A stretch of DNA of 64,000 nucleotides from Schmidtea nova. Its lineage: Eukaryota. The notes beneath the pieces are model-generated. The model ran no database searches, was not told the origin of the DNA, and saw only the letters and a list, made by a program, of their open reading frames with translations. Positions within the stretch are counted from its first letter, which is position 1, and each line of letters begins with the position of its first letter. Location of the stretch: contig CM097882.1 of assembly GCA_044892505.1 (NCBI GenBank), positions 503,998,001 to 504,062,000 on the forward strand, in the 5' to 3' direction. The position numbers and the translations under genes were made by a program. This document shows, in pieces, positions 1-64,000 of the stretch.

Positions 1-162
1 AGATCAAAATTTTTTTTTATATAAACAATAACACAATATTTCGGCACAGCCTTTATCAAGTGTGTATTTCTATCGTTATATTTACTTAATCCTAAATAGT
101 AGCCTTAATTATTTTTTTAATATTTTATAATGATTTTATTGGATGAAAAAATTTATTTTATT

Positions 163-1790
163 TTAATTTTTTTGTGCGAATTGAATGTTGATGGACGGTT
201 TGTATTTTTTTATGAAAAAAGTCTCGGAAGCTAATCTTTGTAATGAATTTTTGAATCCCTCTTGTAGGATCTGGCATTTTGTTTCTTCTATAGATGGAGT
301 TGTTTTATGTACTTTTTCCCAGTGTTCGTAATAATTACTGGTTTTGATTTTAGTATGTTCATTAAGTCGGGTGCGAAAAGTTCTATGTGTTTCTCCTATG
401 TAAGTAGCGTCACATTTTTGACAAGAAAGTTTATATACTATATTTTTGGAAAAGCAAAAGCATCGGGTTGTGGAACGACAAAGACATTTATGTTTGGAGA
501 TGTTGGAAATTGGTGGCTTTCGGAGTTGTGATTTTAACGGTGCGGAGGTTATGAACGTTGGACGGATGTGGATAGGCAAATCTGTTTGATTAAAAATGTT
601 GGTGATTTTGTTGGCTGTAGTGTCATTTAGGAAAGGTAATCTTAGATATGTTGTGTGTTTGTTATTGTTATTGTGTTTCTGGCGTTTTCTATTGTTGCGT
701 TTATTGTGGTATGGTTCGTTAAGGAAGTGTTTCTTTACAAAGTCTTCAGGGTATCCATTTTGGAGGAATCGTATTTTGAAGTTTTCTAATGTTTCTTGTA
801 TTTTGTTTGCGTCTGAACAGTTTCTTATGGCTCTTTTTCTTTCTCCTATTAGTAATGCGATTTTGCGTTGAAGTGGAACGTGGAACGTGGCTTTTCCATG
901 GGAGGATATGACCGCTATGTAAACCTTTAGAATATAGCTCGGTGTTTGCATTTAGTGTATCTTGGCCTTTTGTGAAACTTACCATGGTATCTAAAAACGG
1001 TATTTTACCTTCTGTGTTCGGTGTTTCAAAAGTAAATTGTATGTTGGTGTTAGTAGAATTTGCGTGTGATAGGATTTGATTGAGAGGGATTGTGGAGACT
1101 ATGAAGATGTCGTCGATGTATCGTTTCCAGAAAAGTATTTTGTCCCCAAAAAAAGATATGATCTTAGATTCTATAAAGTTCATGTAGAAGATGGCTAAGA
1201 TGGGAGAAAGGTTATTACCCATGGCTAATCCATGAATTTGTTTGAATGGTTTTTCTTTAATTATGACAGTATCTGAATTTATTGCTAATTTTAGAAGTTC
1301 TATAAAGTCTTGTTTAGTTAAGTCTGCGAGGTCAGTATTGGCTTTATGAGTTTCAAAGAAAGAAGCTGCGATATCGAAAATGTTATTCTCTCCGTGAAGA
1401 GGAATAGATACGTAAAGATTGGAAACGTCAAGAGATCCCCAGAAGTACTGTTGTCCTGAGTTTAACGGAAGAGACGTATTTGTAATTTCGGAGACGAATT
1501 CAGTTGTGTTTTTAAGATGAGAAGGAACCAAAGGCAAAAGTGTTTTTAGAATTTCTGAAAGAACTTTAGAAAGTGTTGTGGAAGGAGTGTCAACTGCAGA
1601 TACAAGAGGTCTACCTTTTAAAGGACTTTTGTGATCTTTAGGTAACATAGTCATATTACTAGGTAAAGGCTCACTGCAGTTGCATTTTAAAAGTAAATCT
1701 TTGATTTGAAGGTTAATTTGTTTATTTGCAAGTGTTGAAAGTTTCTTATTGTATAAAATCTGAGTCGATGCAGGTAAGATTATTTTGTTT
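163..1790 (-). pseudogene. Penelope-like element ORF (RT + GIY-YIG endonuclease), 5'-truncated, with one frameshift
   Basis: RT motifs SLDVSNLYVSIP, QIHGLAMGNNLSP and RYIDD (746-1654 ORF, frame stays open upstream of the ATG); GIY-YIG IVYKLSCQKCDATYIGETHRTFRTRLNEH (163-951 ORF). The frameshift is a 7-bp tandem duplication gtggaac at 873-886. Confidence 0.93.
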
Positions 1791-1847
1791 ATCGGTTCAT
1801 AGTTCGAGAGATGTTCTTCAAATAGAGTATTGTATTGTTCTGTATTG

Positions 1848-2274
1848 TTCTTGTCAAAAATGTGACGCTACTTACATAGGAGAAACACATAGAACTTTTC
1901 GCACCCGACTTAATGAACATACTAAAATCAAAACCAGTAATTATTACGAACACTGGGAAAAAGTACATAAAACAACTCCATCTATAGAAGAAACAAAATG
2001 CCAGATCCTACAAGAGGGATTCAAAAATTCATTACAAAGATTACCTTCCGAGACTTTTTTCATAAAAAAATACAAACCGTCCATCAACATTCAATTCGCA
2101 CAAAAAAATTAAAATAAAATAAATTTTTTCATCCAATAAAATCATTATAAAATATTAAAAAAATAATTAAGGCTACTATTTAGGATTAAGTAAATATAAC
2201 GATAGAAATACACACTTGATAAAGGCTGTGCCGAAATATTGTGTTATTGTTTATATAAAAAAAAATTTTGATCT
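1848..2274 (+). repeat. Inverted copy of the Penelope 3' end (inverted pseudo-LTR)
   Basis: Near-identical reverse complement of 1-427, encoding the same GIY-YIG C-terminus (RLPSETF vs RLASETF); 10-bp tandem tgtattgttc at the junction (1831-1850). Confidence 0.9.
2212..2244 (+). ncRNA. Minimal hammerhead-ribozyme-like motif in the Penelope pLTR (mirror copy at 31-63 on the minus strand)
   Basis: acac TTGATAA a ggc-tgt-gcc GAAA tatt gtgt: stem I acac/gtgt, stem II ggc/gcc, GAAA, short palindromic stem III. The core is a U3-A8 variant of CUGAUGA with one extra A. Confidence 0.55.
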
Positions 2275-2896
2275 ATAGTCATNNNNNNNNNNNNNNNNNN
2301 NNNNNNNNNNNNNNNNNNNNNNNNNNNNNNNNNNNNNNNNNNNNNNNNNNNNNNNNNNNNNNNNNNNNNNNNNNNNNNNNNNNNNNNNNNNNNNNNNNNN
2401 NNNNNNNNNNNNNNNNNNNNNNNNNNNNNNNNNNNNNNNNNNNNNNNNNNNNNNNNNNNNNNNNNNNNNNNNNNNNNNNNNNNNNNNNNNNNNNNNNNNN
2501 NNNNNNNNNNNNNNNNNNNNNNNNNNNNNNNNNNNNNNNNNNNNNNNNNNNNNNNNNNNNNNNNNNNNNNNNNNNNNNNNNNNNNNNNNNNNNNNNNNNN
2601 NNNNNNNNNNNNNNNNNNNNNNNNNNNNNNNNNNNNNNNNNNNNNNNNNNNNNNNNNNNNNNNNNNNNNNNNNNNNNNNNNNNNNNNNNNNNNNNNNNNN
2701 NNNNNNNNNNNNNNNNNNNNNNNNNNNNNNNNNNNNNNNNNNNNNNNNNNNNNNNNNNNNNNNNNNNNNNNNNNNNNNNNNNNNNNNNNNNNNNNNNNNN
2801 NNNNNNNNNNNNNNNNNNNNNNNNNNNNNNNNNTATAAGTCAATATTATTATTTTTAAGTTTACTATATTAATTTATTTTTATAAATAAGTTTTAC

Positions 2897-3050
2897 ATTG
2901 CACGTGTATTTTCAATGTCGTTGTTCATGTTGCACGAGTATTGCATTGTCTTTGTTTAAGTTGCACTCGTGTTGCAAAGTCTATGTCTTTGTATTTTCAT
3001 GTTGCACGTGTATTGCATTGTCTTTGTTTAAGTTGCACGCGTGTTGCAAA
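2897..3050. repeat. Imperfect tandem repeat of about 72-bp period with ttgcac subrepeats
   Basis: catgttgcacg(a/t)gtattgcattgtctttgtttaagttgcac at about 2926 and 2998. Confidence 0.75.
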
Positions 3051-3079
3051 CTTTTCGATGACTCATATTTCTGTTAAAA

Positions 3080-3600
3080 TACTTTATGTTAAAAAAAATT
3101 TGTGTCCAAAAAAAAAATTTACAAAAATAAATTTGGCGGGAAAAAAAATTTGAAAAAAAAATTTAAAAAATTTTTGGCGCTCTAAAAATTTCTGAAAAAA
3201 AATTAGCCTCCCCGGTGGGGGTCTCGAAAAAAAGTTCTTTGTTTAAAATTTTTACGCCCACGCATAAAAAAGTTCTTTGTTTAAAATTTTACGCCCACGC
3301 ATTCCTTTGTCTTTGTGTTAAAAAAAAATTTCAAAAAAAAAAATTTGTGTTAACAAAATTTGTGTTAAAAAAAATTTGTGTTAAAAAAATTTGTGTTAAA
3401 AAAAAATTTGTGTTAAAAAAATTTGTGTTAAAAAAAAATTTTTCAAAATTTGGCGCGAAAAAAAAAATTTTTGAAAAAAAAATATATTCAAAAATTTTTG
3501 GCGCGAAAAAAAAAATTAGCCCCACCGGGGGGGTCTCGAAAAAAAGTTCTTTGTTTAAAATTTTACGCCCACGCATTTCTTTGTGTTTGACTCCACACAT
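3080..3600. repeat. aaaaaatttgtgtt minisatellite plus a duplicated GC-rich block
   Basis: Array of aaaaaatttgtgtt; the block ttagcc..ccgg.gggggtctcgaaaaaaagttctttgtttaaaattttacgcccacgcat occurs at about 3204 and 3517. Confidence 0.75.
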
Positions 3601-4432
3601 CTACCTACTTCTGTAAATATTAAAAGCATGTTTTCGAGTAAATAACAGCCCAAAATTTTGTAAAGGCGTTATGTTTTTAGGAATATTTAGCAATATAATA
3701 AAATAATAATTGTTTTCTATGTTTTGTTTTACTATATTTCAATAATTTCATGAGTGTGAAGATACATATTATTATTTAATTGCAAATGAAATTATAAATA
3801 TGATTGTATTTGCTTAGTTAATGATGACGGGTGAACTGTCAAAATAATTTTTTTAAATAATATTTTTTTATATTATTCTACATTTGAAAAATTTTAAATG
3901 TGCATAAGTTAAATCATACATCAGGAATTCGCTTTCTTGCTTATTAAAACTTGAAATATTCATATGAAAATTCGAGTAATTCAGTTTGTTTTGGCAAAGA
4001 AAACGAAGACATTAAATTATTTCATATTTTGACTATTATCTTCTTATTGACAGGAAATTGAAAGATGTTCTAGTATTTTTAAAAGCAGAAAAAAGAAAAT
4101 GAAACAAAAATTCAGCCTACCAAATATTTTCATTTTTTCAGGTTATAAATCAATGTGTAGTTCGTTATTTAATGTTTTGATCTATAGTATGAAAAAATGA
4201 AGATAAACAAAATCGTAAATAACAGATCAAAGGTGAAGAAGTTAAAATATTTTTAGGATAATACGTTGATTTGGAGTGCGAAGAAATTTGTAACAGTTGT
4301 ATTGTTATTTTATATTTCAAAATAATGAGTTGATTATGAGTGAATGACCGAACAGCATAGTTTATTTTTGAGATGTTATGTTTCATAATAATATCGTACA
4401 AAAATTGTCCTTTTAACTTATGTTGTTTAGAT

Positions 4433-7427
4433 CAGTGTTTCGTAACAGCCGGTCCGCGGACCGGCACCGGTCTACAGGAAAGTTCTACCGGTCCGCGAAA
4501 GTTTTAGGATTCTCACATGAATTTCAATTGATGATAACGAAACTTTTTAATAATTAGTATACTTTTGCTAACAAAAAATTTTAACTAAATAATTAAATGA
4601 CTTTTTTAATTTCATAAAATAAATATTATGTGTTACTTCATAACATCAGTTCATTATCAACTACAATGTAGTTACTATATAATTTAATATTCACAGTACA
4701 TCCAGTAACTAAAATTAATTTAAGTGTGACTAGAAAACACTCTGAGGCCGAGCGCAAACGTCGAAATGCAACGAGCGATCGGTTGAGTCAAATGCAAACT
4801 ACACGAGTTTGCAAAGAAGAGGAAGGGGAAAGTTTCGGTGCGCAGTTGCTACTACATTTCCGTTAAATTTTATTACTGTAGTGTGCGATTTGACGGTGTG
4901 TGGATAAAAAGAAAAAAAAGTAGAAGATAAAGAAAAAGAATATTTGCTGAAATTATTATTGTTTATATATGATATATGATTATTAACAATTCATTATTGT
5001 TTATGCATATAAAACGTTATAACTTAATTCTTTTAAATTAAATAGGTATTGAGAATTGAATTTAAATAATTTATGATCAAAATTATTAATTTATTTTTAG
5101 TATTTTTAAAAATGAGTACTAAGAGAATACCAAGAACAATGGAAAATTTTTTTCAAAAAACATGCTTAAGTACTTCGAATACAAGTGAAATTATTAATAA
5201 TTATCAAAATGATTCACCACAGGCAAAATGAAAAATGTATTTTTGTTCGTCAATACATTAATGATTATTTGAAATTTAATTTTATTCTTTAGCAAAAATC
5301 GGAAGAAAAATTACCTAAGCCACAATGTGTTATTTGCAAGGACATTTTAATCAAATGAATGTATGAAACCAGCAAAATTATTACGACACTTAAAAACCAA
5401 ACATCCAACCTTACAAAATAAGCCCCTGAATTATTTTGAACGCCAAAGTCTTGACTTTAAACATCAAACATCTCCTTTTAAAAAATGCTTTCTAGTCGAC
5501 AATTTTCTAGTCTTCATATTTAGTGACCTTGAGAATCGCAAAATGCAATAAGCCATACTCTATCTCCGAAAATTTAATCAAACCTTGTTTGATAGACGTA
5601 TGCTCTGAATTACTGGGCCCCACAGCCGGAGATAAAATGAAAAGTTTGACTTTTTCCAATGATACAATTCAACGAAGAATCGTTGATTTAGCAACTGATG
5701 TTAAAGATCAACTCATTCAAAAAGTTAACAAATCATTGTTTGCTATTCAGATGGACGAATCTACTGATATTTCTAACAAAGCAATACTTTTGTGTTACGT
5801 TCGTTATATTGATCACGAAATAAATGAGATTAAAGAAGAAATACTTTGTTGTCTTGAACTTCCTAGTCACACAACTAGCTTAGAAATATTTAATGCTCTC
5901 AACACATACTTCGAAAACAAATTAATAAATTGGAAAAATTGCATTGGTTTATGTACTGATGGTGCGGCAAGCATGACTGGGAAACATTCAGGAGTAGCAG
6001 TAAAAGTTTTAAAGGTAGGTGCAGTTGGAATGATATTTACTCATTGCTTCATACACCGACAGCATTTGGTTGGTGAAAAAATGTCTCCAGACCTGAACTG
6101 CGTACTTTCTCAATCTGTACGAATCATAAATTATATCAAGAGTAATGCTTTAAATTTAAAATTATTTTCTATTTTATGTAATGAAATGGGATCGGGGCAT
6201 GAAAATTTATTACTTCATGCAGAAGTACGATGGCTGTCGAGAGGAAGAATATTACAAAGACTCTTTGAATTATGAAATGAAGTTGAATCCTTTTTAAATA
6301 CAAAAAATTCAGAAGTAGCCTTTTTTTCCGTAACGACGAATGGATTGCAAAATTGGCATATTTGTCTGACATATTTTCAGTATTCAACGAATTAAATTTA
6401 AGTCTTCAAGGAAATAGCATTACTATTTTTAATTTATGGGATAAAATCGATGCATTAAAAAAATAGAATTATGGCGCAAGCATATTGAAGAAAAAAACTA
6501 CAGTGTTCCACTCTCTCGAAGAATTATTAAATACAGTGAATGTGAATACCGAGTCTTTATCAAATATTATTTCTGAACATCTAGCAGCGATTTGTTACGC
6601 GTTCGAAGACTACTTTTCACAGAAAGATGATGCGCGAAAGGGAAATATGTGGATTATAAACCCATTTGTCGAACATGGAAATAATGAGTTGACTGATTCG
6701 GAAGAGGAAAAATTAGTAGAGTTAAGTTGCGACTCTTCATTAAAATTACAATTCAACTCGAAAGATAAAATTCAATTTTGGATTCAAGTTAAAAATGAGT
6801 ATGTAGATTTACGTACAAAAGCAATGAGAGTGCTGCTACCATTTTCAACAACATATTTGTGTGAATCTGCATTCTCCGCAATGACGCTTATAAAAACCAA
6901 GCAAAGAAATAATTTGGAAATTAGCCCATCTTTACGTTTAGCTATAACAAATATAGCTCCCAGAATCGAAAGTTTATGCAATGTAAAAAATCAGCAGCCA
7001 TCCCATTGATGATTTTTTTATTTGTGGAATATATTCATTTAAATGTGATTTTTGTCTATTTTTTTATTTTCTATATTTTTTTTAAATGAAAATTATTTAT
7101 ATATTCTCTAATTTCTGTGATTTATTAGAAATGCAGCAGTTTTGTATAATTTTAAGATTACTTTTGTGTTGTAATTCTTTATTATAATATTATTATATGT
7201 TTTTTGCAATATTTATTGTTATTCTTTTATGCACATTTTTTGTGTAAATATATTGTTTATTTTTTGTAAACTTTGTGTGAATTTTTGCAACTGAAATATA
7301 TGTATTTAATAGTACATTAAATATTTTGTATTCCTGCAAAATATAACCAATAATTAGTATTAGTGGTCCGCGGTAAAAATTTCGATTGTTTACTGGTCCG
7401 CGGCACGTTTTTGGTTGAGAAACACTG
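4433..7427 (+). mobile_element. hAT (Buster/Charlie-type) transposon, full length, defective
   Basis: TIRs cagtgtttcgtaac / ggttgagaaacactg; perfect 8-bp TSD gtttagat (4425-4432, 7428-7435); ggtccgcgg subterminal repeats. Confidence 0.95.
5112..7009 (+). pseudogene. Buster-type hAT transposase with stops and frameshifts
   Basis: MKPAKLLRHLKTKH, AIQMDESTD, LCTDGAASMTG, FTHCFIHRQHL, EVRWLSRG, LPFSTTYLCESAFS spread over several frames. Confidence 0.95.
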
Positions 7428-7751
7428 GTTTAGATGATCATTATTATTGGAGATTTTTGTTCTGTTCATACTATTTTGATTTTGGTGTTGTTTTTTTTAA
7501 TATTTACTATTTTTTGGTAGAGTTAGCTTATTATGGAATTAATAATATATCTATTTAAATTTAAAGAAACGTTTCATTCTTGTCTTATTTTGTTTTTTTT
7601 AAAGTAATATTTATCAATGTATTAATTTTAAGATTTTTTGATTTTCTTGACAATTATCTGACAGAATGAGTGAAACTTGTTAAAACCTCAAGTTATGAAA
7701 TCCTTTAAAAGAAAGAGAATTTTCAAAATTATCTATTAATATTGTTTAGAA

Positions 7752-8132
7752 AATGGGTGGACAACCCGCGGCCAGCGAGATTCATCACACTTTTACAAAA
7801 TATATTTGTTTTATAATGGCCGGGGTAATTTTAACATTCTAATTATATCAATAAACAAACATTTTTCAACGTACTGTCGGTAATATGAAGTATGACTCTA
7901 AAGAAAAGAAGAATATCGGACGAAAATAGCATCATTATTATTATATTATCTATTTTTATATGTAAGAATAATATTAAACACAATATAATAACTCATTATG
8001 TTTCGATTTTTCACTCCAAAAAAATGTTTATAGTGTATCTAAATCTAATATGGAAATACATAATTTTATGTGGCCCAGAGTTATGATACATTTCCAAAGT
8101 GGTCCACAAGATCATTTGGGTTGCCACCCCTG
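7752..8132. mobile_element. hAT MITE (about 380 bp)
   Basis: Right TIR gggttgccacccctg, degenerate left TIR aatgggtggacaaccc; near-TSD gtttagaa / gtttagac. Confidence 0.7.
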
Positions 8133-8359
8133 GTTTAGACAAAGGATGCTAAAATTTCCTGGATGAAGAGATTTAGAAAGAGACCGGTTAACATAAAATT
8201 TATTTATATTTTCATCGATAATTCAGCAAATCTTCAAATTAATTTTATGATCGAAAGAGAAAATTTTATAAAAATAAAGGTTCATCGTTAAGTTTTAAAC
8301 CATATCCTAAGTGAAAAATAATAAATGAAATAAAGAAATTAAAATAAAACAAATAAAAG

Positions 8360-9180
8360 ATAAAGAACCCATCGTGACTCACGTGGTGGGTTACTGATAG
8401 AAACTAGGTGTGGTTTTAACCATGGTAACCGCATAACTATAGTGCTATGGTCCCCGCTAAAATGCGCCGTCACTTAGAAACCATACATCTAGAGTTTAAA
8501 CATAAGAAAGCTGATTATTTTATTCATAGGCGTGATGCACTGCCAAATTGTTTCAACTTTCAAAATTAGAAATAAGAAGGCCACTGAAGAAACCAATATT
8601 GTTAGTTATCGTATTTCACTGGCAGGAGAAGTTCATACTATACCTGAGACATCGATCAAGCCCTGTGCATTCGATATAGCTAAATGTATATTCGATTATA
8701 AGTCGTCAAAAGAAATCACTGATATACTGCTATCCAATGACACGGTAGCTTGTCTAATTGAAAATTTAGCAGCTAACGTAAAGTCTCAATTGATATTTCG
8801 ACTGAAAAATTGTAATTTTTCTCAGCAAATTGACGAAAGCACAGATGTAGCTGGACTTGCAATCTTGCTTGTTTTTGTCCGATATCAGCATAAAAATTTG
8901 CTTGAAGATGATCTTCTTTTGTGTGGACCATTGCCAAACAATACAACTGGTGCCGAAATATTTAATATCGTGAAAGATTTTTTAAAGACTAATGGTTTAG
9001 ATTGGAAAAATTGGGTTGATATCTGCACGGATAATGGAAAGGCAATGGTAGGAAAACCGCAGGCGCTGTTGCTCAAATCACGAATTTAGCACCGAAATGA
9101 ACCAATAACCATTACATTCTTCACCGCCAAGAACTTGTAGTAAAAAATTGCATGTCTTTGAAAAATTTCCTTGATGAGTC
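8360..9180 (+). pseudogene. Buster-type hAT transposase fragment
   Basis: QQIDESTDVAGLAILLVFVRY, WVDICTDNGKAMVG and a following CxxH-like region; no TIRs found. Confidence 0.88.
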
Positions 9181-9184
9181 GTGA

Positions 9185-10260
9185 AATTCAATAAAGGTAT
9201 TTTGTTACTTTACGTTGCTTTAACTTTTATATATTATTTTCGGGTAATCCCTCATATTAACTTTTGTTCGTGGGAGAAAAATCATATAAGGAAGCCTCGT
9301 TGGTTGTATACTACGAGGTTGACGGCCTCTCAGTCGCGACTCTTTCGGGGGTCGCGCCGATGCGGCGACTTTCCACTAACTGACGGGAGGGAGAGGATTG
9401 CACATAGAGCATTTTTTCGCTGAGTCCATAATATTTTTTTCAAGGGGCATTATCACGGAACATTTTTATGAATAATAGAAGTAATTTCCATTTTTAAACT
9501 AAGTAGATGTCGGTAATCACATAGTGCCTTTCCATTTAATCACAACGTGTATTTTGCACTAAACATGTAGAACATTTTCATTAACCACCTAGGGTAAGTT
9601 GTACCGTAATTTCAGTATATAACCAAACCGACCCGTTAACATAGCTTAATGAATTGGGATTCGTACTCCTAGACAATAACACAGAGCATTCATGTCATTA
9701 AATATTTGGCCATACAGGGCAGTAATTTTCCATTAAATTTAAGTACATATCACAATTGAGGAAATCGGTCATTCAATCTGTTTAATCATAGGGAGAAATA
9801 GTCTCATCACACAAAATAGTATCTTTCATTTGGGACATACAACCCAGTAGAAAATAATTTACAATCCATGGCGAACTTTAAAAATTCATTTATGATGATA
9901 ATTCGACTTGTCCGTATAACACGGATAGACCAATAATCCCGATTTATCCATAGTGCAGTCATAGCATTTTTTACTCCATGACTAGAATCCGATGAGGGAT
10001 AGCGAATTTACTAAAAACATTCCAAGCGTAATATAATGCGTAACTATAACCAAATTAGGATAATGTAATACTGAAAAATGAACTGGAAGATTTGCATCGA
10101 CGAAGCGAGTAATCCAAATATTTGAATGAAATCAGCCGAACAAAAGACAATGAGAGGACTAAAGTCCAATTTTGCATGAACCGAACCTATTTAAATTGAC
10201 AAGAGTGATATAAACAATCATTTCACCGAATAGTTATGTTTCGCACCATTCCGTAGATAA
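9185..10260 (+). other. 5' part of the unassigned repeat family (unit U0): signature, GC-rich hairpins and linker
   Basis: aataaaggtatt (9190) then ggtaatccctcat (9243-9255), as in the units at 20874/20915 and 24330/24373; shares ctgacggga; hairpins cctcgt/acgagg and cctctc-agtcgc/gcgact-gagagg. Confidence 0.6.
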
Positions 10261-10272
10261 AGAGCACCAATT

Positions 10273-12460
10273 TGGTTACATGGAGATGTGCATATTCACG
10301 GGAATTCGGAGCCGTAACAAATGCGCGCTGGCAAAACTGTGCAATACTAGCGACCCCGAAAAATGCGCGCAAGACAAAACCGCGCCAATTTAATTCGTCT
10401 TCCATATCAATAACCCAATATTGCATTTTACGTGTGACTGTTGAAGTAATAACTATATGCCAAGTTTGCCAGGCATTAATAATGCAATTACTACTATGTA
10501 ACAATAATAATTAAAATTTATTAAAAATAATTTTCAAATAATTAATCTGTGAAGATAATAAAAAAATTTAATAATTAATTATTAATTAATGATTTCTGTA
10601 TTTAAATTATAGAAAAATGATAACCATGACAAATTGGCAGAATAGTTTCCAGAATTCAGTCGTGGAGAAAACAGTTTCTCAGAGACAAAAAGATAAACTG
10701 TTACATGGTGGATACAGACAACGAAGGGACAGAATTCTTGCAGGTGGAAGAATTTCATGGAGGTGTTCCAGAAAAGATTGTTCTGATCGTATTAAAGTTA
10801 GTAAATCTGATGATGTTGTTGTTGTGACAGAGCACAATCATGCACCAAATCCGGATAAAAATGAAGCAACCAAGGTTGTTGCAGAAATTTGTCGACAAGC
10901 CGTGACAACCGTGGAAAGGCCTCGTCAAATCATCCAACAGAACACAGCGGGAGTTTCATTGGAAGTAGCCAGCCATGTTCCAGAATATACTGCTTCTCAA
11001 CGGACAATTCAATGACAACGAAAGGGATGTGCTGTTCCATATGGTCCGAAGAATTCACTAGCTGACATCACCATTCCAGATCAACTTGAACAAACAACGA
11101 GGGATGAAGATTTTGTACTGTGGGATTCTGGTGAAAACGACGCGAAAAGAATTCTGATGTTCGGTACTATGGCAAATCTGGATCTGCTTCAACAGTATAA
11201 TCATTGGTTTATCGATGGAGCATTCAAAGTGGCACCAACAATCTTCTGTAGGTGTTTACTAGCCACGCATTGATCAATGGTTCTGCATACCCTCTCGTTA
11301 ATACCTTATGCCAGACAAATCACATGACAAATTGGCAGAATAGTTTCCAGAATTCAGTCGTGGAGAAAACAGTTTCTCAGAGACAAAAAGATAAACTGTT
11401 ACATGGTGGATACAGACAACGAAGGGACAGAATTCTTGCAGGTGGAAGAATTTCATGGAGGTGTTCCAGAAAAGATTGTTCTGATCGTATTAAAGTTAGT
11501 AAATCTGATGATGTTGTTGTTGTGACAGAGCACAATCATGCACCAAATCCGGATAAAAATGAAGCAACCAAGGTTGTTGCAGAAATTTGTCGACAAGCCG
11601 TGACAACCGTGGAAAGGCCTCGTCAAATCATCCAACAGAACACAGCGGGAGTTTCATTGGAAGTAGCCAGCCATGTTCCAGAATATACTGCTTCTCAACG
11701 GACAATTCAATGACAACGAAAGGGATGTGCTGTTCCATATGGTCCGAAGAATTCACTAGCTGACATCACCATTCCAGATCAACTTGAACAAACAACGAGG
11801 GATGAAGATTTTGTACTGTGGGATTCTGGTGAAAACGACGCGAAAAGAATTCTGATGTTCGGTACTATGGCAAATCTGGATCTGCTTCAACAGTATAATC
11901 ATTGGTTTATCGATGGAGCATTCAAAGTGGCACCAACAATCTTCTGTAGGTGTTTACTAGCCACGCATTGATCAATGGTTCTGCATACCCTCTCGTTAAT
12001 ACCTTATGCCAGACAAATCACAAGAAGGATATGAGCATGTTCTTCACAAGTTTCAAGAATTGCGGTCAACTCTGAATCCGGCGAGTATTATGTCGGATTT
12101 TGAGAAAGCCAGTCAGAATGCCTGTTCAACCGCATTTCCTGTCTCGCAGTTAGTTAGATGCTGGTTTCATCTCGGACAGAACCTCTGGCGCCAGTTCCAA
12201 AATATAAATCTTGCAACAGCATACCGTTATGACGAAAATCTAAGAATTCATGTCAAAATGATGTTGGCCCTAAGTTTTGTTCCTGTAATGGATGTTCCTG
12301 CTGTTTTCGATGAATTGGCAAATGACTGTCCTCCTCTAATAGCACCATTGATCAACTACTGGGAAGATATATACATAGGCCGACAACGAAGGGGCTGACG
12401 TGAAAATCCAAGGTTTCCTTTACAACTGTGAAATGTTCGTGCTCACGTAATTGATTTCGA
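10273..12460 (+). mobile_element. MULE (Mutator) element remnant with FLYWCH-type zinc finger + MULE transposase pseudogene
   Basis: TIR-like aaatgcgcgc repeats at 10273-10390; ISWRCSRKDC...EHNH; FIDGAFKVAP; MSDFEKA...CWFHLGQ; stops and frameshifts; 3'-truncated. Confidence 0.9.
10625..12020 (+). repeat. Direct tandem duplication of 698 bp inside the MULE transposase
   Basis: 10625-11322 repeats as 11323-12020 and gives identical translated segments; ca microhomology at the junction. Confidence 0.92.
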
Positions 12461-13220
12461 TTGTTTCCGCGCTTTGAACTTTATTCTTCATTCAATATTC
12501 TTTGGCCTTTTAAATTCTCGTCTGCTTAGCTTTCTTTGCTTTTGCAACACAAATTTTATTTCTGCAACTGATTCAATCAACGAATTTCTTTTCGTATATC
12601 AAATTTCTCCTTTCGTATTTCAAATTCGTTTCGTATTTTTCCACTTCAATTTTTCAATTTCACTTCTGTTCGAGTTTCAATTTTTTCTATCAATTTCAAA
12701 TTCTCTAACAAATTCTGTCTCTAACAAATTATTTTAACAACTTCTAATTCAATTCTTCCCTCTCGCGATTTCTGATTCTCTAATAACTCTTGTCTCCCAC
12801 AAATTTTGTCTGAAACTTGTGTGTCCTTCCCTTTTATAACTCATCAACTTTTTTGGTATTAGAGATAATTTTGTTTTTTGCATTTTGATTCCCGGATATC
12901 TCGTATTTTTCTTCCCATTCCCGTTTTATCTATGACAGCTGTCTAGGATATTTCAGATTTCCCTTTTTCCTTTTAAAGCCGACTTTTATCAGCACTTCTG
13001 TTATCTGAAAAGCTGTTAGGATTTTATTTTCCTACTTGTTTTTGTTTTCGTTTTGAAAATTTCTTTCACGTTTTTGTACTTACTAATTTGGAATGACCTA
13101 TGTTTTTGATTTCTTGTTGATCTCTTTTGTTTGTTCCCAACTTCTCATTTTCCAATTTTTGGCTGTGTCTGCTTTCTTTTCCAGCCTCCAAAAGATCACC
13201 TTATTCGTCCAATCAATTTT
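12460..13220 (-). other. Degenerate K/E-rich coding-like relic, possibly a retroelement ORF1/gag fragment
   Basis: Strong purine skew on the minus strand and coiled-coil-like translations with many stops; no diagnostic motif. Confidence 0.3.
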
Positions 13221-13436
13221 CCCCCAGTTAATTGTATTATTTATATATTATTTTGTATTTTAGGTATTCTCAACAATATGTTTTATAAATAATTTGATAA
13301 TAGATGACAAAGGCTACAAGGAGATAAGAGGTCTAAAGCCACCTAAGAAATAGTCACTGGTGTGTATGGGTGAAGCGCTAAAGTTTACATTGAAACGTTG
13401 TAAATGGCTAATATGATGATTTTTGGATATTCATGA

Positions 13437-14707
13437 ATGAATTTAAATAGAAAGGCACCAGTTATGACCAGCCGTTTTCTAAAATCGCTTCGATAGGAAA
13501 ATTTAGAAGTTAAGAGCGTCCTCACCAGACAAACCCGAAAAGTCAATGACTTGCGCAAGACGTGGTTCGCACCGCAGAAAATGAAGAAATATCTCCAAGA
13601 AATCGAGCGACTCCAGCGAGCTCTCGAGGAACAAGTATCATCATAATACTTATATTAATATTATAATTTTAATAACTAATCACTCTCAATCAACGTCCAG
13701 GGAAATGTAACCCTAGTAATTGGAAGTGTTCTGGATAATATTTGAAATGAGAATAATATCGCCGACGAAATTTCAGATGCGTTAACTGTGCCAATATGTT
13801 TAAAGGAAATATTAGGATTAGGATCTAATAATTTCCACCAAATTTAGCAATTTCAATAAAAAACAGTATGATAGAAAATCTAGATTACAAAAATAATCAA
13901 TAATAATTACGTTTTTAGTTTAGATATTTCAATTTTAATATTAATTTATATTAGTGGTTCTCAAAGTGTAAGTCATGTACCAACTTAAGATGGGTCACCG
14001 AAAATTTTAATATTTAGTTGTTCGTATTATATGCATATCAATTTAATTTTAATTAATTCGTCGTAATACAAAAGCAAATGTCGAGGATTTTATTTGCAAA
14101 AATATAAAACAAGCTCATTCATCTCATGCATCATCTTAATTATGCTTAAATATATGCTTTTAATAAATATATAAATTCAATTTTTTACTTTTTTCCGAGT
14201 ATTTTTACAGGTGGGTCACGAAACTTTACGGTTTTAATAGTGGGTCTCGACTGGTAAACGTTTGGGAACCACTGATTTATATTTTTCAAGATATTTGTTA
14301 CATTTATTTTTAATATCAATTAACAAAAATTATAAATATTTACTATTTATTTTAAACCACTTCATTTATATGTTAACACGGATTTAAAGTGTTAACAACA
14401 AAAAACTAATTCATATAAGCTTACTTTTACTTAACCTTAATATCACAATTTTTTTAAAATGTCGTTTTTATTTAAGTTTTATAAAAGAGAAAATTAAACG
14501 GATAATTCAGTTAATTGTGGATATTTCATTGATTTAGTAAAAGGGAAATGCATTTAGAACTGATATTTGTTGAAGGATGAAAATAAAGAAACCACGGAAA
14601 CCTGTCCAAAAACTCGAAAACCCTCAATCCGAAAAAACTGCGCAGGCGCCCGCTGCCGCAGGCAACGCCGTGCGTTTGCCCAAAAGTTGAGATTACAAAC
14701 AAACTAA
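13437..14707 (+). pseudogene. Degenerate homolog of orphan ORF-B (unit U3), in two pieces
   Basis: 13437-13646: SLR*ENLEVKSVLTRQTRKVNDLRKTWFAPQKMKKYLQEIERLQRALEEQ, colinear with ORF-B; 14564-14707: ...RCRRQRRAFAQKL, matching RRRERRAYAERI. Confidence 0.75.
13952..14274. mobile_element. hAT MITE (323 bp)
   Basis: TIRs tagtggttctcaaa / tttgggaaccactg; perfect TSD atttatat (13944-13951, 14275-14282). Confidence 0.92.
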
Positions 14708-17700
14708 CCAGCCGGTCCATCCTAGTCCGATTTCATACACAAATTAGTTCCCATGTGTCCAGAATAAATGTTATAATTGTGGTTATCGTTGTTATTAGTG
14801 TTGTTCTCGTCAATGGTTGATTCGATAAGCCAGTGATAATTTCAAAGAAAAACCTAAAGAGTGTGATGAAAAAGTTGGCCTTCTATCTGTCCTAGAACTA
14901 GAAGTGAAGCAAGTGGATAGTAGTTACTTTCGAATCGCTCACTTTCCAACTTGGTTCGCGTCGACATGTACATTTCCAACGTGAAACAAATCTAGGGGTT
15001 TAACGGGTACATGCTCCTGGGAAGTCAATTCATGGTGGTGTTCACTGCTAATACCCTAGATACTTATCATATTAAGTTTCTACCACGCGAACGCCAACAT
15101 TAATAATAATCTTAATTATATAATAATACTCGTGATGATATACATTGATGAAAAGGATAAGAAGATTGAAATACCACTGAATTTACTCGCGATAAGCTAT
15201 CATAATCTTTTTATAGTTAAATTGTATAAAACTCTATGTTACTGATATTTTTCTCGCAATTCACAAAATGACAAAAATAAAAAAATTGGTTAAATTCTGA
15301 ATTTAATGAAATTTCTTGATATTTAAGGTAACTGAAGCAAATTTTCTTTAATTTATCAATAATAAGAACAAATAAAATAAAATCTTCCCCTTGTTTGTTT
15401 ATAGTTAAAAACTTTTCATAAGAATTTTAATAAAAATAAATATAATTAAGGGGATAGCAAAATTTGACTGAAGTCAAATCTACAATTTTTCTGTGGATCA
15501 TGATTGACTTGACTTCATGTTTACAATAACAGATCAACGTTTTCATAATAGATCGATATAGTAAATGGTTTTAGATTGTTTCTTTGAAAATACTATTACG
15601 TTGTGTATTGTATGTTATGAATTTATTTGTACCTTGTCCTCGGAGGAACAGCACGACCCTTTCAACTACAAAGATGAAGCGGATCAATAATTGAAGTTCG
15701 TTTGATGGCGGTCATCGAATTGGAAGAGAACATACAGCTTCTACCTGGCAAGCCTCCTTACAGTTATCGACATCTGGAACAGCACAATTTCTCATAGCTG
15801 ATAAGGATTCGGAGGGGATTAGATTTCATTTTATTTTCTTGCAGAATATGATTAAGGTTCATTAAAATAATCAAAAAAAATCGGAATAATTTTGTAATTC
15901 TCATTTAAGACAATCATAAAAATTGACTTTACAAAAAACAAATATTATTATTGTTTTAAATAGCAAATATAAATTAATCATTTCATTTACTAAATTTAAG
16001 TATTATTTTTTTAAATTTTAATTTATTTTTAAATAATTTATTTTTGCTAAAAAAGCTCCATTTAATCGATTTTTGTATTTTTAATATTATTTAATATTAT
16101 TTAATGTATATTAATTTTTATTAATTTTCTCATTTATAATTTAAATTTTTAAAAATTATAATAATTATTTTAGCATTTTTTATGTTATTTAAATAATTTT
16201 TGTTCTTTTCTTGTCTTATGAAAGTTTTCGTGCTATACTTCTTGCATTTGTAAAATTTTTGTTTATTTTTGTTTAAATTCATTTTCATTAGAATTTATTT
16301 TCATTAAATATTTTTATTTTGTTTTAATTGGTGTTTTCTTGAGATTATTTCAAATTCACTTATGTGGTTTCCTACAGTTATGTTTCGCTACGTTTAAACA
16401 AATGTTTAGAATTGGTAATTTATGATGGATTAAAAAAATAGCGTGCAAATATTATTTAATATATATGAAACGTCGTAGTAGTTGCTATAACGCCAAAAAT
16501 AAATTAAATAATTAAGAATTCGTTTTTCGATCAAACAACTAAATAGGGTAGTAGGTACTTGGTGATTAAGTAACTTCTTAAATTGAAATCTGCCTTCAAA
16601 AATATGGGTCGAAGTTAATAGAGAAAATTGAAATTTTGCCTTGTTATTCAAATAATGATAAATGAAACCTCGTGTAAATCTTAAGACGAATTGAGGGAAA
16701 ATTTTGACTAGCAAAAGGAGCTAAAACATTCTTTGTTAAGTTCCAATGTGATTTCAGACAAAAGAAGCGATCTTTTAAAATTTAATGAAAATATTTGCGA
16801 TGCATAGGAAAACTAAATTAAATTAACCGTAATTCAAATATGGGTGCCAAAACGGCAATACTGCGATATCCAGAAATCATTCAAGACTCGATAGACTGTG
16901 TGTGTAATGATAAGTGTGTATATGTATATATGACCCTTAAACGAATAATACTCTCTAGATTGCTCAATTGGAAGCAGTATAAATAGTGCTTCAAATGTAT
17001 GTTCAAGTTTGGATTTTCATTAAAAATAATAATCAAATGTTTTGTTTTAATAAACACCAACTAAAATATTAGTGAATCGTAAAAAATTATTAGATTTAAT
17101 TTTGGTGCTTCCATGAACGCTGTCTTAATTAACAGAAGCAATTCTTGTAATAGCTAATTTAGTTTAAACCAGGAATTGGAAATAAGAAATAGTTAGTGGC
17201 AAAATATAAAAAATTCTTAAGCAACATATCGTCAAGTAAATAATATATTTTTAATTTAGTTTAATAGATTTAATAAGGCTAATAATCAAAAATAATTATG
17301 CAATATATATACTTATACATTTTTTACTTATACAAACCTATAAAATATCTAAGATATCACCAAAAGTTAATTACTATAAATAATATATTATGTAGATGTG
17401 CAAACTTTAATGTTTACTTAATTTTTAAAATCTTTTATTTCATATTTTTTAGAAATAATTTAAGATTATTATTCTTTATAAAGTTTATATGTTAATAACA
17501 TTTGGAAAAGTAAAAAAATTTTTAAAAAAAGGAAAACTGTTTTAAATTGTTAAAATCTGAGTCAGGATTGGGGTTTTTGTCAAAGTTTAAAGTTAAGTCA
17601 GAATAAGAGTCAGTTAGTAGATTTTTAATCTACTCCAAAGCCCTAGTTACAAAGTTATACTGTTTATGAGTTTCTGAAACTTAAATAATAATAAATATAA

Positions 17701-18724
17701 TTGGTCAACAAACACTATAAAAAGACAGTGCCGAAAATTCGTGTTAAATATAAAATAAATTGATAGTCTAAAAAAGAAATGAAGATAAAGGAAATTGATA
17801 AAAAGATAAAAATATAAATGAAAATTTTAAAAAAATATTAGTTTTGTTTCTGCATTAATAGTTTTAAAATGATAGCTGAAACTTAGTGGATGTTAAATGT
17901 TACCAAATAAAAATATGCAATTCACTGGAGTCTTTGCTGCTAAAATTGACGGATAAGAGGAAATAATGAAAATTAAATATCATAATTCTATTGGAATTTT
18001 TAAAGTTCAAATACATCGGTATCTGAAAGAGACCAGTGTAAGAGACCAATAGAAGACTGATACTGAAAAATTACTACATCGATACAAGATTTTTCATAGT
18101 AAAATGTATAAATAAAATATTTTATTTTATTTTATAGTGACATTTAATAATACATTTTTAACTTTAAAAAAATATTTTAAAAATCAATAGTAATAAATAT
18201 ACTTTTTATATAATGGAATTTTTTAATTATTCTTCATTCTAATTGAAAACACTACTCAAGGTTACAACGAACACATAAAGTAGTACCACAAGCAAAATGT
18301 TATCATTTCTACATGTATCATCAGACATTTGAGTATTTTCAACATGTATTATTTTCCCGTTCATTTGAGTATCATTCATTGAAAATTATTGATTTCTCAT
18401 TTATTACCCATAGTTCGATTCGATGATAAATGCCCACAGACAGTATTGCACACATGATTAATGCCCACACAGAATAATGCTCACAAGGAAAAATGCCCAC
18501 ATAGATAAATGCCCACACGAAATTAAATATTATTAATCATTTAAATTTATTTTAGTCTTAATACAAAATTTATTTAAATACATATTATTACATTATTTAA
18601 ATTTATAAACCTTGTGTGTAAATTAAATATTATTAATCATTTAAATTTATAAACTTTAGATGTAAAAAAAATAGTACTACAAATATAAATTTTAAGTTTA
18701 TTGCAAATTAGCCAACTTTCGCAA

Positions 18725-19990
18725 CTATAGAATCTTATCTTCCATTGCACTATATTGTTGCACAATAGTGGATACCGAATCAGCTAATTTTTGGTACTTC
18801 CTATTTTTAATTTCAGGACGACCCGTTTCTGAATTGGCTAGTGTTAATCTCTGACAAGCTATATCTCGATGCAATCCATCAAGTAAAAACCATATGCTGG
18901 GATGACTGCAGTGAAATAAAGAATTCAAAGCATTATGAATTCCCTCACAGCAATTCGTTGTTTTCGGTGATTTCTCCAAAGCTGAATCATAATGATTCCA
19001 CAATCCAATGGAGAACAATGGATTTCTACCAGCTGCACCCTCAATATATGTGCCAAAAAAATGTCAGTATTTCACTATAAGCCTCTTCTTCTGGATACGT
19101 TGCTGCAAGCTGATTAAATACTGATCTAACATCAGATACTGACACAAATGACAATGCTGCTAATGATTTCAGCTTTAATTTTATATCCAGGTTGTTTTCG
19201 AATGTAGTTTTAAGACCAACAGAACTATTTTTCTTATTATACTCTGGGCCAAATGGAAATAACAGCCTTTTATGACAGTTTGTGGAAATGCGATTCTGGC
19301 TGCATTCATCGCTGCTTTCTCAAAATCTACCAATATCTTTTCAGGTGCCAAATTTGGTAGCAAGTTCTTTAATATTTCAAACATTTTTTTGTATGTATCT
19401 CCGTTTTTTTTTAACAGAAAATAAATACAAGGTGGATAAGAGTTACCAACCTGAGCATGCCAAGTATACAGTTGATAAAACATGCTTGGAACTTTATCAA
19501 AAGTTCCATCTCCGAATATTGTATCCTTATTTAATTCTCTTAAGAGATAAATATCACCTAAAACAAGAATTCTGTCTGGATCACTTGCACCTGAATCATG
19601 AAGGACTAGCAAGGTTTATTTATCCGGAATTTCAAAATTTGAATCTTTAGGTACTGGTAAATGTCCATCTCTTCTAAAATTCAGAAGATTCCTAGAAATT
19701 GAAGTTTTCTTCGGCATATACGATAGTGCTTCACTGCTTACTTCTAATAAAATACTCCCCATTACATTTCTAGGAGTAGCACCAATTGATGTCATCGCAT
19801 CCTGCATTTTTTTCTTTGCTATATTACATTCAATTTTTTGTGGGCAGGATTCATGGCAATGTTTTGTTGGCTGTTTTACAATATTGCCATCTTTAGTTTT
19901 TATTATGGAATAACATTTTGTAATTCGATATTGCCTGCATCTCCAAGTCAATACTTCATTTGTTGTACGGAAATATATATATACTCAAAC
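18725..19990 (-). pseudogene. MULE transposase, disrupted
   Basis: WRCRQYRITKC...KHCH; IFGDGTFDKVP; LVDFEKAAMNA; GCYFHLAQS; KTTNCCEGIHNALN. Confidence 0.93.
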
Positions 19991-20713
19991 CCAGAGTAAA
20001 TTAAAACTCGATTGCCTTTATGTGTACTAGAATATTCCATTCTCAGGCCTATTAAAATATTTTAAAAAATATCGTTAGAAAATTATGGTATCAAAAGTAT
20101 TAACAAAAGAGAATTTAAATAAACCTTATAATTTAAACATACCTTATAATTTTTTTTTATATTCACAAATTTTCAATTTATGTATTAATATCACTTTTAT
20201 AATTTTAAATATTACTACGAAATTATAAATTTAAATATTACTACGAAATTTAAACGTATGTATATTAAAACCACTTGTAAGTACGATATTCACTTTTGAA
20301 ATGAATTATACTCAAGCAAATTTTTTTACATAAAGTGATGTTGGGCCAAGCAAATCTGAAATGAACTAAAAAATAAAATTAAAGAAATACAAACAAATAA
20401 CAAGAAATAATCAAACAAATAACCAAATTGTCGGCATTTTGACAAGCGCACAACAAAGCCTGAGAAGGTTAACAATAGATTAAATAAAATGTTGACAACA
20501 AAAACTTACGCATGCGGAACGATGGAAACAATAGAAAAAACTAGCTACTCAAAATTGACAACGAGTAGGCGGATCAACCAGCACAAATCTACAAAATAAA
20601 ACAAATTAATAAAATAAAGTCACGGTTGATTAAACAGAAAACTCACAGCATTAAGAAGTACCGACAAACGTTAAAAAATGAAATACACACAAGGTCTGCT
20701 TGCACACTGAATT

Positions 20714-20767
20714 CTGATTGGCTGGACGGCAACACCTTTTGGTATATAAGCAGCAGTAAAAATCAGT
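20714..20767 (+). promoter_or_regulatory. Pol II-type core promoter of U1 (reverse CCAAT, TATA, Inr)
   Basis: ctgattggctg 20714, tatataag 20743, tcagt 20763; same order and similar spacing in U2. Confidence 0.65.
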
Positions 20768-21600
20768 AGTCATGTCATTTTTTTACCGAGAGTAAATTTC
20801 TCACTGAGAGTCATTTTCTGTCTAACCGAATAACGATTGTTAGCGAAACACTGTAAACCGAACAGTTTGAGGAAATAAAAAGTACGTTGATTTAGAATTT
20901 TTCATTATTTTAAACCCTCATGATCAAAATCTATAAGGTTTGTCCCGAAGATCATTTGATCTGACGGGATTCTCGGCCTGTCAGCACAACACATTCTCAT
21001 GTGAGGGCTGATGCGGCGAGAGAAAGACGAGCGACTAAACATGGGGAAGGGTGCACATAGATGTCGGAAGTCACGGTAAAAATTAGAGGTTATGGGAATA
21101 TGTTCAGAGGCAGCAAATATCCATCAGCTCACCCGCAATTAACACTACCCCGAACTACATAGATAGGGTTATATAGTAAAGGGTTATGCAACCCGAGAAT
21201 CGCTAAATACCCACTGAGATCAGTCGTACATCCTACAAATAGCCCGATAAGAATTTATGAATCAGTGTTAGGTGAATCTAATCTGTGACCATAGATAACA
21301 AGTATAAATCAAGCAACACAGCACACTGAAGTGACACAGGTTCGTCTAAAAGCATCGATTGAAACATAGCGTAGTAAAGTGTAGATCGACATACCACTCT
21401 CATTAAAATAATAACTGATCACAGTTTAACCAGTTAAACAAATTAACGGAAAAAATTTTTGTCATTGACAGCCACACTTTCTGAGTAAGGTTCAATTTAT
21501 TTCCGAATGCCTGATTGTATGATGAATGCGTAAGTGAGGATTACTGAGGATTGAATGAAAATTGTCAGTGTTAAATTATATATAGCTTGATTTGCAGCTC

Positions 21601-22053
21601 ATGCCGAAAAGAACACCGATAACGTACCATTGCCAGCCGATCGCAAGCAACATCCTGAAAGCCATCACGAGGGATGATATTCCAACCAGGATCTATAACA
21701 GGGCTGAGAGGCATATGCGGGCTTGGAGGCGCCGACATGTACATATGAGAGCGTCCGCAGGAGAAACTCTATATCAATATCGAATCCGATGGGAAGGTGA
21801 CCCTTGCTGGCCGGAGACGCAAGAACATCATACCAAAACTTCGTCGAGGTGGTTTGTCCAGTTCGAGGACAACCACAATGTCCGATGGATTCTAACATTC
21901 ACTCCAATTCCGATCTGCATCTTTCAACGGCTTGGCTATACCTTTCTCAGTCCTCCAAGATGCATCAAAACAGGAGAAGCGCGACCCTACATCAACTCTC
22001 CAGGACATCGCGACCTACAGCAAGACACCTGGGATCAAAACACAACCTTGTGA
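21601..22053 (+). CDS. Orphan ORF-A (150 aa), unknown function
   Basis: MPKRT...AERHMRAWRRRHV...RIRWEGDPCWP...RWFVQFED...PPRCIKTGEARPYINSPG; same motifs in the disrupted U2 copy; acceptor tttgcag 3 nt upstream of the ATG. Confidence 0.7.
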   Translation: MPKRTPITYHCQPIASNILKAITRDDIPTRIYNRAERHMRAWRRRHVHMRASAGETLYQYRIRWEGDPCWPETQEHHTKTSSRWFVQFEDNHNVRWILTFTPIPICIFQRLGYTFLSPPRCIKTGEARPYINSPGHRDLQQDTWDQNTTL

Positions 22054-22384
22054 GAAGTCTTCGTATACCAGGATGAATTATGCTGGATTCCTTGTCCAGA
22101 TTTCTATCACCCGGACGGAACCGGCAAAGAAAACCGAATCTGCGAGCAAGATTGGATCTAAATGGACAAATCGAATGAATTTTTATGAGAAAGAAATATA
22201 TTAATGAACTCTTGTATTTTTGTTGCGGAATGCATGAAAGTTGACAAACTATGGTTGATGTATGATGAATAGTATGTGCACTTCTGAAGGGCAAGGGTGA
22301 GGAGTGAGAGTCCAGAATGAATCCGTTGCGCTGATTTCCCTGAACTTTAAAGTGAACCCAAATTTTACTCACTCCCTTTTGTAG

Positions 22385-22932
22385 ATGGATACAACTACTA
22401 ACCCAAACGATGAGATACGTTCGTTGCGACAACGTATCAGGGCAGTGGAAAGCCTCGTGAAACGGAAGGAGAACGAGATTAACGAACTACGTACGACCTG
22501 GTTCAGCCCGGAACGGGTCAAGGACATTCAGAAAAGTCGATACCGGGTGGAACGGGCTCTAGAGGATCAGACCCGGAAGTTGCAGCCACCAGGCTGGAAC
22601 TCAATAACTATTTGAGAGTTTCCACGAAGGAGTTCGTGACCCAACAACTGAGACCGTTGATCCGGCTGAGTACTTGCAGTCGTTGGATTGAATCAGCTGG
22701 TGTGTCGAATGGGACACAAACGGATGCGGGTATCGACAACACACAAGAACCACCAAGACCATTTCCCCAAGCCGAGGGCTCAAAACGTACTAAAAGAAGG
22801 AACCGCCTAGCGCTAAGAGGCGTCGAGAACGATGGGCGTATGCGGAGAGAATCTGGATCGAAGTGGATCTCCTGAGCGGTCTAACAGAAAAGCAGCTGCT
22901 GGCCGTCATCAACCCTACTGTGTTATTGAAGT
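22385..22932 (+). pseudogene. Orphan ORF-B of U1, two frameshifts
   Basis: Pieces MDTTTN...TTWFSPERVK...ERALEDQ / LELNNYL...EGSKRTKRRNRL / KRRRERWAYAERIWIEVDLLSG align to the intact U2 ORF-B. Confidence 0.85.
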
Positions 22933-24170
22933 GAAATAAATGTATTGTAATTAAATTGTATTGTTATGAATGCATGTGGAACGATTGATAATGTAAATAA
23001 AAAAATGACTGAGCATATCCAATTCATTTAAAAGCTAACGGACACGAGGAATATAAATCAACCCTAGACGTAATGTAGTTGAATGGATGTGCGGTAACCG
23101 GAATAAAACCACGCAAACCTTCTATCGGTAGTGGTGGACCCGTGAATAAGTAAAGGAATAGTAGCCGCAAGGTTGCTCACCTGCCTTACCATTTCAAAAC
23201 GTTGATACAGTTCCAACATGATGAGTAGTTAGGGATACATCATGGGTATCAGCGGGGGAAAGCGTTTATGTTGGCGAGGTTACCCTAACCAATAAAATCA
23301 AGTATCACCTCTGTTTTAAAATCTAACCAACAAACCAGCAGTGAAATCTCGGTACCTAAATTGGGTTTCCTTAAAAAAAAAGGATTGAGTAGAAATAATG
23401 AATTAAAAATTTTATTTAAGGAATAAAACAATTTTTTTTATCTGTAATTTTTAAAATATGAAATTCGATTTTTAATTTTCTTAATATAAATAACCGATTC
23501 CGGCAAAACTTTTATCACTAATATAAAAATATAAAAAGCTTCGTGGGCATTTATCTATGTGGGTATTTTTCCTTGTGGGCATTATTCTGTGTGGGCATTA
23601 ATCATGTGTGCAATACTGTCTGTGGGCAATTTTCGTGTGGGCATTTTTCGTGTGGGCAACATTGTTAATTTTATTAATTGATTCTATATTGATATTTTAC
23701 CTTTAATTTTGTCAATAGTTTGCAGATTGTTCTTGCGAATGTATATGACCGTATAAGAGAATATCTATTACCTAGCTCAGTTATCAATAAAATCTATTCC
23801 AAAACAAATGGGTTACGTGTATATAGGTACGATGAATGTAAGTGCGGATAAATAACCAAAAAATAGAATAAGAAAGAGATAGAGATACTTGTATAAAAAT
23901 GAGTATACTCGTCACCGGTAAACATGTTTAATCATGAATAGACGAGCATAATTCTCTCCTGTTAACAATGTGTTAATGAATAAATACACACCCAAGCAAG
24001 ACACAAACTGACAACGAGTAGGCGGACAACGAGCGGAACATGATAGCTAAAAAATAAAAATCGAATAAAATAAAATTAACGGTTGAGTAAACATAAAACT
24101 CACCGGATTAGACAAGTAAAGATAAACATTAAAAATGAAATGCTCACAATACTCGCACACATACTAAATT

Positions 24171-24224
24171 CTGATTGGCTGGCCGTCAACAGAAATAAGT
24201 ATAAATACGGCAGCCAAATTCAGT
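24171..24224 (+). promoter_or_regulatory. Core promoter of U2 (reverse CCAAT, TATA, Inr)
   Basis: ctgattggctg 24171, tataaata 24200, tcagt 24220. Confidence 0.65.
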
Positions 24225-25291
24225 CAAATGATGTCATTTTTACCACTAAAAATCAATTTTACCGAGCGGTAATTCTTACCTGTGAAGTGAATTACTATCA
24301 GAAAACCTTTGTACAAGAGAATCGATTGGAATAAAAGGTATTCTATGATTTTATTTTGTGTTTATTTTTAAACCCTCATGATATCTAAAATCCATAAGGC
24401 ATCCCGAAGGTCAGGCGATCTGACGGGATTTTGTGCCTATCAGCGCAACACATTTTCATGTGAGGGCTGATGAGGCGAGTGGATAAGTTTAGTAAATTTG
24501 GGAAGGCTGCACGTAGACATCGAATTTGAATAACCACGTAGAGGGATATGCCCAAGTACCACTGCATGACAATGTTGGAGAAGGCACATGGATAGTGCGA
24601 TATGATAACACCATCGAGAGTGTATTGAAAAAAAAATCTGAATCGATGATAACATGGATTGAGAAAATGATAAAGAGAAGTAGGTAACAGACATCACATG
24701 TTAAACCTAATCATGATAAAGGGCACCCACGAGACGAGGCCATAGGACATATAACAAACGTTAACAATAAATGAGATCGTATGAGGCGCCCCGTAAAAGG
24801 TTTAATTGCACAAGTTGAAGTAAGCGTCATCCCTTAATCATCATTGAGGAGAGTAACGATAAAGCACAAGGGTAACCGACACTTCAATGATAATCGACAT
24901 GCCAATTTAAATGATATGAGTAGCTGTGCTATGATTGATTGTTGAAATATATGACTGATCAATGAAATGACATGCCTGGATGCATGATATGAAAGACTGT
25001 TGTAGGCCAGTCTATAATAGACCAGACTAGCGTAGGCCGAATGGTGAAGGTAAACGATCATTTAAAAATGAATTAAATGTTGAACTAATCAGTTAAACCA
25101 TCATTTATGTTGTCGGACGAAAATAAAATCATTAAACAAGCAAAGGTAAGCAAAAATTTTAATTGATGGTGAAATTGGAAAAACATGCTTGAGTCTGTAA
25201 TGGTGGGAATGATGACGATATATCGTGATTGAATGAAATGAAGGCAGCTGCTCAAGTATAATGTATGAATTTAATGAATTTCTCGCAGAAA

Positions 25292-25712
25292 ATGCCAACG
25301 AGGACCATTCACGTTTAGCAATGTAAATTCATGAAAACGATCGCAACGGGATCGAATGCAATTCCAGAAAAAATCAAAGCCACAGCCGAGCGTCATATGC
25401 GGGCGTGGAGACGAAGTCATGTAGACCCCACATCGAGATCAATGGCATTCCCATACCGCTTCCGGATCAGATGAGACGGTGATCTAGCTTGGCCGATATC
25501 ATGCACGGATAAAGCCTCAAAACCCACCAAGATGGTTTATTCAATTCGAGGATGACAAGGGAATCCCCAGATGCCTACTAACGCATGGGGTGCATCTTAT
25601 TGGAGCCTCCTAGGTGTATACGCACAGGAAAGCTGCGGCCGTACACTAATTCGCCTGGAAACAGAAAAATAGTAAATAAATGTATAGTTGATTTCATGAG
25701 TTCGGAATGTTG
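25292..25712 (+). pseudogene. Orphan ORF-A of U2, with stops and frameshifts
   Basis: MPTRT...TAERHMRAWRRSHV...FRIR*DGDLAWP...RWFIQFEDDKGIP...PPRCIRTGKLRPYTNSPG; acceptor ctcgcag 3 nt upstream of the ATG. Confidence 0.8.
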
Positions 25713-25864
25713 AGGCATGAGTGTGGTTTGAATTAAATGATTGGGAGACAAATGAAATGAAATGGGAGTGGGTAAATCTAAATAGGATACCCGAAATGGT
25801 GCGGTAACGGATGATTAGCTTAAATTGATGAGATATGATTAACTAATCGACTCTATAATTCTAG

Positions 25865-26398
25865 ATGGACACAACGACAAACGACATAAATTCGAATGAG
25901 ACTCGGTTATTACGCAAGCGCATAAGAGTGCTAGAAAGTCATTTAACACGGCAGGAATCTGAATTGAGTCAGCTAAAAACGACCTGGTTCCACCCCGAGC
26001 GGGTCAAAGAGATCCAACAGCATAGATACCGGGCGGAGAGAGCGTTGGAGGATCAAGCCCGTGAAACTGCCGCGGTCAAATTGGAGCTCAATAATTACCT
26101 GCCAGCATCCACGAAAGATTTCATCGAACAACAACTAAAACCGTTAATCAGCACCAGTACATTCAACCGTTGGGCAGAGTCGATCAATGTATCCAGTGGA
26201 ACCCAAACGGAAACAAGCCTCACCCCTATATTAGAAAGCTCAAAGGAGATTTCCAAGCCGGAAGGATCGATGCGTACGAAGCGAAGGAATCGCTTAGGCA
26301 CAAAGAGACGTCGCGAGAGGAGGGCCTACGCCGAACGAATAGGAATCGAGGTGGATTTCTTAAGCGGGCAAAAAAAAGCAATTGTTAGAGGTCATTAA
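25865..26398 (+). CDS. Orphan ORF-B (177 aa): N-terminal coiled coil, TWFxP motif, Arg-rich C-terminus
   Basis: Uninterrupted ORF with two homologs in the window; ATG directly follows an AG acceptor (ttctag|ATG; U1 ccctttt gtag|ATG). Confidence 0.8.
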   Translation: MDTTTNDINSNETRLLRKRIRVLESHLTRQESELSQLKTTWFHPERVKEIQQHRYRAERALEDQARETAAVKLELNNYLPASTKDFIEQQLKPLISTSTFNRWAESINVSSGTQTETSLTPILESSKEISKPEGSMRTKRRNRLGTKRRRERRAYAERIGIEVDFLSGQKKAIVRGH

Positions 26399-27908
26399 CA
26401 CGGATGTTAATAGGGACACATCATGGGTAACAGCGGGGGAAGCGTGTTTATGTTGGTGAGATTAGCCTGAAAATTAACATCAAATAAAATCTCAGTTAAA
26501 AATCATACCAACAAACCAGCAATTGGACTAAAATCAAAATTCAAAAATTAACACAATAACCATAGATATATAATATTTAAAACAAATCACAGAGAGCCTC
26601 TTTCTATACTTTTACGTTGTGTTCATTACAAACAACAATCTAATGATAACAAACTCGAGTTGCTCACTTCTGAGATAGAAAATGTAAATGTTATTAACAA
26701 TAAAGATGTCTGGAAAGTGGTTTTGGCTCGGATCAAAAATACCAACTTATACCAACATTAGACAACTAATCAACTTGTAGTAAATGACTGGAGCTTTTAA
26801 ATACACTATTTCACATTTATAAATTATACCTACTACATGGTTACACAATATACACATGTAAGTAGTTCAATAAAACTATTTAATTGATCATTATCGGTAA
26901 TCCAAGAAAGTTTTCCATATTACCATTTCCACTTGCATAAGCTATTTCAATTTTTAAAACTCGCGGTAATATATAATATTGTAAAAGCTTTATTATTAAA
27001 AGTTGTATAGGAAATATTTTTATTTCAAATCATTATGTACAATTGAAACCGATTTAAATTATTTGACTTTAATATCCAATTACGAAATAGTAACCGGTGA
27101 CATGAGATAGTTTCTACCTAAGACTAACAGTAATAAAAATACTACATCGAAATGTTGCTATAGTGATTTAATACTTATCAAAATAATAGTGTCTAAATAT
27201 TATCTAATAACGTAAATTAAAATGTGTTTTTATAAATTACTTCAAATATATTTAGTTGTGGCTGTTGTTTTAAAAATCCAGAAAAAGGAAGTTTTAGTAT
27301 AAAAAATATTCGGATCGGGCCCGACGCCACGAGGGGCATTTGGAAGGAATGCCCCCCCCCAATCGAGATGTCTTAAAAAAATTTAGGTGCCTTTTTTTCT
27401 ACTACGATGGCAAACACTGCTGTTTGCAATAAATTTTCTGTTTTCTAAATAAAGTGTGCATTGATTGCTCACACATCTCAGGCTACAGCATTGACCACTC
27501 ACCGCACCTATTGTAATACAACCTTTCTTATTTATGCATGTACTCTCATAACACTATAGCCCTTCTCATACACGCGCAGACTTATAATGTCACTTTGAAA
27601 ACAATCAGCGATCGACTTATGTATTGTCTATGCAAGTGTCTACCGTTTTACTACAGTGTGACAGCTGGCATTCATTGTAAAGCATTATGATCTATAAGAG
27701 TAAGTGTTGCAACTTTGTATATTATAAAAAGTTAACGTGTTGCTTTGGATAAATCAGATGTCAAAGCAACAAAAACATTGCTGGATTAGTGTTCTTGTTC
27801 TGTTCGTGTTGGGAGCACGCCTTCAGTTGCTTCTCCTGGTCTAACTTCTCATGCTCAAGCAGATCAAGCATGCCAACAGGGTGATATTGCAAATATGTGA
27901 GCTTTATC

Positions 27909-30750
27909 TAGAGTTTGCACGGTTCGGTTAACCGGAAACCGAAACCGCGGTTTTCGTCTCAAAAAACCGTAACCGGAAACCGTCTGCAGAAACCGCGGTT
28001 TTCGGTTTTCAAAAAATATTTCATTTAAAGCTACGTAAAATAAAAAAATTCTCTCAAAATATTAATTTTGCCTGATTGTATGCAATTTTTCATACTTTAT
28101 AGTAAGTCGGAATCCATGCCCACCAGTCAGAATCCATGCCCACTATAAAATTATAGCTGTCAAATAAATTTGTAAAAACTTTAAAATTGATTCCAAATTA
28201 AAATTTATAATTCATTAATTTACTTTCTTGGATTGTATAATTGGATTGTATAATTATATATTGTTTTAAAACTATAGGTGAGTAGGTAATTAAAATTTTG
28301 AATATGTACTTATAGAATTCTTTTAAGATAATACGTAGATTTGTATTACTAAACAAATTTTTGAAACACTTTCAGTGGCCAAATAAACCCTCAAATGATG
28401 TCATCAACGGTTTATATATATTTTATAAAAATACCAGCATCAAACAAATCCGACAATAAAGCAAAATGTAATAAATGTGGAGTAGAAATAACTAATTCGA
28501 ACGGATCGACTTCTGCTATGATAAACCACATGCGAAATATCCACAAAATTTCTTGCAAAAGAACAGCTGTTGCGAGCACAAGTGCGTTAATACAAAAAAC
28601 AATTTTCAATTATGTTCCAAAGCTAACACTTGGTGAGATTGTGGACGAGTTGGCCACAAAAGATGGTTTTACTATTCGTGGAATAACAAATTCTAATTTT
28701 ATTCGAAAGGCTGTTAGTGATAAGGGGTTTCAATTACCAAAAAGCGAAAATGGGACAATGGCGCTTATTCATTTTGAATATGAGAAAAAGAAAAAAATGT
28801 ATATAAACTTTTTTGACCAAGAAAAACAAAAGGGAGAGAAATTTAGTATCACTTTGGACGAATGGGTTAGCTCACGACAGCGTCGTTATATGAACATCAA
28901 TGCCCATAATAAAGAAGGAAAAGTAATGAATCTTGGATTAGTCAGGATTTTTGGATCTTGTAACGCAGCCAAGATTCTATCAACTGTGTCTGACCATTTA
29001 AAAATGTTTCATCTTTCGTTTGAGCAAGACATTGTTGCAACGTCCAATGACGGGGCTAGTGTCATGGTGAAATATGCAAGAGAATGTCCAGCAGAAGTCC
29101 AATTATGCTTGAATCATGGTCTTCACCTTGCAGTGTGCGACACATTTTATTCCAAAATTGACGATAATCAAAATAGTGAAGAAAATCAAGAATCCTATAC
29201 TGAGGACGATGATAATACTGAAGACGAATTTAGTAGCGATAGTTGTGATTTTAATTTGAGCGAAGATAATACCATTGAAGAAGTTAGAGAGAGAATTTCA
29301 ATAGCTGAAACTCTAAAAAAAGTACGAGCTATCGTTCGCTTTTTTAAATTTTCCTCAGTCCGTAATGATCTTTTGCAAAAAAACGTTATGGATAAGCTAG
29401 GTCATGAACTTTATTTAGAATTAGATGTTCAACACAGATGGAACTCTATCCATCCCATGCTAGAAAAATTTCTAAAAATTAGCGAATCGATAAGGGAAGT
29501 GTTAAATGATTTAAACGCCACAAATTTAATTTCATTGAGACTTTGATGTAGTTAAGCTGTTGTGTAGTATATTGAAGCCACTAGAACTAACTGTACTTGC
29601 ATTAGGAAGAAAAGATGCTAATCTAACAACAGCAAAAGGTGCAATTATATTTCTGTTAAAGAAGCTCGATGGTATCGAATCGAATTGTTCGGGAGATACA
29701 TACATAATTATAACCCAATTACGAGAAAATATAAAAACACGCTTAAATTCAAGACAGAATCGGGAATTGAGTTCTTTGTTGTCATGCCTTCTTCAACAAG
29801 TTGTACCCACAAAAGAAAATTTAAGTTTTGGCACTCGTTTATTGAATAGGTTGTATCCAAACCAAATCGATAATTGTGAAGAATTTCTGTGTGAAACCAA
29901 TTCTCCAACTGATCAGAATATTACATTTACATCTTTATCAGATGAAATAAATGCTGCTATTAATTCTGCTGCAAAAGAAGTAGCTGCAAAGCCATTTAGT
30001 TCTCTTAAAGATGAATTTGCTATATATAAGAAAACAGGCAAAAGAACAACAGTTCTTCAACAACTATACGATGCTATTTTAACAGTACGCCCAACGTCTA
30101 CAGAATCGGAGCGGGTATTTTCCACGTCTTCGAACTTTAGTAGAAAATTAAGATCACGCCTTAGTGATTATTCGCTTAATTCTTTAGTATTTTTGAAACA
30201 TTATCGAATAAATAATAGTTCTTAATTAACTAAATAACAAAAATCTGCAATAATGCAATATAATTTTGGTTATTGTATTCCAATAACAGCTAAATGAAAT
30301 TTTCTATTTAATTTATTTTAATTTTTATTTATATTAGTTGTACAAATGTACGATTACATACAGATACTAATATTACTGAATTATAGTAAATGTATAAACA
30401 AAATACTATTAATTATCTGTGTTATTTTATATTCTCTGTGAACAATGTAAGTGAATTAGAAATTCATATCTGCATTGTCGACAGAATAGGAATATTGTTA
30501 TATTATTTATTAAACAACATTATTACTATTTTATATGTTGCAGCTATGATTTTATTATATATATTTCTTGTATGAAATACATTATACTTTTAAATAGAAA
30601 TATATTATTGAAAAAGCAATAAATATACTTATGCCTTTTTATTTCCTTTTACTTTTTTAGAAACCGAAAACCGAACCGAAAACCGCGGTTTCTCAAATTT
30701 GAAAAACCGAAAACCGCGGTTTGCAAAAACCGGTTTTTTTGCAAACTCTA
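27909..30750 (+). mobile_element. hAT transposon with BED finger, full length
   Basis: TIR tagagtttgca / tgcaaactcta; perfect TSD gctttatc (27901-27908, 30751-30758); aaaccg subterminal repeats. Confidence 0.96.
28395..30225 (+). pseudogene. BED-hAT transposase with a single frameshift near 29540
   Basis: BED finger CNKC...STSAMINHMRNIH; SITLDEW; TSNDGASVM; CLNHGLHL; QHRWNS; PTSTESERVFS. ORFs 28395-29546 and 29560-30225 are in different frames. Confidence 0.93.
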
Positions 30751-31892
30751 GCTTTATCGCCTTTATGCCTTTTTCGTAGGTTCCACATCTTTATCAAAAA
30801 TTCCTCAGAAAGACCTTGGCGATGACAAACCAATGCAACCTCTTAAACGAAATTACCCAGTGACCAAAATACAAGGAGTGAATTGTTCGTTTCAATCAAA
30901 GTGGTATTCTAGACATCCTTGGTTGAAGTATTCGAGCCAATCAGATGAGTGGTTTTGTTTTGCTTGCCGGAAATTCGCACATTGTTCTGATGAAAATGTA
31001 GACACTTTTACTGTAACTGGTTACTCTAATTGGAAAAGTTCTACATGTCAAAAAAAGGGCTTAAGTAAACACGAGAGTTTAAAAGTTTATTTAAATGCGA
31101 TGAAATGTTGGCAAGAAAAGCAGATGAGAGAAAAGCAAGGCAAAACAATAAGGGAACAATTGGGACCTATCCAAATTGAGGGAAACAGATATTATTTTGG
31201 TACGCTTGTTAAAATTGCAAAATGGATAGCTGTTAATGAGCTGGATTCGCGTGGAAATGTTGAAGCGTTGGGACATGTAAAAAGTGGGAAATTTCTTCAA
31301 ATGTGTGAATACACGCTTGATATTGATCCCAAATTGAATGAGATTTCTCAAACGATACCTGATAATGCTAAGTATACTTCACATGAAATGCAGGATTTGA
31401 TATTTCGTATTTTGGCAAGAAAAGTAGNNNNNNNNNNNNNNNNNNNNNNNNNNNNNNNNNNNNNNNNNNNNNNNNNNNNNNNNNNNNNNNNNNNNNNNNN
31501 NNNNNNNNNNNNNNNNNNNNNNNNNNNNNNNNNNNNNNNNNNNNNNNNNNNNNNNNNNNNNNNNNNNNNNNNNNNNNNNNNNNNNNNNNNNNNNNNNNNN
31601 NNNNNNNNNNNNNNNNNNNNNNNNNNNNNNNNNNNNNNNNNNNNNNNNNNNNNNNNNNNNNNNNNNNNNNNNNNNNNNNNNNNNNNNNNNNNNNNNNNNN
31701 NNNNNNNNNNNNNNNNNNNNNNNNNNNNNNNNNNNNNNNNNNNNNNNNNNNNNNNNNNNNNNNNNNNNNNNNNNNNNNNNNNNNNNNNNNNNNNNNNNNN
31801 NNNNNNNNNNNNNNNNNNNNNNNNNNNNNNNNNNNNNNNNNNNNNNNNNNNNNNNNNNNNNNNNNNNNNNNNGTTTAGCGTACAACATGTGT

Positions 31893-32011
31893 TTTTTAAT
31901 TGACTGCGCTTTTATGTCGGCGCTCTTATGTCGGCGCTTTTTTGACTGCGCTCTTTTGTCTGCGCTCTTTTATCGGCGCTCATTTGTCGTGCGCTCTTTT
32001 GTCGGGGTGCC
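31893..32011. repeat. Right TIR of a MULE-like element, the rest lost in the gap
   Basis: Tandem ttttgtcggcgc-like subrepeats ending gtcggggtgcc, the same style as the other MULE TIRs here. Confidence 0.6.
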
Positions 32012-33768
32012 CAATTATATATATTATATTAAGTTACAAAATTTAAATGCGAACAAAAAGGAAAAATCGCAAATTTAAGAAAACTAATATGATTCGATTT
32101 TCCAAACAACTTTATAAATCAAAGAATTACATTATCAGTTTATAAAAGCAAATCAAACAAAAAGGTACTATTACTATATTCGAAACACAAATTTTTAAAA
32201 TTATAAAGTAATACTAAACGGGTCCTTAAGACAATCAAAGTTTACAATAAGACAAAATTTATAATGAATTTGATTAATGAAAAAGTTATATATTTAATCA
32301 AAATAAAAATTGGAAAAATCCAATGTCGAAAATTCGTGTTTCAATGAAATAATTTTGATATATTCTCTTAAAAAATGAAAATACCTTAAATTTAAGTGGA
32401 AAAGATCAAATATAACCTAAGTTAAAAATGTTTATGTTAAATAAAATAATTATTATTAATAATTTTAATTTTAATCACATGGTGATTGTGTATATGAAAT
32501 GGTTTAAAAAATTGTTTTCATTATCTTATAAAGACGAATGAATGTACAAGTTAATGATTTTCTACTAAGCACAAAAAGAATGATTTAAAATATTGATTGA
32601 AACAGGAGTAATCATTAAGCAATAAATATATCATTGTGTAATTTAGGTTATATTCAAGTTTGGCAACTATATGCCATGAGGGGCTCAATTTTCAATTAAT
32701 TAAGATATTTTACGTTAAGAATATTTAAAAAATTAATTAATTTTTAATTGGGAGGGGGCTGAAAGCTAGTAGTACCAATTTTGGTTTCGTTTAAATTTGT
32801 ATGGATATATTTTAATTTCTAACTATTTTGAATCATAATTTAAAAATTATGTTTTATAAAAAAAACTATTGATTTCAAGACAACTTGTGTACATTATTGT
32901 ACAAAACCAATGACATTAGTTAATGATAAAACAAATTTATAGATATTAGTGTCGCTGCTAGCCGAATAATAAACGCTGAATGAAGCGTCAAAAAGATTTG
33001 GCAGCTTTTAAACGTACAAGAAAACTGTTTGAAAAGATCCTATTCTTAATTTATGTTTTGTCATTTTAATCTCCAGTGAGTGTTGTGGCAAAAAATTAAA
33101 AATCACCCTTAAACAGTAATTCAAGGTGATGTTTATAAATAATTAATTAAAAATCCAGCCCCTTTGCTATAAGTATAATATAATTAAAACTAAATGATAT
33201 TTAGTTATTTATCGGGTAAAATTACCATTGAAATTAGAATAACTATGAAATACAATAAAAAACACTTAGTATATGGTTAGCATATTTAAATGTGTCCATT
33301 TTACATAATTCGTTACTCAAATTTCTAACAAAAAATCAGAATATTAAAAATTTAATTATGATTCATTAAATAACATATAAAACAAGAATAAGCAAATTTA
33401 CTTTATTATTTTTAAGCCAAACTATATCAATATTTACGACATTTTTCATTAATATAAACATATCTTTTAGAAAATGAATATTTCTGTATTGCATTTAAAC
33501 ATTTCTGACATTTCAATTGAAATTTAGATTTAATGTATAAAAATTTTGTATAATTATCCAGTGTCCTGTAAATATTTTTTAAAATAATTGAATTTCAATA
33601 ATAAATAAAAATTTAAATTCATTTTTAACCTCATAAAATTTCAATTGGCCTCATTTATTAATAGATTTGAAAAAAAACTGAAATCTCCAATTGTTTCTAA
33701 TAGTTACTATGACATTTAAATGTGCTTAATTACCAATGGTTGTAAAATGAAATTAATTAAATAGGCCT

Positions 33769-36700
33769 AGTTAAATCAAACTCGGTTTTAAAAGACTGAA
33801 CTTCCTTCATAGATTTATTTCAATTAAAATTTTATAAAAAGTGCCAAAATACTCAATTAATAAAACACCAGTTAATTTAAATATCCAACTCTCCACTTCT
33901 TAAGAACTTTTCCACTTCTTCAGCCACTCGATTCTTCTTTCTTTCGTTCCTTCTTGCAAATGTAGTTGGACTTGATGAGGTGATAGAAATCTGATGATTT
34001 TATATTTGGCCATCGTACTGCATACCATCCTTGTGCCTGTTCTGCGATTCTTTGCGTACGAGTACCTCCTCCCCTACCTCAAAAACACGAGTTCCTCTCT
34101 TTGTCTTATCCATAGCTCTCATAGTGTCTGCGGCTTTACTCGAGTTATATCTTGCGTCTTCTATCCATTCGCTTCTTGATATCTCTGCTTGTTTCAGGTT
34201 TGAATGTAGGTTAACACTCCGTCCATAAATTATCTCAAATGGTGATAAGCCTGTAGCACTCTGTCGACTGCTATTTATACTGAACTCTATTCTAGGTAGA
34301 AGTTCATGCCAGTTTCTCTCTTCACACCCACCTGCCAATGTCACTGTAATAAGATCTCTTACTGTTCGTATGGCTCGTTCGGCTAATCCATTTGATTGGT
34401 GCTGGTAAGGTGAGCTGAATTCCTGTCTGATTCCAAGTTTCTGTAGTCTCTGTCTTAGAAAATTCCCTTCGAAATTGCGTCCTCTATCTGTTAAAATGCT
34501 CTTTGGTTTTCCGAATCGATAGATCCAACTGTTAAGTATAGTTTTGAAAATTGTCCCTTCGTCTTGCTTCGTGATTGCGGTCAAAGATATCAATTTACTA
34601 AACCGGTCCACAATTACTAACATATATTTTTTAATGGTGTTTTTTTCCATGTAGGCCACATCTATTACAATCTGTTCTAGGAATTCAGAATTACATCTAG
34701 GGATAAATATTTCCTTGGTTCTTGTCTGATCGATCTTTCTCTTAGAACAGATATCGCAACATTGTAAACAGAGCTGAATTGTTTCTTGCATCTTCGGCCA
34801 GTAAAAAATCTTTTCCTTATAATGGAATAATTTCTTAACTCCAATATGACATAATCCTTCATGTAGAGTTGTTGTTAATAAGCCTGCAAAGGTTTCTGGA
34901 ACTAACATTAAAATATTTTCGTTCTTTTCGACTGTTATTAATCCTCCATCAATTCTTGTATTTTTTACGTTAAATGGGAAACAATTCTTTTTGTCCCATG
35001 CGCATCCATTTTCTAATATCTCTCGTAACTCTCGAAACCTAATGTCCTTCTGCTGTTGCTCCAATACTTTTTCCATAGCTTCTGTTCTTTGAATAGTATA
35101 TATATATCGGATTTTTGACTTTCCTTCCTTGGCATCTTCATGTCGTGTTTGACACTGGGAACAAATCATACTTTTTAATCTTGATAGCCCATCTGCATTC
35201 GAATGTTCTTCACCTTTCCGATATTTTAGCTCAAAATCATATTCAGACAAGTTTGCTAACCATGTTTGAAACTGCGGACTGATTGTTGTTTTTGTAGTGT
35301 TCATGAAAATCAATGCCTTTGTGGTCATTGCGAATTATGAATTTTTTTCCGTAAAGATATTCTCTAAAAAGTATGACATACTCATGTACAGCGAGCAGTT
35401 CTTTCCTGGCTACACAGTAACCCTTTTCATGTTATATCATATGTTTCGAACCATAGGCTATAACAGATTCTTCTCCATCTTCTTTAATTTTGCGCAAAAC
35501 TGCACCAATAGCTCCAAAGCTAGCGTCTATGTCTAAGATAAATGTCCTATCTTCTCTTGGATAATCAAGAATAGGTGCCTCGCACAAACGTTCCTTCAGT
35601 GTTTGGAAACTCTCATTGCATTCTTTAGTCTAAATTATATCTTTATCGCATCCAGATGTTGCGGCATATAGTGATTCTGCGATTCTGGCATAGTCTTTAA
35701 TGAATCTTCTATAGTAGTTCGTTAATCCGAGAAACGATCTTAATTGCTTTGGACATTTTGGTATTTCTGCTTTCTCGATTTCTTCAACTTTCTTTCTGTT
35801 TGCCTGGATACCCTTCCCATTAACTGTGTGCCCAAGGAAACACAATTCTGTTTTATTGAATTCGCTTTTTTCCGGATTTATCTTTAGTCCAGCCATTTGA
35901 ATTCTTCTAAATATTTGCCCTTGTAGCTCATCGTGGTCTTATTGACTTTTCCCATAAATCAAAATATAATCTAGATAAACAACTACTCCTTTGAATAGCA
36001 TTTCTTCTAGTACTTTGTGCATCGGTCTTTGGAATGTCGCAGGTGCTGTTACTAAGCCAAAAGGTAGTCTATTAAAGTTAAATTGTCCTTCTCTTGTACT
36101 GAATGCAGTCATTTCTTGAATTTATGGGGCCAACTATACTTGATAGTACGCCTGGCATTAATCAATTGATGAAAATATTTTTGCATTCGAGAGACAGTTT
36201 AGTAAGAATTTGGTATTAGACATCGGAAATGATTCCTCTTCTGTTATGAAATTCAATTCACGATAGTCTCCGCCCATCCTGATGGACCCATCTTTCTTCC
36301 CTATTATCACTCTTGCATCATCGAATAACATTTGCTTTCATTAACGCTTTTATCAATTCTTCAATATTTTTCTCCATTTGCATTGATTGACGTTGAGGAT
36401 GTTGCAATATTGGTCCTCCTGTTATCCGCATCTCATGTCGAACTAAATTTGTAATTCCCAAATCAAATTTCGACGCCATAAAGATTCCGCCATATTTCCT
36501 GATCATTCCTTCAATGTCTTTATTATTCTCACTTGCCATCGCCATCAGTGCTTTATTTATTCTTTCTTCATCAGTGTAGATTTTGCTTATGTATGAGGTT
36601 TCTATATTATTAATCTTCACTAACTTAACTCCAAACTCTTTCATTGTATCAATACCCCCTATGAATTCGGGCTTGATCTCTTTTACAACCACTACTTTGA

Positions 36701-38375
36701 TAATTTTGGTCTTCTGATTCCATGTGGCCGATATATTCATATATTCCATTGCTTCTTCACCTCCAGTTGAAAATACGCCGCATAATAATATAGTACTACG
36801 TCGAAGGTCTGTTTGCCTATACTCTCCCACAAAATCTTGCTCATGACTGTTACTGACGCTCCAGAGTCTCATAACATATCTACGACTGTATTATTTAGCA
36901 TTATTTTACTCCGACTTCTTCCATCCTTCGTCTGATACATCTCTTCTTCTGGCTTATCTCTTCTTCGTTCATTTCTGCTTTCACAATTTAATGTCTTGAC
37001 TCCACCGACGAAATGAAATTCACGGAGTCGCTGACGTTTTTCCGTCTTCTATCAATGTAGTATATTTCTCAGGAACATTATAACTATCTTCCGTATCGTT
37101 GTAGCCATTTTGAAATCCTGGCTGTTTTCGGTGTAATCTCGTTTTTTCAGATTTGAAATCTTCTTCTTTTATGCACGGTATTCTTTGATATCGGCGGGGA
37201 ACCTCTTTTTGTAAAGAAAAACAATCTTGGAACCCGTGACCCTCCTTACCACATATCAGACATTTATTTACCAGTGGACACTCATATCCTCTGTGTCCTC
37301 TTTCGCCACAGCAAAAACAGTCACCTACTGTTAATTTTGGAGCCGGTGATTGTGGAAGTCCTCTGCTTTCGTTATAGAGCCTTCTTGCTATATTCTTCAT
37401 GGAAATTGTTGACAATTTCCTTTCTGAGCCATCGTGGATTCTCACGTTTCGCAAAAATTTTTCTCTTGGGAATTGTTCTCGCCGACCGCGGTTATTTTCT
37501 TCGTATTGTATTGATTCGCGTATATGATGTTCGTCTCTTCTTGGTCTGTATTGACTAAATGGCTCTTCTAATAGTCTTCTTTGTGATGGCGTGAGTCTGA
37601 AATCTTGAGTATTCTTTTGTATTCTCATCTGACCTCCCTCAATCACGCTAGCATATCTTTTACCAATTGCTTTAATAAATTCAGCTTTATTGCTTCCATT
37701 TTGTTACTTTCAGAAATCTTCGCCAATGATCTCGTTTCTTCAATTTTTGTTTCTGGTTTCGTCAATAATATCTCCCTCAGTCTCGCATCGCATTCTTTAT
37801 TTGCGATGAGATCTTGAACAATATCTTCTTCTGATCGTTCTGAATTTAGAACTTCAGCCAAAGGTTTCCTTAATCGTATCTCGAAAGCTGCAAAAAACTC
37901 ATCATCTTCCAGTTCCAGAACTGATTTTGTCAGTTATTGATTTTGTAATTGTGAACGTATTTAAGAACCCCGTTTTGGATTTCACATCTGTTGTTTCTGT
38001 TTCTCTGACGTTTCCCCACAATGTCTTAGCGTTTGCCACTAATAACACATCGAAGGTGCTTGTCAATCGCTGTCCATTTGTCAACAGCCATTCTTCTATG
38101 TCCTTAATCAATTCTTCTGCTTCTTTTGATTTTCGTCCATCATATCGTCTAATATTCAGTCTGAGCATATCTTGGCATGATTTTGGTAGGCATTTCATTA
38201 AAGTCTTTGTTGATTTTGAAACTGCATTGACATTCTGATTTTCTGCGTGGTTGCTAGTTAAATCAAACTCGGTTTTAAAAGACTTCAATTCTGTCATAAA
38301 TTTATTTAATAAAAATTTTATAAAAAGTGTCAAATAATCAATTATTTAAACACAAATTAATTTAAATATCCAACT
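33769..38375 (-). mobile_element. Gypsy/Ty3 LTR retrotransposon 1, degenerate
   Basis: About 120-bp direct repeats 33769-33890 and 38256-38375 (AGT...ACT ends); gag with two CCHC knuckles; protease DSGAS; RT; RNase H; integrase HxxxCH...CxxC, IDVAY, IVDRFSK, TDRGRNF, NGLAER; no TSD seen. Confidence 0.93.
34000..35328 (-). CDS. Open RNase H C-terminus + integrase segment of Gypsy 1
   Basis: 442-aa open frame with zinc-binding and DDE motifs. Confidence 0.9.
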   Translation of the reverse strand: MTTKALIFMNTTKTTISPQFQTWLANLSEYDFELKYRKGEEHSNADGLSRLKSMICSQCQTRHEDAKEGKSKIRYIYTIQRTEAMEKVLEQQQKDIRFRELREILENGCAWDKKNCFPFNVKNTRIDGGLITVEKNENILMLVPETFAGLLTTTLHEGLCHIGVKKLFHYKEKIFYWPKMQETIQLCLQCCDICSKRKIDQTRTKEIFIPRCNSEFLEQIVIDVAYMEKNTIKKYMLVIVDRFSKLISLTAITKQDEGTIFKTILNSWIYRFGKPKSILTDRGRNFEGNFLRQRLQKLGIRQEFSSPYQHQSNGLAERAIRTVRDLITVTLAGGCEERNWHELLPRIEFSINSSRQSATGLSPFEIIYGRSVNLHSNLKQAEISRSEWIEDARYNSSKAADTMRAMDKTKRGTRVFEVGEEVLVRKESQNRHKDGMQYDGQI

Positions 38376-38432
38376 ATTACTATATGTCAATTTGTTATAC
38401 ACTAAAAAGGGTCCACGAATATTTTAACCCAT

Positions 38433-41400
38433 AGTTATGTCTCCTTCTAAATTCATTAAAAATTCAAACAGCAAGATTAATTATTTATTTAAAAACACAC
38501 CTTTCTTTATATTATTAAAACAATCAACAATTTATATAACTTCCCCTATCTTTAAGGATCTGCCCATCTCTTCAGCCATTCGATATGTCGAAGTTACTTT
38601 GAATCTCCATCGATCAGCTCCACTTGATGTTTTGACAAAAATCTTGATATTACGAACGGCCCGTCGTACTGAAGGCCATCTTTGTCCCGATTTTGTGGTT
38701 CTTTCCGAACCAATACTTTCTCTCCTACCTGAAAAATTCTATGCGTCCTTCTATCCATGTCTGTTTCTTTCATTTGTTTTGCTGCCATTTCGCTGTTTGC
38801 TAGAACCTGCTTTCGTGGTTCGGTTGCGTTCAAATTTGTCTGTGGTAGCATTGAATGTAGATTAATTTTCCTCCAGAAAACAATTTCGAATGGTGGAAAT
38901 CCTGTTGTACTCTGTGTTGTCACATTCTATACGTGGGAGTAAATCTTCCCAATTTCTCTCTCCTAATCCACTGAATATAGAAGTTGTTAATAGGCCTCTG
39001 ACTTTTCGTATAGTTCTTTGAATCAGCCCATTCGATTGGTGTTGGTATGGTGAGCTCAGGTGTTGTTAGATGCCTAACTTTCCTAGATGTTTTTTCACGA
39101 ATATGCTGTCAAAATTCTTACCTTTGCATGATAAAAGACTTCGTGGTTTACCAAATCTATTTATCCACCTCTCTAATATAGCTTTGAACAACAATTTCTC
39201 ATCTTGTCTTTTATTGCAGTTAGACTAACAATCTTGCTAAAACGGTCAATAATAACTAATAAATATCTGTAATTTCCTTAAGGTTTCATGTGGGCTATAT
39301 CTACAGCCAATTGTTCTAAGAAATCTGAACTCATTATCGGTATCAGTCGTTTCTTTGTTTTCTCTTGTACTATATTCCGTTTACAACATATTTCACATCA
39401 TCTTAAACAGCTTTGAATTGTTCCTTGCATATTCGGCCAAAAAAATAAATCACTCATGTAACTTGTTAATTTCTTCATTCCAATATGACACATTTCTGTG
39501 TGGATGTTTTTGACTAATGTATTAGTGTAGTCTAATGGTACTAATATGACATCCTTTCCGTCTTTCTCAAGCAGTAAATATCCGTTTTCGAATTATGTGT
39601 TCTTCAGCAAATTAAAAGGGAATTTCTTCTTGTTCAGAGTTCTTCCATTCTCTTTTCCCAGTAATACCCTTGACATGTGTATGAAATCTACGTCATCCTC
39701 TTGTTTGTTTTAAAGTCTTGTCATTGATTCAGTCTTCTGTAAGATACTAATATATCTCACTCTGGTTTTTTCCTCTTTCGCGTCTTCATGTTGTGCCTGG
39801 CATTGAGCACATAACATTCCCTTGATCCTTGAGATACCGTCTGCATTCCCATGTTCTTCTCCTTTCCTATATTGCAAGTTGAAGTCATATCCGGAAAGGT
39901 CGGCTAGCCATGTCTGAAACTGTGGGCTTATTGCATTCTTGGTGTATCTCATGAAGACTAGTGCTTTGTAATCTGTTCGCACTACAAAAGCCTTTCTATA
40001 TAGATATTGTTTAAAACAGTGATGTCCAACCGAAGTTAGTTACTGGGCCAAAACAAATAATAAAAATATACTGTGGGCCGCATATATTTATTTATTATAA
40101 AACATTACAAAATACATTATTTTTTACGTATACTTTACTTAATGTAAAACTTGTTTTTCAATTTTTTCAGTTAATTTTTTTTGTCCACATGTATTTTCGA
40201 CGCTACACACCGTAATTGGTTTTTTAAATTTTCATCAGTTAATCTATTACGACTTTTACATTTAACAATCTTTAGTTTTGAAAAGAAAGATTCGCAAAGA
40301 TAGGTGGTTCCCATTGCAGTTGTAACGCTTATTGCTCGCTTTCTTAGGTTAGGAAATTTTCTATTACAGACATATTTTTTAAAAAACTGAACTTTATCAT
40401 TTGCTTCAAACATATATTTCAATTCAGTAGATGCTTGGAGATCTATTAACTCCATCTGCAAATTTGTTGGAGCTGTTTCTACAACAACGTCAAATGGACA
40501 TAAGAAGATATTAAATATATTTTCATAATTCTTCAAATATGAAAATCTCTCCTGAAATTCTCGTAGTAAATTAGTAATTTCTTGCGCATATTTAGAAAAC
40601 TTTTTATTGTCACTATTAAATTTATGTAATAATGGAAAGTGGACTGAATTTTTTTATATTAATTGACCTTCATAAAGTTTGAGTTTTGTTATGAATGTTT
40701 TTATATTTTGATAACAGTCTGTTATTAATTTATTTTCACCTTGAAGGTTCTTATTAAGTTCGTTTTATTTCATAATTATATCTGTAAGGAAACACAAATC
40801 CAAAAGCCACTGTTCATCGTATAATTCAGCAACATTCTGGTCATTTTCATTCATAAAAATTCCAATTTCTTCCCATAAGTTCCAAAATCTGTCTAAGCAT
40901 TTACCACAACTTAACCATCGAATTTTCGCATAAAAAAGCAAGTCACTGTACTCAGATTCCAGTTCTTGAAGATAATCTTGGAACTGACGATGTTTCAAGG
41001 AATTATTCTTTATTGTGTTAATTGTTTTAATAACGACTGACATCACATGGTTCATATCAAATACTTGTGCACATAAATTTTCAAGATGTAAAAAACAGTG
41101 ACAAATAAAAATCTCCGAAGATTTTTAACTTTTTCCCATGATATCTCTATGATCAAGAACTAATTTAATGGCTCTAGTATTTTTACCGATCATTGAGGCT
41201 TCACCATCTGTGGTGATCCCAATTAGGTTTTCTAAGCTCAGACCATGATCAAGTGTGTATTTTACAACAGCTTCCTTTATGTTTTTTCCGGTAGTTGTAT
41301 CTTTCAAACTCATAACATCGAGAAATTCTTCAATAATATTCATTTCACATCCACACCTCGAATAAAAATAGCAAGTTGGGCAGTGTCCTTAATATCTGTA

Positions 41401-44400
41401 GTTTCATCCAAAGCCAATGAGAAATAAACAAACTCTTTAGAAACCATGTCCAGCGTAGAACAAATTTCATTTGAAATGTTATCAATTCTTCATACTACAG
41501 TTTGATGTGACAGGCTAATTTGACTTAAAATCTTAACCTTTTCTGGAATAATATCTTCGGCTACAGCAATAAGGCATTCTTTGATGTACTGACAATACGA
41601 AAAGGGTTTCATATTTTCCCCAATAATATATGATATTCGCATACTAGCGTTAACGATGGTATTTGATTAAATTTTTTGTTTATGAAATATGTTTCTTTCT
41701 GCAATTAGACCTACCCTAAGTATTTCTAATTTCTTTTTCGTTTGTCTTTAACCTAATTTTTATATTTTATCATGTTCTTGTTCAAAATGTCGTTTCAAAT
41801 TGTCTGATTTGAATATTGAGGTAGAGTGACGACAAATTAAACATATCGAGTTTTCTTTCACCTGAAAGAAAAAATATAAAATTTCCCATTCACTTTGTAA
41901 TAGGCTGTTTTCATCTTCAACCTTTCTTCTTTTCTGCTTATTAGACATAATGTAAAGAGGGGCCTTAATAAAAAAATTAATTACAAATGCAGCTAAAAAT
42001 ATTTTACTCAATGAAATTTGATTCTGTTTGTATATGTTTCACATAAATTTTTATGCCATTACAAGTGCTCAATAATTATAAATGATATAATAATAATATT
42101 CTTTACTTTCTAAAATTTAAAGTTTAAATTTTAAACACACAATAATTAAAAAAACATCGTTATAACAAAACGCAAATTTAAATTCCTTTGAAAATTTCCG
42201 CTTGTAATCTTAACAATAATTTTAATCTATTGTAACTATGAATAAAAATTCAAAAGATTTTCTCAAAATAAATGATTTTTTGAATAAAAAGTAAAGTACT
42301 ACACAAAAAAATATATTAACACTTAACTAGACATATGATATTCCGCTGCAAGAAAACTTTATACAAGAGAGTAAAAGTCCAAATTGGGCCGCACAAAATT
42401 GGCGATTGGGCCGCAAGTGGCCCGTGGGCCACAGGTTGGACATAGCTGGTTTAAAATATAAGACATATTCGTGTATTGCAAGCAATTCCTTTCTTGTCAC
42501 ACAATACCCTTTTTCGTGTACCGTTAAATGTCTTGATGCATACACAATAACCACTTATGTATGGTCTTCTCTTTCTTGACACAAAACGGCTCCGATGCCT
42601 CCAAAACTAGCATCTGTGTTCAGAATAAATTTATCCTCTACTCTTGGATAATCCAGGATTGGGGTTTCACATAATTTTGTTTTTAGCAATTCAAAACTTT
42701 TATTGCAAACTTCTGACCAAATTATCATTTTCCCGCATGCGGAAGTGGCTGCGTACAACGGTTCAGGAATCTTTGCGTAATCTTTTATGAACTTCCTGTA
42801 GTAGTTAGTCATACTCAGGAACGACCTCAATCGTTAAGCGCATGTCGGTATCTCTGCATCTTTAGTTTCTTTGATCTTCTTGTCATTCATCTTTATCCCC
42901 TTGGAACTAACAGTGTGTCCCAGAAATGTCAGTTCTTCTTTAAAAAATATTGCATTTACCAGGATTAATCTTCAATCCTGCTATTTGTATCCTTTTGAAT
43001 ACTTTCTCTAGCCGCAAATTATGTTCTTTTCTGTCTTTTTCATAAATCAATATATTTTCTAGGTAAACCAAAACTCCTTTAAACAATATTCTTTCCAGCA
43101 TTGAGTGCATCATCCTCTGGAATGTTGCTGGGGCGCTTGCCAGTCCAAAGGGTAACCTGTTGAAGCAAAATTGTCCTTGCCTTGTACTAAAAGCTGAGAC
43201 GTCTTGTATTTCTTCCGCCATCCCGACCTGGTAATAGGCAGGTTCTAGATCAATGGAAGTAAAATACTTCAAATCTACAAGGTAATCCAAAAAGAATGGA
43301 GTATCTGACATTATAAACGACACTTTTTGTAATGGCGTTCAATCCTCTGTAGTCCACACACATTCTAATTGAATTGTCTTTATTTGCAATTATCACCAAC
43401 GTTGCGTTCCATGCACTTTTACATTTCCTAATGACCTTTGCTTTCAGTAAGTTGATGATTAACTCCTCTAAGCTTTGTTTCAGATGCATTGGTTGTCTTC
43501 TGGGCTGTATTCTAACTGGATCTCTTGTTATATCCATTTCATGCTTTACCATTTCAGTCAATCCCAAGTCAAAAGTTGATGCCATAAAAGTTTCTCTGAA
43601 TTTCCGTATATTTCTTTCAAAATCTTCGTCTTTAAAACTCCCCAACATCTCCAGCGCTTTTATTTCTCATTGTGAATTCTGATATGTCTTCCCCACCAGT
43701 GATGCTTCGATATTATTGATCTCTACCAGCTGTATTACAAACTTTTCCATCGTGGCTACCGCCAATATAATTCGGCCGTATGTCTGTAACTACAATCACA
43801 CTTATTTTTCTGCTCTTGCCATTCTAATCTGCTTCTATCGTCATTTCTCCTAGTGGACTTTCAGAACTAGATGAAAACACTCCACATAATGAGAAATTAC
43901 TTACTGTCAGCTTTGGTCTTTCTATTTTTGTCCAAGTGCTCTTGCTCATCACTGACACTGATGCTCCAGAGTCCCACAACATATCGATTTCTGCTCCATT
44001 CAAAACAATCTTACTCCACTTTCTTCTATCATCCGTCTCGTATATCTTCAGTTTCGTGACTTCATTTCGATTCTCTCTCTGCTCTATTGTGCCGATCCCA
44101 CTGACGAAATGAAAGCAATGGGATCGTCTCTGTTTTTTGCTTTGTCCATCGATTTTTGTATCATTTCATCGTAATTACCATAGGTATCCTCGGTGTCTTC
44201 GTTGTTGTTATTTGTAAGATTTTCTTCATATATACATGCTACTTTTTTCTTGTAATTTTTTCTATTATTTAGAAAATAACAGTATCTGAATCGATGGCCT
44301 TCCTATCTTTCATTAAACATTCAAAGTTCCACGATCTTGTTTGTAATAGTTTTCATTACTGTAAACGTTTCGATGAACCATTATTTCGCTATTAGATCTG

Positions 44401-44775
44401 TCATTTTCTCTTCTTTGGCTGCTCCATTAATAGAGCTGCTGCCTCTATCAGTAAAATATCAAAAAAGCACTGACTAAACTTTTTTCTTCTCTCCTCAACC
44501 CTTCTAAAATATCTTTTAGCTATAATTCGGCCTCAAAACCAACTTTTCCATCGAACTTCCTCACATTAAAATTTAATATTTCTCGAGCCTGCTTTGATAA
44601 TGACTCCAACATACTTTTAGGCATCTGCTGTCTGGTGACGGCATTGATTTCTTGGCGTGGTAAGCCAGTTATGTCTCCTTCTATATTCATTAAAAATTCA
44701 AACAGCAAGATTAATTATTTATTTAAAAACACACCTTTCTTTATATTATTAAAATAATCAACCATTTATATAACT
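38433..44775 (-). mobile_element. Gypsy/Ty3 LTR retrotransposon 2, full length, degenerate, with a nested hAT
   Basis: 109-bp LTRs 38433-38541 and 44667-44775 (3 mismatches); TSD cccat on both sides; PPT gatagggga; PBS-like tggcttaccacg; protease LWDSGASVS, RT, RNase H and integrase remnants. Confidence 0.96.
40017..42448 (-). mobile_element. hAT (Buster/SPIN-like) transposon nested in the Gypsy 2 RNase H region
   Basis: TIRs cagtgatgtccaacc / ggttggacatagctg; TSD gtttaaaa (40009-40016, 42449-42456); transposase pieces ICLICR, LALDETTD, ITTDGEASM, KIRWLSCG, TTYLCESFFS; removing it restores HEYVLYFK|QYLYRKAFVVRTDYKAL. Confidence 0.95.
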
Positions 44776-45662
44776 CCCATAAAGCAGACTTAAAATTTTT
44801 AATTAGAAATGATTTAATTTACAATTTGTAAATGCTGCTCAGTTTAAATAAAAGTAATTTTAAATATGTTATTCGTTATAATTTAATAATGCATTTACAA
44901 TAATTTTTGTAAACTGTTTCAATAAATTATCATAAATTTAAAATAATATATATTAGAAAACTTGTTTAGTCGCAGCAAATAAATTTAAATTCAGGTAAGT
45001 TTATTACATTAACATATTTATCTACAATCATTAACATTTTCCCACAGATTTATAGGTCTTTAATACATTTATTTTCTTTGGCATAACTAGTATGGGCAAA
45101 TAAATATTTTTTAGACCTCATATAAATAATGATTTATAAAAGTATGTTTTACTTTTTCTATGAGTTATTGAATATTATTTACAGCATTATTATATCAATA
45201 ATATTAATATCATTATATTGCATTAAGTAAGCATTTCTTAAATTAAAACAATAATTAGAAATTTTGAAAGATTTAGATCCAAAATTTCTTACTTTTGGTT
45301 TTATTATTTATGAAACTGAAAGCAATTGCATAAATTTCTGGTTAAATTAGATTTTTCGCTTGTTTTAAGAAAAGAAATTAAAGCATATTAATTTGTTACT
45401 AATATTTTTATTTATTGTTAGTGGTCGGTTATCAATAAATTTTATTTAATCCTAATAAAATTAATTCAACTCAAATTTTTTTAATAATATCTGACTTGCA
45501 AAGTTTGTGATATGTTCAGTAATAAATCTGTAACGTTTTGTATATCGATTTCATTGCAATAGGCGCTGTCACTCACATGGCCCCACACTTAATTGGAATT
45601 CATCTTATCGAAATGCCGATATACTTTAACTAAATATTTATAATTTTTACTTTCATTTTAAA

Positions 45663-46200
45663 TCTATATAATTAAGTAAATTGTTTGACTGTGACAGTTT
45701 GTATAATATTAATTATTTTTATTGGATTTAATCAATTTTATTCTGTCTACTAAACAAATATCTGTACATGATTTTTGAATCTACTTCTGAAATTTCAACA
45801 TTTTTAAAACCTTCAATTTATTAAATCTATCCACAGTAAAATGCCTTCGAATAGACCCAGCGCCAAACGAATGAGAAGACTTATGAGAAATCAAGCAAAT
45901 GCTCATACTGATATTGAATTGTAACAAAATCGTGATAATAAACGGTCACGCTGTCGTCGACGAAGAAACTGAAAAGCAAACATTCGAAGGCGAGCTGCAG
46001 TACGATAAAGCCAAAGAATGAGAAGAAGAAAAATTAAAATGAAACTATTTACACTGCTTATAATTGTGATGGAAATTAGTATCGGCTCGAATGTCTAATG
46101 ATTTTGGAATACAAAGAAATTTGCAACTATCGGAATAAATAAATAATCTGGATGCTGCAACTAAAGTTGAAATCAAATATGAATTTATTGGAAATCAACG
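45663..46200 (+). mobile_element. Possible Helitron 5' end with an Arg-rich RepHel N-terminal relic
   Basis: a|tctatataattaag 5'-terminus-like sequence; degenerate MPSNRPSAKRMRRLMR...RSRCRRRR from 45841. Confidence 0.4.
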
Positions 46201-46229
46201 ATATAATCAATTGAATGAAGGGCAAAAAT

Positions 46230-46761
46230 TAACAGCCGATGCAATAACGACAAATCTTTTTCGGTCAGTATATAAACCAGTATTTTCTTCAAGTCACAAA
46301 ATTTCCTCCGTGTCATCCATGATGAAAATGCAGCACTCTAAACCCATTAATTATGCTTCATGTCTCAATTTTAACTTTGTATCGAAATTACTCATTAGCA
46401 TAGAAAATTGACAATTGTCAATTTCAGTTTATAATTACATATTTAAATAGTTAAATAGTTACATATTTAAGTTAGTTAAAAGTCACAGAAACGAGACTGA
46501 AGCAGATTTGATTGATTCAATTACGAGGGGTTTCAACGAAATTAGTAGTGAACATATAAGGAATTACATACGGCATATGAGGACTTATTTGCGTAAATGT
46601 TTACTGAGGGAAGTTATATTGAATTAAACTTAATTAAAAGTTGTTTTTAATAAATAAATTTATATTTGGATTTAACTTATTTTTAAAAGGATTTAGTTAA
46701 TGTTTAAAAGGATTTAAGAAGGATTCAGCTTTAAAAGGATTTAAGAAGCTGAAAAACCCTG
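46230..46761 (+). pseudogene. Tc1/IS630-like transposase 3' fragment
   Basis: VIHDENAAL (catalytic DN-like) and DLIDSITRGFNEISSEHIRNYIRHMRTYLRKCLLRE*; candidate end ccctg|ta. Confidence 0.6.
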
Positions 46762-46869
46762 TACCTACTTACAAAGATATGATTTATTATATAATATTTT
46801 TATATTAGACAATGTTTCATAAAACATTGCGCACTATAAACTTTAAAGAATAATTTAAAAAATCAAAAT

Positions 46870-46977
46870 CATATTTTTAAAATCGGAAACCGTAATTTTA
46901 AGGCAGGTTTCCGGTTTCGGTTTTTTGGGTCAAAAACCGCGGTTTTCGGTTTCGGTTAACCGAACCATGTAAACTCT
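46870..46977 (-). repeat. Isolated 5' end of the same hAT family as 27909-30750
   Basis: Reverse complement reads agagtttacatggttcggttaaccgaaaccgaaaaccgcgg, matching the left end at 27910. Confidence 0.85.
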
Positions 46978-46979
46978 CG

Positions 46980-49010
46980 TGGCTACCGCGCCATACAGTT
47001 TCAATATCCAACCAATTTAGTCTCTCTATCCTCGCAGGGTCCTCTTTCGCCTCGTGATATTGTGAGACCCTCTCCGATAAGGTCTCTCTATCTCTGAGGA
47101 GCGCTCTATTTCATTCAGGCGTGTTCGGTTGGTATAATAACACAGTGGGTATATCATCAATAATTCTTAAGATCATCCTTAGGATTTCTTTCTCCTCGAC
47201 ATGACGTAGTATCTATTATTCCTTTTTATCTAATGTTATAAATTCATTGTTCGAACGACAAATATTTTACCTACTTCGAATCGTTAATTTATTCGGTGTA
47301 ATAGAACCGCTAGTCAAGTTCTCGAAATTATGAATGCAATTTGGTGATCACGTTTCTTATCATGATGTGTGATGGCCCTGTCGACGATTATGAAATTTTT
47401 TAATGTATGTAGGTATTTCTACAGAACGATAATGGTTAGTGGGTGGTTATTGAGGTGTCGCTGATTAGTGATTTGTTGAGTTATCGTCTGAATCTTTCAA
47501 TATGAACCTTTTCTCTAGGTCCACGTGTTCTTTACGGCAACCAATAAATTAACTCAACACAGAAATAACCTTTATTGAAAATAAATCTCCACAACAATTT
47601 ACAATTTATTATGTTAATTGACAGGGATCCCGATGGGAAGCCGCCTCAGATATTACTAAATTTTTCCTTTTTACAAATAAAACTTTTTATCTTTTCACGA
47701 GTCTGTTTGATTTTCTTTTTCTTTACTCCCAATTCTAAATTCTTACTCTAGTATCTCTCTAAATTTTACTAATAATTTTCGACAAAATTGTGGCCAAAGT
47801 TGTTGATTCGAGATTCCTTTATATAGGAAATCTTCAGCAATTAATTTAATTGATTAAAAATTTTGATTGGACTCTCGGGAAACCCATGGAGTAATTTGTT
47901 TTATCTTTTGGCCGCTTCAGCCGTTTCCCGGCAGAAACTTTAAACGCAAATTGTATTAGTGAATACTTAGTTCCCTTTATAATTAAATTTGTAAGAATTG
48001 GAGAATTTCTCCCTAATTTAATTTATTTGTTATCCTCATTTTAATTATTTAATTAATTTGTATTTTCTTAATAACTTTTTCTAGGGATTCCAAATTAATT
48101 TTACATTATTATTTTCGTAATCGTCTCGTCAATTGGCATCGGCAGATACCCGTTTCCCCCGGAAAATATTGGTTTATGATTTTAATTAATTTTTAATTAA
48201 TTATTTTTTTCTGATTTTGTGTCAATTTATTATAGTTTTAGTGGAACCTCAACATATTCATAAATTCTGATTCCTGGTTGTCATTTTGTACAGGAATTTC
48301 TTACCTTAATCTTTGTCAATTTGAATTCCAGTGTCGGATTATTTAATATCATTACTGTTCAAACAGATGATTATTCATTTAATTTCCCTCAAGAAACTCG
48401 AAATGTCCGCATATGCCATCCATCACAATTTACAAATTGGGTAGTATTACCCTTGCCTTTTATTTTAGTATGACCTAGTCAAATTTAATACTCCCGCTTG
48501 CTTTCGTGACCGCGATATTCGACCTCTGCTTCGGTCTGGCGAAAATGGGGTTTTCCATCTGCTAGAAATTCTGAGACTGGTAAGCCTTTTGAATCTCGAA
48601 AAATTTGTATTTCATTACTTTCTGGACAACGGATGAAAACCCCGAACCACTTCTGCGGATCTAGACCTTCACCCTTTGGGAAAATGTAGTTGGTCAGCCT
48701 CAAAGCTTCAAGCAACCCTTTATTTATCGACTAATGAGGGAAGAAAAATGTATGAGGGTTTACCCATAATTATTCACAATAAATCACAATTAACGATGGA
48801 ATGAAAATTACTTTATTCGGATGCTGTAGTACTGAATGATAATGCTAAATCAATGCTAATGCTTAAAAATGCAAACGACAAAGGTAATAAAATGCTAATT
48901 ATTCACGTGGAACAAGATAGATGAATTGAATTCCTTGAAATAATTAGGCTAGCTCTTATTTGGTGATTGAGCTAGTCAATCAAAACAGTTGCGCCTCTGC
49001 AATCGATGAG
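46980..49010 (-). other. Probable diverged member (U4) of the unassigned family, or a related element
   Basis: Minus strand: gattg/ccaaataagag promoter-like region, aataaagtaatt (about 48815), gggtaaaccctcat (about 48755), tgaggctgac; small ORF-like pieces at 48485-48715 and about 46980-47230. Confidence 0.45.
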
Positions 49011-49369
49011 TTTTGTTCTATTATTTTTAAACCAATTATATCCGTTTACATTTTTCAGTCATTTAGAACATTTCTAATTATTTTTATATTTTCTTAATTA
49101 ATTTCTTAGTTATTTAATAATTTCTCACTGATTTAATTTATTTTATTTTTTCGGGATTTTCATGTTTCATTCCTTTCTTTAATATTAATTCTTTCACTGT
49201 TAATTCATTGTAACATTATTAATCCTTTTCCCTTTTCTAATGTATTTTATCAATAATTCTTTTACTAGTTTTATTTTATTTCATTCTTTTACATTCTTTT
49301 ACATTATTGGGCTAATTTTATGCTAATGTTTATTATGAATTACAATTCAATCAGACCAACAGTACTAAA

Positions 49370-49960
49370 TGAAGTCGTATGTATATCCAGATTTACCGTA
49401 TATAACAAATAACTTGATCCACCAAAGGCATGGTTTACCTTTTACATGTTGTTAATTCACAAATGTCACTTGAACGGAATCATTTGCTCTGCAACAGAAA
49501 GATTTCCCTCCACTTATATTTCTTTATATCGATTCTATACGCTTGTTATTATCGGACGTAAATTAAAAAATTTATTATTACAGTTTTGAGAATTGGAGTA
49601 ATAATCGACAAGGTGTAAATGAATTCGCAACCAATAAAATCTATATATCGTAAATATTTGTGAAATTGATTGAAGTTCGACGTAATGACTCCAATACAAT
49701 TTGATTTTCTGAAATTTCAAGGCTAACATTAAAGAAATGTACTCCTAATAGCTTCTTTGGCCTTAGTTCCCTTATGATAAATTTATTTGTTTGATGACCA
49801 TATGTGCTTGTATAACCTCCAATAGTTATAGAGTTCCAAAGTATTTTAAATAGTGTTTCTAAGCCTGATCCTTCGAACTATTCCTCCTCAATTGCAGGAT
49901 CAAACTCATTATGTGTTTTCTCCACGTTATTATTATCCACGTTTAACATTATAAATATTT
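49370..49960 (-). pseudogene. piggyBac transposase fragment
   Basis: SVAEQMIPFK (SIDE-like) and GKPCLWWIKLFVIYGKSGYTYDFI. Confidence 0.75.
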
Positions 49961-49989
49961 CAATATGCAATGTCAATGTTAATTATATA

Positions 49990-52944
49990 TAGACTTGCCA
50001 GATAAAAATTTCGAAAAAAACGTACATACAAAAATTGATCAGCATAAAAAAGAAAACAATTAAAGATACATGTTATGTAATTTTTTTTATTATTATAATT
50101 ATCAGTAAATATGTTATATATAAAATTATAAAATTATTTTAAAAAATAAAATAATTTAAAAAATAAATCACAAGGTCTTTAATTCTGCCTTAACAAAAAT
50201 TAATTATATCACTTCAATAAAATATTAAAATTAATTATATGATAGTATAACAATTTAAAAAACAAATAACAAGGACTTTAATTCTGCCCTTAAAAAAAAC
50301 TTAATTATATTAATAGTATAACAATTTAAAAAATAAATCACAAGGACTTCATTTAATTATAATTTGATTAGGTATATTTTTCATTTCCTTTAAGTTTTTT
50401 TAATAATTCATCTTTCTGAATCACATATTTGTAAAACTCTTTGCAATTCATATTAAAATTATGCTTCACGAGGATTTCAGCTTCTATATTTTTTATAAGG
50501 AGACGACTTCTATCTGATCTCCAAGCATAAAACATTAAACTAAACATGCGTTCACTCATCGCGTTGGAATGAGGTAACGCAAAAATAAATTCTACAATTT
50601 TAGGCGTATTTGGAGAATTAAATGTTTTAAATATTTTTAACCATTTTTCTTCATATGTTAATTTCTGTATATCTGGATCTGGTATAATTTCTTTAAATAT
50701 TATGTACTCTTCAAATAAACCATCTACGTCAATATTTTTTATAGGAAATACCTTCAGTATAATTTAATAAATCTTCAAAAACAGGAACTTCTACCAATTT
50801 AAAAACATTTAGAGCTTTGTACTTATTATTAATGAAATCAAATCTTTTTTCAATATATTGAATCAATTGTTCTAAAAATGCAGAAGCTCTTTTGAGAAAA
50901 AATGTTTTTTCAGTATCATTATTGCATTTTTCTAATGCCTGTTGTGCTATAGTACCATAAAATGTTTGCTATAGCTTTGTTTTTAACGAATTCCTTAAAT
51001 TTTCAAGCAAGTCATACACTTCTATTACTACAAGACCTTCACCTTATAGCTTTAATATTACAGTTTTAATAATTGACCCAATATTGGATAGCAAACCTAA
51101 ATACGCTTCTGACAACTCGTTGTTTAAGAAATCTATGACTAAAGCCGGTGGTGAAGATTTGGAATTGAAATATGATTTTACTGGCTCAAAATTTTTGTAA
51201 AGGCGATCGATAGCCGGCACAAGAGATAACCACCTTGTCGGAACATGGCGTAACATTTCTGTGTATTCCATGTCGCAAAAATCATAAAATTCCATTAGCG
51301 TTTGCTTCCTTTTCGTATGAGAGCTGAACTCATTATATATTTTAACTATAATACATTCTAAGTCAAATTTCAGTAAATTTGAAGCATTTTTAACAGCATT
51401 TGACAGCATATGGCACAAACATCCTACTTCTATAATGTCTGGAATTATTTTTCTGAGCTCAGTAAAAACACTTTGATGACGACCAAAATTGACGTTGGCA
51501 TTATCACCGCAGTAGCTTATTATGCTTTTTGGATCTAAATCTGCTTTATTTAGATAACTAATTAATGAACTAGCAATATGCTGTGATGTTTCACTTGAGC
51601 TCTCAAAAAAATTTAAAAGTTTTGTTTGAACACCAACATCTTTCAAAAAATATCGTAGTACTAGAGGAAACATTTTTATATTTCCCTTGTTAGATGCGTC
51701 TGTAGAAATACTATAAGGAAGATTTTTGCTTTTTATATTAGCAATAATAGAATTTTGGGATTCTTTTGCTAATACATTTGTTACTATTTTTGAACATTTA
51801 GTACGGCCACAAGTGAAATTGGATGCTATTTTTGAATCAGGAAACAAAGTATGCAATAAAGCACTGGTACAATTTGATGAATTGAAGCTATGCGAATGCT
51901 GAATACTGTGATATACAAAGGTAGCCTCTGCAGCGCTAATTTTTTTACCTAATGAAGTTATTGTTGATGAGGCTGAAAAAAATGAAGTTAGGCTATTGTA
52001 ACTTGATGCTGCTTTTAAGTTGGTTATATGTTTTATTGTTTTCATGTGTTGTTTCACATCTCGAATTCCAGATACGGCAATGCTAAATTCTGTGCGACAG
52101 TGAATACATTTGGCAGCATTGAGTTTTCCTGCTACTCTGACCAGCCATTGATAAGATTTTGGCCACTCATCGTTAAAATGATTTATACGACGTTGTCTTT
52201 TTATTTTTGATTTTCCACTAATATTTTGATTTTCATCTTCCTTGTTGTATTCGCTGCTGTCAGTATCAATTTCTTTTTCCATCATATATAAATCTTAAAC
52301 AAAATTAGAAGTAGATTTACATTTAAATACTTTATTTTTTACAAATATTCTAGAAATAATACTTTAAGAATACAAAAACGCTGCTTCATTAAAGTTGAAC
52401 TGGACAAAAATTATATTATAACAAAACAAATCAAAAAATTTAAATATTTAATTTTATGGCACAAATTCCAAAAACACCAATTTCTTTTCCCATCATATAT
52501 AGATCTTAAATAAAATTAAAAGAAGATTTACATTTAAATACTTTTTTTTAACAAATATTCCAGAAATAATATTTTAAGAATACAAAAACGCTGCTTCATT
52601 AAAGTTGAACTTTAAACAAATGGTAAATTTTCCCCATTAAACAAAAACGCAGCATAATATAAACGAACCAGCAGCATAATATAAACGAACCAGCAGCATA
52701 ATATAAACGAAACTATATTCTTAATGTGTAAATGTTTGATTTTTGTTTTCTTTTTCGCGTATTTTTTATACTATTTGATTTAAATTACAATAATTTTTAA
52801 AAAATGTGTGCGACTTAAAATATAATCAGTAATTAAACGTACCTTTGGGTACGTTTTCACTAATTCCGTAAATAACGTACATTCTTATTTTGTAAGCCAA
52901 AATAACGTACGGTACGTTCAAATAACGTACACCTGGCAAGCCTA
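49990..52944 (-). mobile_element. hAT transposon (TAGGxTTGCCA TIR type), full length, defective
   Basis: TIRs tagacttgcca / tggcaagccta; perfect TSD attatata (49982-49989, 52945-52952); aacgtac subterminal motifs. Confidence 0.94.
50368..52285 (-). pseudogene. hAT transposase with premature stops after codon 413
   Basis: Zn finger CIHCRTEF...HMKTIKH; ISTDASN; CGDNANVN; CLCHML; TRWLSL; PHSNAMSERMFS. Confidence 0.92.
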
Positions 52945-55900
52945 ATTATATAGTTGACATCATATACTAAAAGCTTAGAAAAATGAAATCATCAAAGAAA
53001 AATTGGTCAATGTGAACAAATCAATAATAATTTTCAAATCTTTGTTAGCAAAATATTTTTTCTTAATGCTTCGATCTGTCTAAATTTATTATAATGACAG
53101 TCAATAAATAGTAACTTTACTCTCTGAAATGACTAAGTGTAGAGCTTTAGTAATATGAACTTCAATCTTTGAAACAACTTATGGGTGAAAGAAAAATAAT
53201 GATGTGTAATTTAATGTATTTTGATAATTTTAAAATTACAAATGATGAACTATTTTTCTAACTTGGCTTAATGGAATTTGTAAAAAAACATTCCATGCAG
53301 CGGAATTCAAATCAGTTTTGTATCTGTCGAAAATCTATTAAAAACTTATTGGAATTTAAATTTAAAATTAAATCTATTGAAATTATTCGGAAATTCTACC
53401 AAAAAATTATATATTAAAATTATTAAGCTATCAAACAAATATTAATGAATTTGGAGTAAAACTTATAGAAAAAAAATACTAAATAAAAAAATTCGCAATA
53501 ATTCGGAATTAAAATGTTTTTTTTAAAAACTTATGATTTATTACGGTAAATTAAAAAAATACTAAATAATTTTTAGCAAATTCGGCATTATTTATCAAAA
53601 GAAAGTAGCATTTTACCAGATAACTTCTATCCTCCTGTATTTTAATCATTGAGGCATTTATTTTGTAGCCAATCTTTAGTCTCTTCATTTGAAATTCAAC
53701 AAATTACTATACTCTATGCCTTTGTTTTCGGCAATTTGGTAAAGAGAATTTTTACACAGAGTAATTAACTATGGTATAAAGCCTGTAATATACCAGTGAC
53801 CACATTCGGCGCCAGAGTATTGTCGATCATGCGGCATTAAAGAAACATTCAAAAATCAGCAACCACAATCGAAACATAATGCAATTATTTTGGATGCATT
53901 GAAATACAGTCAAGTGATATGGAAATCGGCTATGGTGGAGGAACTAGCGGAGGCGCCTTTATGTGTCAATATCATTCTTTAGAAACTTAATAATCATAAA
54001 CTATGTTTGTGGGCGCTATTCTAACAAAAGTTTCATTTTTCCAATTTTGAGTTGTTAAAAACTTTGTAAGCTACAAACATCTTTATCTATATGTAATAGG
54101 TATGTGCGTGAGTCAGTGGCGCACCCAGGGAGTATGCAAATTAAATACTTGTGGCATTACATTTATTTATTAACACTCCTTTAATTCTCCGATTTATTGC
54201 ACTCAAAAACGTTCGAGGTTTGTTTGTATTTCGTATGCATTTTTTGAAAAAAATATGATTGGTTGATTTTTTAAATTAATTTTTAATATTTTTAGTGAGC
54301 TAAGACACATAAGTTAAAGACGATATGAAAAAAATACAAAAAATACTTAGAAAACAATAAATGACATAAAATCTTTGATGTAGTTGTAGTTTTATATATT
54401 TTTTTTCGAAAAATTTAGACTGAAAAAAATTTATTAATCCATTCTACAATTTTTCTTCGAGATTTGTGGCCAATTCCGTTTTTTAACGAAGGAGAACTGC
54501 CGTTAGTCTGTAGATCAACTGATAAGTGTTTACCTTATAATGCGAAAAAGAATTACTTTAATTACTTTAATTACCTTAATTACTTTTTTCTATTGAGATA
54601 AACGAAACACTGGCAACTGTAACATCTCCAACAGAATAAATCTACAAAACATTTACGCTATATTTTAGAATACAAAAACTTTCAGATTTTCAATGATTAT
54701 AAGCCTTAATACACATTTTAGTCCTAATAACTCTTTCTCTATAACAACACCGTTAAATTACATTCTTATCAAAATATAAATTTAGGATCTACCACGTTGC
54801 TGAAGTATCCTTATTTTTATCTGCTTTTTCTGAGAAAGAGTTAGCTCACTTAGGCAATAAAGCTAATTGATAATTTGTACTACGATATTTCTTTGTCGGA
54901 TGCTCTTAAAACTTCCGATCTTCTGAGACATGGTGAATTACAATGACCAATCTTATATCATGATCAAGCAAGATGGATTTCAATGAGGTTTATTTGGGAA
55001 AATCATTGTCAGATTCGAGGAAAGAAGATTAAAATTTACTGAAACAATTATGTTGACTTCTGATAGAGCTATGCACAAAAGTATTTTCAATTTGTTCATT
55101 TAAATATAAATTTGTATTCAATTTGTTAATACACGAATCTAATTATCTTTGGAACTTATTCAATATACTGTATTCCTTCCCATAACCTCGGTAGATACGT
55201 TCCGCGTTGCCTACCGTGTTGTAAAGTACTCCCGTATAACGCGTTATGTACAAAGGATTCATGTTTAACTTTTCTCCTAATATGGGTGGTTTAAATCCAA
55301 TATTTAAAGAAATACTATGTTATGAACAAAATATGTACATTTTATTTCCATTTAAGTTCCTATCACACAAATTACATTATTACAAAAACAGTTATTACAT
55401 ATTTATTTACTGTCGGAGCTATCTGAAATAACGTCTCATTGACATCTTTTTTAATAGAATGTTCAAAGGTTTCACCATTTGAATTTTCGTTATTTTCTTT
55501 ACTTAAGAGCAGACCTTATACTGCTGTAGTAATTAAAATTAGACTATCTAATAATTCTTCCTTTTCTATTTTCTATTCTAGAAATTTTACAATAGGGAAA
55601 GACAGTTTTGATTATTAATTTTAAATTCAGTAGAACGTTCCACTGAAGGATCGCAATTCGAAACAAATATCTCCAATTCTTTGACCAGTTATATTATTTT
55701 ATTCATGTTTTCTATACATATATTTTCACTGACTTTGTTAATAATCTGCAATGAGCTTCCATCATTACTATTTATATGTATCAGCTAAACTAGCTCTTCC
55801 TTGTCTAAATCTTCAGTGTTATTTATTAATTCATAAATGTCTCCGTTGTTCATGTCGTCAAATCCTTCTCCACCTACTTATCTAGCAATATTTATGTTCT

Positions 55901-56438
55901 ATATTTTACTTGTAGAAACTGAAAGAATTTTTTGCAAAACGACTTCAGGCCAAATATTTTTCCAAAAAATGTTTAATGTCAGACTTTAATTCTTGACAGT
56001 TAGAAATATTAACTCCATACAATTTAAAATTTTAAAATTTTTCCATTATACGTTCAAGTGTTTTACGTAGGTAATATGATTTAAGTGTTTTTATAATACC
56101 TTGGTCAAGTGGTTGTATTATTGATGTCGTATTAAGTGGTAAAAAATATACTTTTACGTTTGGATGAACTAAGTCTACCTGATGCCCTTCAGCATTTTCT
56201 CTAAGTAGTAAAATCTTGAAACTGATATTTTTAGTTTTTGAGTAATTTTCGATCTCCAGAACAAAGCAGTTGAAAAATCATTCGCGAAATATAGTAGCTG
56301 TAACCCATGCTTTTTTATTTGCTATTCCAGTAAACGGGTAGGGCTGCCTTGTCAATACCTTTCATTGTCCGTGGGCTTAAAAATGGCTGATTAACATAGG
56401 ATTTGTTATGCATTGCTACAAACACGCAATGTTATTAA

Positions 56439-58849
56439 CCCAGATGTTGCCAAAACTATTTTATTCAAAAAAAAACATAAAATTAGTAAAATCTTATTTA
56501 AAGTAGCTAAATAAAGTTATTTTACTTTGAATTTTTTTTTATGATTTACGATTTTGTCACAAAATGGTGTTCTTTTAAAAGGACAATGGCAAAATCAACT
56601 GCAGTGTAATAAGTTTTATATTTATTATTAATACATTACAAATTTATTAATACATCTTATACATTACAAAATTAATTTGAATGATATAAAATAAAACATT
56701 CCTTTGGGTGAAGTGCTACAGTGCACTTTTTGCACAAAAAATTACATTTTTTATGGCACAATTTGCATCGTGTTTGTTTATCTTGATATATGACTAAATG
56801 GCCAACTCCGTCATATCTGGAATAATCATGCAAAGAGGCCGATGCACGACTTGGTCCTCTTTTGGAATCCCTTTTATATGACTCCAAAATGCCAAGTGTC
56901 ACTGATCTCCTAAAACCTAAATGGTCCAGTTTCCCGCCATTGCTTCTATATAATTGCCATGCATTATGTTCTGCCATATCGAGGCTGTGACTTATCAATG
57001 GAAAATACCATTTTTTCCCTCTAATGGACACTCTGTATAGGCTAATATTTTGATCTGCCCTATCTACTCCCCCCATGTTTTCATTATATTTTTTAATTAT
57101 GTTTGGTTGGGGTATATAAATATTTTTCTTTTCTTTCTGGGAAAATCTTTTGACTTGAGTTGTAGGAAAAACTGGGCAGTTATTTGAAGCAATAGAAACA
57201 ACACTATTGTCGTTCCATTTGAAGATTATCATTTGATTATTGCATAAAGAAATATAGTCAAAATAGCCTCTATCCTTTTTCTTTAGTTCGCTAGAATGGG
57301 GAAGTTTGCAACTCTTTCCTAATCTGTTTTCTCTGACAGTACCTGTACCCTTTAGTCCCCTGATTGACAGTTGTTTTAGTAAATTTACTGACGTAAATAA
57401 ATTGTCAAAATATAAATTGTATGGGGTGTTAGGATTATTTCGTTGCAATACCTCTGCAAATTCAAGTGCAACGCTGGCCCCTAAACCAAAATTTTTGTTA
57501 GACAACATTGTGTTTGCCCCTTGATAAGGTTCAAACCATTCAATGTATCCATATTTATTAGTTCCCGTCCACAATTTATAGCCCCATCTAATGGGTTTTC
57601 CGCGAATGTATTGCTTAGTGCCATGCCCACCGTAATATGGAACCATTGATTCATCAATACTATGATTTTCTTCTCTAGGAGCAAAATCTATAAACTTTTT
57701 ATTGAGGATTGTGAAGATAGGACGCACTTTAGCAAATCTGTCATCTTTATTGAGGTTATTATTGTCGCAACAATGTATATTTTGCATGATAAATCTAAAT
57801 CGATTTCTGGACATAGCTTCGCATACTAATTCATTCTTTGTATCTTTCGAATTTTCCCAATACATTTCTCTTCGAGAAACTGAAGTATAGCCACTAAGCA
57901 GTAAAATGGCAATAAAGCATCGCATTTCATTTGCCTGAATGTCCCCCAGTCGATTATGGGAATTTGCATATATATTTGAAAATTGTACAAATAAATTTAT
58001 TACCTCATCATCAAAAAACTTGGTAAACCATTCCGTTGGTGACAATTCAATTTGTGTATTACACTCGTAACTCCATTCAGACAAAGTTGATGTGATATCT
58101 TGTTTTGTCCAGACATTGCTTCCAGGTCCTTCAGATGTTTTCAATCGCTCTGCAATAACTGAAAGTGGTACCTCATCGTCGCTATCAGTTTCAGATGTGT
58201 CATCCTGCTTTGCAGACTTTATATCAGGGTTTAAAATTTCTGTTTCTGCTTCTGTACGCAGTTGGTTTCCAGGAAGATTATTTATTATGACAAAATTTTC
58301 ACTTCCAGAGTCTTCATCTGTGTTTTCGTCGCCTTCAGGAGGAAATATAATAATTTTATCGGGAATTTCATCTTCATTTAGAGTTTTTTCAGCTTCTTCC
58401 ATTAACTCATGTAGAGTCAAAGATCTTTTCATGTCACTAAAAAATAATATTTTATTTGTACTATATATTGCCACCGTCCTTTATAAAGGACAGTCAAAGT
58501 TTTTTGGTAATAAAACACACCAGAACAAATATTTTTGATACAAATAGGTATATATCAAAAATAGAAGATATTAACATGTTAAAAATTAAAAAAATATCAT
58601 TACTAAATTAGTTATAGTAAGTAAATACATACCTCCATTTAGCCATGTTGTCACTTCTTGCACTATCATAGAACTAAATACCGCAGTGTATACAAAATCA
58701 AGAATAAACAAAGAAGTTAACTGGTCAAGACTTGTAATTGTGATGTGCTAAACACATTCTTATTATAGATATCTCTAAATAACTAGCGTATGCAAAATAA
58801 AAAAAAATATAAGGAGCGTTCTTTTAAAAGGACGGTGGCAACATTGGGG
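56439..58849 (-). mobile_element. piggyBac transposon, full length
   Basis: TTAA at 56435-56438 and 58850-58853; TIRs cccagatgttgcca / tggcaacattgggg; internal cttttaaaaggac repeats. Confidence 0.97.
56672..58432 (-). CDS. Intact piggyBac transposase (586 aa from the ATG), PGBD2/3-like
   Basis: Uninterrupted ORF; SIDESM, YFDNLF, GGVDRADQ; C-terminal Cys-rich CKLC..CKKC..LH..CF..YH. Confidence 0.95.
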   Translation of the reverse strand: MKRSLTLHELMEEAEKTLNEDEIPDKIIIFPPEGDENTDEDSGSENFVIINNLPGNQLRTEAETEILNPDIKSAKQDDTSETDSDDEVPLSVIAERLKTSEGPGSNVWTKQDITSTLSEWSYECNTQIELSPTEWFTKFFDDEVINLFVQFSNIYANSHNRLGDIQANEMRCFIAILLLSGYTSVSRREMYWENSKDTKNELVCEAMSRNRFRFIMQNIHCCDNNNLNKDDRFAKVRPIFTILNKKFIDFAPREENHSIDESMVPYYGGHGTKQYIRGKPIRWGYKLWTGTNKYGYIEWFEPYQGANTMLSNKNFGLGASVALEFAEVLQRNNPNTPYNLYFDNLFTSVNLLKQLSIRGLKGTGTVRENRLGKSCKLPHSSELKKKDRGYFDYISLCNNQMIIFKWNDNSVVSIASNNCPVFPTTQVKRFSQKEKKNIYIPQPNIIKKYNENMGGVDRADQNISLYRVSIRGKKWYFPLISHSLDMAEHNAWQLYRSNGGKLDHLGFRRSVTLGILESYKRDSKRGPSRASASLHDYSRYDGVGHLVIYQDKQTRCKLCHKKCNFLCKKCTVALHPKECFILYHSN

Positions 58850-61379
58850 TTAAGTCCTTAGATGCCTTTAATCCACCAGCAGATTTCTCGTTTTTCGATA
58901 AATATGTTATGCTAAGCATTTTCTTCCTATATGTCAGTTTCGTCAGCATTATAAATTTTGTCAACTGTGTATCCACCTTCATCAATTATTTTCTGAAGTT
59001 CTTTGAATTTTCGAGCACTTTCATAATCACCTGAAGTGCGTTTTCCTTGACATAGAATGTTATGTAAGAAAAATCTTCAAAACCTTTGAAACCAGCTATT
59101 ACTACCGATGAATTTTGATTTTGGCTCATCGGAATAAAAAAATTCCAATTCTTTTAAATGCGTAAATTTTTTTCGGGCTATAAAAATTTATAGTAATATT
59201 ATTTTTATTGCAATCTAAATTGTACTAAAATTGCACTCTAAATCATCAAATATTTTTTTTTGTTATTGGCATTTACGAATCTTTTACACGTGAAGATTTA
59301 CTTAAAGTTAACAACGATCCAATTTTACTTTCATTTTTTATATATATACATATAACTAATTAATTAAAGCCCTCTAGGGGCTGATTAATTATTTATATAA
59401 ATTATATATTTAATTTGTTTTAATTTCTGCACCACATGTGCATTTATTTTTCTGTTAATTATAGACGCTAAGCGTCATAATATGCTCTTCAAGAGCAATC
59501 AATAGTTGAATTTAAGAGCAACAGTGGTAACTTGAAGAGGTAGTAGTGGAAACAATAATTGAATAATAAAATCTAAAAATAATAAAAACAAAAACAAAAA
59601 CAACAATTATAATGATAATTTAATAATAAATACCNNNNNNNNNNNNNNNNNNNNNNNNNNNNNNNNNNNNNNNNNNNNNNNNNNNNNNNNNNNNNNNNNN
59701 NNNNNNNNNNNNNNNNNNNNNNNNNNNNNNNNNNNNNNNNNNNNNNNNNNNNNNNNNNNNNNNNNNNNNNNNNNNNNNNNNNNNNNNNNNNNNNNNNNNN
59801 NNNNNNNNNNNNNNNNNNNNNNNNNNNNNNNNNNNNNNNNNNNNNNNNNNNNNNNNNNNNNNNNNNNNNNNNNNNNNNNNNNNNNNNNNNNNNNNNNNNN
59901 NNNNNNNNNNNNNNNNNNNNNNNNNNNNNNNNNNNNNNNNNNNNNNNNNNNNNNNNNNNNNNNNNNNNNATTTCCCCGTTCTCATTCACATCCATTCTAC
60001 CCGAAAATATTGTTAGTTAAAGAAAAAAATTACTTGTTTCAAAACTCAACTTTAAATCTATTTGTTGATGTTAATGATTATTTGTTTTAAACGATAACAA
60101 TTTAGATACTTAACGCTTTATAGAATTTATTTTTTAGAAATGTGATTTTTACTTTAAATTTCATGTGTGATACTTTTAATAAATTTACAAATTTCAAAAA
60201 ATAAAAATTATAAATAATAATAAATAATGATAAAAAAGTTGAAACAGTAATGATTAATATGATCCAATTTTATAACTCGAAAATTATTTTTACTTTTTAA
60301 CACATTCTGTGAGATATTAGTACTAACTTTGAAATCAGCATTTTAATATAATAAATATTCGATGTAATGATTTAAACAAAAAAATACAAAACGTAAATAA
60401 TATTTTTAAGGATAGATAAAGAAAATTTATAAGATTACTAATGATGTATAGGTATCAACCCGATATAAATTGCCTCATTTTTAACATTGAGGAGGCTGGG
60501 GAAAGGGATGACTCTAAATATAGTAATTGTTATTTTGAACTTTTAAAAATAGAAAAAATGTTGATTAAAAACAAATATTATTGACAAACAAAGAGCATTG
60601 CCCCTTAAGATGAAGAGCAGCAAAAAATTACTTTATAAGCTAAGCAAAATTTCAGTCTAATCTCCCCTAAAATCTTGTATTCTAAGAAGAGTTACAATTT
60701 CGGTAGATGACATTTGTAACATAAATTAGAGCATAGAAAGTTTACACATCCTAGCTCGGGAGGCTGCATTCACTTACACAACAATTACAAACACGAGTAG
60801 ATATATACATATATGTTGGTAACAGTTTAACTTTTATTAAAAGGTAATTTTTATTAACTTGTAAAATATATGTGATAAATAAATAAAACTTAGTAAACAG
60901 ACTTTGTGTTTTTATTTAACCACGAACCATCAAGTTGAGATTCTTGGAACCTCAAGATAGGGGTAAACACCGTGTTATACGAGGGATATTAAATCACTTT
61001 ATAGAAGTACCGGTTATAGGAGGGATTTCTCTAAATATATTATTTATTTAGAGTTGAGCAATTAAATTAACTCTAATTATAATTTTATTACAAAAAACAT
61101 ATGTTCAACAAAGTCATTTTTAATTTAGATAACCTTAGCGTCTCAATAATATTGGTTTTGTGACTTTTTAGAGAGATTTGCTAAGCATTTACCAGTAAAT
61201 GAAAATATTATCGAGATTTTCTCGTTAGAGATTTTACATTTGAATTTCCCATCATGTGTTCAGTAAGTAAACGACATGAGACAGAAAACAGTTTACCATT
61301 AAGATCAGTTTTTTATGAAAGAACACTAACATGTTTAAGTGCTTTTTTCAATATAACAGCCATTTCGGTCTACATATTT

Positions 61380-61605
61380 CTACCTACATAAAACCGGTTC
61401 AGACAAGGAATTTTTACAGAAATCAATGGAACACTAGACAAAGAATTTTGCATAACAGCCTTCAGATCCTCCTTTTTTGAAACGTTGTCTTTCTTAAATG
61501 CTTCTTTAGGTTTGGCAAAGCTAGTACTCAATTTGTGCCAGATCATGACTGTATGGAGGGTGATCTTCAAGCAATAGACTGGCAGCTTCAATTGTGATTC
61601 GATAA
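61380..61605 (-). pseudogene. mariner/Tc1 transposase C-terminal fragment
   Basis: LLEDHPPYSHDLAQIEY (HPPYSPDLAP motif) in a frame different from the listed ORF. Confidence 0.7.
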
Positions 61606-61699
61606 ACACCTGCTGTGTACACCGGACTACACTGTTGCGTACAGTGTACGCCGTACACCCTTACAATTTGCATTTAAACCAAATGGCAAAGACTTCACT

Positions 61700-61995
61700 C
61701 ATTGTTCCCAACTTTTACCAGTTGAGACCCACTTTTAAAGTTTTCGCGTCCCAACTGTAAAAAAGAAGTAGAAAAGTAAAAATTTTAATTTATATATTTA
61801 TTAAAAGCACAGCCATTAAGAGAACGTATGAAATGAAGGAGCTTGCTTTCTATTTTTGGTAATAACATCTACTTTTCTATTGTGGAAAATTAATTAAAAG
61901 CAAATTATACACAAAATTAATACGAACAGCTAAATATTAAAATTTTTGACAACTCACCCTAAGTTGCTTCGCGTTCCACATTTTGGGAGCCACTG
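61700..61995. mobile_element. hAT MITE related to 13952-14274, opposite orientation
   Basis: cattgttcccaacttttaccagttgagacccac resembles the reverse complement of the 14274 end; right TIR tttgggagccactg; no TSD. Confidence 0.65.
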
Positions 61996-63479
61996 AATTA
62001 CACCCATTATGATGTATAAATGTTTTTTACTTTAATGTGTGCTTTCTTTTAAGATTGTGTATAGATAGTCTCCATATCTACAGTGAGATGCCTGCTTGAT
62101 TATACTTTGATTTAAACACCACCTACAGGCATCTTTCTCAGTGAGTGCTTATTACTATATCTGCCATAGTATATTCATCTAATGGCTTGTCTATATTTTC
62201 CATATTTATAATTTATCCACAAATAATCCACATTTATAATTTATTGATTATTAAAATTTTTAGATTAATTTTAATTAATGGGGGAAAATGCATAATCGCC
62301 ATCATTTCTCTTTAACGCTCTGCCTTTTGAAAAATATGCTTATGAATATTCTGGTGATTAATAACTATGCTTAAACTAAATCACAGATAATATGTTGGAA
62401 TCCAATACTTTCTAAAGCCCTTAGCGGAAATCAATTTACTTTATTAATCTATCAATTCCACAGCCATCATTACGATTAAAATTATTTTCTTTTTAATTCC
62501 TCCAAGTTTTTGACTCGAGGAAGGATTTTTCGCAAATTTATTTTTTATACGTTTTCGAATGGTTGCGTTTTAAATACTGTAAGAGATTCCAAATATGATT
62601 TCCGGGAATAAACGTTTCTTCTGTACATAACTTACATCTACTTCTATTACAAATTGTTCATGAATATATGCAATGAATATATGCAATATATGCAATGTCT
62701 CCTAATTTTTCACCTAATTTTTCAAACGGCGCATGATATCCAACTTTTTATCTAAACTAATTGCCTTTCAGTTTTCTATGTACTTCTTTTGTTCCAGAGA
62801 TATTACGTTTGGATGACATTTCAAAACAACGCATATTTTAAAATCTAAAATTAATAATTTTTAATGAAACATACAAGTATTTTAACATACAGCAATTTAG
62901 ATATCTAATTTACATTATGTACTTACATAAATTTTTTTAATTTACAATATATTTAGTGAAATCAAGACACTTTCGAATAAAGTTAGTAATAAAAAAATTA
63001 GCTCAAATATATCCCATACAACACAAATTGTTTAAATAATAAAGAAATCTAATTTATATAAAATATTAATGTTCTACATATAATATTCAAGTAATCACAA
63101 CAATAAATACATAATTCGTTTGTTTTATTTTGTATTCTGTTTCTGTATCTGTATATTCATATGGTGTGATTTCCCTAATTAAATAAAAACAAAAATTCGT
63201 AAATTGAATTTTTTTCGTAAACATACTGAATTTTTTTCTAAATTACGTTATAGCGAAACTTCGTAAAAAGAGACTTTATAAAGTAAGGGATTGGTGTATT
63301 TACTTAAAATTGAAAATAAACGAAATTAAACATGTATAAAAAGTATAACTAATTTTTTTATAGTTTACATTTCAAGCACGTTTCAAAAGAAAAAATAACA
63401 TTGAAAAAATATTTGCAACAAAAAACAAAATATCTATTTTTCGGTTTTGTTACGTTTTTCTTTAGTGTAACAACATATA

Positions 63480-63570
63480 ATTTTTAAAATATTAAGTAAC
63501 GAAATTTGTATAAATAACGTTATTTTATTTCATTATTGCGTTACGTTACGGATAACGTTTTTCAACACTG
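63480..63570. repeat. hAT-like terminal repeat remnant
   Basis: taacg/cgtta subrepeats ending tttcaacactg; no partner end found. Confidence 0.45.
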
Positions 63571-64000
63571 CACTCAACTCCAAAAACAGACTTAATGAAA
63601 CAATTTTCGCAATTTTACATTTAATTTACAATACATATTTTAAGATTATTAGAGCACATCAAATCTATCAATATATATTGAAATGGTATCAAAAAAATTA
63701 CAATCAACTTTTACAATTTGTATTTTGGCATGTTGGAAATTGCATTTATTTTCATTATTTTAAAAATATTTTCTCAATATAGTGTTAGTGATATTTTCTT
63801 ATTGCAATATCTCCTAGAACCAAACTATAGTTTTAGTTAAATGCATTATAACACATTGCCGACAGGAGGCAGATTGGAGTCTTTCATTTTTAAACTATTG
63901 GTGCCTGGAGACACTAATTCGCTTTATACAAAATGCAATATGGGTTTAAATGAAAACTACTGCTAGATAAAAACATACACTCTTGAATATTTAAAACCCT

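Follow-up and report, generated by a model that had tools for sequence, protein, structure and literature searches.

Two selected protein genes inside the solo LTRs of Burro-type giant Gypsy elements in Schmidtea nova

Burro (GYPSM1) elements are giant Gypsy-like LTR retrotransposons of planarians, for which an interior of up to 25 kb and a total length of more than 30 kb are quoted (PMC6431247). They are described as encoding a polyprotein of about 5,000 amino acids, with an env-like region in frame between gag and the protease, along with ankyrin, RING and MATH/TRAF domains and BIR, BCL2-like and dUTPase-like motifs, some of which come from HHpred (PMC6431247). Section 7 of that article mentions no ORFs inside the Burro LTR, and the main Burro papers may already annotate them. 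Protection of stem cells is reported for the RING/BIR region of Burro1 (B-IAP) (PMC13465017, citing Lee et al. 2026). Extra ORFs are also described for other LTR retrotransposons, such as the ORF3s of rotifer elements (PMC5408684) and those of Ogre (PMC6431247), while Rev, Rex, Rem and Rej are described as RNA-export proteins of complex retroviruses (PMC3856414).

The window analysed here, a 64-kb stretch of DNA (64,000 nucleotides) from Schmidtea nova, contains two diverged units, U1 and U2, which a sequence-only reading had presented as an unassigned family of two-gene units. Both units are solo LTRs left behind by Burro-type giant Gypsy retroelements, and both are decayed. The account as a whole, in which two selected genes of these LTRs are likely spliced from the LTR promoter and likely regulate element RNA, is held with good confidence. 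The presence of two genes inside one LTR is unusual; new relative to the literature covered is the finding of two selected protein genes, belonging to no known family, inside the LTR behind its promoter.

Identity of the units

U1 and U2 are colinear, as had been proposed: self-BLAST gives 71.7% identity between 20552-21020 and 24005-24479, 66.8% over ORF-B and 80.4% at the 3′ end. The start first given for U1 (20470) lies 131 bp inside the unit, which begins at 20339. Although no TSD, TIR or LTR pair had been seen, U1 has TG...CA termini and a GTGA duplication, and paired LTRs with an autonomous interior occur elsewhere in the genome. The units and further relics in the window are:

18425..23634, minus strand: MULE transposon hosting the U1 insertion (inverted ends 18425-18516 and 23543-23634; MULE domain 19181-19483)
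20335..20338, plus strand: U1 target-site duplication GTGA, left copy
20339..23340, plus strand: U1, complete solo LTR of a Burro-type giant Gypsy element (3002 bp, TG...CA; ends common to dispersed copies; TSD)
23341..23344, plus strand: U1 target-site duplication GTGA, right copy
23980..26521, plus strand: U2, decayed solo LTR (without the 5′ ~200 bp; internal deletions; 3′ end intact)
9185..15100, plus strand: older LTR relic, the third in the window, interrupted by a MULE and further insertions
46980..49010, minus strand: distant LTR lineage, probable 5′ part, cut before ORF-B

Compared with its closest copies, U2 has deletions of 32, 196 and ~295 bp. The proposed relic at 9185-15100 stands, matching three of the four profiles: the 5′ motif at 9245-9373 (E 2e-15), ORF-B in pieces at 13482-13637 and 14579-14704 (E 7e-11 and 3e-6) and the 3′ structure at 14877-15063 (E 2e-7); the ORF-A profile has no match there. 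The other proposed relic, at 46980-49010, matches none of the four profiles and carries an unrelated repeat of ~780 bp (47474-48255), and its link to the family is indirect, through a relative of 72-78% DNA identity, L120, in which the ORF-B profile matches (E 1e-13) just past the matched part.

Copies of the LTR family in the genome number from hundreds to over a thousand, and dispersed copies have sharp, shared ends. Exact matches in the genome number 1263 for the 5′ end (0 in controls) and 364 for the 3′ end (15 in controls), and TG...CA termini are found in U1 and eight other natural LTRs. A 4-bp TSD flanks 18 of the 19 solo copies with both ends (9/10 and 9/9 in two samples) and all three full-length elements. 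Junctions between the LTR and the PBS were counted 562 times and junctions with the upstream flank 209 times, against 0 in controls. The PBS is the exact complement of the 3′ end of host tRNA-Pro(TGG) and also follows LTRs of the clade of U1 and U2 itself (L040, L068, L072 and L095). A check for the polypurine tract found that the conserved flank before the 209 LTR starts consists of a short G run and a palindrome instead of a long purine tract. In a sample of 20 5′ ends, 11 had no recognisable 3′ end within 3.7 kb.

Three full-length elements, E1, F1 and F2, measure 28,402, 29,361 and 29,508 bp, and each has an LTR pair 99.9% identical in which both LTRs carry ORF-A and ORF-B. The polyprotein of F1 and F2 occupies open frames of 5,079 and 5,087 codons, and its Pfam domains run in the order zf-CCHC, fusion glycoprotein (E 2e-71), protease, RT, RNase H, integrase and ankyrin; RING and TRAF/MATH lie in separate ORFs, the RING gene adjoining the primer site. 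These elements are Burro-type giant Gypsy elements, matched by size and by domain order as described, not by the sequences of Burro1-4. They share with the published description a length of ~28-30 kb, a polyprotein of ~5,000 aa whose env-like fusion protein comes after gag and before the protease, a high copy number, tandem repeats, and ankyrin, RING and MATH/TRAF domains. They differ from it in that MATH/TRAF is a separate downstream ORF, BIR has no match and the length of 28.4-29.5 kb falls slightly under the quoted >30 kb. Pfam gave no match to BIR, BCL2 or dUTPase in the larger ORFs, the set scanned; for some of these motifs the published report relied on HHpred. E1, F1 and F2 represent sister subfamilies of U1 and U2: ORF-B of these intact partners is 59% identical and ORF-A 35-38%, and the last 244 bp of U1 are 85-86% identical to the paired LTRs of F1 and F2. 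No full-length element of the subfamily of U1 and U2 was found, and at three PBS-bearing loci of their own clade (E2-E4) the 30 kb downstream held decayed interiors.

It is almost certain, from established LTR biology, that an integrase made the 4-bp TSD and that LTR-LTR recombination then removed an interior of ~22-23 kb. The sequence-only reading had put first an undescribed non-autonomous element or an endogenous virus or satellite, with a dispersed host gene family as the alternative. Most copies do stand alone, and the PBS follows 3 of the first 100 exact 3′ ends among the matches listed. However, identical paired copies flank a Burro-type gag-env-pol interior, the PBS and TSDs fit the LTR pattern, and the solo copies lack a tail, a long TIR and any primer site of their own. 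These observations rule out an independent element, virus or host gene family, to which next to no credence is given. The same reading had named an LTR match as the result that would speak against an unassigned family, and such a match was found; its bracketed option, a very large solo LTR of a giant retroelement, was correct. A false new element class is thereby removed and the units are placed in a known, functionally studied family. Two-gene solo LTRs of this kind could be mis-annotated as host gene families.

Promoter, predicted splice signals and RNA structures

The ATTGG, TATA and AATAAA-GTA boxes, the AAACCCTCAT motif and both ORFs were found where they had been placed, and conservation is indeed concentrated in the proteins and paired motifs. 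Neither unit retains two intact genes: U1 has a premature stop in ORF-A and frameshifts in ORF-B, and U2 has stops in ORF-A. The features are:

20717..20749, plus strand: U1 promoter with ATTGG (CCAAT box in reverse) and a TATA box
20874..20888, plus strand: U1 AATAAA, then predicted 5′ splice donor (GT at 20882), end of a short non-coding leader exon
20910..21030, plus strand: U1 5′ structured RNA motif, clade-specific hairpins (25-copy alignment)
21601..22053, plus strand: U1 ORF-A, 150 aa to a premature stop (predicted acceptor CAG upstream at 21595-21597)
22385..22931, plus strand: U1 ORF-B remnant with two frameshifts (predicted acceptor directly 5′ of the ATG; AATAAA at 22935)
23093..23340, plus strand: U1 LTR 3′-end RNA structure (GNRA-capped hairpin, second hairpin, possible pseudoknot; 28-copy alignment)
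24174..24206, plus strand: U2 ATTGG and TATA boxes
24330..24489, plus strand: U2 AATAAA, predicted donor (GT at 24338) and 5′ structured motif
25292..25670, plus strand: U2 ORF-A remnant with stops and deletions
25865..26398, plus strand: U2 ORF-B, 177 aa (predicted acceptor directly 5′ of the ATG)

The U3/R boundary of U1 likely lies ~30 nt downstream of the promoter boxes. The CCAAT-TATA pair is found at LTR +351-405 in all seven long LTRs and in 35 of 44 LTR starts. A donor-like GT at +508-544 is also present in F1, F2, E1 and L086, and conservation of the AATAAA that precedes it is confined to the U1/U2/F clade. YAG with pyrimidines occurs within 15 nt of the ATG in 12 of 19 ORF-A and 17 of 22 ORF-B copies, compared with 27 of 296 background ATGs; YAG alone lies within 5 nt of the ATG in all 22 ORF-B copies and ends 1-3 nt 5′ of the ATG in all 12 internal accessory ORFs. 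No splice acceptor was found near the polyprotein start.

The 5′ motif had been called structured, and in folding its U1 copy outscores 199 of 200 shuffled sequences (z -3.98), with little covariation in the alignment (3 of 19 pairs). The 3′ structure covaries, with changes on both sides in 10 of 27 pairs and 97.3% of cells paired, and a poly(A)-like hexamer sits in its first loop in 55 of 60 copies. Rfam covariance models gave no match at E<=1 in four LTR loci and only three weak chance hits across 20000-27000.

A scheme can be proposed in which transcription would start near LTR +430 and a leader exon of ~100 nt, ending at the donor (+510-545), would be joined to the acceptor just before each ATG, that is, at ORF-A and ORF-B and, where the element is complete, also at RING, TRAF and two more ORFs. 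Genomic RNA would end at the hexamer within the 3′ structure, in which case both genes would lie in an R region of ~2.4 kb and a solo LTR would be a self-contained two-gene unit. Reading these signals, we lean towards this scheme. Its layout of leader exon and acceptors bears on the expression of the many accessory genes of a 29-kb retroelement, among them the RING gene by the primer site.

The genes could instead lie in a long U3, as does sag in MMTV, with the 5′ CCAAT-TATA pair serving only the two-gene cassette and a second, TATA-less promoter a short way upstream of the 3′ structure starting the genomic RNA. LTR elements normally have short R and U5 regions, CCAAT and TATA-like pairs occur near the 3′ end of four of the seven long LTRs, and a motif conserved in the U1/F clade lies ~60 nt before the 3′ structure. 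This arrangement is nevertheless improbable: the downstream TATA of U1 is at its position in only 3 of 60 copies, far fewer than the 35 of 44 for the 5′ pair, and short LTRs without the ORFs still have the TATA, donor and structured motif well upstream of the 3′ structure.

Leader splicing in cis also has to be weighed against an operon-like transcript whose cistrons are resolved by spliced-leader trans-splicing, a process that flatworms have. A predicted acceptor sits at the ATG of every ORF and the gaps are short, ~190-320 nt between ORF-A and ORF-B and 77-122 nt from the internal TRAF, o5 and o6 frames to the next ATG. The donor-like site kept at +508-544 in divergent LTRs argues against this arrangement, as does AATAAA within 150 nt past the stop in just 7 of 12 internal accessory ORFs, and it is judged rather unlikely.

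The two proteins and their possible role

ORF-A is 158-211 aa long in the family (186 aa in close relatives of U1) and ORF-B 185-198 aa, including an N-terminal helical region of ~100 aa; no database homologs of either were found. Both are under purifying selection, with dN/dS of about 0.1-0.25. The medians are 0.20-0.24 for ORF-A (17 unsaturated of 171 pairs) and 0.12-0.16 for ORF-B (25 of 231), figures biased downward by the choice of open frames for alignment and drawn from related, non-independent copies. Among unsaturated pairs of copies chosen by PBS, not protein similarity, dN/dS is 0.07-0.20. Both frames are open in six of nine sampled solo LTRs. Recent gag-only derivatives, whose short LTRs are 99.6-100% identical, show no ORF-A or ORF-B match, and thus the two genes are not needed in cis.

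ORF-B has a predicted coiled coil, an arginine-rich motif and a leucine-rich tail. A 17-residue basic window contains 9-11 K/R in 21 of 22 copies (composition only), and a loose NES pattern follows in 13 of the 21 motif-bearing members, none of them in the E1/L081 clade. The U2 copy keeps the predicted coiled coil and an Arg-rich motif at residues 137-153, and its C-terminal end is unlike the family. Pfam REV was hit by 4 of 22 members (best E 0.0086, below the cut-off; 14.1 bits against a cut-off of 22 for U2), and since these hits are below the cut-off and weaker than those to bZIP_1 (4 of 22; best E 1.3e-4), they may reflect only basic composition. Membership of the REV family by sequence was rejected. 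The bZIP pattern, N-x7-R/K-x9-L spacing followed by leucine heptads, does not occur at the basic motif of any of the 21 members that have it, its one match falling in a member without the full motif.

ORF-B may tentatively be viewed, by analogy, as an oligomeric arginine-rich RNA-binding protein acting like Rev/Rex, which would let unspliced genomic RNA pass internal splice and poly(A) signals and exit the nucleus; we regard this role as possible though not probable. ORF-A may be a small alpha/beta partner regulator. A bolder and somewhat more doubtful proposal is that a Ty3/Gypsy-type element independently evolved the control circuit of complex retroviruses within its LTR, with ORF-B as the Rev/Rex-like factor, ORF-A as its partner and a structured RNA as the target. 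Since the cassette sits in the repeat, hundreds of solo LTRs would remain complete two-gene units under this proposal; gag-only as well as full-length elements could be acted on by them in trans, and the cassette would be swapped between lineages as a specificity module. Solo LTRs, usually taken as non-coding relics, could here supply regulators in trans. Burro RNA is reported to support the stem cells of planarians, and the circuit, if true, bears on how this RNA is switched between its genomic form and the spliced messages for accessory genes.

ORF-B might also bind DNA and transactivate the LTR promoter, in the manner of bZIP or Tas proteins, or ORF-A and ORF-B might antagonise host defence (e.g., as anti-piRNA factors), alternatives that together merit limited but real consideration. 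bZIP_1 is the best Pfam hint for ORF-B, and its basic region is predicted to run on as a helix (residues 143-167), but the bZIP spacing is missing as noted above and the Asn of the pattern is lost in the E1/L081 clade. The cassette diverges faster than the internal genes, as in arms-race genes, and Burro is described as a PIWI target (PMC8532177); dN/dS well under 1 argues against these alternatives.

Comparison with known systems

ORF-B resembles Rev, Rex, Rem and Rej, as these are described, in being small, likely made from spliced RNA, and having an Arg-rich motif followed by a hydrophobic tail and predicted oligomerisation helices. As in Rev/Rex systems there is a structured RNA in the LTR, here a covarying structure read from sequence alone. 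ORF-B differs in its greater length (185-198 aa), its N-terminal helical region and its position wholly inside the LTR, and comparison with Rev, Rex, Rem and Rej gave no significant sequence or fold match. Like the extra ORFs described for rotifer elements and Ogre, ORF-A and ORF-B are family-specific accessory genes, a kind typically expressed from spliced messages; unlike them, the rotifer and Ogre ORFs sit in the internal region and are gone in solo LTRs. MMTV sag, HIV nef and foamy bel are LTR-encoded or LTR-overlapping and lie in U3, upstream of the promoter. ORF-A and ORF-B share with them a coding sequence within the repeat, and therefore solo LTRs keep the genes, but here two genes lie downstream of a conserved TATA, with predicted acceptors and poly(A)-like signals of their own.

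Solo LTRs in the window

The window is rich in transposons, with Penelope-like reverse transcriptase (RT), hAT, MULE, piggyBac-like, and Gypsy sequences. U1 and U2, each carrying two small protein genes (ORF-A and ORF-B) downstream of a CCAAT-TATA promoter, are homologs by window self-comparison, as the sequence-only reading had claimed in calling them colinear, and are decayed solo LTRs of Burro-type giant Gypsy retroelements. Searches of the 1.25-Gb genome (G000) returned at least 151 matches to ORF-B, from the best 150 of 8,892 candidates, and at least 150 to ORF-A, from the best 150 of 2,871 candidates. Since these matches are so many across the genome, the family is dispersed and high-copy and not a local duplication, the case that the sequence-only reading had set against itself. 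The 40 loci aligned to the units share a single common 3′ end (U1 23340, U2 26521), and the closest of them start at 20338-20339, thus placing U1 as follows:

20339-23340, + strand, U1, with TG...CA ends and GTGA on both sides

The ends of the aligned dispersed loci move the start of U1 from the 20470 first proposed to 20339, and the flanking 4-bp GTGA supplies the target-site duplication (TSD) that had been reported missing. A 4-bp TSD also bounds nine of ten natural solo copies with both ends in a first sample and 9/9 in a second, which was drawn from 20 5′ ends after 11 without a recognisable 3′ end within 3.7 kb were left out of the count. U1 sits inside a MULE, while U2 has lost its 5′ ~200 bp and carries deletions of 32, 196, and ~295 bp relative to its closest copies. 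By established biology, such copies would arise through integration followed by LTR-LTR recombination to solo LTRs, which then decay.

The third relic (9185-15100, +) is borne out by three profiles. The fourth (46980-49010, -) has zero direct profile matches, and its sole link to the family is a relative carrying ORF-B. A FLYWCH-MULE transposon with a 703-bp tandem duplication (99.9%) at 10625-12025 splits the third relic, and an unrelated repeat of ~780 bp (47474-48255, -), which has short inverted ends and many copies at 68-90% identity, is inserted in the fourth. Two copies of this repeat 24 kb apart were considered as an LTR pair and rejected, as their common flanks indicate duplication. 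An RT-bearing element at 1-2274, which we take to be Penelope-like from its layout, contains a 427-bp inverted repeat of its own 3′ part (99.8%). Ordinary Gypsy remains with RT and integrase (33767-44778, -) are distant from the Burro-type pol, at 25-40% identity. Elsewhere, inverted LTR copies lie 20 kb apart (G000:C1:18.09/18.11 Mb) and 50 kb apart (94.07/94.12 Mb); these are likely inverted segmental duplications, since the first pair has identical flanks.

Full-length Burro-type elements

An exact end-pattern search of the genome found 364 3′ ends (control 15) and 1,263 5′ ends (control 0). Flanks recur among them, and some 5′ ends are spaced 25-26 kb apart. The primer-binding site (PBS) begins 6 nt after the LTR end and exactly complements the 3′ terminus of host tRNA-Pro(TGG). 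The genome contains 562 LTR-PBS junctions and, counted separately, 209 junctions of an LTR start with the conserved upstream flank. A first PBS pattern, requiring TGG no more than 4 nt from the 3′ end, had given 10 unrelated flanks and was dropped. The tRNA-Pro(TGG) pattern has 1,037 matches genome-wide, and a tandem array of this gene with a 308-bp period runs from G000:C1:459.61 Mb onward (L106), which would supply the primer for Burro-type elements. Three natural full-length elements were delimited:

G000:C1 4.396-4.424 Mb, E1, 28,402 bp, 4-bp TSD, LTRs 99.9% identical
G000:C1 53.720-53.749 Mb, F1, 29,361 bp, 4-bp TSD, LTRs 99.9% identical
G000:C1 59.281-59.311 Mb, F2, 29,508 bp, 4-bp TSD, LTRs 99.9% identical

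Their interiors share one order: a RING ORF, tandem repeats, the polyprotein, then a TRAF/MATH ORF and two further ORFs. The polyprotein is a single open frame in F1 and F2 (5,079 and 5,087 codons) and two frames in E1, and comprises zinc knuckles, a viral fusion glycoprotein domain, protease, RT, RNase H, integrase, and ankyrins. This anatomy matches that of Burro as described in section 7 of PMC6431247, and suggests a planarian host; BIR, BCL2, and dUTPase gave no Pfam match in the larger ORFs scanned. F1 and F2 form a sister subfamily of U1/U2 (ORF-B 59%, last 244 bp 85-86% identical), and the PBS-bearing copies of the U1/U2 clade that were read have decayed interiors. Among 20 sampled PBS-bearing LTRs, three belong to the U1/U2/F clade, seven to another ORF-B-bearing clade, and nine are short LTRs without an ORF-A/B match; one has an ORF-B match after the PBS. 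ORF-A/ORF-B homologs also lie downstream of a primer site at L064:5470-6820 and L080:4435-4810, and may belong to LTRs of a distant lineage that are nested or rearranged.

Gag-only non-autonomous derivatives of ~12.6-14 kb occur at G000:C1 2.67, 5.57, and 51.56 Mb (L077+L105, L078+L103, and L087+L104), where short 1.4-1.75-kb LTRs without an ORF-A/B match keep the termini, the tRNA-Pro primer site, and the 3′ RNA structure. Their LTR pairs are 99.6-100% identical over the parts read, thus they were recently mobile. Two other readings were rejected: pairs of ORF-B matches 3-10 kb apart as one element, these being separate insertions, and a Ginger-type identity, given the PBS and the lack of long TIRs. 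Ginger is a family of DNA transposons.

Putative expression signals in the LTR

A reverse CCAAT box and TATA lie at +351-405 of all seven long LTRs and recur in 35 of 44 LTR starts, followed by a donor-like GT at +508-544 in 5/7 long LTRs under a strict pattern. The AATAAA noted earlier before this GT is present, but outside the U1/U2/F clade it is not conserved. An acceptor-like YAG precedes the ATG in 12/19 ORF-A and 17/22 ORF-B copies, compared to 27/296 background ATGs. In 12/12 internal accessory ORFs, a YAG terminates 1-3 nt ahead of the ATG; the polyprotein start showed no such site. By these signals, a single promoter with a leader exon spliced to alternative acceptors is the probable arrangement. 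Trans-splicing is known in flatworms, and the ORFs could instead form a spliced-leader trans-spliced operon, although we consider this unlikely. Contigs of four runs of unstated kind cover 30/30 bins of L061:250-4750, and are uninformative on splicing because their three joints are non-GT-AG, with one contig each.

The last ~250 nt of the LTR form an RNA structure common to all subfamilies, short LTRs included. Covariation is seen as both-sided changes in 10 of 27 pairs, and 97.3% of cells are paired compared to 31-44% in slid controls, a comparison favoured by the derivation of the structure from these same sequences. A poly(A)-like hexamer occupies a loop of this structure in 55/60 copies (AATAAA in 39). 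The signals suggest that both genes would lie within a long R region. Retroviral genes within or overlapping an LTR include MMTV sag, nef, and bel, and placement of ORF-A and ORF-B in U3, with a second promoter for the element, is an improbable alternative; the downstream TATA of U1 is not conserved (3/60 copies). Rfam gave no ribozyme match for the LTR loci or window units, and hammerhead and HDV-like cores, examined by eye, were set aside.

The two predicted LTR-encoded proteins

ORF-A (158-211 aa) and ORF-B (187-194 aa) occur in both LTRs of E1, F1, and F2, and both frames are open in six of nine sampled TSD-bounded solo LTRs. Alignments of 19 ORF-A and 22 ORF-B naturally open copies retain invariant Trp residues, together with a basic block in ORF-B. 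Median dN/dS is 0.20-0.24 for ORF-A (17/171 pairs unsaturated) and 0.12-0.16 for ORF-B (25/231), and 0.07-0.20 among copies picked by PBS; the copies are related and were selected for their open frames, which keeps these values from being independent tests, though all point in the same direction. Judged by this substitution pattern, both ORFs are under selection.

The cassette may have a history of its own. RING and two polyprotein stretches differ between F1 and F2 by 0.14-0.19 at synonymous sites, compared to 0.58-0.61 for ORF-A/B; the corresponding values for L082/L084 are 0.31 and 0.89-0.91. Overall, ORF-A/B is ~2-4x more diverged at synonymous sites than RING/polyprotein in the same pairs (L089/L091 and the L082/L084/L086 LTR middles), and DNA identity, 93-96% at the LTR ends, drops to 56-77% in the middle. 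The excess divergence and this drop suggest that the cassette has been exchanged between lineages.

No homologs were found at E<=0.001 for ORF-B (5,950 candidates; among longer proteins, 8,000 scored) or ORF-A (1,080 candidates), and the sole ORF-A profile match among 1.84 billion representatives (E 1e-5) proved to be a tandem repeat in translation and was dismissed as a chance match. The two proteins are unrelated to each other, and PDB sequence searches with them gave no significant match. The ORF-A model (pLDDT 60) reached a best Z of 3.2 with no Foldseek match at E<=0.001, and the helical ORF-B model (pLDDT 77) had no viral match; ESM Atlas best scores of 0.81 and 0.85 are leads only. Such blank searches of predicted models do not show a new fold. 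ORF-B is predicted to comprise helices at 3-110, a disordered linker, a basic helix at 143-167, and a short C-terminal helix.

Given how numerous acceptors and poly(A)-like signals are in the element, the unspliced genome would need export help. By analogy with the Rev and Rex features summarised in PMC3856414, ORF-B may act like these factors, but it is not classed as Rev, as the REV match is below cut-off and the NES pattern is loose, occurring in 13 of the 21 members with the basic motif and in none of the E1/L081 clade. A transactivator role for ORF-B or an anti-silencing role for ORF-A/B is possible, if somewhat doubtful. Among the literature listings and abstract openings surveyed, none mentions ORFs inside the LTRs of Burro or a Gypsy element with a Rev-like factor. 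As solo LTRs of this type, U1 and U2 are of a known kind; what may be new here is an LTR that encodes two selected proteins without a family match.

Follow-up and report, generated by a model that had tools for sequence, protein, structure and literature searches.

Decayed solo LTRs from a giant, Burro-like Gypsy retrotransposon with two selected LTR genes, and intron-less copies that most likely derive from spliced RNA

Solo LTRs are commonly regarded as non-coding promoter relics. Protein genes that overlap a retroviral LTR are familiar from MMTV sag and HIV nef, both of which occupy U3, ahead of the cap site, and depend on the 5' LTR for expression. Single non-coding leaders that serve several acceptors occur in the adenovirus late unit and in walleye dermal sarcoma virus (orf a/b). 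Among LTR retrotransposons, the planarian Burro elements are described as carrying internal domains and accessory ORFs, and the part of the account available to us mentions no LTR genes, intron or splicing (PMC6431247). The C. elegans Gypsy element Cer1 encodes CERV, which is reported to be required for export of unspliced RNA (PMC10309623). In foamy viruses the major donor and the poly(A) signal are described as close neighbours in both LTRs, the signal being suppressed through U1 at the 5' LTR (PMC3694450), and plant LTR retrotransposons are described as having conserved additional ORFs, some of them spliced (PMC7264820).

Here we describe repeats in a 64,000-nucleotide window of Schmidtea nova DNA, the whole stretch that was analysed. 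We hold it to be very probable that they are solo LTRs, now decayed, from a giant Gypsy element of Burro-like type with two selected LTR genes, ORF-A and ORF-B, and that intron-less copies elsewhere join a leader to one gene or the other, most likely via reverse-transcribed spliced RNA. No description of this LTR cassette was found in the literature searched.

U1 and U2 as solo LTRs of a giant Gypsy element

The two main repeats, U1 and U2, have decayed and are solo LTRs from a giant, Burro-like, env-bearing Gypsy retrotransposon:

20339..23340, + strand: U1, complete decayed LTR (TG...CA) with the 4-bp target-site duplication (TSD) GTGA
20339..20776, + strand: U1 U3-like part, CCAAT-type box at 20714 and TATA at 20743, conserved in copies
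23086..23340, + strand: U1 3' block of the LTR, highly conserved
~23979..26521, + strand: U2, decayed LTR of a different subfamily from U1, ~160 nt of the 5' end absent
9178..9409, + strand: U0, remnant of a distant family member with AATAAA/donor and stem motif (E 2.2e-9)
13479..13637, + strand: ORF-B-like remnant (iE 9e-6), possibly from U0 split by later insertions

An exact 4-bp TSD flanks 25 of 32 complete solo-type units; U2 also has deletions of ~190 nt after ORF-A and ~310 nt after ORF-B. Full-length copies elsewhere in the genome measure ~29.4 kb, with a 3.3-kb LTR unit at each end. Both LTRs were recovered in five of six candidate full-length elements, the pairs being 99.88-99.94% identical, and these five have matching TSDs and PBS-like and PPT-like flanks, the PBS-like motif agreeing with the tRNA-Pro type given in PMC10309623. 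A same-strand pair at C1:473.09-473.11 Mb, considered as a further full-length element, proved to be a solo unit within another Gypsy's LTR that was copied by segmental duplication.

The internal region encodes CCHC, fusion glycoprotein, PR, RT, IN, RING and TRAF/MATH domains (Pfam) in the Ty3/Gypsy order of gag CCHC followed by PR-RT-(RH)-IN, an order taken from the open stretches in a single decayed copy, with the RNase H stretch assigned by eye. An env-like domain (PF24664; E 5e-7 and 2e-19) lies between CCHC and protease, and MATH is on a separate 470-aa ORF (E 2e-26). A YAG precedes the ATG by 1-7 nt in all five internal accessory ORFs inspected, and the internal 3' ORFs are spaced 74-124 nt apart. 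Roughly in its size of ~29 kb, and in its env-like fusion protein between gag and pol, its CCHC, PR-RT-IN and TRAF/MATH domains, its separate accessory ORFs and its many copies the element resembles Burro and GYPSM1 as described in PMC6431247, a likeness of size, layout and domains rather than one drawn from sequence comparison with Burro-1 to -4 or GYPSM1. Burro is quoted at >30 kb in total with up to 25 kb internal, so that the element here is slightly smaller but of the same class. Of the BCL2-like, ankyrin and BIR motifs of Burro, possible BCL2- and ankyrin-like stretches are seen here by eye, with no BCL2 match in Pfam, and its single in-frame polyprotein of ~4900 aa compares with a decayed internal region and young end pieces as read here.

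Leader, acceptors and poly(A) signals

Both LTRs carry a leader, a donor and acceptors in the same arrangement:

20777..20881, + strand: U1 leader exon, non-coding and ATG-free, start placed from TATA/Inr alone; AATAAA at 20874-20879
24236..24337, + strand: U2 leader exon; CCAAT-type box at 24171, TATA at 24200, AATAAA at 24330
20882..21597, + strand: U1 intron to ORF-A, from GT at 20882 to CAG ending at 21597; the equivalent intron is absent in the intron-less copies L140-L143
24338..25288, + strand: U2 intron to ORF-A, from GT at 24338 to CAG ending at 25288
22371..22384, + strand: U1 ORF-B acceptor, pyrimidine tract plus TAG, ranked first of 153 AGs
25675..25680, + strand: U2 poly(A) signal after ORF-A
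22935..22940, + strand: U1 poly(A) signal at the end of ORF-B, with a T-rich downstream element

The original prediction placed a GT donor-like site after an AATAAA about 110 nt past the Inr, and all of its U1 and U2 coordinates were confirmed. The U1 donor, AA/GTACGT with A at -1, lies 105 nt past the Inr-like A (20777), and the U2 donor, AG/GTATTC, lies 102 nt past its own (24236). GT directly follows the hexamer in 42 of 43 LTR units examined (41 scored and L043 judged by eye; L065 has GC), and it tops the 45-73 GTs per copy in 22 of 41 units by a splice score that is ad hoc, untrained on host introns and applied to copies that are not independent. Of two further donor-like sites proposed, that of U0 at ~9196 belongs to a real remnant, and U4 (~60845) has a look-alike, ATTAAAAG followed by GT, but DNA and protein profiles gave no match there and U4 was not confirmed. 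Leaders contain 4 ATGs in 3959 nt against 55 expected. Between donor and ORF-A there are 14-36 ATGs (15 copies), which makes scanning to ORF-A implausible.

A conserved acceptor lies 0-7 nt upstream of the ATG of each ORF. As had been proposed, a YGCAG stands 3 nt before both ORF-A ATGs, ending at 21597 and 25288, and both ORF-B ATGs directly follow a TAG (TAG/ATG at 22384 and 25864); the U1 ORF-A acceptor scores poorly on the ad hoc scale. Among anchored copies the start ATG has a good acceptor no more than 8 nt away in 28 of 32 for ORF-A and 30 of 38 for ORF-B, against 62 of 2470 other ATGs, the copies being related and the best ATG in each search window having been chosen. Poly(A) signals follow ORF-A in 27 of 35 copies and ORF-B in 31 of 35, compared with 18 of 325 control windows; the eight copies that lack the first include U1 and three young copies, and this signal stands only ~145-200 nt upstream of the ORF-B start. 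Promoter, ATG-free leader, donor, acceptors and poly(A) signals are conserved far above controls. With a separate poly(A) signal behind each ORF, A and B probably act as alternative last exons.

For the AATAAA next to the donor, an LTR-type poly(A) signal had been offered as the alternative to the splicing model. The two are compatible: on account of its T-rich downstream element and R-region-like position, the hexamer probably belongs to the spliced leader and is the LTR signal as well, masked near the cap by U1 snRNP by analogy with foamy viruses. The foamy virus donor is described as upstream of the signal (PMC3694450), whereas in the present LTRs the donor comes 1-2 nt after the hexamer and is followed, still inside the LTR, by two genes that have signals of their own. 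It is possible, if doubtful, that this AATAAA is not a working poly(A) site, and that R spans both ORFs and genomic RNA ends after ORF-B or later. The hexamer overlaps exonic bases of the donor and could be kept as splice context, and other hexamers are conserved at the ORF-B stop and ~195 nt short of the LTR end. However, a donor does not need an AATAAA, and this first one, found in almost every copy, is followed by the T-richest downstream element (T 12-20 of 30).

Leader junctions in intron-less copies

The genome contains three intron-less insertions in which the leader is joined to the ORF-A exon and one in which it is joined to ORF-B. L140 and L141 are the two LTRs of one element (TSD CTTT), and L142 and the solo LTR L143 (TSD GGAT) share the leader-to-A join. 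Compared with the unspliced L128, L140-L142 lack 856 nt bounded by GT..AG; L140/L141 are mosaics of an L112-type leader and an L128-type exon A. L143 is exact at the donor; for its acceptor side, none of the loci examined is an exact unspliced relative. In L144 the leader is joined to the ORF-B ATG and 1709-1782 nt of GT..AG are gone. The GT..AG gap was seen wherever an unspliced relative was compared, in two A insertions and the B copy.

These copies came from pattern searches that detect exact-type joins only. Four of six leader-to-A matches are LTRs with intact U3, TATA, Inr and leader, and L144, the single copy from which the ORF-B junction is known, was one of eight leader-to-B matches; the remaining two and seven were dismissed on their first 80 letters. 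Other junction patterns gave no junction among three matches (the gap being too narrow for some subfamilies) or from a single match in another. A search with 30 matches yielded two candidates, both unspliced on examination, with 28 judged on 80 letters, and one with 265 gave none new by eye among the 100 matches listed. Four sequencing runs give even coverage of the unique flank, as genomic DNA would, and the 13 joints listed from them include no leader junction, a result neutral on expression.

The intron-less copies are most likely reverse-transcribed spliced RNAs. Alternative splicing of one leader to ORF-A or ORF-B, as originally predicted, is supported by both junctions, observed as DNA in intron-less relatives rather than in RNA of U1 or U2. 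An operon-like arrangement is unlikely, but it shares features with the data: the leader would be cis-spliced to ORF-A, cleavage would follow ORF-A, and ORF-B and the internal ORFs would mainly receive the host spliced leader, so that a single transcript would yield both proteins. The short distance from the post-ORF-A signal to the ORF-B start would suit it, as would the close spacing of the internal 3' ORFs and the YAG adjoining their ATGs. Planarian spliced-leader trans-splicing is reported, and acceptors of parasitic flatworms are described as often common to cis- and trans-splicing, yet the same source has cis-splicing depleted at operon-resolving acceptors (PMC12582326), and L144 is a cis leader-to-B join. 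The two routes could also coexist. The available part of PMC6880638 makes no mention of trans-splicing of tapeworm densovirus transcripts.

We consider it very improbable that the intron-less copies are ordinary recombination deletions, with the ORFs read from unspliced RNA or internal promoters. Imprecise deletions are common in these LTRs (L130, L062, L060, L040, L132), and the leader end and the intron end have AG in common, a microhomology at the join. Against this, comparison with an unspliced relative shows both predicted sites to be matched exactly in three of the four independent insertions, the fourth is exact at the donor, and the many upstream ATGs argue against scanning.

LTR proteins, intronic structure and proposed expression

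In U1 and U2 the two genes are decayed:

21601..22158, + strand: U1 ORF-A, with a premature stop; homology runs on to about 22158
22385..22931, + strand: U1 ORF-B, frameshifted
25292..25671, + strand: U2 ORF-A remnant, with stops, frameshifts and a deletion
25865..26398, + strand: U2 ORF-B, 177 aa, C-terminus and poly(A) signal lost by deletion

In young LTRs both ORFs are intact (187-227 aa) and under purifying selection, with a median dN/dS of 0.23 for ORF-A (28 pairs) and 0.12 for ORF-B (21 pairs). No homologues were found in Pfam, a 5.8-billion set (near lengths only), PDB sequences or the Atlas (best 0.79), and a first impression of a chromodomain was dropped. A search of representatives with ORF-A returned one match, a tandem-repeat artefact. 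Its predicted model (pLDDT 67) had no fold match (best Z 3.0), which does not in itself establish a new fold, and that of ORF-B (pTM 0.28) had none in a viral library.

ORF-B may be Rev-like by analogy. As in Rev, Rex and CERV, an Arg-rich basic motif (all 14 aligned rows) is combined with a putative oligomerising helix, long helices being predicted at 3-91 together with a coiled coil, and a spliced mRNA is suggested by one intron-less DNA copy, L144. Its C-terminus is Leu-rich and conserved by eye, and the match to Pfam REV (E 0.05) misses the significance cut-off. The element shares with Cer1 its Gypsy affiliation, a PBS of the tRNA-Pro type and, probably, a novel protein translated from spliced mRNA, but CERV is described as a 517-aa internal product that shares exons with gag in an element with ~490-bp LTRs (PMC10309623), whereas here two genes lie within the LTR; no CERV similarity appeared in the database searches run. 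The conserved extra ORFs of plant LTR retrotransposons, some of them spliced, are a further parallel (PMC7264820).

We envision a scenario in which the Inr is the start of transcription and the donor is joined either to acceptor A, giving an mRNA that would end at the post-ORF-A signal, or, skipping this, to acceptor B, giving one that would end at the ORF-B stop signal. Unspliced RNA would retain the intronic structure and serve as genome, and the internal accessory ORFs are probably fed by the same LTR donor. Each LTR is likely its own two-gene expression unit, complex-retrovirus-like. Unlike sag and nef, the two genes follow the cap site, which would make a solo LTR complete as a unit, and because the LTR itself carries them, each recombination to a solo LTR leaves both behind. 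More speculatively, ORF-B could be a Rev- or CERV-like factor that exports or chaperones intron-containing RNA through the intronic structure. A fuller complex-retrovirus scheme inside an invertebrate Gypsy LTR is a tentative proposal: the poly(A)-overlapping donor would feed at least seven cassette genes, ORF-B would act on the intronic structure as an exporter of Rev type, ORF-A would be a second regulator of new fold, and solo LTRs would be autonomous two-gene units regulating full-length copies in trans.

The LTR appears as a selected, spliced two-gene unit whose proteins have no detected relatives, and its copies as a record of alternative splicing that is kept in the genome, independently of RNA data, for a giant retrotransposon with env. 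Export of unspliced RNA and silencing of the 5' poly(A) signal become testable in such elements, as does an independent origin of complex-retrovirus-style regulation in flatworm Gypsy elements.

As predicted, the intron contains the structured motif in both U1 and U2 (24366-24479):

20908..21020, + strand: U1 structured RNA motif, predicted multi-stem, compensatory change in 2 of 20 pairs

Least credible is a self-cleaving (hammerhead- or HDV-like) ribozyme in a retrozyme- or Penelope-type unit: the motif is short, strongly conserved and structured and has a CTGATG word, but Rfam gave no match to E 1, CTGATGA occurs in just 1 of 37 copies plus U2, leaving no conserved hammerhead or retrozyme catalytic core, and the unit belongs to a coding Gypsy element as its LTR. 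Since both LTRs and a TSD are present in one of the intron-less elements, the intronic structure was dispensable in cis in that round.

Solo LTRs of a giant Gypsy element

Shared ends, target duplications, internal domains and paired, nearly identical LTRs lead us to identify the two main units of the window, U1 and U2, as solo LTRs of a Burro-like giant Gypsy element, a type described in PMC6431247. A planarian host is therefore likely. Copies of the family have sharp ends in common, U1 is flanked on both sides by a duplicated GTGA, and an exact 4-bp duplication accompanies 25 of 32 complete solo-type units. Two copies that extended past the LTR share a PBS-like motif, and the internal region reached through it encodes CCHC knuckles, a viral fusion glycoprotein, protease, reverse transcriptase, integrase, RING and TRAF/MATH domains. 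Both 3.3-kb LTRs were recovered in five of six candidate full-length elements (about 29 kb), and these pairs are 99.88–99.94% identical with matching duplications. Every coordinate that the original prediction had named in U1 and U2 is present in the sequence. The two units and the element around U1 are laid out as follows:

18425–23634: MULE-like element enclosing U1, inverted arms 18425–18535 and 23524–23634
near 19181–19483, minus strand: transposase remnant of the MULE-like element
20339–23340, plus strand: U1, from TG at 20339 to CA at 23340
20874 and 20882, plus strand: U1 AATAAA and donor GT
21597, plus strand: end of U1 ORF-A acceptor, ATG 3 nt further on
22384, plus strand: end of U1 ORF-B acceptor, ATG 0 nt further on
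about 23979–26521, plus strand: U2
24330 and 24338, plus strand: U2 AATAAA and donor GT
25288, plus strand: end of U2 ORF-A acceptor, ATG 3 nt further on
25864, plus strand: end of U2 ORF-B acceptor, ATG 0 nt further on

U2 is missing its 5' end and two internal segments. Both units are decayed, and it is unlikely that they still produce both proteins. A first look at copy number in this AT-rich, 1.25-Gb genome gave 2305 and 2845 candidates, with 40 scored from each, and one donor-plus-stem variant has 266 exact matches against 8 for its reversed control. Close inverted pairs are frequent among family LTRs (loci L036, L044, L049 and L063; 18.09 and 18.11 Mb of G000:C1).

The final ~200 nt of the LTR (23086–23340 in the window; L117:4848–4971 at another locus) is much more conserved than the remainder and roughly tenfold more deeply covered in DNA runs. 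A fixed AATAAA without a T-rich downstream stretch lies about 195 nt before the LTR end. This 3' block may be a structured element that acts in integration or packaging.

Splice and poly(A) signals

The GT noted after the hexamer is kept across the larger copy set (42 of 43 LTR units); positions −1 (G) and +3 (A) are almost invariant, and those further on vary. Donor-like sites had also been proposed in two further candidate units: U0 (~9196) proved to be what is left of a distant member of this family; U4 matches no family profile, its ATTAAAAG/GT at 60830–60856 being a look-alike with no detectable family homology. In 3959 nt, the leader, the putative exon from the Inr-like site to this donor, contains 4 ATGs, where dinucleotide shuffles predict 55. 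Between donor and ORF-A lie 14–36 ATGs per copy (15 copies), so that, judged from sequence, unspliced RNA could hardly translate ORF-A or ORF-B. A good acceptor precedes the start ATG of ORF-A in 28 of 32 and of ORF-B in 30 of 38 anchored copies (62 of 2470 other ATGs), and a hexamer backed by T-rich sequence downstream is present after ORF-A in 27/35 and after ORF-B in 31/35 copies (18/325 control windows), enrichments that are descriptive because the scores are ad hoc and the copies related.

In 15 of 32 copies, TGCATG occurs a short way 3' of the ORF-A poly(A) signal; among intron windows, 15 of 211 have it. It lies at ~22210 and ~22975 in the window and also in related LTRs. The word resembles an Rbfox site and could steer exon choice.

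Inside the element, a YAG stands 1–7 nt before the ATG in all five accessory ORFs inspected, against 495 of 2470 control ATGs, so the LTR donor probably acts for the element as a whole. A 152-aa RING-finger ORF (L135:641–1099), ~550 nt past the 5' LTR, has its own acceptor and AATAAA. The 3' accessory ORFs (L136:2596–5906) are spaced 74–124 nt apart, with repeated TGTAAA(TA) words in the gaps that resemble CFIm or Pumilio sites. The main rival to splicing from the LTR leader, for ORF-B and the internal ORFs, is spliced-leader trans-splicing, known from flatworms (PMC12582326), which may draw on the same acceptors.

Intron-less LTRs and the proposed mode of expression

Since the sequencing runs examined were DNA-like, we looked in the genome for LTRs whose leader ends as far from conserved codons as it would after splicing. 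Four of six ORF-A matches are LTRs whose U3, TATA, Inr and leader are complete and run straight into the ORF-A exon: L140 and L141, the paired LTRs of a single element (no difference across 780 nt; duplication CTTT); L142, a 3' LTR; and L143, a solo LTR (duplication GGAT). Compared with the unspliced L128, L140–L142 lack 856 nt running GT..AG; no exact unspliced relative of L143 was found among the loci compared. In one of eight ORF-B matches, L144, the leader runs directly into the ORF-B ATG, and 1709–1782 nt, again GT..AG, are absent relative to L068 and L067. Four more genome searches gave no additional leader junctions among the matches listed. Both joins postulated by the original prediction thus exist as DNA, and the simplest reading is that the intron-less LTRs derive from reverse-transcribed spliced RNA. 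Chance deletions are possible but would need to have hit both predicted sites repeatedly.

L140 and L142 are mosaic. The L142 U3 matches L112 at 99% as far as roughly the Inr, where it switches; a switch would be expected at this point if U3 met R there. Leader exons are strongly divergent (62–75%) whereas U3 is 91–95% alike.

We infer a single promoter, as originally proposed, and a single leader free of ATGs that would be joined to either ORF-A or ORF-B as the last exon, each with its own poly(A) signal. The AATAAA beside the donor had been offered, as an alternative, as an LTR-type poly(A) signal; it is moderately likely to be the R-region signal, which U1 snRNP would mask close to the cap, as foamy viruses suggest by analogy (PMC3694450).

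The structured motif expected in the intron corresponds to a conserved ~110-nt motif beginning ~30 nt inside it. Its predicted fold has several stems, with compensatory change in only 2 of 20 predicted pairs, and Rfam gave no match. The two-LTR intron-less element integrated without it and so did not, in that round, depend on the motif in cis.

ORF-A and ORF-B, and neighbouring elements

Both ORFs are real genes under coding selection. In young LTRs, intact ORF-A has 200–227 aa and intact ORF-B 187–199 aa; between subfamilies identity falls to 28% for ORF-A, with core motifs retained, and to 48% for ORF-B. Median dN/dS is 0.23 for ORF-A (28 pairs, 8 ORFs) and 0.12 for ORF-B (21 pairs, 7 ORFs). 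No homologues were found in Pfam, PDB sequences, Atlas or large protein sets (near lengths). ORF-A is modelled as a small alpha/beta domain, for which no fold match was found, and ORF-B as long helices, a disordered linker and a basic helix. ORF-B also has an Arg/Lys-rich motif, a Leu-rich end and, in 14 of 14 aligned rows, a QT-type motif, which resembles dynein light-chain binding motifs. The anatomy of ORF-B fits a Rev-like role such as that of CERV of Cer1 (PMC10309623), an assignment that is tentative and less likely than not.

Burro-type elements have been described before, as have Gypsy elements with spliced accessory genes. We found no report of genes or an intron within these LTRs in the literature, judged partly on the available portions of PMC6431247, PMC8532177, PMC11410931, PMC7264820 and PMC13524379; the original Burro description or Repbase could mention the two ORFs.

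Other elements lie in the window:

1–2274: frames resembling Penelope reverse transcriptase and GIY-YIG (by eye); inverted duplication of 427 nt without mismatch
33767–44778, minus strand: decayed gag-pol remnants of a different Gypsy family, ~65% like a young element elsewhere
56672–58432: uninterrupted 586-aa ORF, piggyBac transposase-like by eye

Elsewhere in the genome, Polinton-like gene sets with ATPase-, integrase- and capsid-like frames (by eye) lie near or inside family copies (L073–L075, L092–L095).
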